A DNA stretch of 61,094 nucleotides, counting the filler, from Sphacelaria rigidula (Eukaryota), in assembly GCA_964200075.2 (NCBI GenBank). It is 9 parts of 9 records of this genome, joined end to end, with 100 filler letters (N's around TTAATTAATTAA, not from the genome) between each part and the next. Parts side by side here need not be neighbours in the genome. Positions count along the whole stretch, not along the records: positions 47,597 to 54,295 come from CAXNAA020018541.1; 8 more parts are not named here. One strand, given 5' to 3'. The notes beneath the pieces are model-generated. The model did not search any database. It had not been told where the DNA came from and worked only from the letters and a program-made list of their open reading frames with translations. How positions within the stretch are numbered: position 1 is the stretch's first letter; every line of letters starts with the position of its first letter. The translations under genes were made by a program, and so were the position numbers. Positions 1-61,094 of this stretch are shown piece after piece.

Positions 1-318
1 GGGGGGGGGGGGGGGGGGGTGGGGGGGGGGGGGGGGGGGGGGGGGGCGGGTGTGTGGGTTGGTTGCGCCGGCGCGTGTTGTGCATGCGCACGTTCGGAAC
101 CACTGTTTGCATTTTGGTCGTTAGTCTAGTATCACAGCAGTGCTCAATAAATGATGTCAGCGTCCCCCTTGATTTGTTGAAGCGCTATCGTTCTGTATTG
201 ATGGTGTAAGTTAAAGAAAAATTATGCCTTAAACTGGTCAGGTACTTCTGAGCTTTCCGCGGCCATGCTCTGATCATTTTTCGTCGTGTGTGGCGCCGTT
301 CTCAAATGCTTGAAACAG

Positions 319-2687
319 GGGGCTGAACAAATTTTACGAAGATGCTGATATCTCCGCCAAGCTGGCAGAAGATGTGCTGAATGTCCTCATGGTGAGCGTT
401 GCCTGTGCTGCATGAAGGACGGGGAGAGTTAGTTCACAATTATAGCTGTAATATGACGAGGATAAAGCTGAAGAGTGTACATGTATTTTGCGAAGACACT
501 TGATCACTGCTGTACAAGCGCGCCAGCTGGCCAAATGTTCCTTAAAATTTCGACTGCAAATATGCCAAAGAGTAGTTGCTCAGCTATAGCGTCATGGTTG
601 ATTGGATGAAACTTCAGTCGACGATGTTGTTCCGAAATCCTATCTCGCGTGCGAAGGGTGTATTTTTCGGAACAATATTGCCGGCTGACTACACACCTAC
701 AGGTAAAAAAGATGGCGATACATGTACCCACAAAATCATCGTTTTCCCGCATTACTTGGGCGATATCATGATGCCCAAGGTTAACTTGAAATACTGCACT
801 CTCTTAACAAGAAATGGTATCATCAAAAATGTATTTTGCATACAGTATGGAATCTTTTGTCTACTGCAACAGGCGCAATATAGTCGATCCTGCTGTACGT
901 CGTACAATTTTTGACCATGTAATGTTTAGTCCAGGGTATGTAAGACTGCATTCTCACTATAATAGTCGTGCTTGAAATTTTCGTGGATTATTTTTTTTTC
1001 CTGGCATCACTCTTGTAACTCCTCGGGTGGGTAACATGACCGTTTTTTTTCCCCGCGGTGTGCCTCGCATGCGCTCTGTGTGTGTTTCGTGATTCCCAGC
1101 TGACTAACGAGCGAGAGGTAGAGAATAAGCTCGTCGTGCTCCTGGACTACGACAAGTTCCCCTTCATCAAGGTGACCGCCGGTTTCGTGAGATTCACCGA
1201 TATGTTTCCGTTGGACGACGATGAGGTTCCATGGTTCGGACGAATCATTGCCGGTTCGAATGACCAAATCCACGATTTCTTAGGCCTGATTGCTCGAAAG
1301 AAGGAAAAAAGTCGACCGCTGGTCAAACAGGTCTCCACGCAACTTTGGGGCCATTCCACGTGCCTGGGCTGTGCCCACCTGGGTTGCAACGCTGAAAACA
1401 AAGCCCAAGGGTTGATTCGTACGGTACGAATCAATTACACTAAATTCAATTGATTTCCAGACCAAGCATCAATTCGTCCGACCCTTGTAAGGTTCCTTCC
1501 ATGATGAGCGATTGTTTCCCCATGCATGGACGCCAGATGTGTTCGTGTATTCTCCTTGGACCGTGATGAGTGTTCTCCTTCGTCAGGGCGCCATCCCGGT
1601 GGACCGCGCAGTGTTCCTTTTCATCACATCAAGCGGCGGTTTTGTGACTGACTGTAGATGGATACGTTCGTGTGCTCCCCTTGGACTATGATGAGTTCCC
1701 CCTCGTCGAAGCATGTTCCGCTTGGACCAGGATACGTTCCCGCTCATCAAAGCAAGCGGCGGTTTTGTCATGAAGAGCAGTAGCAAGATGCGTTCGTATG
1801 TTCCCATCGGACTGCAGGAAGTTCCCCTTCATCAACGTATGTTGCCGTTGGACGACGATGCGTTGCTCTTTATCAAAGCAAGCGGGCAATTTCACCATCA
1901 ACGATAGTAGGATACGTTCGTACGTTCCCATTGGACTACGATATCTTCCCCTTCATTTTTGTAGGCGATGGTATCACTACAGGAGTAGGATGTGCGTGTG
2001 CTACAGGTTTCCGTTTAAATTGTGGTCGCTTGTCCTTGGCGGCGCAATCATGATAAGCTCCCGATGGTGATCGTGTACAACGGTTTCGTGATGAATCAAA
2101 CTATCATGCGATAGGGATTGTTTCACGTAAAAAAGATATGAGTCGTTTCATATCCTTCACGATAGTCCGCTATGCTGTAATCGGGGGTGAAAGCGACGGA
2201 TTCTCATTTCTAGTGCGGTCGCCCCTGTGGCGCAGTCGGTAACCTCGAAACCTTCTGACGGCTGGGTCGTGGGTTCAATTCTCGGAGCGATCTGGGTTTT
2301 TTTCTCACACCATGCCCAACAGTGGAGAGCGGTCATGTCGTGGGTACACAAAATTCGACGTAATAGTCGACGAGGGAAAGGGACTTCTAAACTCCTCTCG
2401 CGATAAAAACTCAAGGCAAGCACCGCAGAAAAAAGGTAGGGTACTAAAAACAAATGAAAAAGAAAAAGCTCCTGTGTTGGCCTTCCTCCTGTGTGACCCC
2501 GGCTGGTGCGCCCACATATACCGAAAGGTGTAGACCGGCGTCCAAAATAGATGGGACGATAACACAACACACGCACACACAGTGCACGGCGTATTGTCAA
2601 GGCCCCCCAGCTTCCCTGATGTTCAACTTCTTTTTTTCTCGGCGTCTGTTGTAATGAAAAAAGTAGCGACAATACTCATCATAATGG

Positions 2688-2718
<31 letters not shown>

Positions 2719-5700
2719 AATTATGATGATAATGATGATTGTAGTTTTGGTATGCTACTCATACAGATGACAATAACAGTGATGATAGTGGTAATGGTGG
2801 AGTGAGGGGGAGGAGGATGATGATAATGTTTGTGATTATGATGAGTGACAAGTGAATTCATAATGGCATTGATGACATCAATGACACTGACATGATGATA
2901 CTAATCAACTCGGATTGCCTGCGAGGGTACTGTTCCAATATTCCATCAGGAGTTGCTAGGCAGGTACTTTGAGACAGATTCACCCACCGAAACTACGGGC
3001 TCGTCCCGAGTGGGAGGATCGAGAAAAGACGAAAAAAACACACCCGTTTATCATTTTCGAAGCGCACCCTCTGTACTTCCTTTACACTACCTGACCGCGC
3101 AGTGATGCTCTTTGCTGCTTTGTGCTGCTTTGTGCTGCTTTGTGCTGATACACTTTACAGTTGTTGCTGAGGAATCGAGCTAAGGTGTTGTACTGTACCC
3201 GTCTCAAGGGAGCACAGACGGAAGCAGATAAGAAGACTATCCAGGTGAGATGATGCTGTAAAAAACGATGTATATACCACCCCTGTGTGGTGGCTGTTTC
3301 GGGACCCAGAATCTTATTACATGGTGGTTGAATCGACAGTTTGGGGGGTGATACACGACGTACCTTGGTACAGTACTTTTGAGTATTATAAAAAATAGTC
3401 AAAAGTAATCACCGCAGTGGAGGGAGTGTTGTTCACGGGGAGCAGGGGAGCGCGCGGGGGGGTACTACTCACGGATCTTGTACTCTATCTCGATCTCCGG
3501 CGTTGGCTTACCTCCTTCCGTGCAATTGCTGGTGGGTGCTGCAGCGTTCCTTGGAAAAAGAACGCAGATTTGATGGCATCTCGTCTTTCCTCTTGTTGAA
3601 TTTTTTGGGGTTGACCGATATTTTGTATTCAGATCTTCTCCCCCATCCTTTCTATGCCTTTCCCCCTCGTCTTTCCCTTTTTGAAATTGCCCATCTTTTT
3701 TGTTTGTCTATCTACCTTCCGTTCTGCCGGCCTGATTGGCCGGGTTCGGCTTTGTCGATCCCATGATACCCCTGCTTATCTCTCCCGTCTCTCGTGCCCC
3801 TGCCTGTCTTTCGGCTTGTCTGTCGGTCTGTCCCTGTCAAATTTTTGTTTGTCTCGGCCTGCGTCTATCCTCTCCTCTCCTCTCGTCGTCTCTCTATGTC
3901 GTGACGTGGCATGTGTAGGAAGAAATGCTGGCAGACGTGGCCGGGGGAGGGCCGCAGATCCTAGAAGCCCTCCTCAAGACGGACTCGGCCTCGAGCTGGA
4001 ACCAGGACAAGCTGGCAGACTTCGGCAAGAAGACGAGGAAGGAGGCGAAGGCCCTCGTCAAGGCCGGTGGGGGGGACGGAGAGGCGGAGGAGGGCGACGG
4101 CGATATCGATGCCATGGATGCTGATGAGGTGACATCAGTGTCGTCTCTTCCACCATATGGTTTCCGATGAACCCATTTCGGAACAGTTATTCACCACTTG
4201 GTAGACCCTTTTTCAAACCAACATACACTGTGGCCGTGATTTGGCAAATCTTGGTTCGATCGGAAAAGTGCGATGAAAAACAAAAATTCCAATACGATAG
4301 ATCGTGATTTCAGCTGTGGCCATTTATGCTGAAATTTTCCTCTTCCACCGCACATTTTCAATGGAAGGGTAATGCGCCAACACATGCCATATTTCTCAAC
4401 TCTTTTAGAACTGAAACTCAACATGAATGGTGTGTGGTTAATCCCTCTCTATATCCGACACGCCTACTTGTATCTTCACTATTTTCTCGTCGTGAACTGT
4501 CATCATTGTTCATCTCAATTCGGATTGTTTTGTTTTACATACAGTACAGCATTACGGTGTAGGCGGGGCTGTTTGTCCCCATCCTCTTCAGTCCAAAACA
4601 CATCCCGGTCTTATTTTTAAGCAACACCCGTCCAACTCCTACTCACGAGACGCGCCCCAACTTCGTCCTGTGAACCCCCGCAGAGTAGGAACCTGTAGTC
4701 CATATGACCGCAGTCGTGGGTAAGGTGAAAGCATGCCCGCTATCCGTGGGTGCCTCCTAGAGATGAGCCCTTTTCGGAACCAATATTCCCAAACTACGAG
4801 TTATTTCGGAACCGTACTCCTACAAACAAACCCTTCGAGCGCCCGCAGATGGGCAATTGAGTCTGAAAATTTCATTTTTATGGTGAAAATTATCCCGATT
4901 TAACGGGTTATTAGACCCAACCTAGACGGTCGAATTTCTCCCCTTACGCAGACAAAACACACGAGTAATGAACCAGTTCAAGACCGAAATATTGGCAATT
5001 TGTTAGCCCTTTAGAGACCAATCTTAATTGTGAACTCGTCGTCCTCGAGATGTTACATGGCGGCTGTAGTGTGCCCGCCGAAAACATGCATACCGTGGAC
5101 GGGTTCGACACATCCTACTATTATGTAACCGCCATACCCTATCACCGCTATACATGTGGAAAATGACTCGAATTGCGCTTTTCCACCGATTTTTTTTTCT
5201 AGGTGGTAGCCCCCGCTGCGTCCGGGGATGTGAAGGCACAGACCATGGTGGACCTGGAGATGATGGAGTTCACCGAAGGCGCGCATCTTATGACCAATAA
5301 GCGTTGCGATTTGCACTCCAAGTCGTGGAGGTAAGTTCCGTCAGATATCTGCCTAGTTTCACGTCTTTGACGTACGTGCCTCGGATAGCAGGATAGGGTC
5401 GCCGGGCCCAGGTGGTCTAGCAGAGGCGGGGCGGTGGGCTTATGTTACAGCTGACACCATAAGGGCGGGGAAAACGTGAGTTCGATTCCCACGAGATGCG
5501 CCTAGTTTGTTTCTCAGAGGTATCAGTACAAGTGTATGATTTCCGTCGTTGGAGGCGTGTGGGGACGTGAGCGGCAAGAAATAGTTGGCCCAGATGGTTT
5601 GACGAGAGTCCACGCGGTGCCCGGGGGTGAAGAGAATTGAGACCATGGAAAATAGTCAACATGAAAAATGAAGAGAAACAAATGAAAAAAAAATAACGTT

Positions 5701-6201
5701 GTGGAGAAGGTAGTGGACGTGTAAAATAGGGAGATATGCTGAAAGTCAAGATGTTCCCGGCAGAAAACGTTTGACCGTTTTCGTGATACACTTGTTGACG
5801 AAAGCGGGGCACCTCGTGATGCCAAAAGTCGCTGCAGAGTGCAGCGCTTTCAAGGATATGTGTGTACGTTTTCTAGATCTATCGTGCACTCTGCTCCATT
5901 TTTTTTCGAGGAAGGTCGGATTTGATATGCACTCTCACGTCTATGTAATGACCATGGCTAGATTCGTACCAGGTCAGTGAGTTGTGCAATATTCAATCAA
6001 CCAATGTCATAGCGGGCACTATTGTTCTGAGTGAGGCGTTCTTCCATAACCTATATGTGTTTTTATCTCTCGCACTCCACAAGGGCTCAGAAGAAGGGAT
6101 ACGAAGAAGTACACGTGCCAGCCGTGAAGCACATCCCCGTCGAAGGAGAGGTACTCGTGCCCATCGACGATCTGCCCGAATGGTGCAAGCCAGCCTTCAA
6201 G
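319..6201 (+). CDS. BRR2: U5 snRNP 200 kDa RNA helicase Brr2, partial (N-terminal region up to the start of helicase cassette 1); 6 exons
   Basis: Phase-consistent GT-AG exons: 319-391 (GLNKFYEDADISAKLAEDVLNVLM), 1100-1171 (LTNEREVENKLVVLLDYDKFPFIK), 3161-3244 (LLLRNRAKVLYCTRLKGAQTEADKKTIQ), 3919-4128 (EEMLADVAGGG...DAMDADE), 5203-5330 (VDLEMMEFTEGAHLMTNKRCDLHSKSWR), 6084-6201 (AQKKGYEEVHVPAVK...LPEWCKPAFK). These match recalled SNRNP200 motifs (ECENQLVLLL, GSHFMANKRC, RKGYEEVHVP). Confidence 0.95.
1201..1960 (+). repeat. Degenerate tandem repeat derived from the 3' end of the Brr2 exon at 1100-1171 and its donor site
   Basis: Repeated TTGGAC-n-TTCCCC-TTCATCAA units resemble the exon end CTGGACTACGACAAGTTCCCCTTCATCAAG. 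Paired units form a ~125-bp higher-order repeat. Confidence 0.75.
1230..1487. mobile_element. hAT-type MITE family A, copy 1 (258 bp), in a Brr2 intron
   Basis: Imperfect 16-bp TIRs CATGGTTCGGACGAAT / ATTCGTCCGACCCTTG. 8-bp TSD TGAGGTTC (1222-1229) / TAAGGTTC (1488-1495). Homologous copies at 21729 and 38810. Confidence 0.88.
2219..2582 (+). mobile_element. tRNA-derived SINE family 1, near full length
   Basis: A-box TGGCGCAGTCGG, B-box GGTTCAATTC, a body shared with 15824 and 31843, and a 3' end ...ATGGGACGA followed by an (AC)n tail. The same tail occurs at the contig ends 6801-6849 (+) and 13466-13500 (-). Confidence 0.85.
2680..2900. repeat. (GAT)n microsatellite, degenerate
   Basis: Direct GATGATGAT run decaying into low-complexity GAT/GAC sequence. 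Confidence 0.9.
5402..5575 (+). mobile_element. Diverged tRNA-derived SINE, related to family 2
   Basis: GGTGGTCTAG A-box-like start, B-box GAGTTCGATTCCC, and downstream GATTTCC...GGAGGCGTGTGG similar to the family 2 body. Confidence 0.5.
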
Positions 6202-6700
6202 GTATGCGGTCATGATCCAGTGGTAATTGTACTTTCTCCTATTTTGCAGTTGGCTACTGGAACGCGTGCATCTTATTAACAAGGGTCATGTTTATGTTGT
6301 CTTCGTTTTGTACGTCGAAATGTATGGCCTTTCGACCGTCGGTCTAAACAAAGGGCTCATGTGACGAGATGAAAATAGCAACTTGTGGTGCCATACAGTA
6401 TACTCCAGTGTTGATTGCATTTCTCTGCTGTTCATTTCCAGTCGACGAACGCTTTGTATTTTTCGGTCGCTCTGTTCTATCATGACGCGCTGCTTAAAAT
6501 TAAACCCTTAGTAATACCATATAGGTGTATATCTGTGCACACAAAACATCACGGACCGCGCTGGCTAACACAGGCAAACCAACGATCATGTCGACATGTG
6601 AGTTGTCCTGGCGGTAGAATCATGCTCACAAGTTTCCACGATTAGAACAAATAATGATTCGTCAGGAAATTACTTGGTTTTAGTATAATAAGTTGACTCG

Positions 6701-6800
6701 NNNNNNNNNNNNNNNNNNNNNNNNNNNNNNNNNNNNNNNNNNNNTTAATTAATTAANNNNNNNNNNNNNNNNNNNNNNNNNNNNNNNNNNNNNNNNNNNN
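6701..6800. other. Artificial contig linker (N44-TTAATTAATTAA-N44); identical linkers at 13501-13600, 20301-20400, 27100-27199, 33899-33998, 40698-40797, 47497-47596, 54296-54395
   Basis: The same 100-bp spacer with a six-frame stop separates contigs of 6700/6699 bp, as expected for length-sorted unplaced contigs. Confidence 0.97.
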
Positions 6801-8500
6801 CTGGCGCCCAGAATAAATGGGACGACAACACACACACACACAACACACGTATGTGTCGTTTCACTGTACCTTTTCCATGGTAAATTAGGGTACGTTTTAA
6901 GATATTTTGGTTTGCGTACCGCACTGGTTCTTCTTCAGAGAGTGGAATGTGTTGAGGCTCGCTCTCGCGCGCCATCACTTCTCACTCTCCCCAGCAACCC
7001 TATTTTTGCTTCAACAGCTCTCTCTTGCCAAAGAGGCTGTTTGATATTTGAGGCCAAAAGCGCCGAACTACACCATCTTGGTTTAACTACACTGCTCCTC
7101 GCAAGTAGCTTTACCGCAACAGTGCAAGCCTCTGCTTAATTGTCCAGTGAGACAGTGCCGTGCCAGCGAACAATTTCCAACAGAGATGCCGGAGAGATAC
7201 GAGATATCACCCGGAGGTGAAAAGCGCATGGGAAGCAGGACCCGAGCAACAGAAGGCTTCATTGAAGCAAAGGAATCGTCAAAGAAAAATTTGCTGAAGG
7301 CACTGTACCTTCCTGGGGTAGCAACGACACCCACATCCCCAGACAACGCAGCACAAGGGTCTACTGGAGGGTCGCACGGAGGTTGTTCAACACCATCAGG
7401 ACACGTAAAGAGGCGACCGTGCTTGTCGTGCTGCCCGAAACCAACACCTTCGAACGCGCCTAGATCACAATCGAAGCGAAAAAGAAGAAAAAGAAGGTTA
7501 GACACGCTGCCATTCCTGAGATCGACTTAGATCCGGCTCCTCACGTCACAGCTCATCTATGGCGGTGCCCGAAGAAGACAAAGTAGCACCGACGGCAACG
7601 AATCGGGCCAACAACGAGGCTATAAGAGTTCGAAGAGCAGACACCATCCCCCGATGCTGATGGTGGCGAATATCGCGCGCGCTGTGGAAGAAGGGGGATA
7701 TCGACGCGACGCAGTAGTTCACAACGACCTCCCGAAAACCCCTACTCGTATAGCTGCAGGAGGGAGTAGTCGGCGCCGGCAGAGTCCAACCTGGTGAGTG
7801 TAAGCAGGGGGCATGGAAGACCAAAGCGGGGCTACGGCCGCGATGTGTACGACATCTCGATTCTCCTTCTCGAGCATGCGTGCTACAGGTCCTCGGCTAT
7901 CTTGCGGTCCGACACAAGATCTGGCATCGCGGTTGTGCACCACGTGCCGCCGACCGGGCCCCGGGGAAGGCCATTGGTGGTGTCTTCTCGATGCGATACG
8001 GTGAGTAAAGGCTTAGCTATTTTCGAAGTCCTATGCGGATGTAGATAGCGCCCGCCCGCCTGCGCTTCTGCAGAAGCACGACCCAGTTCAAATTGCTTAT
8101 GCGGCCGGGACGGTTGCCTTTTGCGCCCCTTTGAGCGACACAGGTGCAACAGCGAGAGGCCACAAAACAACGTTCCTCCGCTAGCGCTGCTCCATACCTG
8201 CCACTGGAGGTCTACTCCTGATCATACCCCTGCCGAGTCGGAGTTCGTCGAAGAAGTACGAGATACAGCAACTGCGGACTTTGAAGTGGAGCAAGTCGTG
8301 AGACAGGAGAAGACCCAATCGTGGCTGACAGAAGCTAGGAACGCCGCATAGGCCTGCGCTGTCGGGGATAGACGAAGCAGGGATCAAGCGATGAAGATTC
8401 TCGAAACGGTGGTGAGGGTCGGCGCAGCCAACTCCAAGGTAAAAAGGGCAAGCGGGGTTGAGGTGGCTGCAGGCGATGGGCGACGGAGTTCATCTACTTC

Positions 8501-11450
8501 GTGCCGTTGGTAGTGCCGCCCGGTGTAGTCGTAGTGGTTGATGTTGAACTTTGCGACATGCATACCAGAGTGCAAGAACTTAAAAGTTTGGTCTCCCACC
8601 TCAACGCCCAGCTCTACAGTGGTTCTCCCCTAACATCCGCCCACAGGCGTGTGGCAGCTGTTGTGTCGGCGGAGGAGGAACGGGCCTTGGTCATAGTGAC
8701 TGGATCTATCTTTAGGATGGACATCGAGGGTACACATGAACTGTGGAATGTGTTTCGGAGTAGGGCTGAGAAATACGCTGCTGACGTTGACAGAAAGACT
8801 CGCCCCATGGATCATTTTCTGATGCATGACACACCACCAACACTGTTGGCGTTAGCAAGCAGTCTGCGCCACCAGATTGTGTCGGGTGGTGCCCCAGAGC
8901 AATATTTTGCGACCGACGAGGACGCGATGAGAGGGACCAAGGCGGCGTCGGTAGGTGCGCCTTGCACCGTCGCGGCGGTTGATGTTGTCATACCTGCGGC
9001 GCGGGGTGGGGCGGGGGGAGGGAGGGGGGGGAGGGCTATGAAGGTGGGGCACAACGGGAACGGGGACGACAAGTCGATTGGGAGTGGGCGAAGTCCCGCG
9101 CCAGCGAAACGGCGGCTAGATCGACGAAACGGGATGAGGCTTCGCGGAAAATGGACAAAAACAGGAAAGAGAAGATCGGAAGTGTTACATGCGGGCGCAA
9201 AACCTTGTCGGGGCTGGTAAAGGTCGGAAATGGTCAGCGATGCACGACTTCAAGTTGGCGAAGGCGTTGAAACAGCACGGACAACCCATTGGCGATCATT
9301 GATCTTGTCGCTCTTCATAGATTCTGCATGACGGTGTATGCGATACAAGCGTGAGCAGTACTTCCTGAGGCAGAGGTTGAACAAATACCAGCTGGCTCTT
9401 GCCTTGAAGGTTGCTGCGATCCCTTGGACCAACTGCGATTCTGAGTCCACGGCAGTCGTTACTGGGTGCGGCGTACACGTGTGTGAGTACCTGTGGAAAA
9501 ATCGCCCGGTGACCTGTCACGCTTACAGGAGCACCGCAAGTTAGGAAGGCCGGTGGCCGACGATATCACGATGGGATCCCTCTGGCACAGGGACGGGCAG
9601 CAGTGGGATTGTTATCTCTCTGTCTTTGACAGAGCATTTTTCCGATACGCGGTGGGAAGGAGCGTTGGCGAAGGTGGTGGCATTCGCACGTGCTTGGGAA
9701 TCGAGCTTAGACAGATGAAATAAGTTATTGTCTATTTTGGGGTACACTTGGCCTGAACATCTATGCGAAGTTGTCGAAGCCTTTTCCTACAATGTTGGTC
9801 GGGATAATAGAGTCGAAAGGTGGCGATTTGATGTGCTGGCGCGTGTGCGCCAGCACTGGGTTGCGCGAGGATAACATTTTGAGCCGGATAGCCGCCGCGC
9901 CCCGGTGGTCTAGGTGATGTGACCGGCACGAGGTATGTCGGAGTAATACAGGTTCGATTTCCGGGCTGACGCGACTTGGTTTCTGTAGGAGGAGTATTTG
10001 ATTTCCGTCTTTAAATTGTGAGAGCGTAACTAGCAAGAAGCTGATGACGGCACAGGGTATGCGGGAGTGCTGATCCAACCTGCAATACCAAAATCAAAGC
10101 GTAAATACCGGAGGAGATGTAGGATGACCCCTTGAGATCACGGACACATCCCGTAAAAGGGAAGGGGTTCAAAGTGTGGGGGAAAATATGAGAAACGTTA
10201 TGTAACACCCACATCAAGCGCGTTCTCTTCGCCTCATTGCCGCTTTCACCCACTAGGGAGTGCCTACGATGTAGAGGGGGAGCCAGCGATGTTCAAGTAT
10301 CTGTTCATGGAGGACAAGGGTACCACAAAGAATTGGGCCGACTCGAAAGCCGTGATTGACCGACTTGACGACATACACCGTATGGATGAGAGGGCCGCGG
10401 CGGCGGCATGTACAGTACTGAGCGTCTGAAGTGTTCATACTGGTAGTTTCTTCGTAATTGGCGATTTTCTAAGGTTATTTTCCTTGCCACCGCTCATCAC
10501 ATTGAGGATCTGAAGATACTAGTATCTGCTCCATATTCTAAGAAAACAATCATCTGTACTTAATATTTAGTTACTTACAGGCTGATCGGTCATCGGGGGT
10601 CCTGCCACGTTTCGGCCCTGATTCTGACGCTTCGGTATTTTCAATCGATCGAGCCCGTCTCGATATTATTTGTGAAGAAATGTGCAGAAGTGTTCTTATG
10701 AAATTCTACTTATTGCACTTCATAACTGTGTTTCACGGTCAATACCGTCCTCCTGATAAACGGGGTATCTACAGGTGTCGCCCGAGAACACCAAGTGACG
10801 CTAACTTCGGCCTTGTGTGTTGAGGACGAGCTGTTTATTATACCAAAATCCACCGATCCTAGCACTTTCGAGTTCTAGCGAAGAGTAGGCGCGAGAAAAA
10901 AAAACTCTGAACAATGAAAAGTTCAGGCACCCAGGACTATATATATATGCTCGCCGGCGACGAGGAGACGTTTCCGATCATGTACCACCTCATCCGGAGT
11001 AATCCCAGGCAGTATCACTGGCTCATAAAGCACCTGGGTAACTGATATCTTCTGTACCACATGGTGAAGACAATCATGAAGCGATATTTGGGGGCAGGGA
11101 TAGCACACACTTTAGAGGCACTCATTGTGGGCCGAAGAAGAGTATCGGAGGCTAGCAACTACCGCGTGACACACCTTAACATCAGCGTGTTCTTCGAAAC
11201 AACGTGGGACAAAATCGTGGCAATGTACTACTTCGAGCATGGTCCCGGTATGGAGAACACCAACATCGGAGCCGTGGCGGACGCTACCGCCAAAGCACTG
11301 CATACCAACTGCCCAGGGGAAGTTCGGCAGATACCCAGGCGGGAAACACGACATGTCAGCAGCGATCACATCAATCGAGGATATGTTGTAATACCCATGT
11401 GCCTCGTCGGATCATGGGTTCCAAACCAAAAAGCATTCAAATGAATCGCA
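8501..11450 (+). pseudogene. Decayed Academ/DUF6589-like DNA transposase
   Basis: Broken intronless reading frames. The core YLFMEDKGTTKNWADSKAVIDRL...LAGDEETFPIMYHLIRSNPRQYHWLIKHLGN*YLLYHMVKTIMKRYLGAG resembles the recalled Academ-type D-x(~25)-LGxxH...GxG region. The frame is continuous across 10430/10912 once an insertion is removed. Confidence 0.55.
10431..10905 (+). mobile_element. 475-bp insertion with A-rich 3' end, probably retroposed
   Basis: Flanked by a direct repeat TCTGAA (10425-10430 and 10906-10911) and ends in GAGAAAAAAAAAC. Removing it restores the frame ...AACTVLSV*TMKSSGTQDYIYMLAGDE. Confidence 0.6.
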
Positions 11451-14400
11451 GCTCATCTTCCGTCGCTACAGCAGATGGCATGAAACTCACCTCCATGGCG
11501 AGCGTGGTAACTGTGCAGGACCCCTTGACGCCACTGCCAACCCACCGGGTACCACCACAGCACCAGCATCGGACCCACGGAATCATCAGTACGAACATTG
11601 GGTGCCGAGGCAACATCGCCCGTACCAACCAACGCCATCATTAAAGTGCAAACTGCTGGCGCCGCCGCCGTATCCCCTATGCGGAGTGAGAATAGGGCGG
11701 TGCCTGCACTCGACATCGGGTCGGCGGCGCCCTCCGCCACCATGACAACACTGACTGGGCCCGGCGGGGGCTACAGAGGGTACCAGCACGAGTCAGCAGT
11801 CATCACCACTGCCAACTCTTCCGTCTTCGAACCCCGTCGTTGCTGAACGGCGCAAGGGTCGTAGCGAGAGCTGCTCCTCCGCCCAGACGCACGGTATCGC
11901 GGGTGTCAGAAAAGCGAATGTTCTACATCGTATACGCGCGTGCGGTGCTGATAGATTTCCGTGAATGTGGGCAAGGATTGTTTTCATCCGATTCCAGCAT
12001 GAGCAAAGCATCGGCGGCCGCCGCTGGTGCCGGAGGGGCAGGCCGCCCTGCCGACGGAGCACCGGCTTCCGTTCGCAGGGGAGTATCCGCTACGGCCGGT
12101 GCAGCACCAGTGGCGGCCGGTGGTAGCCAATAAGGGTTGGCCACCGGCATCAAATGAACGGCGACCTCAGGCACCGGACGGCGGTGGATGAGCGCTGGCA
12201 TGGCCAACACACTGACAACCGTGAATCCCTGGACAAAACCGTGGAGAAGCTAGCAAAACAGTTCCCGCTACCTCGCCAATAAGGTGCAGGTGCATGCGTG
12301 GAGGGAGGACATCCCAGCCATCCGAGCTTGGGTTTGGGCGCGGGCGGAAATCACTAGCGCCTCCCAGTGTTGGAGAAGTTCGCCCTCCAATACTACCCAG
12401 CGTATATGGCGTTTCGGACGGGCCTACGCAAGGGCAACTTTCTACAGTAATTCGGCTGACAGGCCTCCGCCGCATGGCAGCCACACTCTGTGTGACAGGC
12501 ACGAACCACTACCAGTGACTGGTTGTTCCCCACCTGATGCATATAATTGATTAATTGAGAATCACGAATTCCCAAGGTCAGCACAATACAGTATAGTACA
12601 GTGTCACAGATTGGTACTTTTGGTCTAGAATGGGAAAGCGTCAGTTCATAGGCGCCCGAGCACCACTGTGCTCATGCGCATTCTTGCACAAACCAATCTG
12701 CACGAGTCCGATGGTACGCATATCATGTGGGGCCCGAACACCGTGCAAGTGACCACACCAACACCCGAGCAGCATCTGTGCATGCAAGACGGGCGTACTT
12801 CAGCCGAATACTAGAGTGACCTTTGATAAGCAGTCCAAACCGTTGTGTCAACAGATGGGTATCGAATCTCAAATGCTTAAAGAAGGGAGTATGACCCTTC
12901 GAATACCAGGCATAACCGAAATATAATACATGACGCCTAGTCGACTGGAACGTGACCTATCAAGCCGGAACAACAGCACAGACAGTACAACACAACACAC
13001 AGTTCTGTACAGTGCAGTACAGTACAACAAAAGTGTACAAGCAGTATAACAGCTGTAGTAGTGTTTGAGAATCACAAGACTACATGTTAAGATTCCAACC
13101 CCTGCAGGTCATTGCGCATGTTGGAGGGGGGTATAGCGATGATTTGGGGCACATCTACCTGCTGGCGCCCAGTGCGGTTCTGTTTGTACAGAAGATGTTC
13201 TGTTAACCTGTCCCGTGTGCCCCACGCCCCAATACTGACTGATGACAGCACACACAAGCCTCGAGTGAAGGGTACAAAGACACACACACACCCACCGTCC
13301 CTCTCTCTTGGTTTGGCATCGACGCTAATCCCAATCGATGTCGGAACAAACTCATGCATCTCTCCCTCTTCTGTTTGCAAGCTTCCAATGAAAAAAGACA
13401 CACACACCTTCAACCGAAATCTTGGTCGACCCGGAGTTATCTGCCTGAAATCGATTGGTGGCCATATGTGTGTTGTGTGTGTTGTCGTCCCATTTATTCT
13501 NNNNNNNNNNNNNNNNNNNNNNNNNNNNNNNNNNNNNNNNNNNNTTAATTAATTAANNNNNNNNNNNNNNNNNNNNNNNNNNNNNNNNNNNNNNNNNNNN
13601 GTGGTTTTGATTTTTCTCAAGTCTTGATTGTGCCTTTTAAAAAAATCCATAATTCTCGAGCCTTGAACAAAGATACTGTAGAACAGCAATACCAAACTTT
13701 CCTGACATAATCTGACAGCGCGCGTACGGCCGTGCCTCCCGAACTGAGCACCCCTGCAAGTGATATGTAAATAAGTTTGTTCATTATTCATTGGCTGTTC
13801 CAGTACAGATCGATGCTTGTTTGTCAGCGCAGTTGCCGCCCAGATGCGCATTATGTGGAAATTAGTGCACCACCACTTCGAGCTATGCATTAACTGGCGG
13901 GGCACGTAGTCTGGGCTGCGGGAAAGCCACATCGAGGGTTTATCCACGATATTGCCCCCAACTCGGTATTCACTCCGTTATTTTTTGTAACGGCCGGAAC
14001 GTGCCGCGCCCACTTCTGCACATGCTGCCTGCGTTCTGTCCGACCAGTGCGCAAAGTTTCACGGCGGCCACTAGTACTCCCGCCGAGAGGGAGAAATGCA
14101 CAATGTAAGTTCCTGTCCAGGAGTGTAATGGTTCTCGTATGCGGGCCGGGTACGGACATAAGCGCGGGCATTCACATATACAGCATTATACGAGCATTTA
14201 CATGTATACAGTAGTGCGGGAATTAATATACAGTAGTGCGGGAATTGACACGTAAACATCAGCGCGGGCGTTTAGATATACACTGGTTTTTATATCATGG
14301 CGTAAGACTGCAAATCATTCATGAGAACTGTGTCCCAATTTTGAACTATGGGTGCATCGTGTTGCCCTCCGTCACAAGTAGGCCATGTTTGACAAAACAA

Positions 14401-15823
14401 TACTGACTGTATGCATCAACACGATCGTACCGTACTCTAAGGGCACCGTAACGTTCTGTGTACTCGTCGTAAAGAGTAGACACCCCGTACATTTTTTTCA
14501 ACACGACCGATCCAGACGCCATCTCGCATGAGAAACATTTTCTTGACGATCATGAACAAGGAAAAGAGTTGCTCAGGACGATACAATAAATAACCAATGA
14601 TATACATGGGGCCCTTGAACGGTGGGTACTTGCCGTGAGAGCCCCTGATTGTCCTTCTACTCCCAGCGTAGGTAATGTTGTGCTGAATCGGAATCACTTC
14701 CACTTGACGAGTGACTTCTGGACCCAAAATAACCAAAGCTGGCGGCCACGAAGGGTTCACCCTTCCATCACCAGCGGAGCTTGGCTGTCCTGGGCATTAC
14801 AGTACAGTCATCATTCGAGTGGAAATGGTGACAAATCAACACAAGACTCATCTTGGCGGTCAAGGGGTCGATTGGCACTTTGGCCGCCAGGGCGTCATTT
14901 TCCAAATGGATATGTTTTTGATTAAAAAATAACAACAATCCAAACATAGCTGCCACTCGTCTTCCCCCGTTGCCCCAAGCTTACAATCTCATAACCTCCG
15001 TGACTGACCTATTTGTTCGAATCGACCGGTCTACAGTTGCCTTCACACTAGCCTCGGCTGTTCACACACTCGTTTCACACATCGCAGATCCCGCTACGCT
15101 CCGATCTTTCACTTCCCAACAGACGACCCACCCCCTGCTGCATGGCTGAAGGGTTAACCATTTGGCCCCGAGTTTGAAAGCTACGTGTCACATGTTTTCT
15201 TGGAGTCTCTCTTCCGATGTTCATGTTGGTGATTTTTTAGCTGATGATTGTGTTTGTTCTTAGTCTGGAGTCTTGTGAAAAAAATGACGAGAACTCGCAT
15301 GTCTTGTAAGGAATAGCAGGGAATATTGGAAAGACGAGCCCACGTCTGCGACCACGGGTTCGAGAAATCGGACAGATGTGCGAAGATAATAGTACGAGTA
15401 AATATCCGTCGAAAGCGTGAAAACGTGAAAAGAGATGGGTGAATTCAATGACACCACGGACCCGTCCAGAGAGGATTTACCATGTGACAAGGGGGAAGGA
15501 AAGCTCGTGTGCCGAAAATACACTATAAATAGGTGTAGTACAACACGCGCCAAACTATGCGCCAGGAGTAAAGTAGCGGCGATTTTACCACGTATGATAG
15601 CACCGATAAGACGATGAAATATCTAGGAGGGAATGCTTTGCAGCGTGACGCTACCCACTGGGTTGGCGGCATCTGCATGCACGAGTCTCACACTCCCACT
15701 TCGTCTCGTTCTGTTGCCATCCCATCTATTCTCGGCATCAGTCTACAGTGCATCTTCCGGTTCATGCGGGCACACCGACCAGAGCTTTCTTGTCGTCATT
15801 TTTTTCTTGTCCTCCGGTCGCCC

Positions 15824-16040
15824 CGCCCCGGTGGCTCAGTTCGTGACCTCGACATCTTCTGACGGTTGGGTCGTGGGTTCAAATCTCGAGGCGACCTGGA
15901 ATTTTTCTCACACAATACCCAACAGTGGAGAGCGACTGGGTCGTGGGTACACAAAATTCGACTTTCTGGTAGACGAGGGAAAGGGACTGCTGAACCCCTC
16001 TCGCGATCGAAAATAAAGGCAAGCACTGCAGGAGAAAGTT
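15824..16040 (+). mobile_element. tRNA-derived SINE family 1, 3'-truncated
   Basis: TGGCTCAGTTCG / GGTTCAAATC boxes and the CAACAGTGGAGAGCG...GGGTACACAAAATTCGAC body shared with 2219. Confidence 0.85.
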
Positions 16041-17042
16041 GTCGTGCCGGAAAGAATCGCCAGCACTATCCTCTGTAGTCCACCACTTTTGCTTGCAAAT
16101 CACGTAAGTATACGGTGTATATTGCGCCGGATACATGTCACCAAAAAGGGTCCCGCAATAATACCGTTCCGAAAAGAGGCCTGGCGGCACACGTGTTGCT
16201 ACGTGTACCGTAGTGCGTGCACAAAGTACAAGAAGGCGCACCACCTGGTGAGCGTGCGGGACTCGTGCATGAGGATAGCGTCGAGCCAGTAGGTAACGTC
16301 GTGCTGAGCTGGCGCCGAAATATTGCATTGTCCCATCAAAGCTGTCATACCGGGCAGAACCTCCCGACACATTCCTTCTCCTGGCGAAAATTCGGGCGCG
16401 GGCCGTACTTTAACCGTTACTGTATACAGATAGTTGTGCCAAGATCTCCTCGCCCGCAGCAAACAACCACCCACGGCTCTGTCGCAGGTCGTTGACATAT
16501 ACACGCGCATGTTTTTGTAAGCGGAGGAACATACGAGACACGCAGACGGTTTCTCCATACCTACGGACGCCCTCCCATCCTCCATCATGTGCAAACCAGC
16601 TTGCTATCCAGAACGGCTGTGGCAATAAGGCCATGACCAGTGACAGACGAGCTGACAAGCTGACCCGATATCTATAGTATGGCGATACAAGGGCAGCGGG
16701 GAGTGGAACATGTCGGGGGCATTGTGGGACATGATGTGGAATGTATACTGGACCCCATATGTTTCTTACTACAGTACTTTTTGTCTGTATTTGGAATCTT
16801 GTCTGTCTTTCCACAAGCGGCTGTCACGGTCAGTCGTTCAACGGATGGATACCTGCAATTAATCCGCAGACGAGATCAGGAGGTCGCATGGAGCAACTCA
16901 TCACTACTACTACAGCTACATTTAGATCATCATCTGGCCGTCGACCGAGCCATGTCTGTTTCAACCCCCTACCATCCCACAATCCAACCGATCATCACTC
17001 GTTCTACAAACCGTCGGCCTGGTTTTTCTGTAGATCAGAAAG

Positions 17043-19186
17043 ATGACAGTCTTCCAGACCGTCTTGAGCGTCTTGGTCTTACTTTTGGCAGCTGCGGCAA
17101 GGGGCACGCTAGGGCACTCTGAAGAAGACCTCACCACCGACGCAATGAGCTGCGACGAAGTGCTAATGTCCAGATACGACAATCATGAACCGCTGAACGT
17201 GTTCCTGCCCGACAACCTCAGCTGCCAAGACACTAAAGTGCGCGGATCCTCTTTTGTTTTTCATTATAGTATTTAGAAGATATCCAGCGGGCATAGCAGG
17301 ATCGAACTTGCTCGATTGTGTGTGAGTCCAAGTTTCGTCGGGACTGCCGTGTATCGTTCGGTGTTTAAGCACCACGGGCGAAAGTCGCCAAGAGACGAGC
17401 ATCCCCGTGCTCGTGACCAGATAGAATTGCTGTTTGCATGTTGTCAGCAGTTTGGTTTGCTTGGTAGAGCTCCAATCCAACGTCTTGTGCTCCCCAGACA
17501 GTGTGTTGATGGATGGATCCTGCCCTTTTTGTCGCTCTATCCGTTGTGCATGAAGTCATTATTATGTCTATCTTGTCTCTTGAGACGAAGGGCGGACCTC
17601 ACACGTGGTACAGCTGAGATATGGCCGATGCTTCAGCAGTCAGCCTGACCAGAGTTGAGCGAGAGGAACGACCGTGCACCGTGTATCGTGCACCGCTAAG
17701 CGAGCGTGTAAAATAAGCCAAGCGCATGCATCGCGGCGCGCTGTACTAAACATATCCAATCCATTCGTGGTCCAGATTGAGTTGGGTGTGACTCCGTGTA
17801 ATGAGATGTCACGGGGTCAATATTTTCTGGAGGGATACCCACGTGTGTTTTTGCGCGATGCAGACGAGCTCATCGCGTCTTCTGTACCTCCTGCCTGCGG
17901 CCTCCCGTGAAAGCATGATTGACAACGAGCAAGCATGCTGGTGTTGCATGCTATGCTGTGTTTTGTTAGGCCTTGCTTCAAGCGTCGCGCTCCTCATCGC
18001 GGCGCTCTTGTGGGGGGGTACGCTACTGAGGAGGACCGCGTGCTTTTTGGACTGCATCGTTGTTCAAAACGAACAACCCAGGATCGACATTTTTCAACGT
18101 CGATCAGACCAGTCCCTGCGGGAACCGCGCCCATGACCGCAACCCCAACACCAACCATAGGCGGTCAAACTCCGATGCGGTCCAAAAGCACGCGGTCCTC
18201 CCACACATCACAGGGGTGTATCGTTTTCTGTAAGCGACCGTCATTTTTCTCTGCTGCTGGCCCGCTCCGCCCCGTGTGTTTCTTGTTGTTTTGAACCCCA
18301 TGACCGCCAGGGGAGGTAATCTGTTGGACCGCAATCACATTCGCTTGGAAAATTCCTTCGTTGCCCAGATGACCCACCCTCGTAATCCAAGGGTTGACGC
18401 GCTTGAATATCTATTGTCGGAAGCAAGCGATGCGACAGGGCCATTCCAATACTACCGTACGAGGGCATCTCCAAATGCAGTGACAGCAGATCAGCCGACC
18501 GCGGATCCAGAGTTTTTTTTGCCCTGTGGATCCTGTTGGATCTTTGGATAAAGTACAGCACAGGACAGGGCAGCACAGCCCAGGACAGCACAGTACAAAA
18601 TAAGAGATGAACTCTTGGTGAGGATCCGAGGATCCGTCATGATCCGCAAGGCGTTCAAATGTCGAAGATGTTGACGGTTGTTGTTTTTGCAACGTGCAGA
18701 TGCGAGGAACAAGGAACAGAGACGGCAACTGCACGCGGTACAGACACCAGCGCAGAGATGCGTTTATTTTCGCCCTGCTCGGTAGCTGCAGCGAGTCGTG
18801 GCTGGAAGCGCTAATGCGCGCGACGTGCCTGCCTGCTGATTTGTGCATTTTTCGTCCCCGCATTGCGCGCATTGTTTACAGAAGCAGCAAAATGGCATCA
18901 AGAAAATGCGTCCGCCCCGCACATATATGGAAAAGATGCGCATACTCACATCCTTTCCCCTTGCCTCTGCCTCCTCTGCGTGCACCTTTTTTCCATGTCG
19001 TGTGTTGACTGATGCCCGGCTCCCGCGGGCGGGGTAACAAACGAGCAGGTCGTGCGCTTCGCTGGCACCGCGCGAGTGACAATTTTTGTTGATGATGCTC
19101 ACTTCGACAAGCTGCACTTCGAGGTGGAGCCGCAAGCGTCGCTACGGATCCTGAGTCGAGTAACTTTACTCTTCAACCGCGCCAAG
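17043..19186 (+). CDS. Secreted or surface protein of unknown function, 5' part (possibly brown-algal adhesin/polymorphic-membrane-protein-like); 2 exons
   Basis: Exon 17043-17237 starts at ATG with a signal-peptide-like MTVFQTVLSVLVLLLAAAARG and ends at a GT donor in phase 0. Exon 19049-19186 (VVRFAGTARVTIFVDDAHFDKLHFEVEPQASLRILSRVTLLFNRAK) is bounded by CAG/GTCAGT in phase 0. The family call is inference only. Confidence 0.65.
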
Positions 19187-20402
19187 GTCAGTCAGTCAGT
19201 CGGCCGATCAGTCAGTCGTTTTCGGACGCGGCAACCCTCAAGTACAGAGGAAATAACTCACGGTGAACACCGGTGCGCAAGTGCGTTGTCCATACCTGTA
19301 CTGAGCTCTCGTCACGGTGTCTGGGTTCACGCGGCGGTGTCATGCTTTTTCCACGAGGGAGTGTGTGCATGTTGCTGCACGTATCTTGGGCACGTAAGAC
19401 TGACTGTGGAGTACGGCACTGCTGTACTGTGTGGGCTGTGGTGGCACCTGTTGCTCGGCGCTGTTGTAGCGCTTGATTTCAGTTGGACTCGAGGAAAAAC
19501 ACAGCTGATGGGAACAGTAGATCAACCTCCATCCTCTGCTGTCTGCGTCGTTCTTTTCTTTTGGTCAGGGATCCGACATCCCGATCTTCGCTGTGCAGGG
19601 TACCCTGTCTTTGGTTGCTGTCGCCGCCGCGACCATGGAAGTGGAGAGCGGAAGCCCGGTAAGCAGGAACGCTGTTGTAAATGCCATGAAACACGATTGC
19701 TGGAGAGGAATGCAACGCGAAATGATGCATTCGCCCTTCCGTTTGGAACTGATTCTCGGTTGCGCCTTGGATGTCCCTTGTAAGGTTGTGAGGCATAATT
19801 GATAAAGGAGTATAGCCATGCGCTCTTGTCCACAAAGACCAAAGCGCGCGGCTGACTTGCATTCTGCGCATTTGTATATGGTGAGGGTTGCTCCAAGTAG
19901 CGCGGCGCATGAAGCGACTGTATCTTGTTATCCACGCACGTGACATGTACGCACAAACTTCAGTTCGCAAGTGATGTTGTCACGCAGTGCTTTCGTGATC
20001 ATCCCCAGGACTCACAGCGTGGTGATGGCAAACTGCGACGTGATGCTACTGTCTGTAGTGTCCGTGTACACTGCGCTGCCCAATTCTTGTCAATGCCGAT
20101 AACAAATGAAAAATGACCAAATACTCAGGAGTGCCCGAAAAAACAAAATGCGAGGCCCTATCGAGAGTGCCCAAAAAAGACTCCGAGACCCTATGTACCC
20201 CCCCCCCTCCACCTCCAGCGGTCGTAGGATTTTTCTTTTTCACATTAAAAAACACTCAATAAATAGCCATTTTAGGGCGACCTGAGTGACGTAGCGCCCA
20301 NNNNNNNNNNNNNNNNNNNNNNNNNNNNNNNNNNNNNNNNNNNNTTAATTAATTAANNNNNNNNNNNNNNNNNNNNNNNNNNNNNNNNNNNNNNNNNNNN
20401 CG

Positions 20403-20522
20403 TTCTCACGCTTTCCACGGTGGAAATGATACATCACGAAGGAAAAACCCAACGCATCGGGAATCGAACCCCCGTTCTCTCCACCCTAACGACGACAGTC
20501 GGACCATTACACCACCGGGCGC
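20403..20522 (-). mobile_element. tRNA-derived SINE family 2 head, cut by the contig end
   Basis: Minus strand GCCCGGTGGTGTAATGG...GGTTCGATTCCCGATGCG followed by ATTTCCACCGTGGAAAGCGTGAG, shared with 36565-36681. Confidence 0.75.
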
Positions 20523-21728
20523 GGCGGTATTGCGACGGGAAAATATCGACATCGACTGATGCGCGCAAATTTCGGGCAATAATCGGTGTTCGCTCAAAAA
20601 GCCGCAGCCGACTGTGTCCCAGTGATTACTCTTACTCAACCCTACATTTGTCGTCACTTTGCGCATCACCCACTACAGAATCGGAATTTGGCATCCCCCG
20701 TGTTTTATGAGTGTCGCACCGCTGCTTTAGTAGGTTCTGCGGCTACATGTACATAACCTTTCACACATTAGAATTCCGTGGGAGCCCACGAGTGATGCCA
20801 TAGCCCCCCCCCCCCCCATCCCACCCCCCATCCCACCCCCCAGAAAAATAGCTGGTTTGATCAGGCAAAATCTACATGTAAACCAAAATGACGAAGGCCG
20901 AGCACACCGAGCAGCTGGGAACTACCGTGCTTGGGGTCGTTTTCGCCAATGTCGCCCATATGAGGGGCTTGAAGTCTGAAACCAGCTGTCATGCGCTGCA
21001 CCGCCTCTGTCTTCGTGAGAGTTTTGGGGGTGTGGTTCAGGGAGGGGTGGAAGGGCTATCGCAGCATCATTCCCAGGAGAATTTTCACGAGCTCGCGCGA
21101 CCTCACAAGGCAACATTTCGTTCAGTTGAAAGTAGAGTGCTGACTGCCCAGCCTTTTGTTCGTATGAAATTAGAGTACGTTCGTTTTCCCGTCGAGCTCG
21201 GACAAGTGCACCACGTCTCGTCAGGAAGCAGATATAATCAGGAGCGGCCAGTGCTGCTTTGTCTTCGCTGCTGTTCTGCATATGCCGTGCTGCTGTCGTT
21301 TGTGACTGCATGCAGGTAATGTCTGCTGCAGCTGTACATACCGTCTGTACTGTTGCGCAGCGGCATACTGGCTGCATTGGACTGTCTGTTGCTGCATCGT
21401 GCACACGTTTGATTTCCCCGGTTTTGTTCACCTGATTTGAGTACCCCTCGAAGTGTGAGGAAGGTGTATCGCTAGGGTAGACAGAGACCTACGGGTAAGA
21501 CTGTCGTTGGAGATGTCGTCCTGATGCCGAAGGAACTCCTAGGCGGGGCGATGATTTACTCTGGTGTTCTGTAGGCAAGAAGGGGGTCCAATTGTAAAAG
21601 TGATCCGCCGTGAAGTGGACCCTTTTCCTCGGGGGATGTTCGGCCACCGCGATACCGAGCTCTTCCTGGCATCACCCCGAGTTGTCTAGTATCGTTGGCT
21701 TTACAGGGTCCTCGTATTCTGATCCTTT

Positions 21729-21984
21729 CACGGTTAGGACGAATCATCACGACTTCGCATAGCCAGATCCACGATTTCTCCGGCCTGATGGCCCAAAAGG
21801 GAGAAAAAAGTTGACCGCTAGTCCAAGGGGTATCCACGCAACTTTTGCGCCATTCCACGCGTCTGGGCTGCGTGTACCTGGGTTGCAACGCTGAAAACAA
21901 AGCCTAGGGATTGATTCGTACGAGTCGAATCGACTACACTTGAACCAATTAGTTTCAGACGAATCATTATTTGTCCAACCCTTG
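21729..21984. mobile_element. hAT-type MITE family A, copy 2 (256 bp)
   Basis: TIRs CACGGTTAGGACGAAT / ATTTGTCCAACCCTTG and a perfect 8-bp TSD GATCCTTT (21721-21728, 21985-21992). Confidence 0.9.
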
Positions 21985-22315
21985 GATCCTTTCGGACCGT
22001 TCCTACCCCGTACCTGCATGCGCTTGTTGTTGAAACATGTGTGGCATCAATCTCTGATGTGTCTCTGCAAAGAGATATCTTCCACGAAAGCCCGTTTGGT
22101 ACATTCGTTTTTCAGTCGTTGTCAGCCGCGTGCTCATGTGAATCATGTCGACGTACTGTACCTGTATCTCTTCAAAGCATTCTTTGTGGTAATTACTTAG
22201 TCAGTGCAGCTTCACATCGACGAAAGCTCATGGCTATTCGAAATACAAGCACTTGTATGTCGTCTCGTACGGACCACTTCGTCTGGACACATCTTTCGCC
22301 GCCCGCATGACGGGG

Positions 22316-22360
<45 letters not shown>
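22316..22360. repeat. (CT)n microsatellite
   Basis: Direct CT run. Confidence 0.95.
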
Positions 22361-22363
<3 letters not shown>

Positions 22364-23184
22364 GACACAGGGACACACCGGACACCACAACACACTGCCA
22401 TATCACCGTATATTTCATGTCGTGTACTGAGCATCAGTTATGGGTGGGAATGGGGCCCGATCTAGGCTATTATGTTTCGGGAAAATGGATCACGAACGTT
22501 ACATGCGTAAGAACTGGACCGTGATCTGACGAACCATCTCAATAAAAAATACACGCGTCACCTAAAAACAACGACCTGACTCATATGAACTATACATGAA
22601 CATGGTACGTATCTTCAAGCCTGTGAGTGTTCGGTGTTGAGATGGTGTTGTACCTCCGGATAACTCGCTCCAGATCAGTAGATGAAAACTCTTGGTGCAC
22701 TAGTGTTCAGCTGCTGTACTACTCGGGAAGCGCACGCCCCCGAGCTGCAACCCCACGTTCACCACCATTGCGAAAATAACAAGACAAGAAGACGAACAGC
22801 AGCGGTGGTGGCCGCCACACACCAACCTAGCTGCAGTGAAAGGCGTGCCTGACATCGTGCTAGATCGAGGAAGTACGGAAGTTTGGATAGCATGAGCAAG
22901 CAGCGTCGATCATGGGGGAAGTACTGAGGGCGATGTTGGTGTTGACGATCAAGAGTTTCACCCTGTGCAGATTGGCTGCGCGCTTCATGTCCTACACATA
23001 GCTGTGACTGCGGGATTGGACCCACGAGACTTTGGCCTGGATTACCGCGGAAGTACCTCGCGGTACGAGGACCACGGACATTGCAATTGTATGTTTGTTG
23101 AATGTTCAGTTCGGTAAATATGCAAGAAATAGAGAGGATTCGGTGACACGGGAGGCTGGGGTTCCAATTCTGTAGTGTCTTGAC

Positions 23185-23332
23185 GATTCAACGAGGAACA
23201 CTCTACTTTGCTGCAATGCAACAGGGATTGGACGAGGGACACTCTACTTTTTGCCATGTACTAGGGATTGGACGAGGAACACTCTACTTTGTTGCCATGT
23301 AATAAGGATTGGACGAGGAACACTCCACTTTC
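23185..23332. repeat. Minisatellite, about 4 copies of ~39-40 bp
   Basis: GGATTGGACGAGGAACACTCTACTTT..GCCATGTA repeated in tandem. Confidence 0.9.
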
Positions 23333-23530
23333 ATGTATTCGTCAATTATATAGGAATCGTTGTGCTGAGCGTGTCGGTCGAAACCGCCGAAAACCTTGTA
23401 TATATTGTCGACTACTTCATTTGACGAGTTCACAGGATATTTTCCCCCTCACCGAAGTCGTTGATGTCCTTGCTCCTTCGTGCACGCGTTCGCTTCGTGA
23501 CGTGACTCGCACGCGACAACTGCGACGCAG

Positions 23531-25986
23531 GAGCGCATCCTCAAGGGGGAGTACGGTGCCGAGGGGGAACACTTCACGTACTCGTACGGCTTGGTGTTCA
23601 TGAACCGTTTCCTGGGGCTGATTTTTTCGGGCGTCATGCTCCACTACACCAAACCCAAGTGGTGAGTTTTTGCGGGGTTTGTGTGCCCGTTTTCAGCTCG
23701 CCATCGTACACGTCCTTTGCCCTCCCGTTTGCTTCTGGTTGTATACTTCGAAGTATTGTTTGTATTTCGTTTTTTACGTGCGGGTATGAGTGTAGTTCTG
23801 CGCAAGACCTTTCACACCGAAGTCATGTGGCAAAGGCCAGCTGGCCATTTTTTTCTTAGTCTACTCTGTTGTTCTGTTCTACTTTTTCTGTTTCTTATTT
23901 TTTCTTCAGCGAGTGCTCAAGTTCTGTTTAGTCTAGGGTACGTACGTCTATCATGTGGATAATGACCACGGCTGGATCATGACTCCTGGAGGATAAGTTG
24001 AAGCGCGACAAAAAATAAAATAAAATAATCAAATCAAACCAATTCAAACAATCAAATTTGGTTTTGGTTCTCAGTTTCCTTCAGCGAGCGTTTTGTTCTG
24101 TTCACCTCGGGTGCATCTATCTTGTGACCGTCGGAGAACAGCCAACGTGCGACAATCAGTCAGTCAAATCAATCAATTAGTCCAACACACATCCAGGGAT
24201 TTACATCTGTCGTGTGTTGTGTGCGATGAGCTTCGGCCGCAGCGTGCCCAGCTTAGTGCTGGAGCAAGCCGTAATTGAAGGGGTGTTTGCTCTCGTTGTG
24301 ATGCGTTCGTGGCACAGATCAAGTGAAGAACATGAATTTCTCGTTTTCTTTTATCTTTTCGTTCTTGTCGTACAAACAATTTGAGATTCTCAAGTCTTGA
24401 GGTCAAGAGATCTTACTATCAAGACTTTTTTTTCGTTTTTTTTTTTCGTTTTTTTTCTCAGTTTCTTTTTTTTTTCCGGAGAATTGGGGTATATATAATA
24501 CATAACACATATACATTTTCCTGAATTCTACGAAGACGATATTGCTGAAAAATATACGACGCTACATACTCGGAGAAATATGTAGTATTCAGCCTTTGAT
24601 TGATCTACTGCCCCCCATGGATCCAGTCGTGAGTTTTTACGGAGTATTTGGCACGCCGGTCACGGTACTTGCCTTTCGTTTTGGTCTCGCGGGGAGGGTG
24701 CAGCCTTCCCAACCCATTTTGGCCGCTATCTTCAATCCGTCGTATCTGGCACCTACCCGCACGGGTCTCATGTCCATCAACGTGCTTTTCGTGTCAATGC
24801 TCCAACTTCGCGCAAAATTCTGCGGCTGCGGGAGTGAGAGAGGATCGTGGCACAGAGTAAAACTCCGCAGCTGCAGGGTTGAGTTTTGAGTTTGGCACTT
24901 CCGGCATGGCTCGGTGCCTAGACTGTTTGCTGCACCACCGCCGACACAGAAGGCAGACCGCGATAATTATGTCTTCACCCCCTCCTACGCGTTGGTTTAG
25001 TCGTTTGGTTCTTGGTTGAACTTGGTCAGCTTACCCCGACAAGACCATCCACAGTCGGGCGGTGGCCGAGGGTAGGAGGGGAGTCATAGTGTTCGGAGAC
25101 TACGTACATCTCTCTCTCTATATATATATATGTGAAACATTCGGAGACTTGCGGGGGAAAAGTAGACCCGCAAGTATGACCCCCAAGTAGACGTCGTGGT
25201 CGCTGTGATGCGTTTTTTTCGCGTCTCATTTTTTCATCTTCATTTCTTCATTTCTTTATTTTTTCATCGTTGTTGTTTTGCACGTGCGTGCTGCTGCGTT
25301 TTATCATGTTCGGTCAGGTCTAAGGCTCTGGCGTACGAGTACTCTTTTCCTGCGGTGTCCAACATGTTGAGCTCGTGGTGCCAGTACGAGGCGCTCAAGT
25401 ATGTCACCTTCCCCACACAGGTGAAGGAACATGATCAGATATGGGGCGTCGTGTATCTCAAAACTTCGAGAGTTTTATTTTTATTTTTGTCCACACATGC
25501 TTTCCAAAGATGCAAATATTTGTCGTGTGCCTACAAGCGTGTTAGTAGGTAACTCTTCTAAGTACTATGTTTGAACACGATACGATGTCGCATCGCAAGC
25601 AAGCTTTAAGAGGTTTGACACGTGAAGCAAGGCCGTTGCAATCTCGAAAGAGGCGTTCTCGATATCCCTTGGGCGCTTTTCCCTGACGTTTCTTAGTCCG
25701 GGTAACTCTGTCTGAAGTAATTGCTGACTGATGACGGTGCTCGTATAAAGCTAGTGTTTGGGTTCACAGAAGGCATGAGTGGAGAGTTCACAATTCTTTC
25801 TCTGACCGTGATGTGACAAGCTGCGCGGATGATCATCACATTCTCGCACGATGGAGTGTTGAGGTACAGCTCGCACCAAGTCTCCTTATCATTCGTTTTT
25901 TACACTTGTATAAGGCGATGGTACACTTGGATTTAATGGACATAACGGGTTCGAGAGATCTAGCTAATGTGACGAACATAATAATG

Positions 25987-26021
<35 letters not shown>

Positions 26022-26927
26022 TAATAATAACAGTACTAACAATAACAATAACAATAATAACAATAATAGTAAAGATAATAATAATAATAGTAATAACAAT
26101 AACAATAATAACAATAATAACAATGATAGTAAAAACAATAATAATGATACTAATAAAGACAACCGTCATCTGGTCACCATGTTTATGTTATATCATTAGT
26201 ACCACGATGACCGGAACGTCCGCCTTCTGTGTAAAATTGTTGCTTCGCCACGTTTCCTCGTGATTTGACCATAGGACGGGGGGGGGGGTCCCGCATAGAG
26301 TACGGTGTGTCGGCAGCCCGGCGGCATGACCGTACTATGATGAGACCACGTACAGTATTGGTATTATACAATTACTCAACACTAGTATAGCGAATCGCGC
26401 ATAAGACAACTGATGTTGACTGCAGTTGTGGGATCCCCGATGTTGGATAATTCTCCCAAAATGTTGAGCAAGACGAGCCCCCGAGGTACAAGTTCGAGAT
26501 GCTGTCAACTAATAACAAGATGAGCAGCGTGAGTTCCGGCCGAGCGATAGCAGCATGCCACTGCTACCCTTGGAGGTAACACGCTTGGAATGGTAGCCCC
26601 GAAGCACAGGTCATGCCGCGTGGACGCACTGCTCATTTTGAATTTGTCGCGGGAACCAAATGTGGACTGTCAACTTTGATGTTGGGGGAAACTATTCCTA
26701 AAATACAACCCATCATGAACTTGGTTGCGTGCTACCCTCAAGTAAGAATTCACAACGTGACCCGCCGGGTGCTTGGCATGATGGTGAATGGGGTGTGACA
26801 GGTGTTGTCCAAGAGCTTCAAGATCGTGCCGATCATGGTGATGGGCAAAATTTTGGGAAACAAGGAGTATCCCTTCTACGACTACGTTGTGGCTGGGATC
26901 ATTGCCCTGGGGATCACCCTTTTCTTG
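23531..26927 (+). CDS. SLC35B2: Adenosine 3'-phospho 5'-phosphosulfate (PAPS) transporter 1-like, UAA/SLC35B family, partial; 3 exons
   Basis: Phase-consistent exons 23531-23661 ([30 protein letters not shown]...), 25318-25420 ([27 protein letters not shown]) and 26802-26927 ([32 protein letters not shown]...). [21 protein letters not shown] is the recalled PAPST1 signature. Confidence 0.9.
25945..26162 (+). repeat. Retroposon 3' end with an expanded (AAT/AAC)n tail
   Basis: ACGGGTTCGAGAGATCTAGCTAATGTG leads directly into ~180 bp of (AAT)n. The same end with a short (TAA)n tail is on the minus strand at 37353-37400. Confidence 0.8.
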
Positions 26928-27847
26928 GTGAGCAGACGGCCTTGTCTTGCGATTAGGAGCTTCGATTGCGTTGTATTCACTCTCTGATCAGGTTTTCAAC
27001 GAATTGCTGTCTTTGCGGTATATATATACTTCCTCTGTCCCATATGTAAAGTCCTTCATGGGCTTTCAATCGTTTGTGCATTCAAACTCTTCCGATCATN
27101 NNNNNNNNNNNNNNNNNNNNNNNNNNNNNNNNNNNNNNNNNNNTTAATTAATTAANNNNNNNNNNNNNNNNNNNNNNNNNNNNNNNNNNNNNNNNNNNNG
27201 CGGGTTCCTGTCGTTTGATTTACCTTTGAGCCCTTTATTCCGGGGGATCCCCCCCCCCCCCCCCCCCCCCTCCCCCCCCACGTATTGTAGCATGACTCAG
27301 CGACAGAAACTAAATGCACTCTCGCTCATGTGTATCACTTTCATCACTGATGAAACTTGTAGGTGAGACAAGATAATTGTGCCATCTCAACAGTTTCATG
27401 AATTTCATGAATTTCTGTGCATGGTGTTCGGGGTACGCGGTAGGTTTCCGACTCGGAATACGCGGGCTCGTTTTTGCTGCATGCGCGCTTTTTTTATTGC
27501 CACACGCGTGTGCGCTTTTGTGTTTCATATTTGTGAGGATAGTGTTACACTGTCAGAAAAGTCACTCACCATACAAGCAGATTGACGGTTATTTGCGAGT
27601 TCGATAATAACCGTCCTTTCCCCCCGCCAAAAAATTCTCACGCTACCTCTATCTTTTTCTGTTCTCCCCCGTCGCCCCCCTCCTTCCCCCTCCCCCTTTT
27701 TTCATGCGCCTTGTATGATTCTATTTTATTTCCTGTCTGTGTGTGCACCTCTCGTCGCTACGCTTGCTGCTACCGCCACCTCTACCGCCACCACCCTATT
27801 GCACGCCGTGGCGGCACCCGATGTCGTTACCCCCCCCTCTCCCCAAG

Positions 27848-28374
27848 ATTCAGGCGCTTCCTCCGAGCTACACGTGGAAGCCAACGGCGACGGCCCATCC
27901 GAAGCGCTTGCCCACAAACCGCTGGTTAAACCGAACACCATGCAATCCACCACCCCGTTGGCCAACGCCGTCCCTAACGGCGCCCCCCCCCCAGCCGCTG
28001 CCGTTACTGCCGGGGGTATCCCTGCCGACGTCGGTATTCCCCCCGCTGCTCCTCGTGCGTTCGGCCCCGCCAATTTGGCGGATGCGGGCGTGGTCCTACC
28101 GTCTGGTCGCGGCGCGGTGGCCGGTGCGGGTGTTGGGGATAACAGCAGTAGCAGTACTTCGGTGAGTTTTGCCGGCGGATCCGTGGCGGATTCGTCGGAT
28201 TCCGCGTCGGAGTTTTCGGCGGCATCTTCGGCGTCGACAGCGTGGACAGCCGATGGATTTCAGACTCCTGCGAGGACGGATATTCCCAGGGGTAGTGGTG
28301 GAATCAGGTGTGGTTGGTGTTGGTGTTGGCTGTTTTAGTGTGTCGTCGTTGCCATGGCCGCTGTTGCTGCTGCC

Positions 28375-28406
<32 letters not shown>

Positions 28407-31400
28407 GTTGGTATGAATGGATTGTAGATTCAGATTTGACTGCGGGGAAGGATAATTCCAAGGGCAGCGTTGGAGTGAGGTTTTGTGTTATGGGTGCGCC
28501 ATGTAATGTTATCAACCATTTATTATTTTTATGAAAGGGGTTTGGAAGGGGTGGGGTGGGGTGGGGTGGGCTTCTTCCCGCTCGGTCTGTGACCTTTTTA
28601 GCGCATGTATTATAGTAGTGTATGTACGTGCACACATCGTCTGCCCGGACCCTGTTGTTCCGATGCCAGCTGATTGTGAAAATTAAATGAAGGATGTCAC
28701 GTCAAAATATCACTTTTTGTTGTTGAAATCATTTTTTGATCCACGGTCTAAAGGTAACCAGTATAATAAGGTTCGGACGATGGGAGATTCAGTCGTTCGA
28801 GAGCATACCATCAGTTCCATTAAACAAGGAGGTGAAACTAATAACGTAATGTTGGAAGGAGACAAATTTGATCGAAAATATTACGTGATTTTCGCAAAAT
28901 AGTATTTTGTTCCACCTCTTTTTTTTTTTGTTCTTGAAAGATTCCTCTCTTCACATCTCAGCCCGAGGTGCGCCCGCCAGAGTGCGCAGGATGCGCTTTC
29001 GACTCCTACCTCTGCTTCTTCTATTTTGTTGGCCATGTATCGGTATGTGTTTTCATCTGTTGGCATATTCTGGCCGGGTGAGTCATGGCAGGTAGCTCGG
29101 CGGTGCATATTTTCGGCCGGTGAGTTAGACACACGGCATAACTTAGTTAACTCATGATATGTGTTTCCCCCAACGCTTGCTGGTCAGGTATGGTGGCGGA
29201 GGTGGAGGAAGGCATTCGTCCAATGCCTCCGCCAGCCTATCGGATGCACCACCCCCAAGCGAGAGCGGTGACTCGGTCCATGGTGCGATTGGCATGCGCA
29301 CGCCGGGCTCACACCTTGGGGGGCTGGCCGAGGGTCCTCGCGTGCCGGATACACCATCTCCGAGATCAAACCTATCCATGTCGGGATCGGGCACACCACA
29401 CGTGAGTGCTCGGGAAGCCTTGTCGGGATCGGGACCTCGTTTCAGAACATCATTATTCACGGCTGGCGAATCGGTCGGGCAGCTTCATTATTGTTCTTTG
29501 CTCTTGTGAATTCACCGCCTCTGTCCCCGTCCCTCGCTTTAGTATAGCTTTAGTATCGGGTGAGAATCCAGCCTCAATTTTCTGGGGCTAGGGCACTGAC
29601 TCTCTTCTCAGGCGTAGGCTGTTGTTGAAGTCACGTTGAAGTTCTGTGGGAATTCCTCCCCCATTGTTAGAATTTTCGTACTGATTCGATGAAAGCTTGC
29701 ACATGAAGTTTTACACACTGAATCGCATATCACCATCGCTACGCCCCCCCCTCCCCTCATTCGTACCTATTGATAATTTCTCCCATGTTACCGAAAATAA
29801 TGATCGGGTAAACAAAAAAAACAGCCACCCGAAATGCGACTGGCGCAGTTCGCGAGAGCTAACGCCGGCGCGGGCAACGACAGCGACCTGTATGGTGTGC
29901 CGGAGGTGGAAATCAATCGCTCGGCGAGCAACTTGTTCGAGAGCAACAGTCAGGGGAACAACGGCTGGCCCGGCGCCGCAGCGCACGCGAGGGAGCCCTC
30001 GACGTCCTCTTCGATGCATGCGGTCACGTCGTCTGGACGTCTCTCCGCAGATGCTTCTGCCGCCCGCGCTGGGGGGGCTGGCCTAGCGGGCGGTGGAGGT
30101 GGTGTGGGGCAGGGCGCCGAGGGAGGAGAGCGAGAAGGAGAGGAAGGCGCGTTGACGCCTGATGGGAAGGTCCCGCTGCATCCCATCAAGACTCCTACTC
30201 ACACGCGGCAACCTCGACCTAGACCGGGTGTGTGTTACGTGTGTACCTGTGTGCATGATAGATATTGACTGGCTGCAGGAGAGGGGGGGGGGGAACAATT
30301 GGCACCACCTGGCCCACTACCACCCTCGAAGAGTGTAGAAGTAGGAGGTAGCTCACTGACCTGGATGATCGAAAGTGTTTTTTCATCCCGATTCCCTCCT
30401 CGGGACGAGTGCGTACGCAGTCTCGAAGGAATCGACCCATCATTTCGTTTCCCCCGCACCTCGAGCATCGGAGGATGACTTTGATAACGTTCTGGTTTTT
30501 TATGTTCTCTATCGGATGATGACTCCGGAGTATGTACTTGTGTCGTCACTTTGTTGACAGAGGAAAAGCAGCACCAGAGTAAACTGTTTGTTGTCCGAGT
30601 GGGGTTTGATCCTACTGCTCCACCGCGCCTAAAGTCGCTGACGGCGTGTGACGCTCTTTGCCACCGGGGCAGATAGATGATCAGTCAGCCCAAACCATAG
30701 TGGCATCTTCACAGTTTGACATCATCTCCCTTCACGAATTGTGTGTAATCAGGAGAACAACTCATCTTGACTGCGTATCTTCAGTGCACTTGGGCGAATG
30801 CGCAGACCCGCGTCATACCAGAATGATAGCACTGTCGGAATATGACACATACATACTACGTTGTATAGGTGAACGGGGTTCGCCCAGAGCGGGTGTACAG
30901 CTCACATCACTCAGTACTGTAGGCGTAGAGCTTAAATAGGTCCTCCCTCAGTGTAGGGTATACGGAGTGTGCGGGTACACGGCGTGCGTTGGGTTTTACG
31001 GGTCTCGCTGATGACCAAGGACGAGAAGGAGAGTAACTGTACAGACGTGGGCGGTGGGACGAGGAGCATGACTATGATTTAAACGGGAGATTGTGGGATC
31101 ACACGCCCAGGGCTGATCAAGCGTGGGTCACTGAAGCTCGCAAGGTTTTGACAGGCCCGGGTCATGAATGGGCCAGTCGGGTCAAACACATGTCCAATAC
31201 TAGGGAATGACTGTAATGCTCCCTCAGTGGTCTGTCTTATGATACTTCATCGGGTTTTTTTCACAGAAGTATCGTGAGCTATTGTAAGTGTCCATCTCTT
31301 GAAAAAGATGCTTATCTATGCACCATCGCCGCACTGCCATCACATCGCCACTACTGCGCAGGTATCAACGGGGCCGGCCCCGATGTCGGAGGACTCACCC

Positions 31401-32774
31401 GGAAAAGGTCCAATCGCTCTTCCAATCGGTCCAGCAAGACCTTGGGCGGCACGTCCGCCGGAAGCGGGTCGCCCGTGGAGATGGACAGCGGCGGATCGGG
31501 TCGATCTGGGTTTGATACTGCGGAGTTGGCCGCTGCGGGGTGGGCATCGGGTCGAGGTGAGGGTGGTGTGTGTGTGATCAGCACAGCCTGGATAATGACA
31601 GAAGATAACATCCTTGAAAAATGTACTGCATGCGGTATGGAATCTATTGACCATCGCAGTAGACGCAATAGTCGATACTGTACGCAGTACACTTTTCGAC
31701 AATGTCATCTGTTGTCCACGGTGTGATTATGAGACACTCCACGCCGAGGGTTGAACGTCTAGAGAGCGCTGAACATCAAAAGGCTTGGACAAACTTTGTG
31801 ATCAAGTGGGCTACTGCGTGTTGCCATCTCGTCTTGGTATTCGTGGGCGCATTGGCGGGGGTGACAGAAGGAAAGTCAACACTGGAGTCTTTTTTCCCTC
31901 ATGTGTTGGAGCACTACACCTGACCTTCCTTCTGAGGTGCCCGCTTTTTTTTTTTTTCATCGCGAGAAGGGTTCGGCGGTCCCTTCCCTTGTTGACCGTG
32001 AAGTCGAACCTCGTGTACTCACCACATGGTCGCCCTCCAATGTTCGGTGTGATGGGTGCAAAAAGCATGCAAGATCGTGCGACGCGGCGGAGATTCGAAC
32101 GCATGTTCCAACCGTCGGAAGATTTTGCTACCGCAGTCAACAAAAAGGATATAATACTATTCACCAACATACTCGAAGATGTAAATATCATATTCCTTTT
32201 TGTTCGGAGGGATACACCACTGCCAAAAGTTCACGCCTGTCGTGCAGTGTTGTACTATTGCACGGTGAGTAAACTTGAAGCACACGTGGGGGGGTTTTCG
32301 CCACAGTGCAGTAACATCACTCGTCACCATTCCCATACGCTGTACTGATATCAGGTAACCGCACTATAACAGTACAAAGTGGGTCCCGATATAATGATGC
32401 GGTCACTAAGGGGCTCGTGACCCACCGCACTGTACTAGCACCCAATGCAACAATGAAAGAACAGCCTCTTCTTTTTCTTTACACGAACTTGTATGATGGC
32501 TGGATCTGTCAGGGACTAGTTAACGTGCAACGATCAATAAATCACTCAATCATTTGAACATGAAGTAAAACATCACTCTCGCACAGGAGGAGCTTTCTCG
32601 GCCGGCGGTAACGGGGTGGACGAGGTTACTAGGAGCTTTGCCGAGGAGGCAGAGCTGGAGGCATTGCAGATCGATAAGAACGATCTGAAGCTGGTGTTTG
32701 GCCGTCCGTTTGCCAGGGGAAAGACGTCCGAAGTTTATCAGGTCACGCACGCGGGAAAGAACAGGGCGGCGAAG
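27848..32774 (+). CDS. Protein kinase, probably TKL group, with a long Gly/Ser/Ala-rich N-terminus, partial; 5 exons
   Basis: Phase-consistent exons ~27848 (or ATG 27940)-28307, 29188-29401, 29825-30227, 31362-31556 and 32587-32774. The last encodes LQIDKNDLKLVFGRPFARGKTSEVYQVTHAGKNRAAK, which corresponds to kinase subdomains I-II. Confidence 0.8.
31843..32135 (-). mobile_element. tRNA-derived SINE family 1, diverged copy
   Basis: The reverse complement matches the body of 2219 (GGGAAGGGAC...TCTCGCGAT, CTCCAGTGTTGACTTTCC) and carries a B-box GTTCGAATC. Confidence 0.7.
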
Positions 32775-35397
32775 GTAATTCCATGTTGTGTTCCGCCCTT
32801 GTTTGCTGCTCTCGACCACGGGCTGGATTTTTGCAATCAGCTAATGTGAAATAATCAATCAATCGATCGATCAATATAGGTCGTTCCTTTTAAACAGGGT
32901 GCTGGTTGGTCTGTTTTGGAGTTCCCGTTGGTGTTATTAGCAAGTGCGGCGTTCGTTCAGTGTTTAATTCGAGCTTGAGTACCGTTACGTGTAAAATGTT
33001 GTGACCCGCAGCCGATCGTTTCGAGGTTTTCTCCTTTACTCTCAATTATTCAACCATGTTGTGTTATGTTATGAACTCTAGTCCTGGGGGCGATTTTAAC
33101 AGTTTGACCGCTAAAGAAAATTATCTAGGTCATACTCCCTTTCCTCTCCTCAACTAATTTTCTCCTGTTTTGTCTCTTGTTTTTCTTGAGTTTAGTGCGC
33201 TTGTTTCCATCTATCTGTCTTCCTCTATCATGTAGCCCGCTTTTCAAGCTTTTTTTTACAAGTGTTCCCGTTTTGTTCACCTTGAGCACGGTAGGTAGGT
33301 GTTTTGGATAATGACCACTACTGGATCTGTCGGGAATCAGTTGATGTCAATGCACGCCAATCAGTCGTTCAATCAATAGAGGCACGAGGGTATGAAAACG
33401 AACTGGGGGTACTGTCGAATCATAATCTCATGTTGGAGGGAGCTCAGTAGCGCTCGTGAGAAAAGCTGGCCATGATCATGCTTGATGCATTCTAGTGTGT
33501 ACCGTTGTGATGGTGCTGTTGATATTGAAAAATTGGACACAAAACTGTTGTTTTGGTGAAACGAACAACTGGGAAGCAGGTGGTGTAGTGCAGTATTTTT
33601 GAAAGGAACGAGAGCAGCTAGTCGAGAATCGCCAGCAGATGCTGATACATTAGTCTGAAGTCTGAAGCAGTGTTTGAACAACGTGGCCGCAGCGCCCGTA
33701 CCCTCCTCCGTCCCTGTAGGGCGCAAACCCAGTAGATGATCACGTACTGCGGCGAGGATCCAATTTCCCCTTTCATTCTCTTTTTTGTCGGTCATCTATT
33801 TCTTCACTTTGCCGTTGTTCCCCGCGTCGTCCCCCCCCCCCCCTCTTCTCCTTTTTCTTTTTTATTTTTTTTTGTTCCGTCTTCTCTCCTCTTCCTCTNN
33901 NNNNNNNNNNNNNNNNNNNNNNNNNNNNNNNNNNNNNNNNNNTTAATTAATTAANNNNNNNNNNNNNNNNNNNNNNNNNNNNNNNNNNNNNNNNNNNNTC
34001 TTTGTCAGGGCTTCTCATAATGAGGCGTCTGGCCCGGGGACGGGAGGGGAGGGTTCCAACAGGGTTAAAACCCCCCAAAATGGGCTCATCTACTACTGCT
34101 GGCCCCAAACTGATTCCTACATTTTGAATTGTGTGGAACGTGGATACATTTCGAAATACGTTTGGCCCCGAATCGCACCATTTCGTTTCTCCGCAGCCCT
34201 AACAGCTCACCAGTCCGTTGTTATGCCCAAAAATGCTCGCCGTCATATTTTTCATGACTACTTTCCTTTTCTCATTTTTTTTCGACATTTTTTTACCCCC
34301 TTAAGCTTTTGTAGTTGTTGTTTTCGTTGTCTTCACATGAAAAAAAATCCATTATCTGCGCAGTACTTTGTACTGGACATCTGATCTGGACGCCTTCCGT
34401 GGTCGCAGGCCAACTACCCGATATAACATATGACGAAATAAATTCATAAAAAAAGTCATGACTGAAAAAATCACACAGACGCAATAAAAAATATATATAC
34501 TTCTAACTCTACAAGTGCCATAGGGGCGAAATACGGTCGTTTTGGGGCAACTCAGAATTTTCCGGGCATTCGGCCGCATGGTCAACACGGACTTGGGTCA
34601 AAGAAAAAGAATAAAAAATATGGGTTCCGACTGGTGAGAACTGGAAAAAACGAAGAAAACAAGAAAAAATCGGACACGGTCAAGGGTCCGTAAAAACATG
34701 GGTCACCTGAAACCTACGGAACAGGGAAAGAACGGTACGTCCCCGGCTTTGTGTTAAATGTATCACAATTTTATTTCAGAACAATAGCGCGAATTCCCCT
34801 CGGATCTTCCACCAGACGTTTCTCATGTGTGTCCCGACTGTCTCGTCGTCACACATCATCACGAACGGCTGGGATGCTTAATGTGTGACAGACACGGATG
34901 GCTTAGGAATCGATCGGTTCCAAGTGTCAACCATCTTTTCATTTTCAACTCACGTCGTTTCATTACATGCGTGTATTGTTTGCTCTTTTCTTTCCCTGTA
35001 TTTTCCTCTATTTTGTTCTAGATCGGCCACTCCTTTTTGTGCTTTGCTTTCGTTGACTCTTATTTTTAACGTCTCAGTCTACGATGTCGTTCTGTTCGAC
35101 TTTTTCTGTTCCTTTTTTTTCTTCAGCGAGTGTTTCAATCTTGTTTTTCTTGGGTACGCCTATCATGTGACCACCGCTGGACCCCTGGGGGGTCAGTTAA
35201 AGTGCGACAATCAATCATTTTCTATCAATCGATCAATCAAAGTTGTGAACCCGGGTACACGTGTGTTCAACATCCCATTCAAAACCTTCGCTGTCCTCTT
35301 CGACAAGCACTCAGTACACGTCATCACAGCCAACGATGATGAATGAACTCTTCACTGCCTTGGCTGAGATTGCTCTTGATGTGCGTTGCGGCGGAAG

Positions 35398-35975
35398 TCC
35401 CAGGTAGGTGCCTTCGAAGATATTCATATTTCGGGTGCTAAGAAACCATGGTTGTGCCTGGGCGCAGCCCAGTGCTTCTTACTATCAAACCGGACCGGAC
35501 CGGTGAGTATATACTTACAGATTCCAGAAGGTATTGTTCCAAATACCTTGTAAAACGATCATATTTCGGGCGAGGGTAATATATTATGGTTGTGCCCAGG
35601 CCCAACCCAGTGTTCCTGAGTGACAGACCGCACCGGATCGGACCGGGTCTTGTAGGTACTTTATAGACTCGAGGAGGTACCGCTGCATACACCCTGTAAG
35701 ATATTCATATTCCGGGTGAGGCTAATATATCATGGTTGTCTGTGCCCAACCCAGTGTCTCTCACTAGTAGACCGGATCGGGCCGGTTCTGTACGTACTTA
35801 CACAGACCCCAGGAGATGCCGTTGCAAGTACCTTGTGAGGTAATAGTATATTGCGTGAGCCCAAGACATGATGATTGTACCCGGGTCTGACGCAGTGTTT
35901 CTTGCTGACAAATCGGACCCGACCGGACCGGACCGGTCCAGTGCGAGATCAAACAGATATCAGGAGGTACCTTCC
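35398..35975. repeat. Degenerate tandem repeat, about 4 copies of ~140 bp
   Basis: Recurrent ATATTCATATTnCGGGTG..CATGGTTGTG..CCCAGTG..ACCGGAnCGGnCCGG..CAGGAGGTACC. Confidence 0.8.
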
Positions 35976-36419
35976 CGAATATCTTTACCATGGGATACGT
36001 GGTACGTACGTCAGCTGCGGTGTGGTCACAAGAAAGGCGCCCGCACATTTCCTCAAAGCCAGCGCCGACACGGAACTACTATTGATACAGTGTTTCCGAC
36101 GAAATGAAGCATGAACGTACCTGAGCTTGCTTCGAGGGGGCGGGACCACGTAGCCCCCGTCCCCGGGTTGATGGGAGAGAGGCGGTGGGTTCAATTGTCG
36201 AGGCATTTCCTGGAACAGCGGAGAAGAGAGAGGGCGGCGGAAGGGGGAAGGGGGAAGGGAAGCTGACGGACGCTGCCAAGAGAGAGAAGGGGTGCGTCAT
36301 GAGAAGATGAGACGTTGGTTGGGTGGTGTAATGGGGGGCGTGTGTATTGATTGATCGATATTGTAAAAAAAAATTCAGTCGCACTTTGAACCCCTCCCCT
36401 TCCTCGGGATGCGTCCGTG

Positions 36420-36681
36420 GTCTCAAGGGATCACCAACCCATCTCTCCCTCGGTACGCGCCTTGCATTTTGGTCTCGCGGGTTGGGTCATGACTATCAGC
36501 AGTCCCGTACCGCGTCAACTCACGTCAAGCAAACTCGGTCGACTACTTTGTTTACATGACATCTCCTCACGCTTTCCACGGTGGAAATCAGACATTGCGA
36601 AAAAAAAAAAACGCATCGGGAATTGAACCCTCGTTCTCTCCACACTGATGGCATCGGCCGGACCACTACACCACCGGGGCG
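36420..36681 (-). mobile_element. tRNA-derived SINE family 2
   Basis: Minus strand GCCCCGGTGGTGTAGTGG...GGTTCAATTCCCGATGCG, with the body shared with 20403-20522. Confidence 0.75.
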
Positions 36682-37839
36682 CGTCGGCAATCTGACAGAG
36701 TGAGTGAAAGATTGTGGAAAATGGACTAATGCCCAAGGATTCCAGGCGGGATCGAAAGATAAGACAGACGCATCCAGGGTGAACAAAACGGGAAACACCT
36801 GCTGGAGGAGACAAGGGACGGGAAACGATTGAAACAAAAAAAACTGAAAGACCACGGAAGGAGAAATCAGCAGACAAAAAAAAAATGAGGATCGAAACTC
36901 AAAAATGCCCTCGTGTAAAAAGTCATTTCCAAGTGCGCTCGTCCGTGTTACGTCACCGCCAACGTTTGCGTCACTGGAGTTGTATGTACGACTTACACTA
37001 TACCAGACGTTCGATTCACATATAGATAGGTAAAGGTGAAAATGTCCACATGAAATGGTGCATACAAAATACATACCCGGCGGGAATGGTTCGGCTTTTT
37101 TTTTTCTTCCTTTCCTTGAAAGTTCGGTTTTGCTCGAACAAGAAAAAAGAGAAGGAAGGAAAACGTGCCGCTGCTTTCTCTCTCGTGAAGAGTTATAATC
37201 TAGCTAGCCTATGCAGAGCAAAACTACCACGTACTTAGTTGTTCCCCCTCCTGAAACACGAACTCCCCCCCCCCCTTTCCCTCTCAGGGAAAAAAACATC
37301 CACAGAGAACCTGCATCAGGAGCCATGCTATCATTGTTGTCTACACTACTGTTCTTATTATTATTCTCGCACATTAGTCCGGTCTCTCGAACCCGTGGTC
37401 CCTGCTATTCCTCACAAGACATGGAGTTATCATCGTTTCTTCTCGGGCTTCGAACAAAATGAAAAAACTAAACGAACAAAACAACAACGAATGAAGATAA
37501 GAGAGCACGGGTTTCCAGAACCCTACTCGGTGAGGGGGCACCCACCTCCAGATTTCGAACGAAGAACTCCCACCCACACTCCGAGCCGTCCACGTCCATC
37601 AGGTCATACACATCGTCTGGGGTTTCCAATGCCAACCCGCCCTGGAAAAAGACGGAGTGGTTGGTCGTCACGCCTATATATGTACGTATGTGTGTACGTA
37701 CATACGTGCTTAGCACACGCAATGCAGATCGTGGAATATATATTTTTTTTAGAAAAGAAAAAAAATGGACACGTCTAGTATGCATGCTTGCCGCTGCAGG
37801 TTTGCACGTCGATGTCCCTCTGCACTGTACATTGACTAC

Positions 37840-38132
37840 TTGATGACTAATTTGATTGATTGCTTAATTGATAGACGTATTTGATTGTTTGGATAATTTT
37901 ATTGATTGATCAATTCATTGAGTAAATTGATCGGCTGCTTGACTAATATGACTGGTTGACTGACGAACATGATTGATTGATTGATTGACTGATATGATTG
38001 ATTGGTTGACGAATTTCATTTACTAATTTCATTTACTAATTTCATTTACCAATATCATCGACTAATTTCATCGACTAATTTCAATGACTAAATTTGATTT
38101 CATTATACTGACTTATTCGATTGATTGATTCC
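37840..38132. repeat. Degenerate (TTGA)n and 12-bp AATTTCATTTACT-type low-complexity repeat
   Basis: Seen directly in the sequence. Confidence 0.85.
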
Positions 38133-38691
38133 TCAACATAGAGAACTGACTCGCCACGAAGCATACAAGCCTAATAGCCACGGTCATTAGGTGAAACGTG
38201 TCTCAAGTAGGACAAAACTGAAAGTAACACTCGCTGAGGAAGCCCATTTTCAGTCCCGGGGCCTGACGGACAACAACAAGAGGGGCGCTGTACTGCAATG
38301 CACTGTACTATCCTGCACTCCCAACAAGGCGAAAAAACTGCAATGTGAATATTTCCATCTCCAATCTTCGCTACATATTGTGTTTCAATTGATTGTCGCA
38401 CACAAACTGATCCACATACTGGAAAATATATGGTCATTCGTCGCAACAGGCAAAAAGAAATGCACTGCGTAAAGTATGGGCATATTGCAACTATTGTCGG
38501 CAATACTTTACGCAGTACATTTTTGGTCTATTGAAACTATTGACCATATATGGTCATTGTCCAGGGTGTAGCCAACAATAGTTGCAATAGCCCTATACTT
38601 TACCCATCACATTTTTGGTATATTGCAACTACTGACCATATATTGTCCATAGTATGAACTGATCCTCGAGGCATCCAGCCGTGGTCACGAG

Positions 38692-38797
38692 TAGGCTGTT
38701 ACTTATTATGCTAGCATGGTTTTACTCGCGACCCCACATTATTTCCAAGATAAAATATTTCTTCAAAAGCCGTGCTAGCATAATAAGTAAAAGCCTA
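38692..38797. mobile_element. Tiny hAT-like MITE (106 bp)
   Basis: 28-bp TIRs TAGGCTGTTACTTATTATGCTAGCATGG / CCGTGCTAGCATAATAAGTAAAAGCCTA. Flanks GTCACGAG / GTCACAAA match at 6 of 8 positions. Confidence 0.75.
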
Positions 38798-38809
38798 GTC
38801 ACAAAATTC

Positions 38810-39067
38810 CGCGATTAAAACGAATCATGGCCGGTTCGAATCACCAAATCCACTATTTTTTAGGCCCGATTGTTTCAAAGAAAGAAAAAAGTCAACCGCT
38901 GGTCAAACAGGTCTCCACGCAATTTTTGCGCCATTCCACGTGCCTGGGCTGCGCGTACCTGGGTTGCAAAGCTGAAAACAAAACCTGGGGATTAATTCGT
39001 ACGGTACAAACCACATACACTAAAATCAAGTAATTTCCAGACGAATCATTGATTCGTCCGAGCCTTG
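38810..39067. mobile_element. hAT-type MITE family A, copy 3 (258 bp)
   Basis: Body homologous to 1230-1487, with TSD CAAAATTC (38802-38809) / CAAGATTC (39068-39075). Confidence 0.88.
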
Positions 39068-39148
39068 CAAGATTCGTCGACGTAACCAACAACGTAAACG
39101 AAACGGACAACGCCTCCTAAAAAAGAAGACAAAACATATTAGAAGGGA

Positions 39149-39191
<43 letters not shown>

Positions 39192-42100
39192 TGCATGCGC
39201 AGATATCGAACTCTTGGGAGAAACATTCGGACGAGTAGTGACAATACATCTCTTTTTTCGGTCCTTGGCTTGCACTCTACACTATAACCACGCCCTTCCA
39301 TTGGGTCGGCACTCCCCCCTCAGCCCGTTAAATTTCATTTACCTTTTTTTTAATAAGATATTTTCGTCGACTTTTCAAGTACAAAAAACAGCACAAGAGT
39401 GAAGGAAGCAGTGCAGGTGTCGATCCACTCGGCTAACGTACAACAAACACGATCCCACCCAGGAATACCTGCAGGAATTTACCCGACGGCAATTTTGTTA
39501 CTCACACTTCCAAAAAACATGAAGCAATCCCGGAAAAGAAGAAAAAATGATTGGGGGAGGACGGGACGACGGGACGTACTCATTTAATGCTTGGCTGGAG
39601 TCGTTCGACTACTGACCACGCATCCTTTTCGAGACGGAGCACCGTTTTTACTCCTAATAGAGACACCTCCAGCTTTTGGGCACTCATTACACTTCTTTCA
39701 TACATAACATTGTACACATTCCATCCCTCCTGGAGGGGGTGTGCTCATGATCATGCATGCTATAGTCATAAGACCATTGGAGGGGGGGGGGGGGGGGCGG
39801 GGCGATGAACAGAAAAGAAAACAATGAAAACAAAATCTCAAAAAAGTTCCAGTGGTGTGTGGTTACAGGGGCTTGGATATACCTGAAAACTAAATACCGT
39901 TCGTCCTTGGTTCTATTATACTTCTCTCCAACAACCACCACCACGCGTCGCACGCAGAAACAGATTGTGAACGCACAATCATTGTATTGCCTCTCTGAAC
40001 CCTTTTGCAACTCGCGAAACACAATACAAACTCCCACATGCGAACTTTTGTCTCCGGGAAAACGTCAGTTCGAGTGTGATGCACGAGTCTGCCACATTAG
40101 TATACTTGAACTTAGAGTAGCGCACTGTTGTGGTGGGCCGCATCATCAACACTTGCAGAAAAACACCCATAATATCTTGCCCAAGGAAAAGTCAATTGTA
40201 AAATCGTCATTTTTCCATCAACGGTTCCAAAAGGGTTAAACAATGGCCACTGCGTCGCGGGCAGAAACAGGTCAAAGGTTTCGCTACTTTCCGGCGATTG
40301 TGCGCTGAATTATTACTATTATTGTTGTTGTATGGTCATTATGTTCGTCACAATAGCTCGATCTCTCCAACCCGTGATCACAGAGTGCAAGGAGCATACC
40401 ACCCATACCCATAAATCAAATAGCCAGCAGAGGAAGGAGTATACATCAACTAAGAATAGGGTGACGAGTGCACTGCGCCAAGGTAAGAGGGGGCTTTAAT
40501 GGGTCCGACCTCTACACTGTCTTGAGCAAAGCTTGCGCAAGCTCGAGGCGTCTACCCCCACATGACTGCCGCGAAGCAGCCTAACCGAGTCTCCGTGTAA
40601 ACGACACACGAACCCGCTTGCGTGGTGCGTGAGTGTTAGGTCAGGTTTCCTCCTTCCTTCAAGGAAGAAGATACAGTAGTGGGCGGTCTAACTGTTCNNN
40701 NNNNNNNNNNNNNNNNNNNNNNNNNNNNNNNNNNNNNNNNNTTAATTAATTAANNNNNNNNNNNNNNNNNNNNNNNNNNNNNNNNNNNNNNNNNNNNCCG
40801 GTGCTGCTTTCAACGACGATATGACTCGAAATTTCGAGCAACAAATGGCCCAGAATACCCCCCCCCCCTATCGTAGGATGACTCCTATCCCGCCAGTAGT
40901 GTGCCTCATTCGAGCCGACGGCGGCAGACAGTTCTTCACGGGCCTAAGCACGCGTATTTGTTGAGGTGTTGTGATCGGAAAGTGAGCTCAACCAATTCCG
41001 CAGAGCCCAACTGCACTACCAGCTGCCCCTGAAAAGCTGCACGTCGACATTTCGTCGCTCCTTCAGGTGCTGACGGCAGACCAAGAGCGATTGGCCACCA
41101 TCAGCTCCGGTGCCATTCGAGGAAAGGCGAACGTGGAACCACTCAAGTTCGTGTCCATGCAAGCGGACGCAGCAGCCCAAACGGCATTCGCGTTACCGAT
41201 TTGCTCGCCGTTGACACACGGCACAGACAGATGAGAGAGCAGTTATCGCGACAGCACGGGTAACGAAACATGTATTTCCCCTGCCCCCCCCGCTCACGCT
41301 ATCTCCGAAACATTCGGCGACCGACGGCGGGACAAAAATGCTCACTCGTGCACCTGCAATCACACCACGATGAACCGACACCTACAACCCTGGTTCACTT
41401 TGTCATCCCACATGGACCTGAACACTTGCCTCGGGGTGTTGAGCGCCCCGGAATCGCCTTTGAACTGCTGAACTGGCCCCTTAGCTGCTATTCCATTTTT
41501 CTTGTCAGGGTTTCTTCATCAGGCTAGAGTCGAGTGATTTTTCCAACCCCGGCCTTTAACACGATCACTTCAAATTCACCCTTACTCTACGGATACCATT
41601 CACCATGGCCGTGGTCAGTGCGCAAATCTAATCGCCGGACGGTGGCGAATATGCCACACCCACGATGTTTCGGCGCTAGTTAGTCCCTCCATCTAACAAA
41701 ATTGAACGACAGTCATTTATCAGTCGAATATTCGATAGGTTGTTCCCTGCGACCATGTTGGACTTGATACAGTTAGACAGTTAGGCCATGACCGCTGGTG
41801 AATTTATATTTCAGTCCGATACGTTTGTTCTACACTATTCTTTTTTTTTTGCGCCCCCCCTCTCTTCAATTTTTCCCCTGCTTTTCTTCGGCCCCTAGAA
41901 TTGGAGGATTCCTTTCATCTTCATTCTCTACCCCTCATCTCGGAAAACACAAGTGCACCACACAGTATTTTGCGTTTTCCATATCCGCATGTATTTATCG
42001 GCGGTGCTTTGGGCTTGCACCTACACCGCGGGCCAAACCACGATTCATCGATAGGAACGTACATACCTTGAGTACCAGCCACCCCATACTGTGGGATGCG

Positions 42101-45100
42101 TTTCTCCTTCGCTCACTAAAGAAACGGTTCCCTCCCGCAAGGTGATGAGTGATGCTGCGATAGGGGTGCACAAAAACGGTACGAGATTATAATTTTTTGG
42201 AGCCCTTGATCTCATCCAAAACACGAGTTTTTAAATAGGTGAAAGTACGCCAGGATTGTTCTTCTAATGTGCTAGGGATGTCCCGAATGAATATGCAAAC
42301 GGGGGTGCCCAGAACCATATTCTTGTACATCTAGAATCTTCAGGAGCCCCTAAACCAGACGGGATTCCGATCCCAAAAGTGTTACCCCTATCGAAACACG
42401 ACTCTGATCAAGCAGTCCAAACTGCAAGAAATAGATGGCGGCAGCTCGTCGTAATTGGATGACTGAGGACATCATCACGTGTTATCCCAAATACGCGACC
42501 CCCCCGTCGATACCTCGACAACAAAATAATTTGGACGACCTTATGTCTGCCTCTACTCATGTTACTACTCCCCCTCATTAGCACCGCACATCTCCGCTTC
42601 TGCTACCGCTATTATCGTCCTTGTCTGCCATGTTGATAGTGAGGTACTTACTTTTTGATGCTGAAACCTGACAGTACATGCGTGTAAATGTACTGTCAAG
42701 TGTGCGTGTGTGTGCGAACTACATACATGATTGTATGTATGTTGCTGCGCTGCGGGCGATAGGCCTTGAGTCCACATGCCTATTCATTTGTTCGATCTAT
42801 CTCTTTATTCATGTCTTTGCCGTGCTCAACGTGCGCCCTCTAATTTTTTTCTGCGCCCTTCCCTCTTTCCTGCCAGAATTCGGCCTATACTGTCCGGAAT
42901 ATGCTGCATTTTGGTGAAAATATCCTGTCTGAAATGTGATGAATGTTCCAAGGTGTTTTCTCACGACCGTTTTGCTGCAAAAACAAGATGGTTTTCGGAG
43001 ATTTGTCTCTTCCGAGACCGCAGAAGGTGTCAAGGCATATGGATATATTTATCGTCCTCCGAGGGTTTCTGTCATGAGCCGGGACGCAATAACAAGTACG
43101 TGAGTAATTAATTCCCTGAATACCCGTTCGTTCTCCAAAAAGTCATGGCAGTACTTGTGGAAGGGCGGTTCGTGGAATTCTTCCTGTCTCCCCTGACAGT
43201 CGGGGGAGGTGAGTCCCTCCTTCTCCCACGCGATGTGCACGCACTGTAGACTCTAGCCATCATTGTTACCTAAGATTAGGGACATTTGTAGGTGGAGTTG
43301 CGGGTCTGATTGCCGGACACTATGATGGGTGACGTCCATGACGTGAGGCTTGGTTTTGCTACTCTGGTGGAGAGAGACTATGGTCCTGTTTTCCTGTACT
43401 TTGCTGAGGGTTGATACATAAATAACTAAAGCTGCTGAAGTCCATGTGCCCGTGATGGGAGGAGTCCACATGGCACTGATCTTGAGTGACAGAAGTCTAC
43501 AATGAACGTTAATTAAGTCCGCTGATGGCGGTAGATCTGCTGAAAAGCAGCTGACATTTTATGATAGGGAAGTCTGCAGGCCTGATCAGTTTGCAGCAAA
43601 CAAGACCAGCTCAAGGCGTGTTAGCGTCGCGAGGAGTTGGAGAAGTAGAGCCGGGAGGTTCTGAGGCAGTGCTAGGGCGGGCTGTGATATCGCTCGTGCG
43701 TGAGGTGCGGGGGGTTGATCGGCAGCTGGCGAGTCCGTGAGCGTTCAAGAAAAAGCGGGGCGATTACTGCCTGGTGGAGCGAGCGAGAGTTGCTCGTTCC
43801 ACGCTTGGCTAGATACGGTCAGGAAGAGGAGTCTAAGGACTTCAAACACATGGTGAGACCTGCGTGAGGAAGAGGCGCTGTGACCATTGTCATTGTAGGG
43901 TGGTACAGTGCGTCTGGGTGTAAGGAGAGAGTTGTTGTTTCTGTGAGTGGGAGGCAACTTCGTTTTTCGAAAAGGCGGTCTGGAGTGCTGTACTGCTGAC
44001 CGAAATGGATGAGGCGCAGGAATATATCATCGTCGATGGTCGCGTTGTTCCTGTACTGGCGCTGGAGATGCCATACTACGGCCGCAAGTTCTCGAGCGAG
44101 AAATCGGCCGATTTTTTCACGCAAATACAAGCAATATTTGCGAGATGTAGATCAGGTGAACGCGCGGTCGACAAACCTCTTTGAGGTGGCAGCAGTTTCT
44201 GAGCACATGCTGAAACATATTGCAAAATGTCTGTGTGACACGTTCTTGAAACATGCTCTCATGATGTTAAGGACGAGCAGTTGCTTTCCTCGTTGCGCAG
44301 GTATTGGCCAACCATGCACTGTACTGAGAGTACAGGTATTGGCCAACCATGGATCAGAATGCCCCTAGACGTTGAGTACTTCCATCGTGATGCTTCACGG
44401 TTAGTGTCGGGGTTCAGGTCTATTTTCAGAGCGACGCAACGGGTGTGACTTGACATTCTAAGTGCTTCATGGTTACGCGCAACCGTTTTAGTGTGAAACA
44501 GTCATCATCCTCCGTTCCCCTCACGCCGGCGCAGCCTCGGGTAGCGTCCGGCGAAGCCTCAAGCGAAAATGTGGCCTCGGCCGAGCCGTGATGGAATACG
44601 CGCTTCTGTCAACATTCGATGTCATAGCTACAAACTACCCAAGGATTTTGAGCCAGATGTTTGACGGCAGGAGTGGCGCGCTTGGCTTAAGGATTCGTTC
44701 AACAACGTGGACTTCGATGGATGTCTACCGAAAAAAAATAGGCCATCAGGTGCTGGACTCGTCACTTCGTCCTTCAAGGACGGTGAATAGCGCCGGACGT
44801 CCGTAAGGCTCCTCGACAGTGTCTGTAGCTACATGTTGGGTGTAGTCGGTCACAATCGAGTTGGGAGGGAAGGGGGGGGCGGGCGTGGGAAGGGAGGGTA
44901 TTCCTCGAAGGCAAATGGCGGGATTTGAAAATTCGAGTACAGGCAAATTTCATCGATTTAATAACGTATCATACCGTCTCTCGGGGAGCGACCCTAACGC
45001 TCGTATTGACTTTCAACGAACCTGGCTTTTACTTCGTAGCCTTCAAGCGCAGAACACCCATTCTGCTGTGGTTTAATCCTCTCCCTCGAGCCTAGTCCTC

Positions 45101-47117
45101 CTAGAGAAGAGTGTGAAGATGAGATCCATTACTCCCGGTACTATTGTGTCGCCATGCCTAGAATCGTTGAGACCGGTGACATGCTCACCTACAAATGAAT
45201 ACCAGCAGGGAATACCTGATAAAAAAATAGGTGCTTCATCCGGTCAGAAGTGGAACATCGACCCATTTACCGGGACTATGCTCATCGTTTCATGGACTTT
45301 TGACGCACGATCAGTTTCTCCACACATGTTTCATTACTCCCGGTTATTGGTGGGATCTATCGAGTGTATTCCGAGGGCACCTGGACGTCATCATTTGCTG
45401 CCGAGGCTCCAGTCTCAGGGCGTGAATCACGACCTTCTTGTTTTCAACCGATCAAGTCATTTATATCTACTATTTTCGAAAATATTCTTGTACGGCGGAT
45501 CTGACGTGGGTGAGATCCTGTCGTTTCTGCCCCGCTAGGTTTGGGGGGTAATTGAATCTTGCGATCAAAAAGGCAGTAAATTCGCGAAGCGGAACCTCGA
45601 CCCTTGTGTGGCGCAAAGGCTGTACTATCTGCTCTGTCCAGGTACAGTGTGCGCTTGTTCGTGTGCTGCCCTGTGGGATGCGAACGACAGGAGCGGGACG
45701 TGCTATACAGATAAGCCAGGACCAAATGTTACCTCTGCTTAGAACGCGACCCGATATCAACCTGAACCACGTGCAGTATTGTACCGCCTGTGCATGAGGG
45801 CCTATATGTAACACGGTTGTCCACCATACCAGGCGATTCAATCACTGATTACCAAAAAAGAACGTGATCGAGATTGCTCGTAAATGAAACATACCAAATA
45901 AACCATGTATTACAGCGTATTTATTTCTGTGCATTTTCGCGCTCTATACTGCGCGGTTGCAGTGGGAGCTAAGAATGAGTGGAGTGGATACTGGAACGTT
46001 CTGTGGGCTGCTGATATTTGGCTTGGTCGTCTGAAACACCGGAGCCAAGCGATTCTCCGACACTTGACCGCATGTCCTCGACCAGAAAAAATGAGTTCTG
46101 TTATTTTCTTCTCCCTTTCCTCCCACTCATATTTGGTGAAAGGAGTGGGTTCAGGCCTTGCAGGTACCGGGATGCGATGGGCCCATGAAATCGTGGAAAT
46201 CAGACTCGTCCGCGCGTATTTCACCGAAGATTGAATATGCTCAGAGCAGCATACATGAAAAGGATATCCCCTAACCACCGAAAGTATCGCACTAAATCGC
46301 ACTGAAATAATAGGGATGCCCAGAACATGCGGTGGCGTGCAAGCACCCCAACCAGTGTGAACCCTTCTCAATAAAATGGAGGCATTTTTCTGAATTATAG
46401 TTCATCATCCCATCCGAATAAGATACTTTTTTCAAGTGATATTGATGCCAATTCAGCAGGTGACCTTGATTTTGCACGTTGCTGTACCGATTTGATATCA
46501 TTACCCTCTATAATCAATACAGCAACGTGTAAAATCATCGTTTCGAGCAACACTATACGTCAGCAACAACCTGCGGCTTCATCTCACATATACGTCAAGT
46601 TCCTGTTTCATCAGATGCTGGGTGTGCTGTCCTTGGACGTCTTATCTCGGACAATACCGCCTCTATATCATCGAAAAGGAATAACGCTGCAACTCGACGA
46701 TAATGAAAATGACACATAAAAATACAGTCACCTGCCGACAAAAGAGTAATAAATACTGAAAAAAAAAAAACGGGCGTCACGGGGGATAGATTCGTGTCGC
46801 TACCGAGAGGGAGTGGACCCAAAAACAAATTCACGCACCATCGTATGTGACCTCCTCGTCTCTCGAGGGTGTAACGAAGGTATACCAGCGACGGCAACAT
46901 CCGGCGGGCTCCCGTTTTGAATTTCGAAGCCGCATGATATCTTGATGCAAGCGACACTTTGAACGCTTTCAGTTGACATACTCAGTACGCTTCTTCAAGT
47001 TGCAGTCGAGGGGTCAGCCCCTAAATGTACAGTCACACTTTTCGTAGGCGGTCTGAGATGTGCATTTGGGATCAGGTGACGACACTCTGCTTTCACGCAA
47101 GACTAACCCCCCTGCTC

Positions 47118-47162
47118 AACCATCAGAAGGTTGTGAGGTTACCAACTGAGCCACCGGGGCGA
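47118..47162 (-). mobile_element. SINE family 1 head fragment
   Basis: Minus strand TCGCCCCGGTGGCTCAGTTGGTAACCTCACAACCTTCTGATGGTT matches the family 1 5' end. Confidence 0.7.
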
Positions 47163-47596
47163 CAGTTTATGAATAACAACTGTCTTGAAGCCTCCAGGTC
47201 CTAGTGAGGGAGGAAGCCCTTGGAGCAATCTTGTGACCCTGTTCTGAGTCCAGGAGGGCTCTATAATATACGTTTATTAAGAGGAACCCACTGCTTTCTG
47301 GAAGAGGTTTTTCAGCTGTGGACAGCTGCGGAGAAATTATATCAGACTCCGTACACACGAGTGTGCACTCTGTAAAGTGAGGGAGCTCGCTGACAAAGGA
47401 GAGACGGCTAGATTCGCTGGAACTGTTGCGTGCAGGTATGGCAACGCGCAAGAAAGTGGGTGATGGCGATGCAGGCGAAGAGGTGAAGTTGAAGTGNNNN
47501 NNNNNNNNNNNNNNNNNNNNNNNNNNNNNNNNNNNNNNNNTTAATTAATTAANNNNNNNNNNNNNNNNNNNNNNNNNNNNNNNNNNNNNNNNNNNN

Positions 47597-50495
47597 AGAC
47601 CAGCTCACCAAGGTTCTTTGTTGGAAAATGTGCGTTTAGATCCTCCGCCAACTTGTTGCACACATCCTCAGCACCTACAACGAACATGTCATCGACGTGA
47701 ACCACAATCAGAACTTTGATCTCCTCGCCGTCCATCAGCCTGAACACACATGGATCTATCAAACTCTGTTCGAAACCAGACCTTTCAGAGTCTTCCCCAG
47801 TTTCCCGTACCACTCTTTAGCAGCTTGCTTCAAACCATAAAGCGTCTTGTGCAAATGCACGACAGTGCCAGATCGTTCACCCAAACCTGGCGGTACCCTC
47901 ACGCACACGTTATCCTCTAGTTCCGACTGAACGAAAGCTTGCTCAACGTCAAATGAAGAATCGACTTTCCCTCTGCGCAAGCTACCGCTGCAGCTACTCG
48001 GTTAGTCGTAGTGGGTGGGGTTGGCGAGAACGTCGGAATGGCGCCAATTTCTTGCCGATCACCCCTAAAAACCAGTCGAGCCTTAGCCTTCATCACGTAA
48101 CCATGTTCATCGGTTTTCCACTGAAAGACCCACTTCGAATCGATTGATTTCTCTCCAAACGGGGATGAGTCAACTACGGCGCACGTGTTATTGCGTTCCA
48201 GTCCCTCTACTTGCTTCTTCATCGCGTCCAACCACACACTCTTGTACTTTGAACTGCGCACATCCTTCACAAACTTGGGGGCTGACTCAATCTCATCAAG
48301 AGTCACGTATGGGATCAACTCCAACCCAGACTTCCCTGAGTGTCTTGGGTCCTCCGTTGTTGCCAGCTGAGCTAGGATTTGTTCCGTAGCCCACAAATCC
48401 CCCCTGGCTGTCCACAACGCTTTATGATCACCCTCATGCTCCCGCAGGTCTGGAACTTGCTGTTGAAGTCGCTGCTCCTGACGCTGCTGCAGCAGGGCAC
48501 GTGTCTGTTGCCTTGTCCGGCCAAGTGTCGGCTCAACCGAGTCAGGTTGATTCGCAGCATCCCCGCTGCCGCCGAGAGACGATGTCTCCGAAATATCATC
48601 ATCAGAGGATAAAAACGAAGCAGACGGCTGCTGGCCAGAGTCTTTGCCGTTGTTGCCGCCTCGCTCCTCCTCAGGTTCCACCATCCCATCAGGTTCCACC
48701 ACCCCATCTGCCACACGTTTAAACAAAGCATCACCCGGAACCCCCCCACCAGTGCCGAGATCCGACTCGTCAGAGTCAGAGTCAGAGCTCTCGACATCGC
48801 CCTCCCCGCCCTCCACATGCTCTGTGTTTTCCCCTCCCGACATGAAAAAACGGACCGCTCGCTGCGATTTTGGGGGTGGGTGAGTGCTGCCAAGTAACAT
48901 CGCGAGTAGTGATTACATATCTGCCTTTCGTCTGCATTCTCATGGTATCACGGGGATAGTTGCAGCCAGGTCCTAAGTAAAAACACTCCTGTGCTTTCGG
49001 CATACACTTCGACGTCCTATTATACCTACAGTATCCTGGCTTGAAGACAGGGAGAAGCTTGATATTAGGCACTTCACCGTAAAACACCTCATCTGGGGAC
49101 TTCTTCCCAGGGTTAGCAGTAGTAGCAGAACGGTTCAACGCATCTGCTGCCCAACGATACGACTCAGCCCACATCCTTGCCGGAACATCCACGCCATACA
49201 GTACCTTTGCCTGAATCCTAGCTGCCATAGCGGCTTTCTCAATCATCGCGATTGCCCGTTCGGCAACGCCATTGCACTCGGGGCTGTCTGCTGGGGTGTA
49301 CTCTTGCCTTATGCCACGCTCACGACACACATCACTGGAAGAACCTGGAAACTCTCCACCACCGTCAGATCTTACGGTCTGTGACGGTTAATAGGCAATC
49401 GACTAGACTACCGTACAGTCAGCGAGCGCTGACTGTACGGTAGCCTTTTCGGTTGCTTGTAAATCGTCACAAAAAGTTAGTCATAGGGGTTCGATCCCCG
49501 TCACTTTCACCCCGAGGAGGGCGACTCCCCTTGCCAGCGCTGTTCAACTGTTCGCACTCACGGTATCGGTCTAATGCTGCCACACGTATCCATTCGGAGT
49601 TACTCGTCTCCCCCACTCATTTCCAGAGTGTGTGCACTGGGGTCCCTAGCAGTCAACTCGGGGATTGGACTCTCCCCCATCACCCTCTTTTTTCAACGGA
49701 GGTAGGGTTTTCCTCTTTAACTTCGAAGAAAGTGCGTCCGACGGGAATCGAACCAGCGACAAACTTTTGTGACGATCTATAGGCAATCGACTAGACTACC
49801 GTACAGTCAGCGAGCGCTGACTGTACGGTAGTCTTTTCGGTTGCCTGTAAATCGTCACAAAAAGTTAGTCATAGGGGTTCGATCCCCGTCACTTTCACTC
49901 CGAGGAGGGCGACTCCCCTTGCCAGCGCTGTTCAACTGTTCGCACTCACGGTATCGGTCTAATGCTGCCACACGTATCCATTTGGAGTTACTCGTCTCCC
50001 TCCCCCACTCATTTCCAGAGTGTGTGCACTGGGGTCCCTAGCAGTCAACTCGGGGATTGGACTCTCCCCCATCACCCTCTTTTTTCACCGGAGGTAGGGT
50101 TTTCCTCTTTAAAGTCGAAGAAAGTGCGTCCGACGGGAATCGAACCAGCGACAAACTTTTGTGACGATTTACAGGCAACCGACTAGACTACCGTACAGTC
50201 AGCGCTGACTGTACGGTAGTCTTTTCGGTTGCCTGTAAATCGGCACAGGTCTCTATAACTGAGAGATGCACTGTGCTCCTACATCAGCCAGGTATTACTT
50301 GAACGCCCTCGTGGTGTCAGACTTATGTCTCCCGGAATACATCCAGATTTTCCGGGTGAAATCATCCCAGATGAGAAAAGCGTGCTTCATGCCACCTGCA
50401 CTCTCGACCAATTTCGAGTCAGACGCATCCATGAACACACGCTCAAAAGGCCAAGCTGCACGCGTAGTGGTGGACGTAAGGATGGGTTTCCGCAA
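47597..50495 (-). mobile_element. Ty1/Copia LTR retrotransposon pol relic (integrase followed by RT), frameshifted and interrupted
   Basis: Integrase FERVFMD...DDFTRKIWMY, IETVRSDGGGEF (split by an insertion), TPADSPECNGVAER. RT SKWVF...KAKARLV, FDVEQAFVQ, LYGLKQA, VHVDDM. The INT-before-RT order is diagnostic of Copia. Confidence 0.95.
49380..50247. mobile_element. Unclassified 868-bp non-coding insertion: three ~90-bp palindromes (head-to-head tRNA-like halves) separated by two ~296-300-bp spacers
   Basis: Palindromes at 49380-49471, 49768-49859 and 50160-50247. TG...CA termini and a 4-bp TSD GGTC (49376-49379, 50248-50251). Removing it restores the Copia integrase IETVRSDGGGEF. Confidence 0.9.
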
Positions 50496-50499
50496 CAGA

Positions 50500-53400
50500 A
50501 TCTCGAGGCGATCGTCACGGTGGACGGGGCCGTGCCAACCAGGGACGCGGCCGCGGCGGCTGCGATAGCAAGCAATCGGCGGCGGATGGTGGTTCCTTCG
50601 CTGCTGTTTCTTCCACTACGTCATCAGGTGGTGACTCTGGATCTTATGGTTCGTCCGTGTCGGGGCGGACAGTGTACGTGGAAAATGCAGATACTTCGGA
50701 GGGGAATGCTGGAGCGAATAGTTCGCAACCCCTCGGCCAGGCAGGATCCGTGTCTGGTGCATCTCCTACTGCTGCGACGGCTGTAACAGCGCCGTCTGCA
50801 TATTCGGCGACTTGGTCTGGTTAAACCGACGATGCTGGTTATCGATGTCAAGTGCTGGAGGGCAGCCCTGGCGTCAGGTGACTCTTGGCACCGACCAGGG
50901 TTCTTCGGCAGGCGTGGTACTTATCGATCGCAAGGCTGAATGCTTACGCGCAGATCTTTCCTTGCCTGGTTCCGTAGGTTCGTTCATGCCCCGCATTATT
51001 CTAGATTCTGGGTCCGCGCTCACGTCGATCAGTGTGGGGTTGCTAGAACAAATGTCTTCGCAGTTTGGCGGTGCTCAGCTTCAGATTCCGTTCGAAAACG
51101 GATCGCAAACGGCACAGACCGCCACGGGTGCTCCCGTGACAGTTGCACACGAAATGGTGCCGATTACTGTAAGCGTGTGTACGCCGCGGGGTGCGGTGGA
51201 GTTGCAGCCAATTACTTTCGCTGTCATGCCCGGTAGGGACAGCGTGGTTCTATTTGGGATGGCGACGATGAAGGAGCTCGAGATTGATTTGTACCCGCTG
51301 GCGTTGGACAAGTTACGCCCGCGTGCTGCGCCGGTGCAGACCGGCGTGGAAATCCCAGCTATCTTGTTGCAAGGCGTGTGACCGTATCCATACGGTCATT
51401 CCAGAGCGCCAATGAGGAGGAGGCTCCTGCGGATGAAGCGGTGGAGCGCTTGGTCGATCGGGGGCCCGACGTATTCATGGACCCTGTGGAGGAGAGAGGT
51501 GCAAGAGAACGTGCGCTGGAGGATAGCGTGCAGCAGGCCGAGCAGAAGGGCCTGAACGCCGATGGCGCATATCGCCTGCGTGATATTTTGGCTCGTCGCG
51601 TGGATACATTTCATCGTGCGCTGCGTGGTGATCCGCCAGCGCGCGTAGAGTCAAGGAGGGAGGCTGTGAAGGCCAAGCCTCGCCGGTACGATCCGGTGAA
51701 GACCGTGTGGCTTGCCTCATGCACCGTAGCTTTGGTGGCGTTTGGTTTAGTGATGAGGAACATCCAGGCTGTGTGAGCGAGTCCGGCGATGGCGGTGCCA
51801 AAGAGGGACACATTCCGTTCGGTCAGCGACTATCACACGGTGAACGCGCAAATGGAACAGCCTCCGGGGGTGATGCCGAGCCAAGAAGACATGCGGGAGT
51901 TGCTGGGAGCCCAATGCTCCGGCAAGTTGGACCTGCTACAGGGGTAATGGTAAATGCCTCTGGCGCCGGAGGCTCAGGAGATCTTCACGATCGTCACGCC
52001 TGACGGTTTGTTTACGCCAGGTGAAGCTCGCTTGGTGAAAGTTCCTACAGTGCCTGTTCGTTCTGTTGCCATGTACAGCCCGTGTGATGCCGATGATTCG
52101 CTGCCCCCGTTAGATGCCATTCGTACCGCGCAGCACAAAATAGTCGGCGACGGTGTTCATGCTTTTCCCAAGACTTTCGGTCAAGCTGCTTTGAAGCTGA
52201 CGATGGTTTGTTTCGCGTGCGTGTTGGCAATAGTGATGTTTCTTGGGATCCGTCGGATGAAAAGGCTCCACAAACTCGCTTGATGGTGTGCGCTCACATC
52301 CGGTCGGCTGGTCACCGTGGTTTGGCGCAGACTCTGTTTTGTCTTAAAGAATACTGTGTGTGGCCTCACATGGATTCCCACGTTCGCGAGTTCGTTCGCC
52401 AGTGTTTTCATTGTGTAGACACTCGTGCTGGTGAGATTGTTCCTCGTCCGTATGGCGATACTGTGCATGGTACTGCGCCAGGTGAAGTTATTCACTTTGA
52501 TTTTCTATACGTCGGAAGTAGCGGACCTGAAGGTGCTAATGGTTTGCCTGAGGAGGATGGTTTTCGGTACGTTTTGGTCATCATCGGATGATTTGTCCAA
52601 GTTCGTTTGCTTGGAGCCGACCGAAGCTTGCACCGCCGAGGCTACGGCTAAGAACTTGCTCCATTGGTGCAAGACTTTGGGGTTGCCGCGTGTTTGGGTT
52701 AGTGATACCGCCACACACTTCAAGAACCGAGTGATGGCGCAGCTGAGCGATGCGCTCAAGGTGCAACACCAATTTGCTGCTGCGTATACCCCTTGGTCGA
52801 ATGGTGCTTGTGAGCGCATGTTGAAAGAAGTTATTCGTGCGTTGCGATCTGTTTTGTCGGAACAGAGACGGCCGGTGTCTGAATGGCTTGATGTTTTGCC
52901 AACCGCTCAGCGGGCGTTGAATATTTCTTTTCGTGAACGCTACCGTAACACTCCGTATTGTGTGATGTTTGGGCGTACACCGCGTTCAGCGTTTTCCGCG
53001 CTGGCTTCTGTCACTGCCGGCGAGTGGAACGTCGATGTCATGGATGCTGATTTGTTGCGTGACAAGGTTCGAGGCGTGGTTGACGAGCAAGTGCGGTTTT
53101 GTAACGAAGTGCAAGCTGCTGTCGCGGTGGCGCGCGAAACCAAACGCAAGCTTGCTCAGGGCCAGGCTGTGTTGCCTAAGTTTGCAGTTGGCGATTCGTA
53201 TTGTATGCCCGTGTTCGGAGGCAAGGTGTGACGCCAAAGTTGACATCCACGTGGACAGGTCCGTGGAGAGTGGTCGGAGCCGATCATGCTCGAGTGTATC
53301 CGGTGCAGAACATTGTTTCTGGCGCCGTGCACTCGGCCCATGTCGCTCGTTCACGCTTCTACGCTGTCTCGCAGTTGCACATCACTGCGGAACTAAAAGA

Positions 53401-53726
53401 CGTATTTCAGCATTCGTGTGCTCAAGGTGAAAGTCGGATGAATGCTTTGGTGCACGTCGCTGAGGATGACAGGGTTGATGCCATTATTTTGGTTGGCAGG
53501 GAAGGGTTCGGTGCTGAAGAACGTACGTGGGAGTCTCTTCGCAAGATTCATTCTTCTGCGCCTGGTTTTGAAGGAACTGCGTAAAATGAGGTTGGCTCGG
53601 GCGCTGACCAGTAAATTAGCGTCGGAGTATGGTATTTCGTTGTGATCTTCTGGCGCATGCGATTTCGCCTTGGTTTTTGTTGGTTGTCAAGCTCGTTCGT
53701 TTGTCTTGAACTCGCTTTGGGGGTGC
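50500..53726 (+). mobile_element. Ty3/Gypsy (chromovirus-type) retrotransposon relic with an internal RT/RNase H deletion
   Basis: Protease IILDSGSA, RT start (KLDLLQG*W*MPLAPEAQEIFTIVTPDGLF), integrase zinc finger (CAH..SAGHRG...CFHC) and core (VSDTATHF, PWSNGACER), GPY-like TWTGPWRV, and chromodomain-like LVGREGFGAEERTWESL. Confidence 0.93.
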
Positions 53727-54227
53727 TGTAGCCAAATGATTAAGCCGTAGGTTTCAGTATAATCGTATGCATGATTGGAGCAGTCGCAGGGGACAGGGGA
53801 TCCTGGATTGATGACACTCATCTGTGTGGCCCCTTGCTGTCTGGCTCATGATATGGTCTGTTTCTGAATCACTCCGCAATAATAACAAGTCAGAAGAAAG
53901 GACTTGTCAAGCACGAGGCCAGTGCTACAGGAGGAGTCCCTCGTGGATAGTCCTCTTGTCCAGATCGTCTGGCAGAGGCTATACCTAGCAGCTTTGCACA
54001 CTTTGGTCGTGGATGAGTTATACAGAAAACAGTGGATTCTCGAAAATGGGGTTGAAAAATGAACTGAGGTTCGACGCAAAAGCCGCGCTTTCCCTGACCT
54101 GAATTCATGACAAGTGACTTTCATACGGACGACCCTATCCCTCCCGACCTCCCTAAAACTATTTCGTTTTTCTTTACCCTTCCGTTTCCCCTGAGGGTAT
54201 ACTTCCTCTGTCACATAAGTTAGAACC
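53727..54227 (+). repeat. Probable 3' LTR of the Gypsy element, partial and carrying insertions
   Basis: Starts TGTAG immediately after the G-rich tract TTTGGGGGTGC that follows the chromodomain ORF. Confidence 0.55.
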
Positions 54228-54295
54228 TGTGACGGTTTAAGAGACAACCAACTAGACTACTGACCAGTCAGCGCTGACTGGTCAGTAGTCTAGTT
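54228..54295. mobile_element. Second, truncated copy of the palindromic tRNA-like element
   Basis: TGTGACGGTTTAA...ACTAGACTACTGACCAGTCAGCGCTGACTGGTCAGTAGTCTAGTT, ending at the contig end. Confidence 0.85.
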
Positions 54296-54469
54296 NNNNN
54301 NNNNNNNNNNNNNNNNNNNNNNNNNNNNNNNNNNNNNNNTTAATTAATTAANNNNNNNNNNNNNNNNNNNNNNNNNNNNNNNNNNNNNNNNNNNNGTCTT
54401 CCCTGCAAAAGAGAAATGCCACTTCAACCTCATTTTTGTATGAACCCCATTTTCTAGGAACCACTGTTT

Positions 54470-54879
54470 TTAATTGAGGATGAGAAACCCGGATAATTAA
54501 AATCTTCGTATCCACACCGAACCTTCGAAATATGACTCCATTTGTACATCTACTAATAGCTATTGAAAACTGCTACACCCCACATAAATTTGGATTTCGG
54601 TAACCGAAATTCTGGGGTCCTAGGGGAAAAACCAATTTTGGGGAATTCCGGGTCTCCGAACGGACGCCAAAATGGTTCTGAAGTTGTTTTTTCACGTAAG
54701 ACCCCAAACTTCCGGTGATCGAAATTCTAATTTCTGTGGCGTGTAGCAGTCGTCCATAGCTATCAGTAGGTGAAGAAGTAGAACCATATTTTGAAGATTT
54801 GGTGTGGATACGAAGTTTTTAATCATCCGGGTTTCTCACCCCCAATAAAATATTCATCCCCAAATTGTAGGATCCCGTG
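54470..54879. mobile_element. Foldback-like hAT-type MITE family B, left end truncated
   Basis: Homologous to 59270-59709 and ends in ...GTAGGATCCCGTG. Confidence 0.8.
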
Positions 54880-55400
54880 TCAATACCTGAGCTCTGCACC
54901 ATACATTGTCGACATGCCCATGTCTCTCGCGATATCCCATCAACGTCTATGCTTCCATCATCTCCTTGCCAACGAACGAAGGGCCCCACGACCACTCACT
55001 GCCACGCGATCTCCCATCTCATGGGGTGTCTACCGCGATACGATCCCCTCCCCCCTCTAATCATTTCATTCGCGGCTCCAACATAAACCGCACATCATCA
55101 CTACGGCGTGCTGCATTGTAGTGTATGTTGGCCCCGGTTATCCACATTTCGGTCTCAAACAAGACTTGTTGTGTTGCGGTGGAAAGCGGGATCGCCGTCA
55201 AGGAGGCGCTGAAGAAACAAGGATATAGGTACCTTCGCGACGGGGTATGTGACGAAATCACGCCGTCACGTTGAGTATATGATGACTGGACGATGACTTG
55301 GGATCTGTAGTGATGATATGGATGATGACATGGACACAGAGGTGTTACCCTGATGTGGTTTGTGGAGCCGCCTGGGAGGCACTCCGGGAATAATAAAAGG

Positions 55401-56058
55401 TGTTGTGAAGGCTGACAACTAAGACCTGAGGCCAGTGGAACTGGGAGTCCCTCAACAGCATTAGACGCTGCAGTACTAGCAACCTGCTGGCGTCACAATA
55501 TCGATACTTGTGCTAGTAGTGCTAGTCGTGCTAGTTGTGCTATCGTTAAAGACTGCTGAAAATATTTCAGCAAGGAGAAGTCTTGACAGCTTGTGATATC
55601 TTCGGGCATATAGCTTCACAGACGCGAGAGGAGATTTCAAGCTGAGGTAGCTGCAAAGGCGGCTGGCCCGTGGTTGATCCAGACTGGAGACTTGCTGGAG
55701 CTGCGTGCAGCGGGCGTTTATAGGACCCCAGGGCTGGATGGAGCGGCGAAGAAGGCAGGTGTGAATTGTGAGTTCTGTAGACCCCGGGCAACATTGTTAT
55801 CTTGATTCGGTACATGACTGCAGTGGAGAGAATGCATAGCAAGCGTTTATAGTCTGGTCGATGGATAACGGGTCTGAGAGTATGATCGGTGGGCTCCGTG
55901 ATGTATGATGTTTGCACACGAGGTGTAAGGTTACTTCTGGTTAACGAAGACTGCTTTCTCTATAACTGCTTGAAGTCTTGAAGTCTCTGGAGCCCTGGAC
56001 AGGGAGGAAGCCTCTGGAGCATCACTGTAACCTTGTTCTGATTTCAGGCAGGTTCACA
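55401..56058 (+). repeat. Possible LTR (solo, or the 5' LTR of the Gypsy element)
   Basis: Ends TGTTGTGAA...TTCACA. Its 3' part resembles 47170-47265 in another contig. No TSD or PBS was recognised. Confidence 0.35.
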
Positions 56059-59000
56059 GTTCGAGAAGGTTCAGAAATTTTCGATTGTCCGCTCCAGAAT
56101 ATCGACTACAGAGATACCGGCAATAGAGCCAGCGGAGACGACGGTAACCCCAGTCGTTCTAAGGGAAGAGTTCAGGCCGCCCAGGTACGGGAATTTGTAT
56201 TCTGAGTGTGCTTCTCGTTCGTTCTACACGAAATACGTGGAATACAAGAAGAGGGTGGAGCATGCGAATGCGGGGGGTGCGGTAAGGTATCAGGTGGTTT
56301 CCATGGCGCAACTCGTGCCTACCCCCCTCCAACGCGTCTTCGCGAGAAGATTCCATGAGAAGCATACCATAACGCCGCTGCAATTGGCCGTAGCGATCAA
56401 AAAGCATGCAGGGCATGCGGCGGGCGCGGAAGTAAAGCTAAGACAGGCGTCCGCGGCAGCGGCGAAGGCTGTCGCAATGAACCACAAGGGGAGGACCATG
56501 CGTGAGAGGGTGGAGCCCATAATGGGTAAGTTGGAGACGTATTTTTCGGAAAATCCCAACGTCGAGATAGTTTATCGTTCCTCCGATGGGAAATTTCGTC
56601 CAGGGCCCGCTGCGGTGTTCACGAAAGCGATGGTGGAGGGTCCGGCATCGGCGGAATTCAAACAGGCCGTGCTTGTGCAGTTACAGCACGAAAAAAACTA
56701 GAAGTCAGACCCGTATTTAGATATGAATATCGTGTTGGCTGAGGCTCAGGCATGGCGGAGGGTTGAAGTATTCGGAAAGTCATCCACTTCGTCGCCGCAG
56801 TCTTCGAGCTCGCGTAACCGCGGATCAAAATCCGCAGGCAGTGTCGCCGCCAATATTACTTACTATCAGTGTGGTCAGGTAGGCCACTACGCACGGAAGT
56901 GCCCAACGCCTTCTGAGGGGGAATCTGGGCAGACGAGTGCCGCGCGCCCTCGCAATCACAAAGGAGGGAAAAGTTATCGGGGTGGTGGCGGACGCGGATC
57001 CTGCAGCGCGTACAGTCGAGTTCCCAGCAGCAGGAGCAGCAGGGGCAGTGGCGTCAGCAGAGGTCCGGCTCTGGGTCCGGTTCAGCCGCAGGGGCTGCTG
57101 CTCCGCAACGGGCGGTGCAGGTGGGACCGACCTCACTAGTGTCGGGCTCGGTGCCAGCGCCGCCGGCAGCAGAGCAAGGCGAGACGCCTGCGGCGGAGCC
57201 GGCCGGATTTCAGCTGAAATTTGGATCCGCAGCCGCGTCGGCCGGAGTACCGCTGCAATTTGGTTCTGCGGGTGGGGCTTCGTACCCGCCGGCGGTGCCG
57301 GTGACCCCAGCGAGGGCGTCTATGCCTGCGCCGCGCGCGCAGCCGTGGCGCCAAGTGGGGATCACGACCAATCAGTCGGCGGAACAGGTGCCGGTCGAGG
57401 ATCAAGACAATTATATTCCTGCATAGTTATATCTCCCCAATCAACGGGCGCGGGGAGCCATATCGGTCAACGCTGTGTGGTACATTCCGGCGCCCACTTC
57501 ACGAGCGTGCCGGTGCTGATTGTGGAGATTCTGGAGCGTCTACTCCCCGGTGAGCAAATCCGAATTTCGTTCTCGCTCGGGGCGCGGCAGGCCATCACCG
57601 CATCGGGGCAACGTATAAATGTGACGGAGCGTACAATTCCCCTACAGTTGGTGTTCAGGACTACCTGGGGGCCAGCGAAATTACCCCCGATATCGTTTGC
57701 GATCATGCCGGGGACGGATGGTGTCGTTCTGTTGGGCTTACCGACGCTTCAGGGACTCGGAGTCGATCCGTATGATCGGCTGTTAGAGCCCCTAAAAACG
57801 CAAATGCCGTCGCCCGGTTCGAGTGTCGAGGCGCCTGCTCTTTTGGCCAGTCGTCGCGTGAGCTTGTCGGTTGATGCTCTCCAGGAGGCGGGGGGCAGGT
57901 GTCCGAGGATCGCCATGAGGTGGTGGAACGCTTGGTGGAGCGTGGCTCCGATATGTTTATGGAGCCGGCGGAGGAAGAGTCCGCGCGAAAGGCTGCGCTT
58001 GAGGAAAGCGTGATGGATGCTTTGGCAAATGGTCTCGAAGTCTCAAAAGCGAGGCGCTTGCGTGGCATATTGTATCGCCACGTTAACACGTTTTGTCGTG
58101 TGCTGAGGGGTGATCCCCCTGCGCGCGTGGAACCCATGAGGGTCACACTGAAGCTAGGGGCGCCCGCGGTGAAGGCAAACCCGAGGAGGTATGATCCGGT
58201 AAAGTCCAGTTAGTTAGCTTCTTGCATGGGAGCTCTTGTGGCGTTTGGGTTGGTGTTCAGAAATCTACAGGCGGTGTGGTCCAGTCCACCGATGACCGTG
58301 CCGAGAAGGACTCTTTCCGTCTTGTCAGCGATTCCGGGGCCGTCAATGATCAGGTGGAGAAGTCGCCGGGTGTCATGCCCAATCAGGAATCCGGCATGAT
58401 AGACCTGTTGAGTGCGTGATGCTTCGGTAAGTTGGACCTCCTACAGGGGTACTGGCGGATGCCGTTGGCCGAAGAGGCGCAAGAGATGTTCATCATCACG
58501 ACCCCGTATGGCATGTTTACCCCGCAAAGAGTACCGCAAGTCGTGTTGAATGCCACTTCCTATTTTCAAGGTGTCATGGTAGACCTTTTAGATGGCTTGA
58601 AATGCAAGATTTGGGTGGATGATGTATTTTTCTTTGCGGATACGGAAGACGAAGTGTTGGATACGCTTGATGCAATCTTGGCTCGCTTAGAGAGTGTTAG
58701 TCTGTTTGCAGCTGCCCACGAGTTACCTTTTTTGCTAGTGAACGAGTGTGGTGTGGGAAAGTATACTCACACGGTCGCGTCTCGCATGACCCGGTCCGCT
58801 TGCAAGGTTTGTCTGACATGCGGCGTCCAGAAACAGCAGCAGAACTAATGCAACTCCTACACGCAATGAACTGGTTGCGTACCTCGTTGCTACGTATGGC
58901 CGAAGCAGTGGCGCCCTTGCGCGTTTTTCTAGAAGAACTAATGGTGGGGGCTGCTGCAAGGCGCACGAAGCGGGTGGCAAAAACCATGTTATTCCACCCG

Positions 59001-59269
59001 CCTCGTGGACGGAGGACAGGCTGCAGGCATGGGCGGCAGCGAAGGATCTGGTGGCTCATGCCGTGACGCTGTTCCATCCCCGCCCCGGTTGCCAGGTGCT
59101 GATGTTTCCGGATGCATCCGACTGTCATGGGGGTAGTTTTGTAACGCAGGTGCCTGTTGCAGAAATGCAACGACGGTTGCCGGTTGAAGACATGACGCAT
59201 GAACCGCTGGCTTTTCGTAGTGGCTATTTCAAGGATTCACAGATGCGTTGGGCAACCATTGACAAGGAA

Positions 59270-59709
59270 CACGGGATCTTACAAATTTGGGATGGATCTT
59301 TTATTAGGGATGAGAAGCCCGGAGAATCAAAATCTTCGTATCCACATCTAATCTTCGGAATATGGTCCCATTTCTTCACCTCCTAATAGATTTTGACGAC
59401 TGCTACACGCCATACAAATTTGGATTTCGATCACCGGAATGTTGGGGTCCTAGGTGAAAAGCCAATTTTGGGGAATTCCGGGTGTCCGAACGGACGCCAA
59501 AATGGTTCCGAAATTGTTTTTTCACCTAGGACCCCAACATTTCGGTCATCGAAATTCAAAATTCTATGGCGCGTTGCAGTTGTAAATAGCTATCAGTAGG
59601 TAAAGAAATGAATCCATATTTCAAATATTTGGTGTAGATACGAAGTTTTTGATTCTCCGGGTTTCTCATCCCCAATAAAAGATCCATCCCCAATTCGTAA
59701 AATCCCGTG
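59270..59709. mobile_element. Foldback-like hAT-type MITE family B (440 bp) inserted in the Gypsy RNase H
   Basis: TIR CACGGGATCTTAC / GTAAAATCCCGTG with long imperfect inverted arms. TSD ACAAGGAA / TTAAGGAA. Removing it restores WATIDKEGFASVSTFRR. Confidence 0.9.
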
Positions 59710-60580
59710 TTAAGGAAGGTTTTGCTAGCGTGAGCACTTTTCGTCGTCCCGAGCATCTATTGTGGAACGGCGTACACATTTTCACTGATCACCGAAATCT
59801 AGCGTACATTTTCAACCCGGAGGCATGCGTGACGTCTGTGTCGAAGGCGTTGGCACAGCGATTGGAGGGGTGGAAAGGTGTATTAGGTCAGTATCGCTAT
59901 ACAATTTGTCATATTTCGGGTGAACGTAACGCGTGGAGTGACTTCTTGTCGCGCTGGGTAAATATTCCCACTTTGCCTGCGCGCGCTGTGGCTGTGTATG
60001 GTCCGTGCGAACCTGATGACTCGATGCCGTCCAAATCTGTTGTTCGCCAAGCGCAACGAAAAGACCTTGGGGCCGACGATGCGGATGTGCAATATTTCGA
60101 GTCGGACGTTGGTACTGCTATTTTGGACAATGAAGGTCTGTTTCGTGTTTATGTGCGTGGCCGAAACGTTTTGTGGATTCCGAGTTCTGACAAGCAGTTG
60201 CAAGTACGTATGATGATTTGCGCGCACATGCGCGACGCCGGGTATCGTAGTGTGGCTGCGACGCTCGTGCGCTTGCAAGAGTTTTGTGTCTGGCAGGGGA
60301 TATAAGCTAATGTGCGCGAACTTGTCCGCCAGTGTCTTCACTGTGCTGACTCGAGGGCGGGCGATGTTGTTCCCCGCCCGCTCGGCGAAACGGTCCATGG
60401 GACCACGCTGAATGAAGTCGTTCATTTTGAATTCTTATACGTGGGCGAGAGTGGCCCGCTAGCTTCCCAAGGTTTGTCGGAGAATGCTGGATTCCGATAC
60501 ATTTTGGTCATCATGGATGATTTGAGCAACTTTGTGGCTCTGGAACCAGTAGCAGTGTGTACTGCTGAATCGACTGCTAA

Positions 60581-60878
60581 CAAGGTTTTCCTGAGATTGA
60601 GAGTTGGGTGCGGATTGAGAGTGGCTTTGATCATTCGCTTTAACTTGGCCAATTTTTCATTCCGTGTGTGTTTTTCGTCGTCTCATCACTGTCATGTGCT
60701 TACAGCTACACGTCGATATCCTACTCAGGGGTATCGAGGGCCTCAGTGGCAAGCCACTACAGAGAGGATATTGGGCCTGGCGGAGGTGCATTTTGGAACT
60801 GAAACGGCTTATTCACTAATCGACCGCTTTTCACTCTCAATCGTACCTTCAACAACTCTCAATTTCACGAAAACGTCG
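60581..60878. mobile_element. MITE (298 bp) inserted in the Gypsy integrase
   Basis: ~26-bp TIRs CAAGGTTTTCCTGAGATTGAGAGTTG / CAACTCTCAATTTCACGAAAACGTCG with subterminal ATTGAGAGT repeats. The integrase frame (CTAESTA...ASLLNWFKTLG) resumes after it. Confidence 0.8.
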
Positions 60879-61094
60879 TTTGCTGCGTCTTTGCTGAATT
60901 GGTTCAAAACTCTGGGGGTGCCCCGTGTGTGGGTGAGTGATACTGCCACGCATTACGAGGATGCGATCTTGGCCCGATTGCGAGAGGCTTTGCGCGCTGA
61001 TAACCAGTTTGCGGTAGCTATCAACAGCCGATTTGAAATTTCGGGGTTCATACAAAATATGGGGTTGAAGTGGCATATCTCTCTTGCACGAAAG

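What the first reader, a model, noticed from the sequence alone, without database searches (positions are those of the whole stretch)
49380..50247. Unclassified mobile unit built from palindromic, head-to-head tRNA-like repeats (P-spacer-P-spacer-P), with TG...CA ends and a 4-bp TSD
Seen: three 88-92-bp palindromes (TGTGACG...CAGTCAGC|GCTGACTG...CGTCACA) at ~390-bp spacing, two near-identical spacers, and a clean GGTC duplication in the Copia integrase it interrupts. In the internal copy each arm continues into a tRNA-like sequence; the minus-strand one reads TAGTCTAGTCGG (A box)...GGTTCGATTCCC (B box)...CGGACGCA. So two Pol III-type heads sit back to back. Known: TG...CA ends with a 4-bp TSD fit retroviral-type integrases (LTR elements, Ginger transposons); LTR-int-LTR-int-LTR arrays with Pol III promoters are known for Cassandra TRIMs, which use 5S rRNA; SINEs have tRNA heads but tails instead of TG...CA ends. 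I see no PBS, PPT, ORF or SINE tail here. Inference: a non-autonomous element that combines a tRNA-derived promoter with integrase-type ends, of a kind I do not recognise.
Basis: partly seen in the sequence, partly recalled or inferred. Interest (0 to 1): 0.8.

Follow-up and report, generated by a model that had tools for sequence, protein, structure and literature searches.

The report
Palindrome-ended mobile repeat in brown alga
A small gene-less mobile element with hairpin-forming end repeats and leftovers of a tRNA promoter has jumped into a dead retrotransposon gene of a probable brown alga; it is real and very abundant, but it looks like an odd variant of known element types, not a new class.

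Summary
Window 49380-50247 is P1-S1-P2-S2-P3: three 88-92-bp palindromes and two 296/300-bp spacers (period 388, 2.2 copies). It begins TGTGACG and ends CGGCACA and is flanked by GGTC. A T follows both copies, so the duplication is 4 or 5 bp. Public contigs of other copies of the host Copia element skip the whole block and keep one GGTCT, so this is a true insertion. A second, diverged copy starts with the same TGTGACGG at 54228. Its arms keep the palindrome through paired changes. Summed contig depth suggests thousands of copies.

The tRNA likeness is only at motif level. There is an exact B box and an imperfect A box, but no tRNA call by ARAGORN or Rfam. Elements that combine a tRNA-derived Pol III promoter with LTR ends and 4-5-bp duplications are already described (Helenus/TRIMp3, 2024). 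This one differs: the repeat is a palindrome, the B box lies outside it, and no PBS or PPT is visible. The two ends match further as inverted repeats (123 nt) than as direct repeats.

Best reading (0.4): a Helenus-like miniature LTR element. Main rival (0.3): a Ginger- or Sola-type DNA transposon derivative.

The parts
49376..49379 (.). Left copy of the target-site duplication GGTC (the next base, T at 49380, is ambiguous between duplication and element)
   Evidence: Direct reading. Empty-site contigs keep one GGTCT.
49380..49471 (.). P1, a 92-bp palindromic terminal repeat that starts TGTGACGG
49472..49767 (.). S1, a 296-bp non-coding spacer. Its first ~30 nt (b) and last ~35 nt (b') are inverted repeats of each other and extend the palindromes.
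   Evidence: The 112-aa stop-to-stop frame inside it has no Pfam family.
49768..49859 (.). P2, the internal 92-bp palindrome. With b' and b it forms a 151-nt palindrome at 49740-49890.
   Evidence: A 155-nt public unitig covers 49747-49901 with 0 differences (record 7).
49860..50159 (.). S2, a 300-bp spacer. It differs from S1 in 9 of 300 aligned columns.
50160..50247 (.). P3, an 88-bp palindrome with no spacer at its centre. It ends CGGCACA.
   Evidence: Unitig 50193-50327 in run X3 bridges P3 and the flank (record 14).
50248..50251 (.). Right copy of the target-site duplication GGTC
49787..49798 (-). A-box-like motif TAGTCTAGTCGA in the left arm of P2. Equivalents lie at 49399-49410 (P1) and 50179-50190 (P3, TAGTCTAGTCGG).
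49744..49754 (-). Exact B-box consensus GGTTCGATTCC in b' of S1. The S2 equivalent is at 50136-50146.
49488..49498 (+). Exact B-box consensus GGTTCGATCCC in b of S1. The S2 equivalent is at 49876-49886.
49829..49840 (+). Plus-strand counterpart of the A-box motif, degraded to TAGTCTTTTCGG, which creates a T4 run. Equivalents lie at 49441-49452 and 50217-50228.
49471..49475 (-). A5 on the plus strand, which is T5 on the minus strand, exactly at the S/P border. A second one lies at 49859-49863. These are the only runs of T>=4 on the minus strand of the element.
54228..54295 (.). Second, diverged copy of P (variant V). It starts TGTGACGG after an unrelated flank, and its arms show paired changes. 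It is cut by the end of a window chunk.
48785..49379 (-). Host gene: the downstream half of a decayed Copia integrase core (…VRSDGGGEF…NGVAER…). The upstream half lies at about 50252-50615.

Best explanation
This is a non-autonomous, gene-less mobile element of a probable brown alga.

Most likely original form: P-S-P of about 480 bp. Two ~90-bp palindromic mini terminal repeats beginning TGTGA and ending TCACA surround a ~300-bp non-coding core.

Shown: it inserted into a Copia integrase gene with a 4(5)-bp staggered cut.

Inferred:
- The enzyme is a retroviral-type DDE integrase supplied in trans by one of the Gypsy or Copia elements that crowd this genome.
- The intermediate is a cDNA. That makes it a miniature LTR element of the Helenus/TRIMp3 kind.
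- Its RNA comes from Pol III box A/box B relics that face outwards from the centre of each palindrome.
- The P-S-P-S-P form is a tandem of the LTR-plus-internal unit. It arose either by unequal P-P recombination or during replication, as is known for Cassandra and LTR-11_DR.

How reverse transcription would be primed is not shown. No tRNA-type PBS or PPT is visible.
For: - Real insertion with a TSD. 11 empty-site contigs in 3 of 4 runs skip 49380->50266 and keep one GGTCT.
- The TGTGA...TCACA ends fit the TGTNR pattern of Gypsy LTRs (PMC2836005, passages).
- A second copy starts at the same TGTGACGG after an unrelated flank.
- All three P copies carry the same arm asymmetry (CTAG against AAAG) in direct orientation. 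P therefore behaves as a direct repeat unit.
- The blocks best conserved between the two subfamilies seen are the terminus (CGTCACA), the A-box-like GTAGTCTAGT, the centre (GCTGACTG) and the B box. The loose-end consensus agrees.
- The B-box consensus occurs 5 times in the window against 0.54 expected, and 4 of the 5 are in the element.
- The A-like motif plus B box at 30-50 nt spacing occurs twice against 0 expected.
- Gypsy- and Copia-type integrases lie in the same and the next chunk.
- The precedent is in print. Helenus elements are TRIMs with tRNA-derived boxes, 4-5-bp TSDs and tandem arrays. Cassandra forms LTR-plus-internal-domain arrays (abstract).
Against: - No TGG-type PBS follows P on either strand.
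- Only 5-8 purines occur in the 15 nt before each P.
- The B box lies in S, outside the repeat, unlike Helenus.
- Neither ARAGORN nor Rfam calls a tRNA. At ARAGORN's relaxed threshold the element's 6 weak hits compare with 48 in the other 59.4 kb.
- The ends are homologous further as inverted repeats (123 nt, 81%) than as direct repeats (88-92 nt, 88%). A TIR element predicts this; an LTR element does not.
- On the strand with intact boxes, a T5 sits just before the next P. A Pol III transcript would therefore lack the U3/R needed for ordinary LTR regeneration.
- P copies differ about three times more than S copies: 5 of 92 positions against 5 substitutions in 296.
- P-centre depth is not above S depth, so there is no sign of a solo-LTR excess (a rough measure).
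Confidence: 0.4

Rival explanations
1. It is a non-autonomous cut-and-paste DNA transposon (MITE-like) with ~123-bp terminal inverted repeats (P plus b), TGT...ACA tips and a 4-bp TSD. It would be mobilised by a Ginger-type, or possibly Sola-type, DDE transposase. The outer 88 nt of each TIR happen to be self-palindromic, so the ends also look like direct repeats. The tandem form arose by unequal recombination.
For: - Inverted homology of the two ends reaches 123 nt at 81% (1-123 against 50247-50132). Direct homology stops at the P border.
- Ginger1 and Ginger2 have 40-270-bp and ~50-180-bp TIRs, TGTNR tips and 4-bp TSDs (PMC2836005, passages).
- No PBS or PPT is present.
[quoted passage not shown] That Sola makes 4-bp TSDs is recalled, not checked.
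Against: - The target TTACGGTCTCTA fits neither the Ginger1 preference (CCGG or CCGT) nor the Ginger2 preference (RTATAY).
- 'Ginger' occurs 0 times in the main text of the Ectocarpus TE survey (supplements not seen).
- The only integrase-bearing elements in the window have RT or are deletion derivatives of a Gypsy with RT.
- The model does not explain why the blocks conserved between subfamilies coincide with Pol III boxes at the right spacing.
- It does not explain the self-palindromy of the tips.
Confidence: 0.3
2. It is a 2.2-unit fragment of a ~390-bp satellite-like tandem family. Each unit would be a'-S-a with tRNA-like inverted ends, so unit junctions form the palindromes. The fragment reached the Copia by break repair or re-integration of extrachromosomal circular DNA, not by a dedicated end-recognising enzyme.
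For: - The block is a tandem array.
- Summed depths of the P centre (P3 type), the a'-b junction and the middle of S are similar, about 1.1-1.3 x 10^5 in X1. That fits long P-S arrays better than isolated P-S-P (the tool warns that depth is not copy number).
- The centre spacer varies between 0 and 4 nt.
Against: - There is a clean 4(5)-bp duplication.
- The two break points are symmetric, exactly at TGTGACG and CG(T/G)CACA.
- The independent copy at 54228 starts at the same base.
- Repair-mediated capture predicts neither feature.
Confidence: 0.08
3. It is a tRNA-derived SINE, or a dimer of SINEs, copied by a LINE through target-primed reverse transcription.
For: - Box A-like and box B motifs are present.
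- Abundance is very high.
- Abundant LINE-dependent short elements exist in Ectocarpus.
Against: - There is no A-rich, simple-repeat or LINE-like tail.
- The two ends are symmetric palindromes with TG...CA.
- The TSD is short and fixed, and there is no 5' truncation pattern.
Confidence: 0.04
4. It is an assembly artefact: a collapsed or expanded repeat, or a chimeric join.
For: - Palindromes and near-identical spacers are error-prone to assemble.
- No long read was available.
- The best holder run may be the sample that the window was assembled from.
Against: - P1, P2 and P3 differ from each other at 5-11 positions, so they are not one collapsed copy.
- A zero-mismatch unitig spans S1-P2-S2 (X1 record 7).
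- Another unitig in a second study spans P3 and the flank (X3 record 14).
- The TSD and the empty sites are coherent.
Confidence: 0.02

Closest known systems
Helenus / TRIMp3 (Kojima 2024, PMC10886601): TRIMs whose LTRs carry a tRNA-derived Pol III promoter
   Same: - Short and gene-less.
- Terminal direct repeats with TG...CA ends.
- 4-5-bp TSD.
- Box A and box B relics without a functional tRNA fold.
- Tandem arrays are seen (LTR-11_DR).
- High copy numbers.
- Presumed trans-mobilisation by Gypsy or Copia.
   Different: - Helenus LTRs are not reported as palindromic. The shortest LTR given in the parts read is 120 bp (Helenus-1_SMo) and the longest 323 bp. Here the repeat is an 88-92-bp palindrome with two heads back to back.
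- In Helenus both boxes lie inside the LTR. Here box B lies in the internal part on both sides.
- Helenus has a PBS and a PPT. Here none is recognisable.
- Helenus is not reported from stramenopiles (its Table 1).
Cassandra TRIM (5S rRNA promoter in the LTR)
   Same: - A Pol III promoter inside a miniature LTR element.
- Arrays of LTR plus internal domain (abstract of PMC7215508).
- A short R of 18 nt set by Pol III start and stop.
   Different: - Cassandra uses a 5S-derived promoter, not a tRNA-like one.
- It has a PBS and a PPT.
- Its LTR is not palindromic.
- It is found in land plants only.
Non-autonomous Ginger1/Ginger2 DNA transposons (Bao, Kapitonov and Jurka 2010, PMC2836005)
   Same: TGTNR tips, a 4-bp TSD, TIRs of 40-270 bp, and an integrase-type DDE enzyme.
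   Different: - The target preference is not matched.
- No Ginger transposase was seen in the window.
- Ginger TIRs are not described as self-palindromic or as carrying Pol III boxes.
tRNA-derived SINEs (SINE2)
   Same: A box A / box B head, shortness and abundance.
   Different: SINEs have a tail, no terminal repeats, no TG...CA ends and variable TSDs.
Parvovirus-type inverted terminal repeats (hairpin palindrome plus an inner D sequence); analogy recalled, not tested
   Same: Each end is a self-palindrome followed by a short inner segment that is inverted between the two ends. Here that is P followed by b, and b' followed by P.
   Different: - Here the DNA is integrated with a TSD.
- The units are in direct tandem, not head to head.
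- There is no Rep-like gene.
- This is a resemblance of form only.

Membership tests
TRIM / Helenus (TRIMp3) | Two terminal direct repeats (LTRs) around a short internal region, total length under 1 kb, no protein | tested here: met
   P1, P2 and P3 are direct repeats at 88-95% identity. The inferred P-S-P form is about 480 bp. The internal frames have no Pfam family and are broken by the 4-nt indel.
TRIM / Helenus (TRIMp3) | TG...CA ends and a 4-5-bp TSD | tested here: met
   The ends read TGTGACG...CGGCACA and the flanks GGTC(T). Empty sites occur in 11 contigs of 3 runs. Only one complete copy was available.
TRIM / Helenus (TRIMp3) | PBS next to the 5' LTR, complementary to a tRNA 3' end or anticodon loop | tested here: inconclusive
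   No TGG-type PBS occurs in the 20 nt after P on either strand. The recalled initiator-Met PBS 12-mer has no match in or near the element. An anticodon-loop PBS cannot be tested without the host's tRNA set, and the window holds 0 tRNA genes.
TRIM / Helenus (TRIMp3) | Polypurine tract next to the 3' LTR | tested here: not met
   5-8 purines occur in the 15 nt before each P on either strand. The nearest purine run of 8 or more nt ends 35 nt from P.
TRIM / Helenus (TRIMp3) | tRNA-derived sequence with box A (TRGCY...YGG) and box B (GGTTC) inside the LTR | tested here: not met
   Box A is imperfect (TAGTC...CGG or CGA) and is intact on one strand only. GGTTC is present but lies in S, about 17-23 nt outside P (17 nt minus strand, 21 nt plus strand). 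No tRNA is called by ARAGORN or Rfam.
Ginger (non-autonomous) | TIRs of roughly 40-270 bp with TGTNR tips | tested here: met
   Inverted homology covers 123 nt at 81% and the tips read TGTGA.
Ginger (non-autonomous) | 4-bp TSD with a CCGG/CCGT (Ginger1) or RTATAY-centred (Ginger2) target | tested here: not met
   The length fits (4, or 5 if the T is counted). The target TTACGGTCTCTA fits neither preference. This rests on a single site.
Ginger (non-autonomous) | An autonomous partner in the genome that encodes a Gypsy-like integrase without RT and has the same ends | not testable with these tools
   No genome is held. The window's integrases belong to Gypsy or Copia elements with RT, or to a deletion derivative.
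tRNA-derived SINE | A 3' tail (A-rich, simple repeat or LINE-derived) and no terminal repeats | tested here: not met
   Both ends are the same palindrome and there is no tail.
Retrozyme / Penelope-like tandem with hammerhead ribozyme | A hammerhead ribozyme in the repeat | tested here: not met
   There is no ribozyme family among the Rfam matches at E<=1 over 49000-50700. The recalled core CTGANGA is absent from both strands.

The most novel reading that the evidence does not exclude
This may be a new kind of integrase-mobilised retroelement that needs no tRNA primer.

- Each ~90-bp palindromic repeat would act as a two-way Pol III promoter whose transcripts start at the palindrome centre.
- Transcripts would stop at the conserved T4-5 run that abuts the next repeat.
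- The U-run 3' end would then pair with the A-run that follows the 5' half-repeat. In the predicted fold of the 342-nt minus-strand unit, the last 7 nt pair right next to ...CGUCACA and leave the 45-nt half-repeat as a 5' overhang.
- From that position the 3' end would prime copying of the half-repeat.

Probability: 0.12. Interest if true: 0.75.

Novelty: new variant of a known kind. Interest (0 to 1): 0.45.

Why it matters
- If the family really amounts to thousands of copies, it is one of the main repeats of a brown-algal genome. It would be misfiled as 'unknown', or as hundreds of tRNA pseudogenes or hairpin RNA loci.
- It would extend elements that pair a Pol III promoter with integrase-type ends (TRIMp3) to stramenopiles. 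Alternatively, it would reveal a Ginger- or Sola-type MITE with Pol III boxes.
- Its palindromic repeats are strong hairpin and cruciform formers. Transcription from repeats that face each other across S could yield double-stranded RNA, which matters for small-RNA silencing in a lineage reported to lack the usual repressive marks (PMC12477816, passage).
- The lack of a PBS and PPT, together with complementary PBS and PPT positions, makes an unusual priming route testable.

Tried and rejected
- Whole-genome census: no genome is held for the window.
- Public collections, exact-pattern scans, all with 0 hits: viral contigs 3 scans, metagenome contigs 2, genome contigs 2.
- Earlier findings of this scan: nothing by sequence or place. 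Word searches gave only unrelated yeast, Giardia and Saccharibacteria items.
- More copies in the window: nhmmer with the half-palindrome profile and with S found only the known copies at E<0.01. A TGTGACG...CAGTCAGC pair at 30647-30689 is chance. TGTGACG at 55248 with CGTCACA at 55491 is not an LTR of the neighbouring Gypsy.
- Expression: no RNA holder is listed among the 21 runs. Run X6 is only guessed to be RNA, and its S-to-Copia depth ratio resembles the DNA runs. Nothing can be said about transcription.
- tRNA identity: ARAGORN's relaxed (-ps80) folds give different anticodons for equivalent copies, and random sequence gives about 0.8 hits per kb. I dropped them.
- A recombinant origin for P2 (left part like P3, right part like P1): the 8 informative sites read P3, P3, P1, P1, P1, P3, P3, P1 along P2. 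That is only a partial fit, so it is not claimed.
- Self-primed copying in this particular copy: the arm that would be the copy (P1 right arm) differs from its supposed template (P2 left arm) at 7 positions. There is no direct support.
- Protein Atlas look-up of the integrase fragment: no taxa and no useful family.
- Literature: 10 full-text searches found no description of a palindromic LTR or TIR built from back-to-back tRNA-like heads, and nothing of the kind for brown algae. Repbase and Dfam could not be searched. The supplements of the Ectocarpus TE survey and of the Helenus paper were not seen and may hold relevant families.
Full report
**What is there**

Window 49380-50247 reads P1 (49380-49471), S1 (49472-49767), P2 (49768-49859), S2 (49860-50159) and P3 (50160-50247).

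- The repeat finder gives three direct copies of the P core at 388-nt spacing. The palindrome arms are 44-54 nt and 78-93% complementary, with 0-2 nt between them.
- TRF reports one array at 49380-50247: period 388, 2.2 copies, 95% matches.
- S1 and S2 differ in 9 of 300 aligned columns: 5 substitutions and one 4-nt indel.
- The P copies differ more: P1/P2 94.6%, P2/P3 91.3% and P1/P3 88.0% over 92 columns.
- Around P2 the palindrome continues into the spacers at 82% over 154 aligned positions (49740-49890).
- As single-stranded DNA this 151-nt stretch folds at -58.6 kcal/mol against -17.3 +/- 2.9 for shuffles. None of 200 shuffles does as well.

The window itself is nine ~6.7-kb chunks joined by N44-ttaattaattaa-N44 linkers. 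Only chunk 8 (47597-54295) is context for the element.

**It is a true insertion**

The flanks read ...TTACGGTC|TGTGACGG...CGGCACA|GGTCTCTA. GGTC is duplicated. A T follows both copies, so 4 and 5 bp cannot be told apart.

Four public runs were laid on 49100-50550. Contigs that skip 49380->50266 and carry one GGTCT followed by a slightly diverged continuation were found in X1 (5 contigs), X3 (5) and X6 (1), and not in X9. These are other copies of the host element without the insertion.

The host is a decayed Copia on the minus strand.
- RVT_2 matches lie at 47920-48912 and 47544-47816.
- The minus-strand reading ...SVIET|VRSDGGGEF...NGVAER is continuous over the empty site, with 35 residues between the D and the E.
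- Pfam does not call rve on either half alone, even at E<=10.
- In a search for longer homologues, 57 proteins passed E<=1e-5 among 626 candidates. 48 of the 57 carry PF00665 and 8 carry PF07727.
- All five hits that bear a name are from brown algae. The best is 83% identical and named from Sphacelaria rigidula; the others are from Ectocarpus and Scytosiphon.

The organism is therefore probably a brown alga near the Sphacelariales. This is an inference from those names.

**Is the array an artefact?**

- A 155-nt unitig of X1 covers 49747-49901 (S1 end, P2, S2 start) with no difference.
- A 135-nt unitig of X3, from another study, covers 50193-50327 (P3 into the flank) with 3 differences.
- The three P copies differ from each other, so they are not one collapsed repeat.
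- X1 may be the sample that the window came from. No long read was available, so the number of units is supported but not proven.

**A family, and an abundant one**

A second copy of P starts at 54228 with the same TGTGACGG after an unrelated flank, and is cut by the chunk end at 54295.

Its arms differ from those of P1-P3 at three positions near the centre, and the partner arm carries the complementary changes (CCGTACAG/CTGTACGG against CTGACCAG/CTGGTCAG). The palindrome is therefore maintained.

Loose ends of laid contigs show that most genomic copies of the start of S are preceded by this variant arm: 38 contigs in X1, 24 in X3 and 2 in X6 at 49860.

Summed contig depth in X1:

| Region | Summed depth |
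|---|---|
| Blocks of S | 1.1 x 10^5 to 6.8 x 10^5 |
| P3-type centre | 1.25 x 10^5 |
| Copia flanks | about 2 x 10^4 |
| Locus-specific unitig | 62 |

The tool warns that this is not a copy number. As an order of magnitude it points to thousands of copies. The middle of S (about 49659-49721) is replaced or deleted in many copies.

No further copy lies in the other 54 kb of the window.

**The tRNA likeness**

- ARAGORN finds no tRNA in the window, and none in the element at its default or -ps settings.
- At -ps80 it gives 6 weak, mutually inconsistent hits in the element, against 48 in the remaining 59.4 kb.
- Rfam gives no tRNA match at E<=1 over 1.7 kb, nor at E<=10 over 191 nt. It gives only sub-threshold hairpin (miRNA-type) matches.

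What is real is at motif level.
- The B-box consensus occurs 5 times in the window against 0.54 expected. None of 100 shuffles gave 5 or more.
- Four of the five are in the element, one in each end of each spacer, facing inwards.
- The A-box-like TAGTCTAGT followed 30-50 nt later by a B box occurs twice, both on the minus strand, against 0 expected.
- On the plus strand the same motif is degraded to TAGTCTTTTCGG in P2 and P3 and TAGCCTTTTCGG in P1.
- By the criteria used for Helenus (TRGCY...YGG and GGTTC), box A is imperfect and box B is met.
- Between the two subfamilies seen, the conserved blocks are the terminus, the A-like motif, the centre and the B box (with loose ends). This suggests constraint on a promoter.

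By recalled spacing rules for type-2 Pol III promoters, transcription would start close to the palindrome centre and run outwards on both strands.

**Signals expected of an LTR element**

- No TGG-type PBS follows P on either strand.
- The 15 nt before each P hold 5-8 purines.
- No hammerhead core is present.
- The two stop-to-stop frames inside S have no Pfam family and are put out of register by the indel.
- On the minus strand, the only runs of four or more T are the T5 at each S/P border. The plus strand has nine such runs.
- The 342-nt minus-strand unit is predicted to form a panhandle. Its last 7 nt pair right after ...CGUCACA (z = -2.2, with 1 of 100 shuffles as good). This follows from the inverted repeats b and b'.

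**Comparison with what is known**

Helenus, together with Ajax and Cassandra under the name TRIMp3, are TRIMs with a small-RNA-derived Pol III promoter in the LTR.
- Helenus has tRNA-derived boxes, 4-bp (animal) or 5-bp (fungal, plant) TSDs, up to thousands of copies and tandem arrays.
- The tRNA-like part rarely folds as a tRNA (PMC10886601; Results, Discussion, Introduction and tables read).
- Cassandra forms long arrays of LTR plus internal domain (PMC7215508, abstract).

Against membership:
- Helenus has a PBS and a PPT, and both boxes lie inside a non-palindromic LTR.
- Here the repeat is an 88-92-bp palindrome.
- The B boxes lie outside it.
- No PBS or PPT is seen.

The other close kind is Ginger, with TGTNR tips, 4-bp TSDs and 40-270-bp TIRs (PMC2836005, passages). 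The two ends of this element match as inverted repeats over 123 nt (81%) but as direct repeats only over P, which a TIR element predicts.

Against Ginger:
- The target does not fit either Ginger preference.
- The window's integrases belong to Gypsy or Copia elements. The PR-integrase stretch at 50722-53584 is a deletion derivative of a Gypsy like the one in chunk 9, which has RVT_1 and RNase H.

A recent curated survey of Ectocarpus TEs does not use the words Ginger, tRNA, MITE or palindrome in its main text; every 'trim' hit shown there is trimming or trimethylation, not the TRIM element class. It reports abundant DNA transposons, including Sola-1 (PMC12477816, passages; supplements not seen).

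**Verdict**

That part I hold at about 0.9.

| Reading | Odds |
|---|---|
| Helenus-like miniature LTR element with a palindromic repeat | 0.4 |
| Ginger- or Sola-like DNA transposon derivative | 0.3 |
| Tandem-family fragment, LINE-driven SINE or artefact together | about 0.15 |
| Unassigned | the rest |

The boldest reading not excluded is a self-priming, two-way Pol III retroelement (0.12).

It is a new variant of known kinds rather than a new class. Whether it is already catalogued could not be checked.

Noticed in passing
window 6701-6800, 13501-13600, 20301-20400, 27100-27199, 33899-33998, 40698-40797, 47497-47596, 54296-54395: The window is not one contiguous stretch. It is nine chunks of about 6.7 kb joined by N44-ttaattaattaa-N44 linkers at regular steps, so features that touch these borders are cut by the sampling, not by biology.
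   Followed up: yes
window 59269-59713 and 54469-54883: A separate ~415-445-bp foldback (self-inverted, 76-81%) element occurs in two copies that are 78-84% alike. One starts CACGGGAT and ends ATCCCGTG, and it interrupts the RNase H region of a Gypsy-type element. It is unrelated in sequence to the P family.
   Followed up: partly
window 50722-53584 (+): A Gypsy-type element has aspartic protease, integrase H2C2 and rve domains but only ~1 kb between protease and integrase. Compared with the related copy in chunk 9 (56883-61094), about 1.4 kb of RT/RNase H is deleted. It abuts the truncated Copia near 50650.
   Followed up: partly
window 20405-20527 and 36566-36687 (minus strand): Two 82%-alike copies of another tRNA-like sequence carry a B box (exact in one, one mismatch in the other). 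In the second copy a run of 12 T follows on the minus strand. It may be a tRNA-derived SINE head or a tRNA pseudogene family. ARAGORN does not call it at default settings.
   Followed up: no
window 1227-1495, 21726-21984, 38812-39075: An unclassified ~260-bp dispersed repeat occurs in three chunks at 79-86% identity.
   Followed up: no
window 50253-50300 (minus strand): The host Copia integrase has in-frame stops and a frameshift within about 50 nt upstream of the insertion site. Empty-site copies in public contigs have 14 letters where the window has 13, so this copy was or became defective independently of the insertion.
   Followed up: partly
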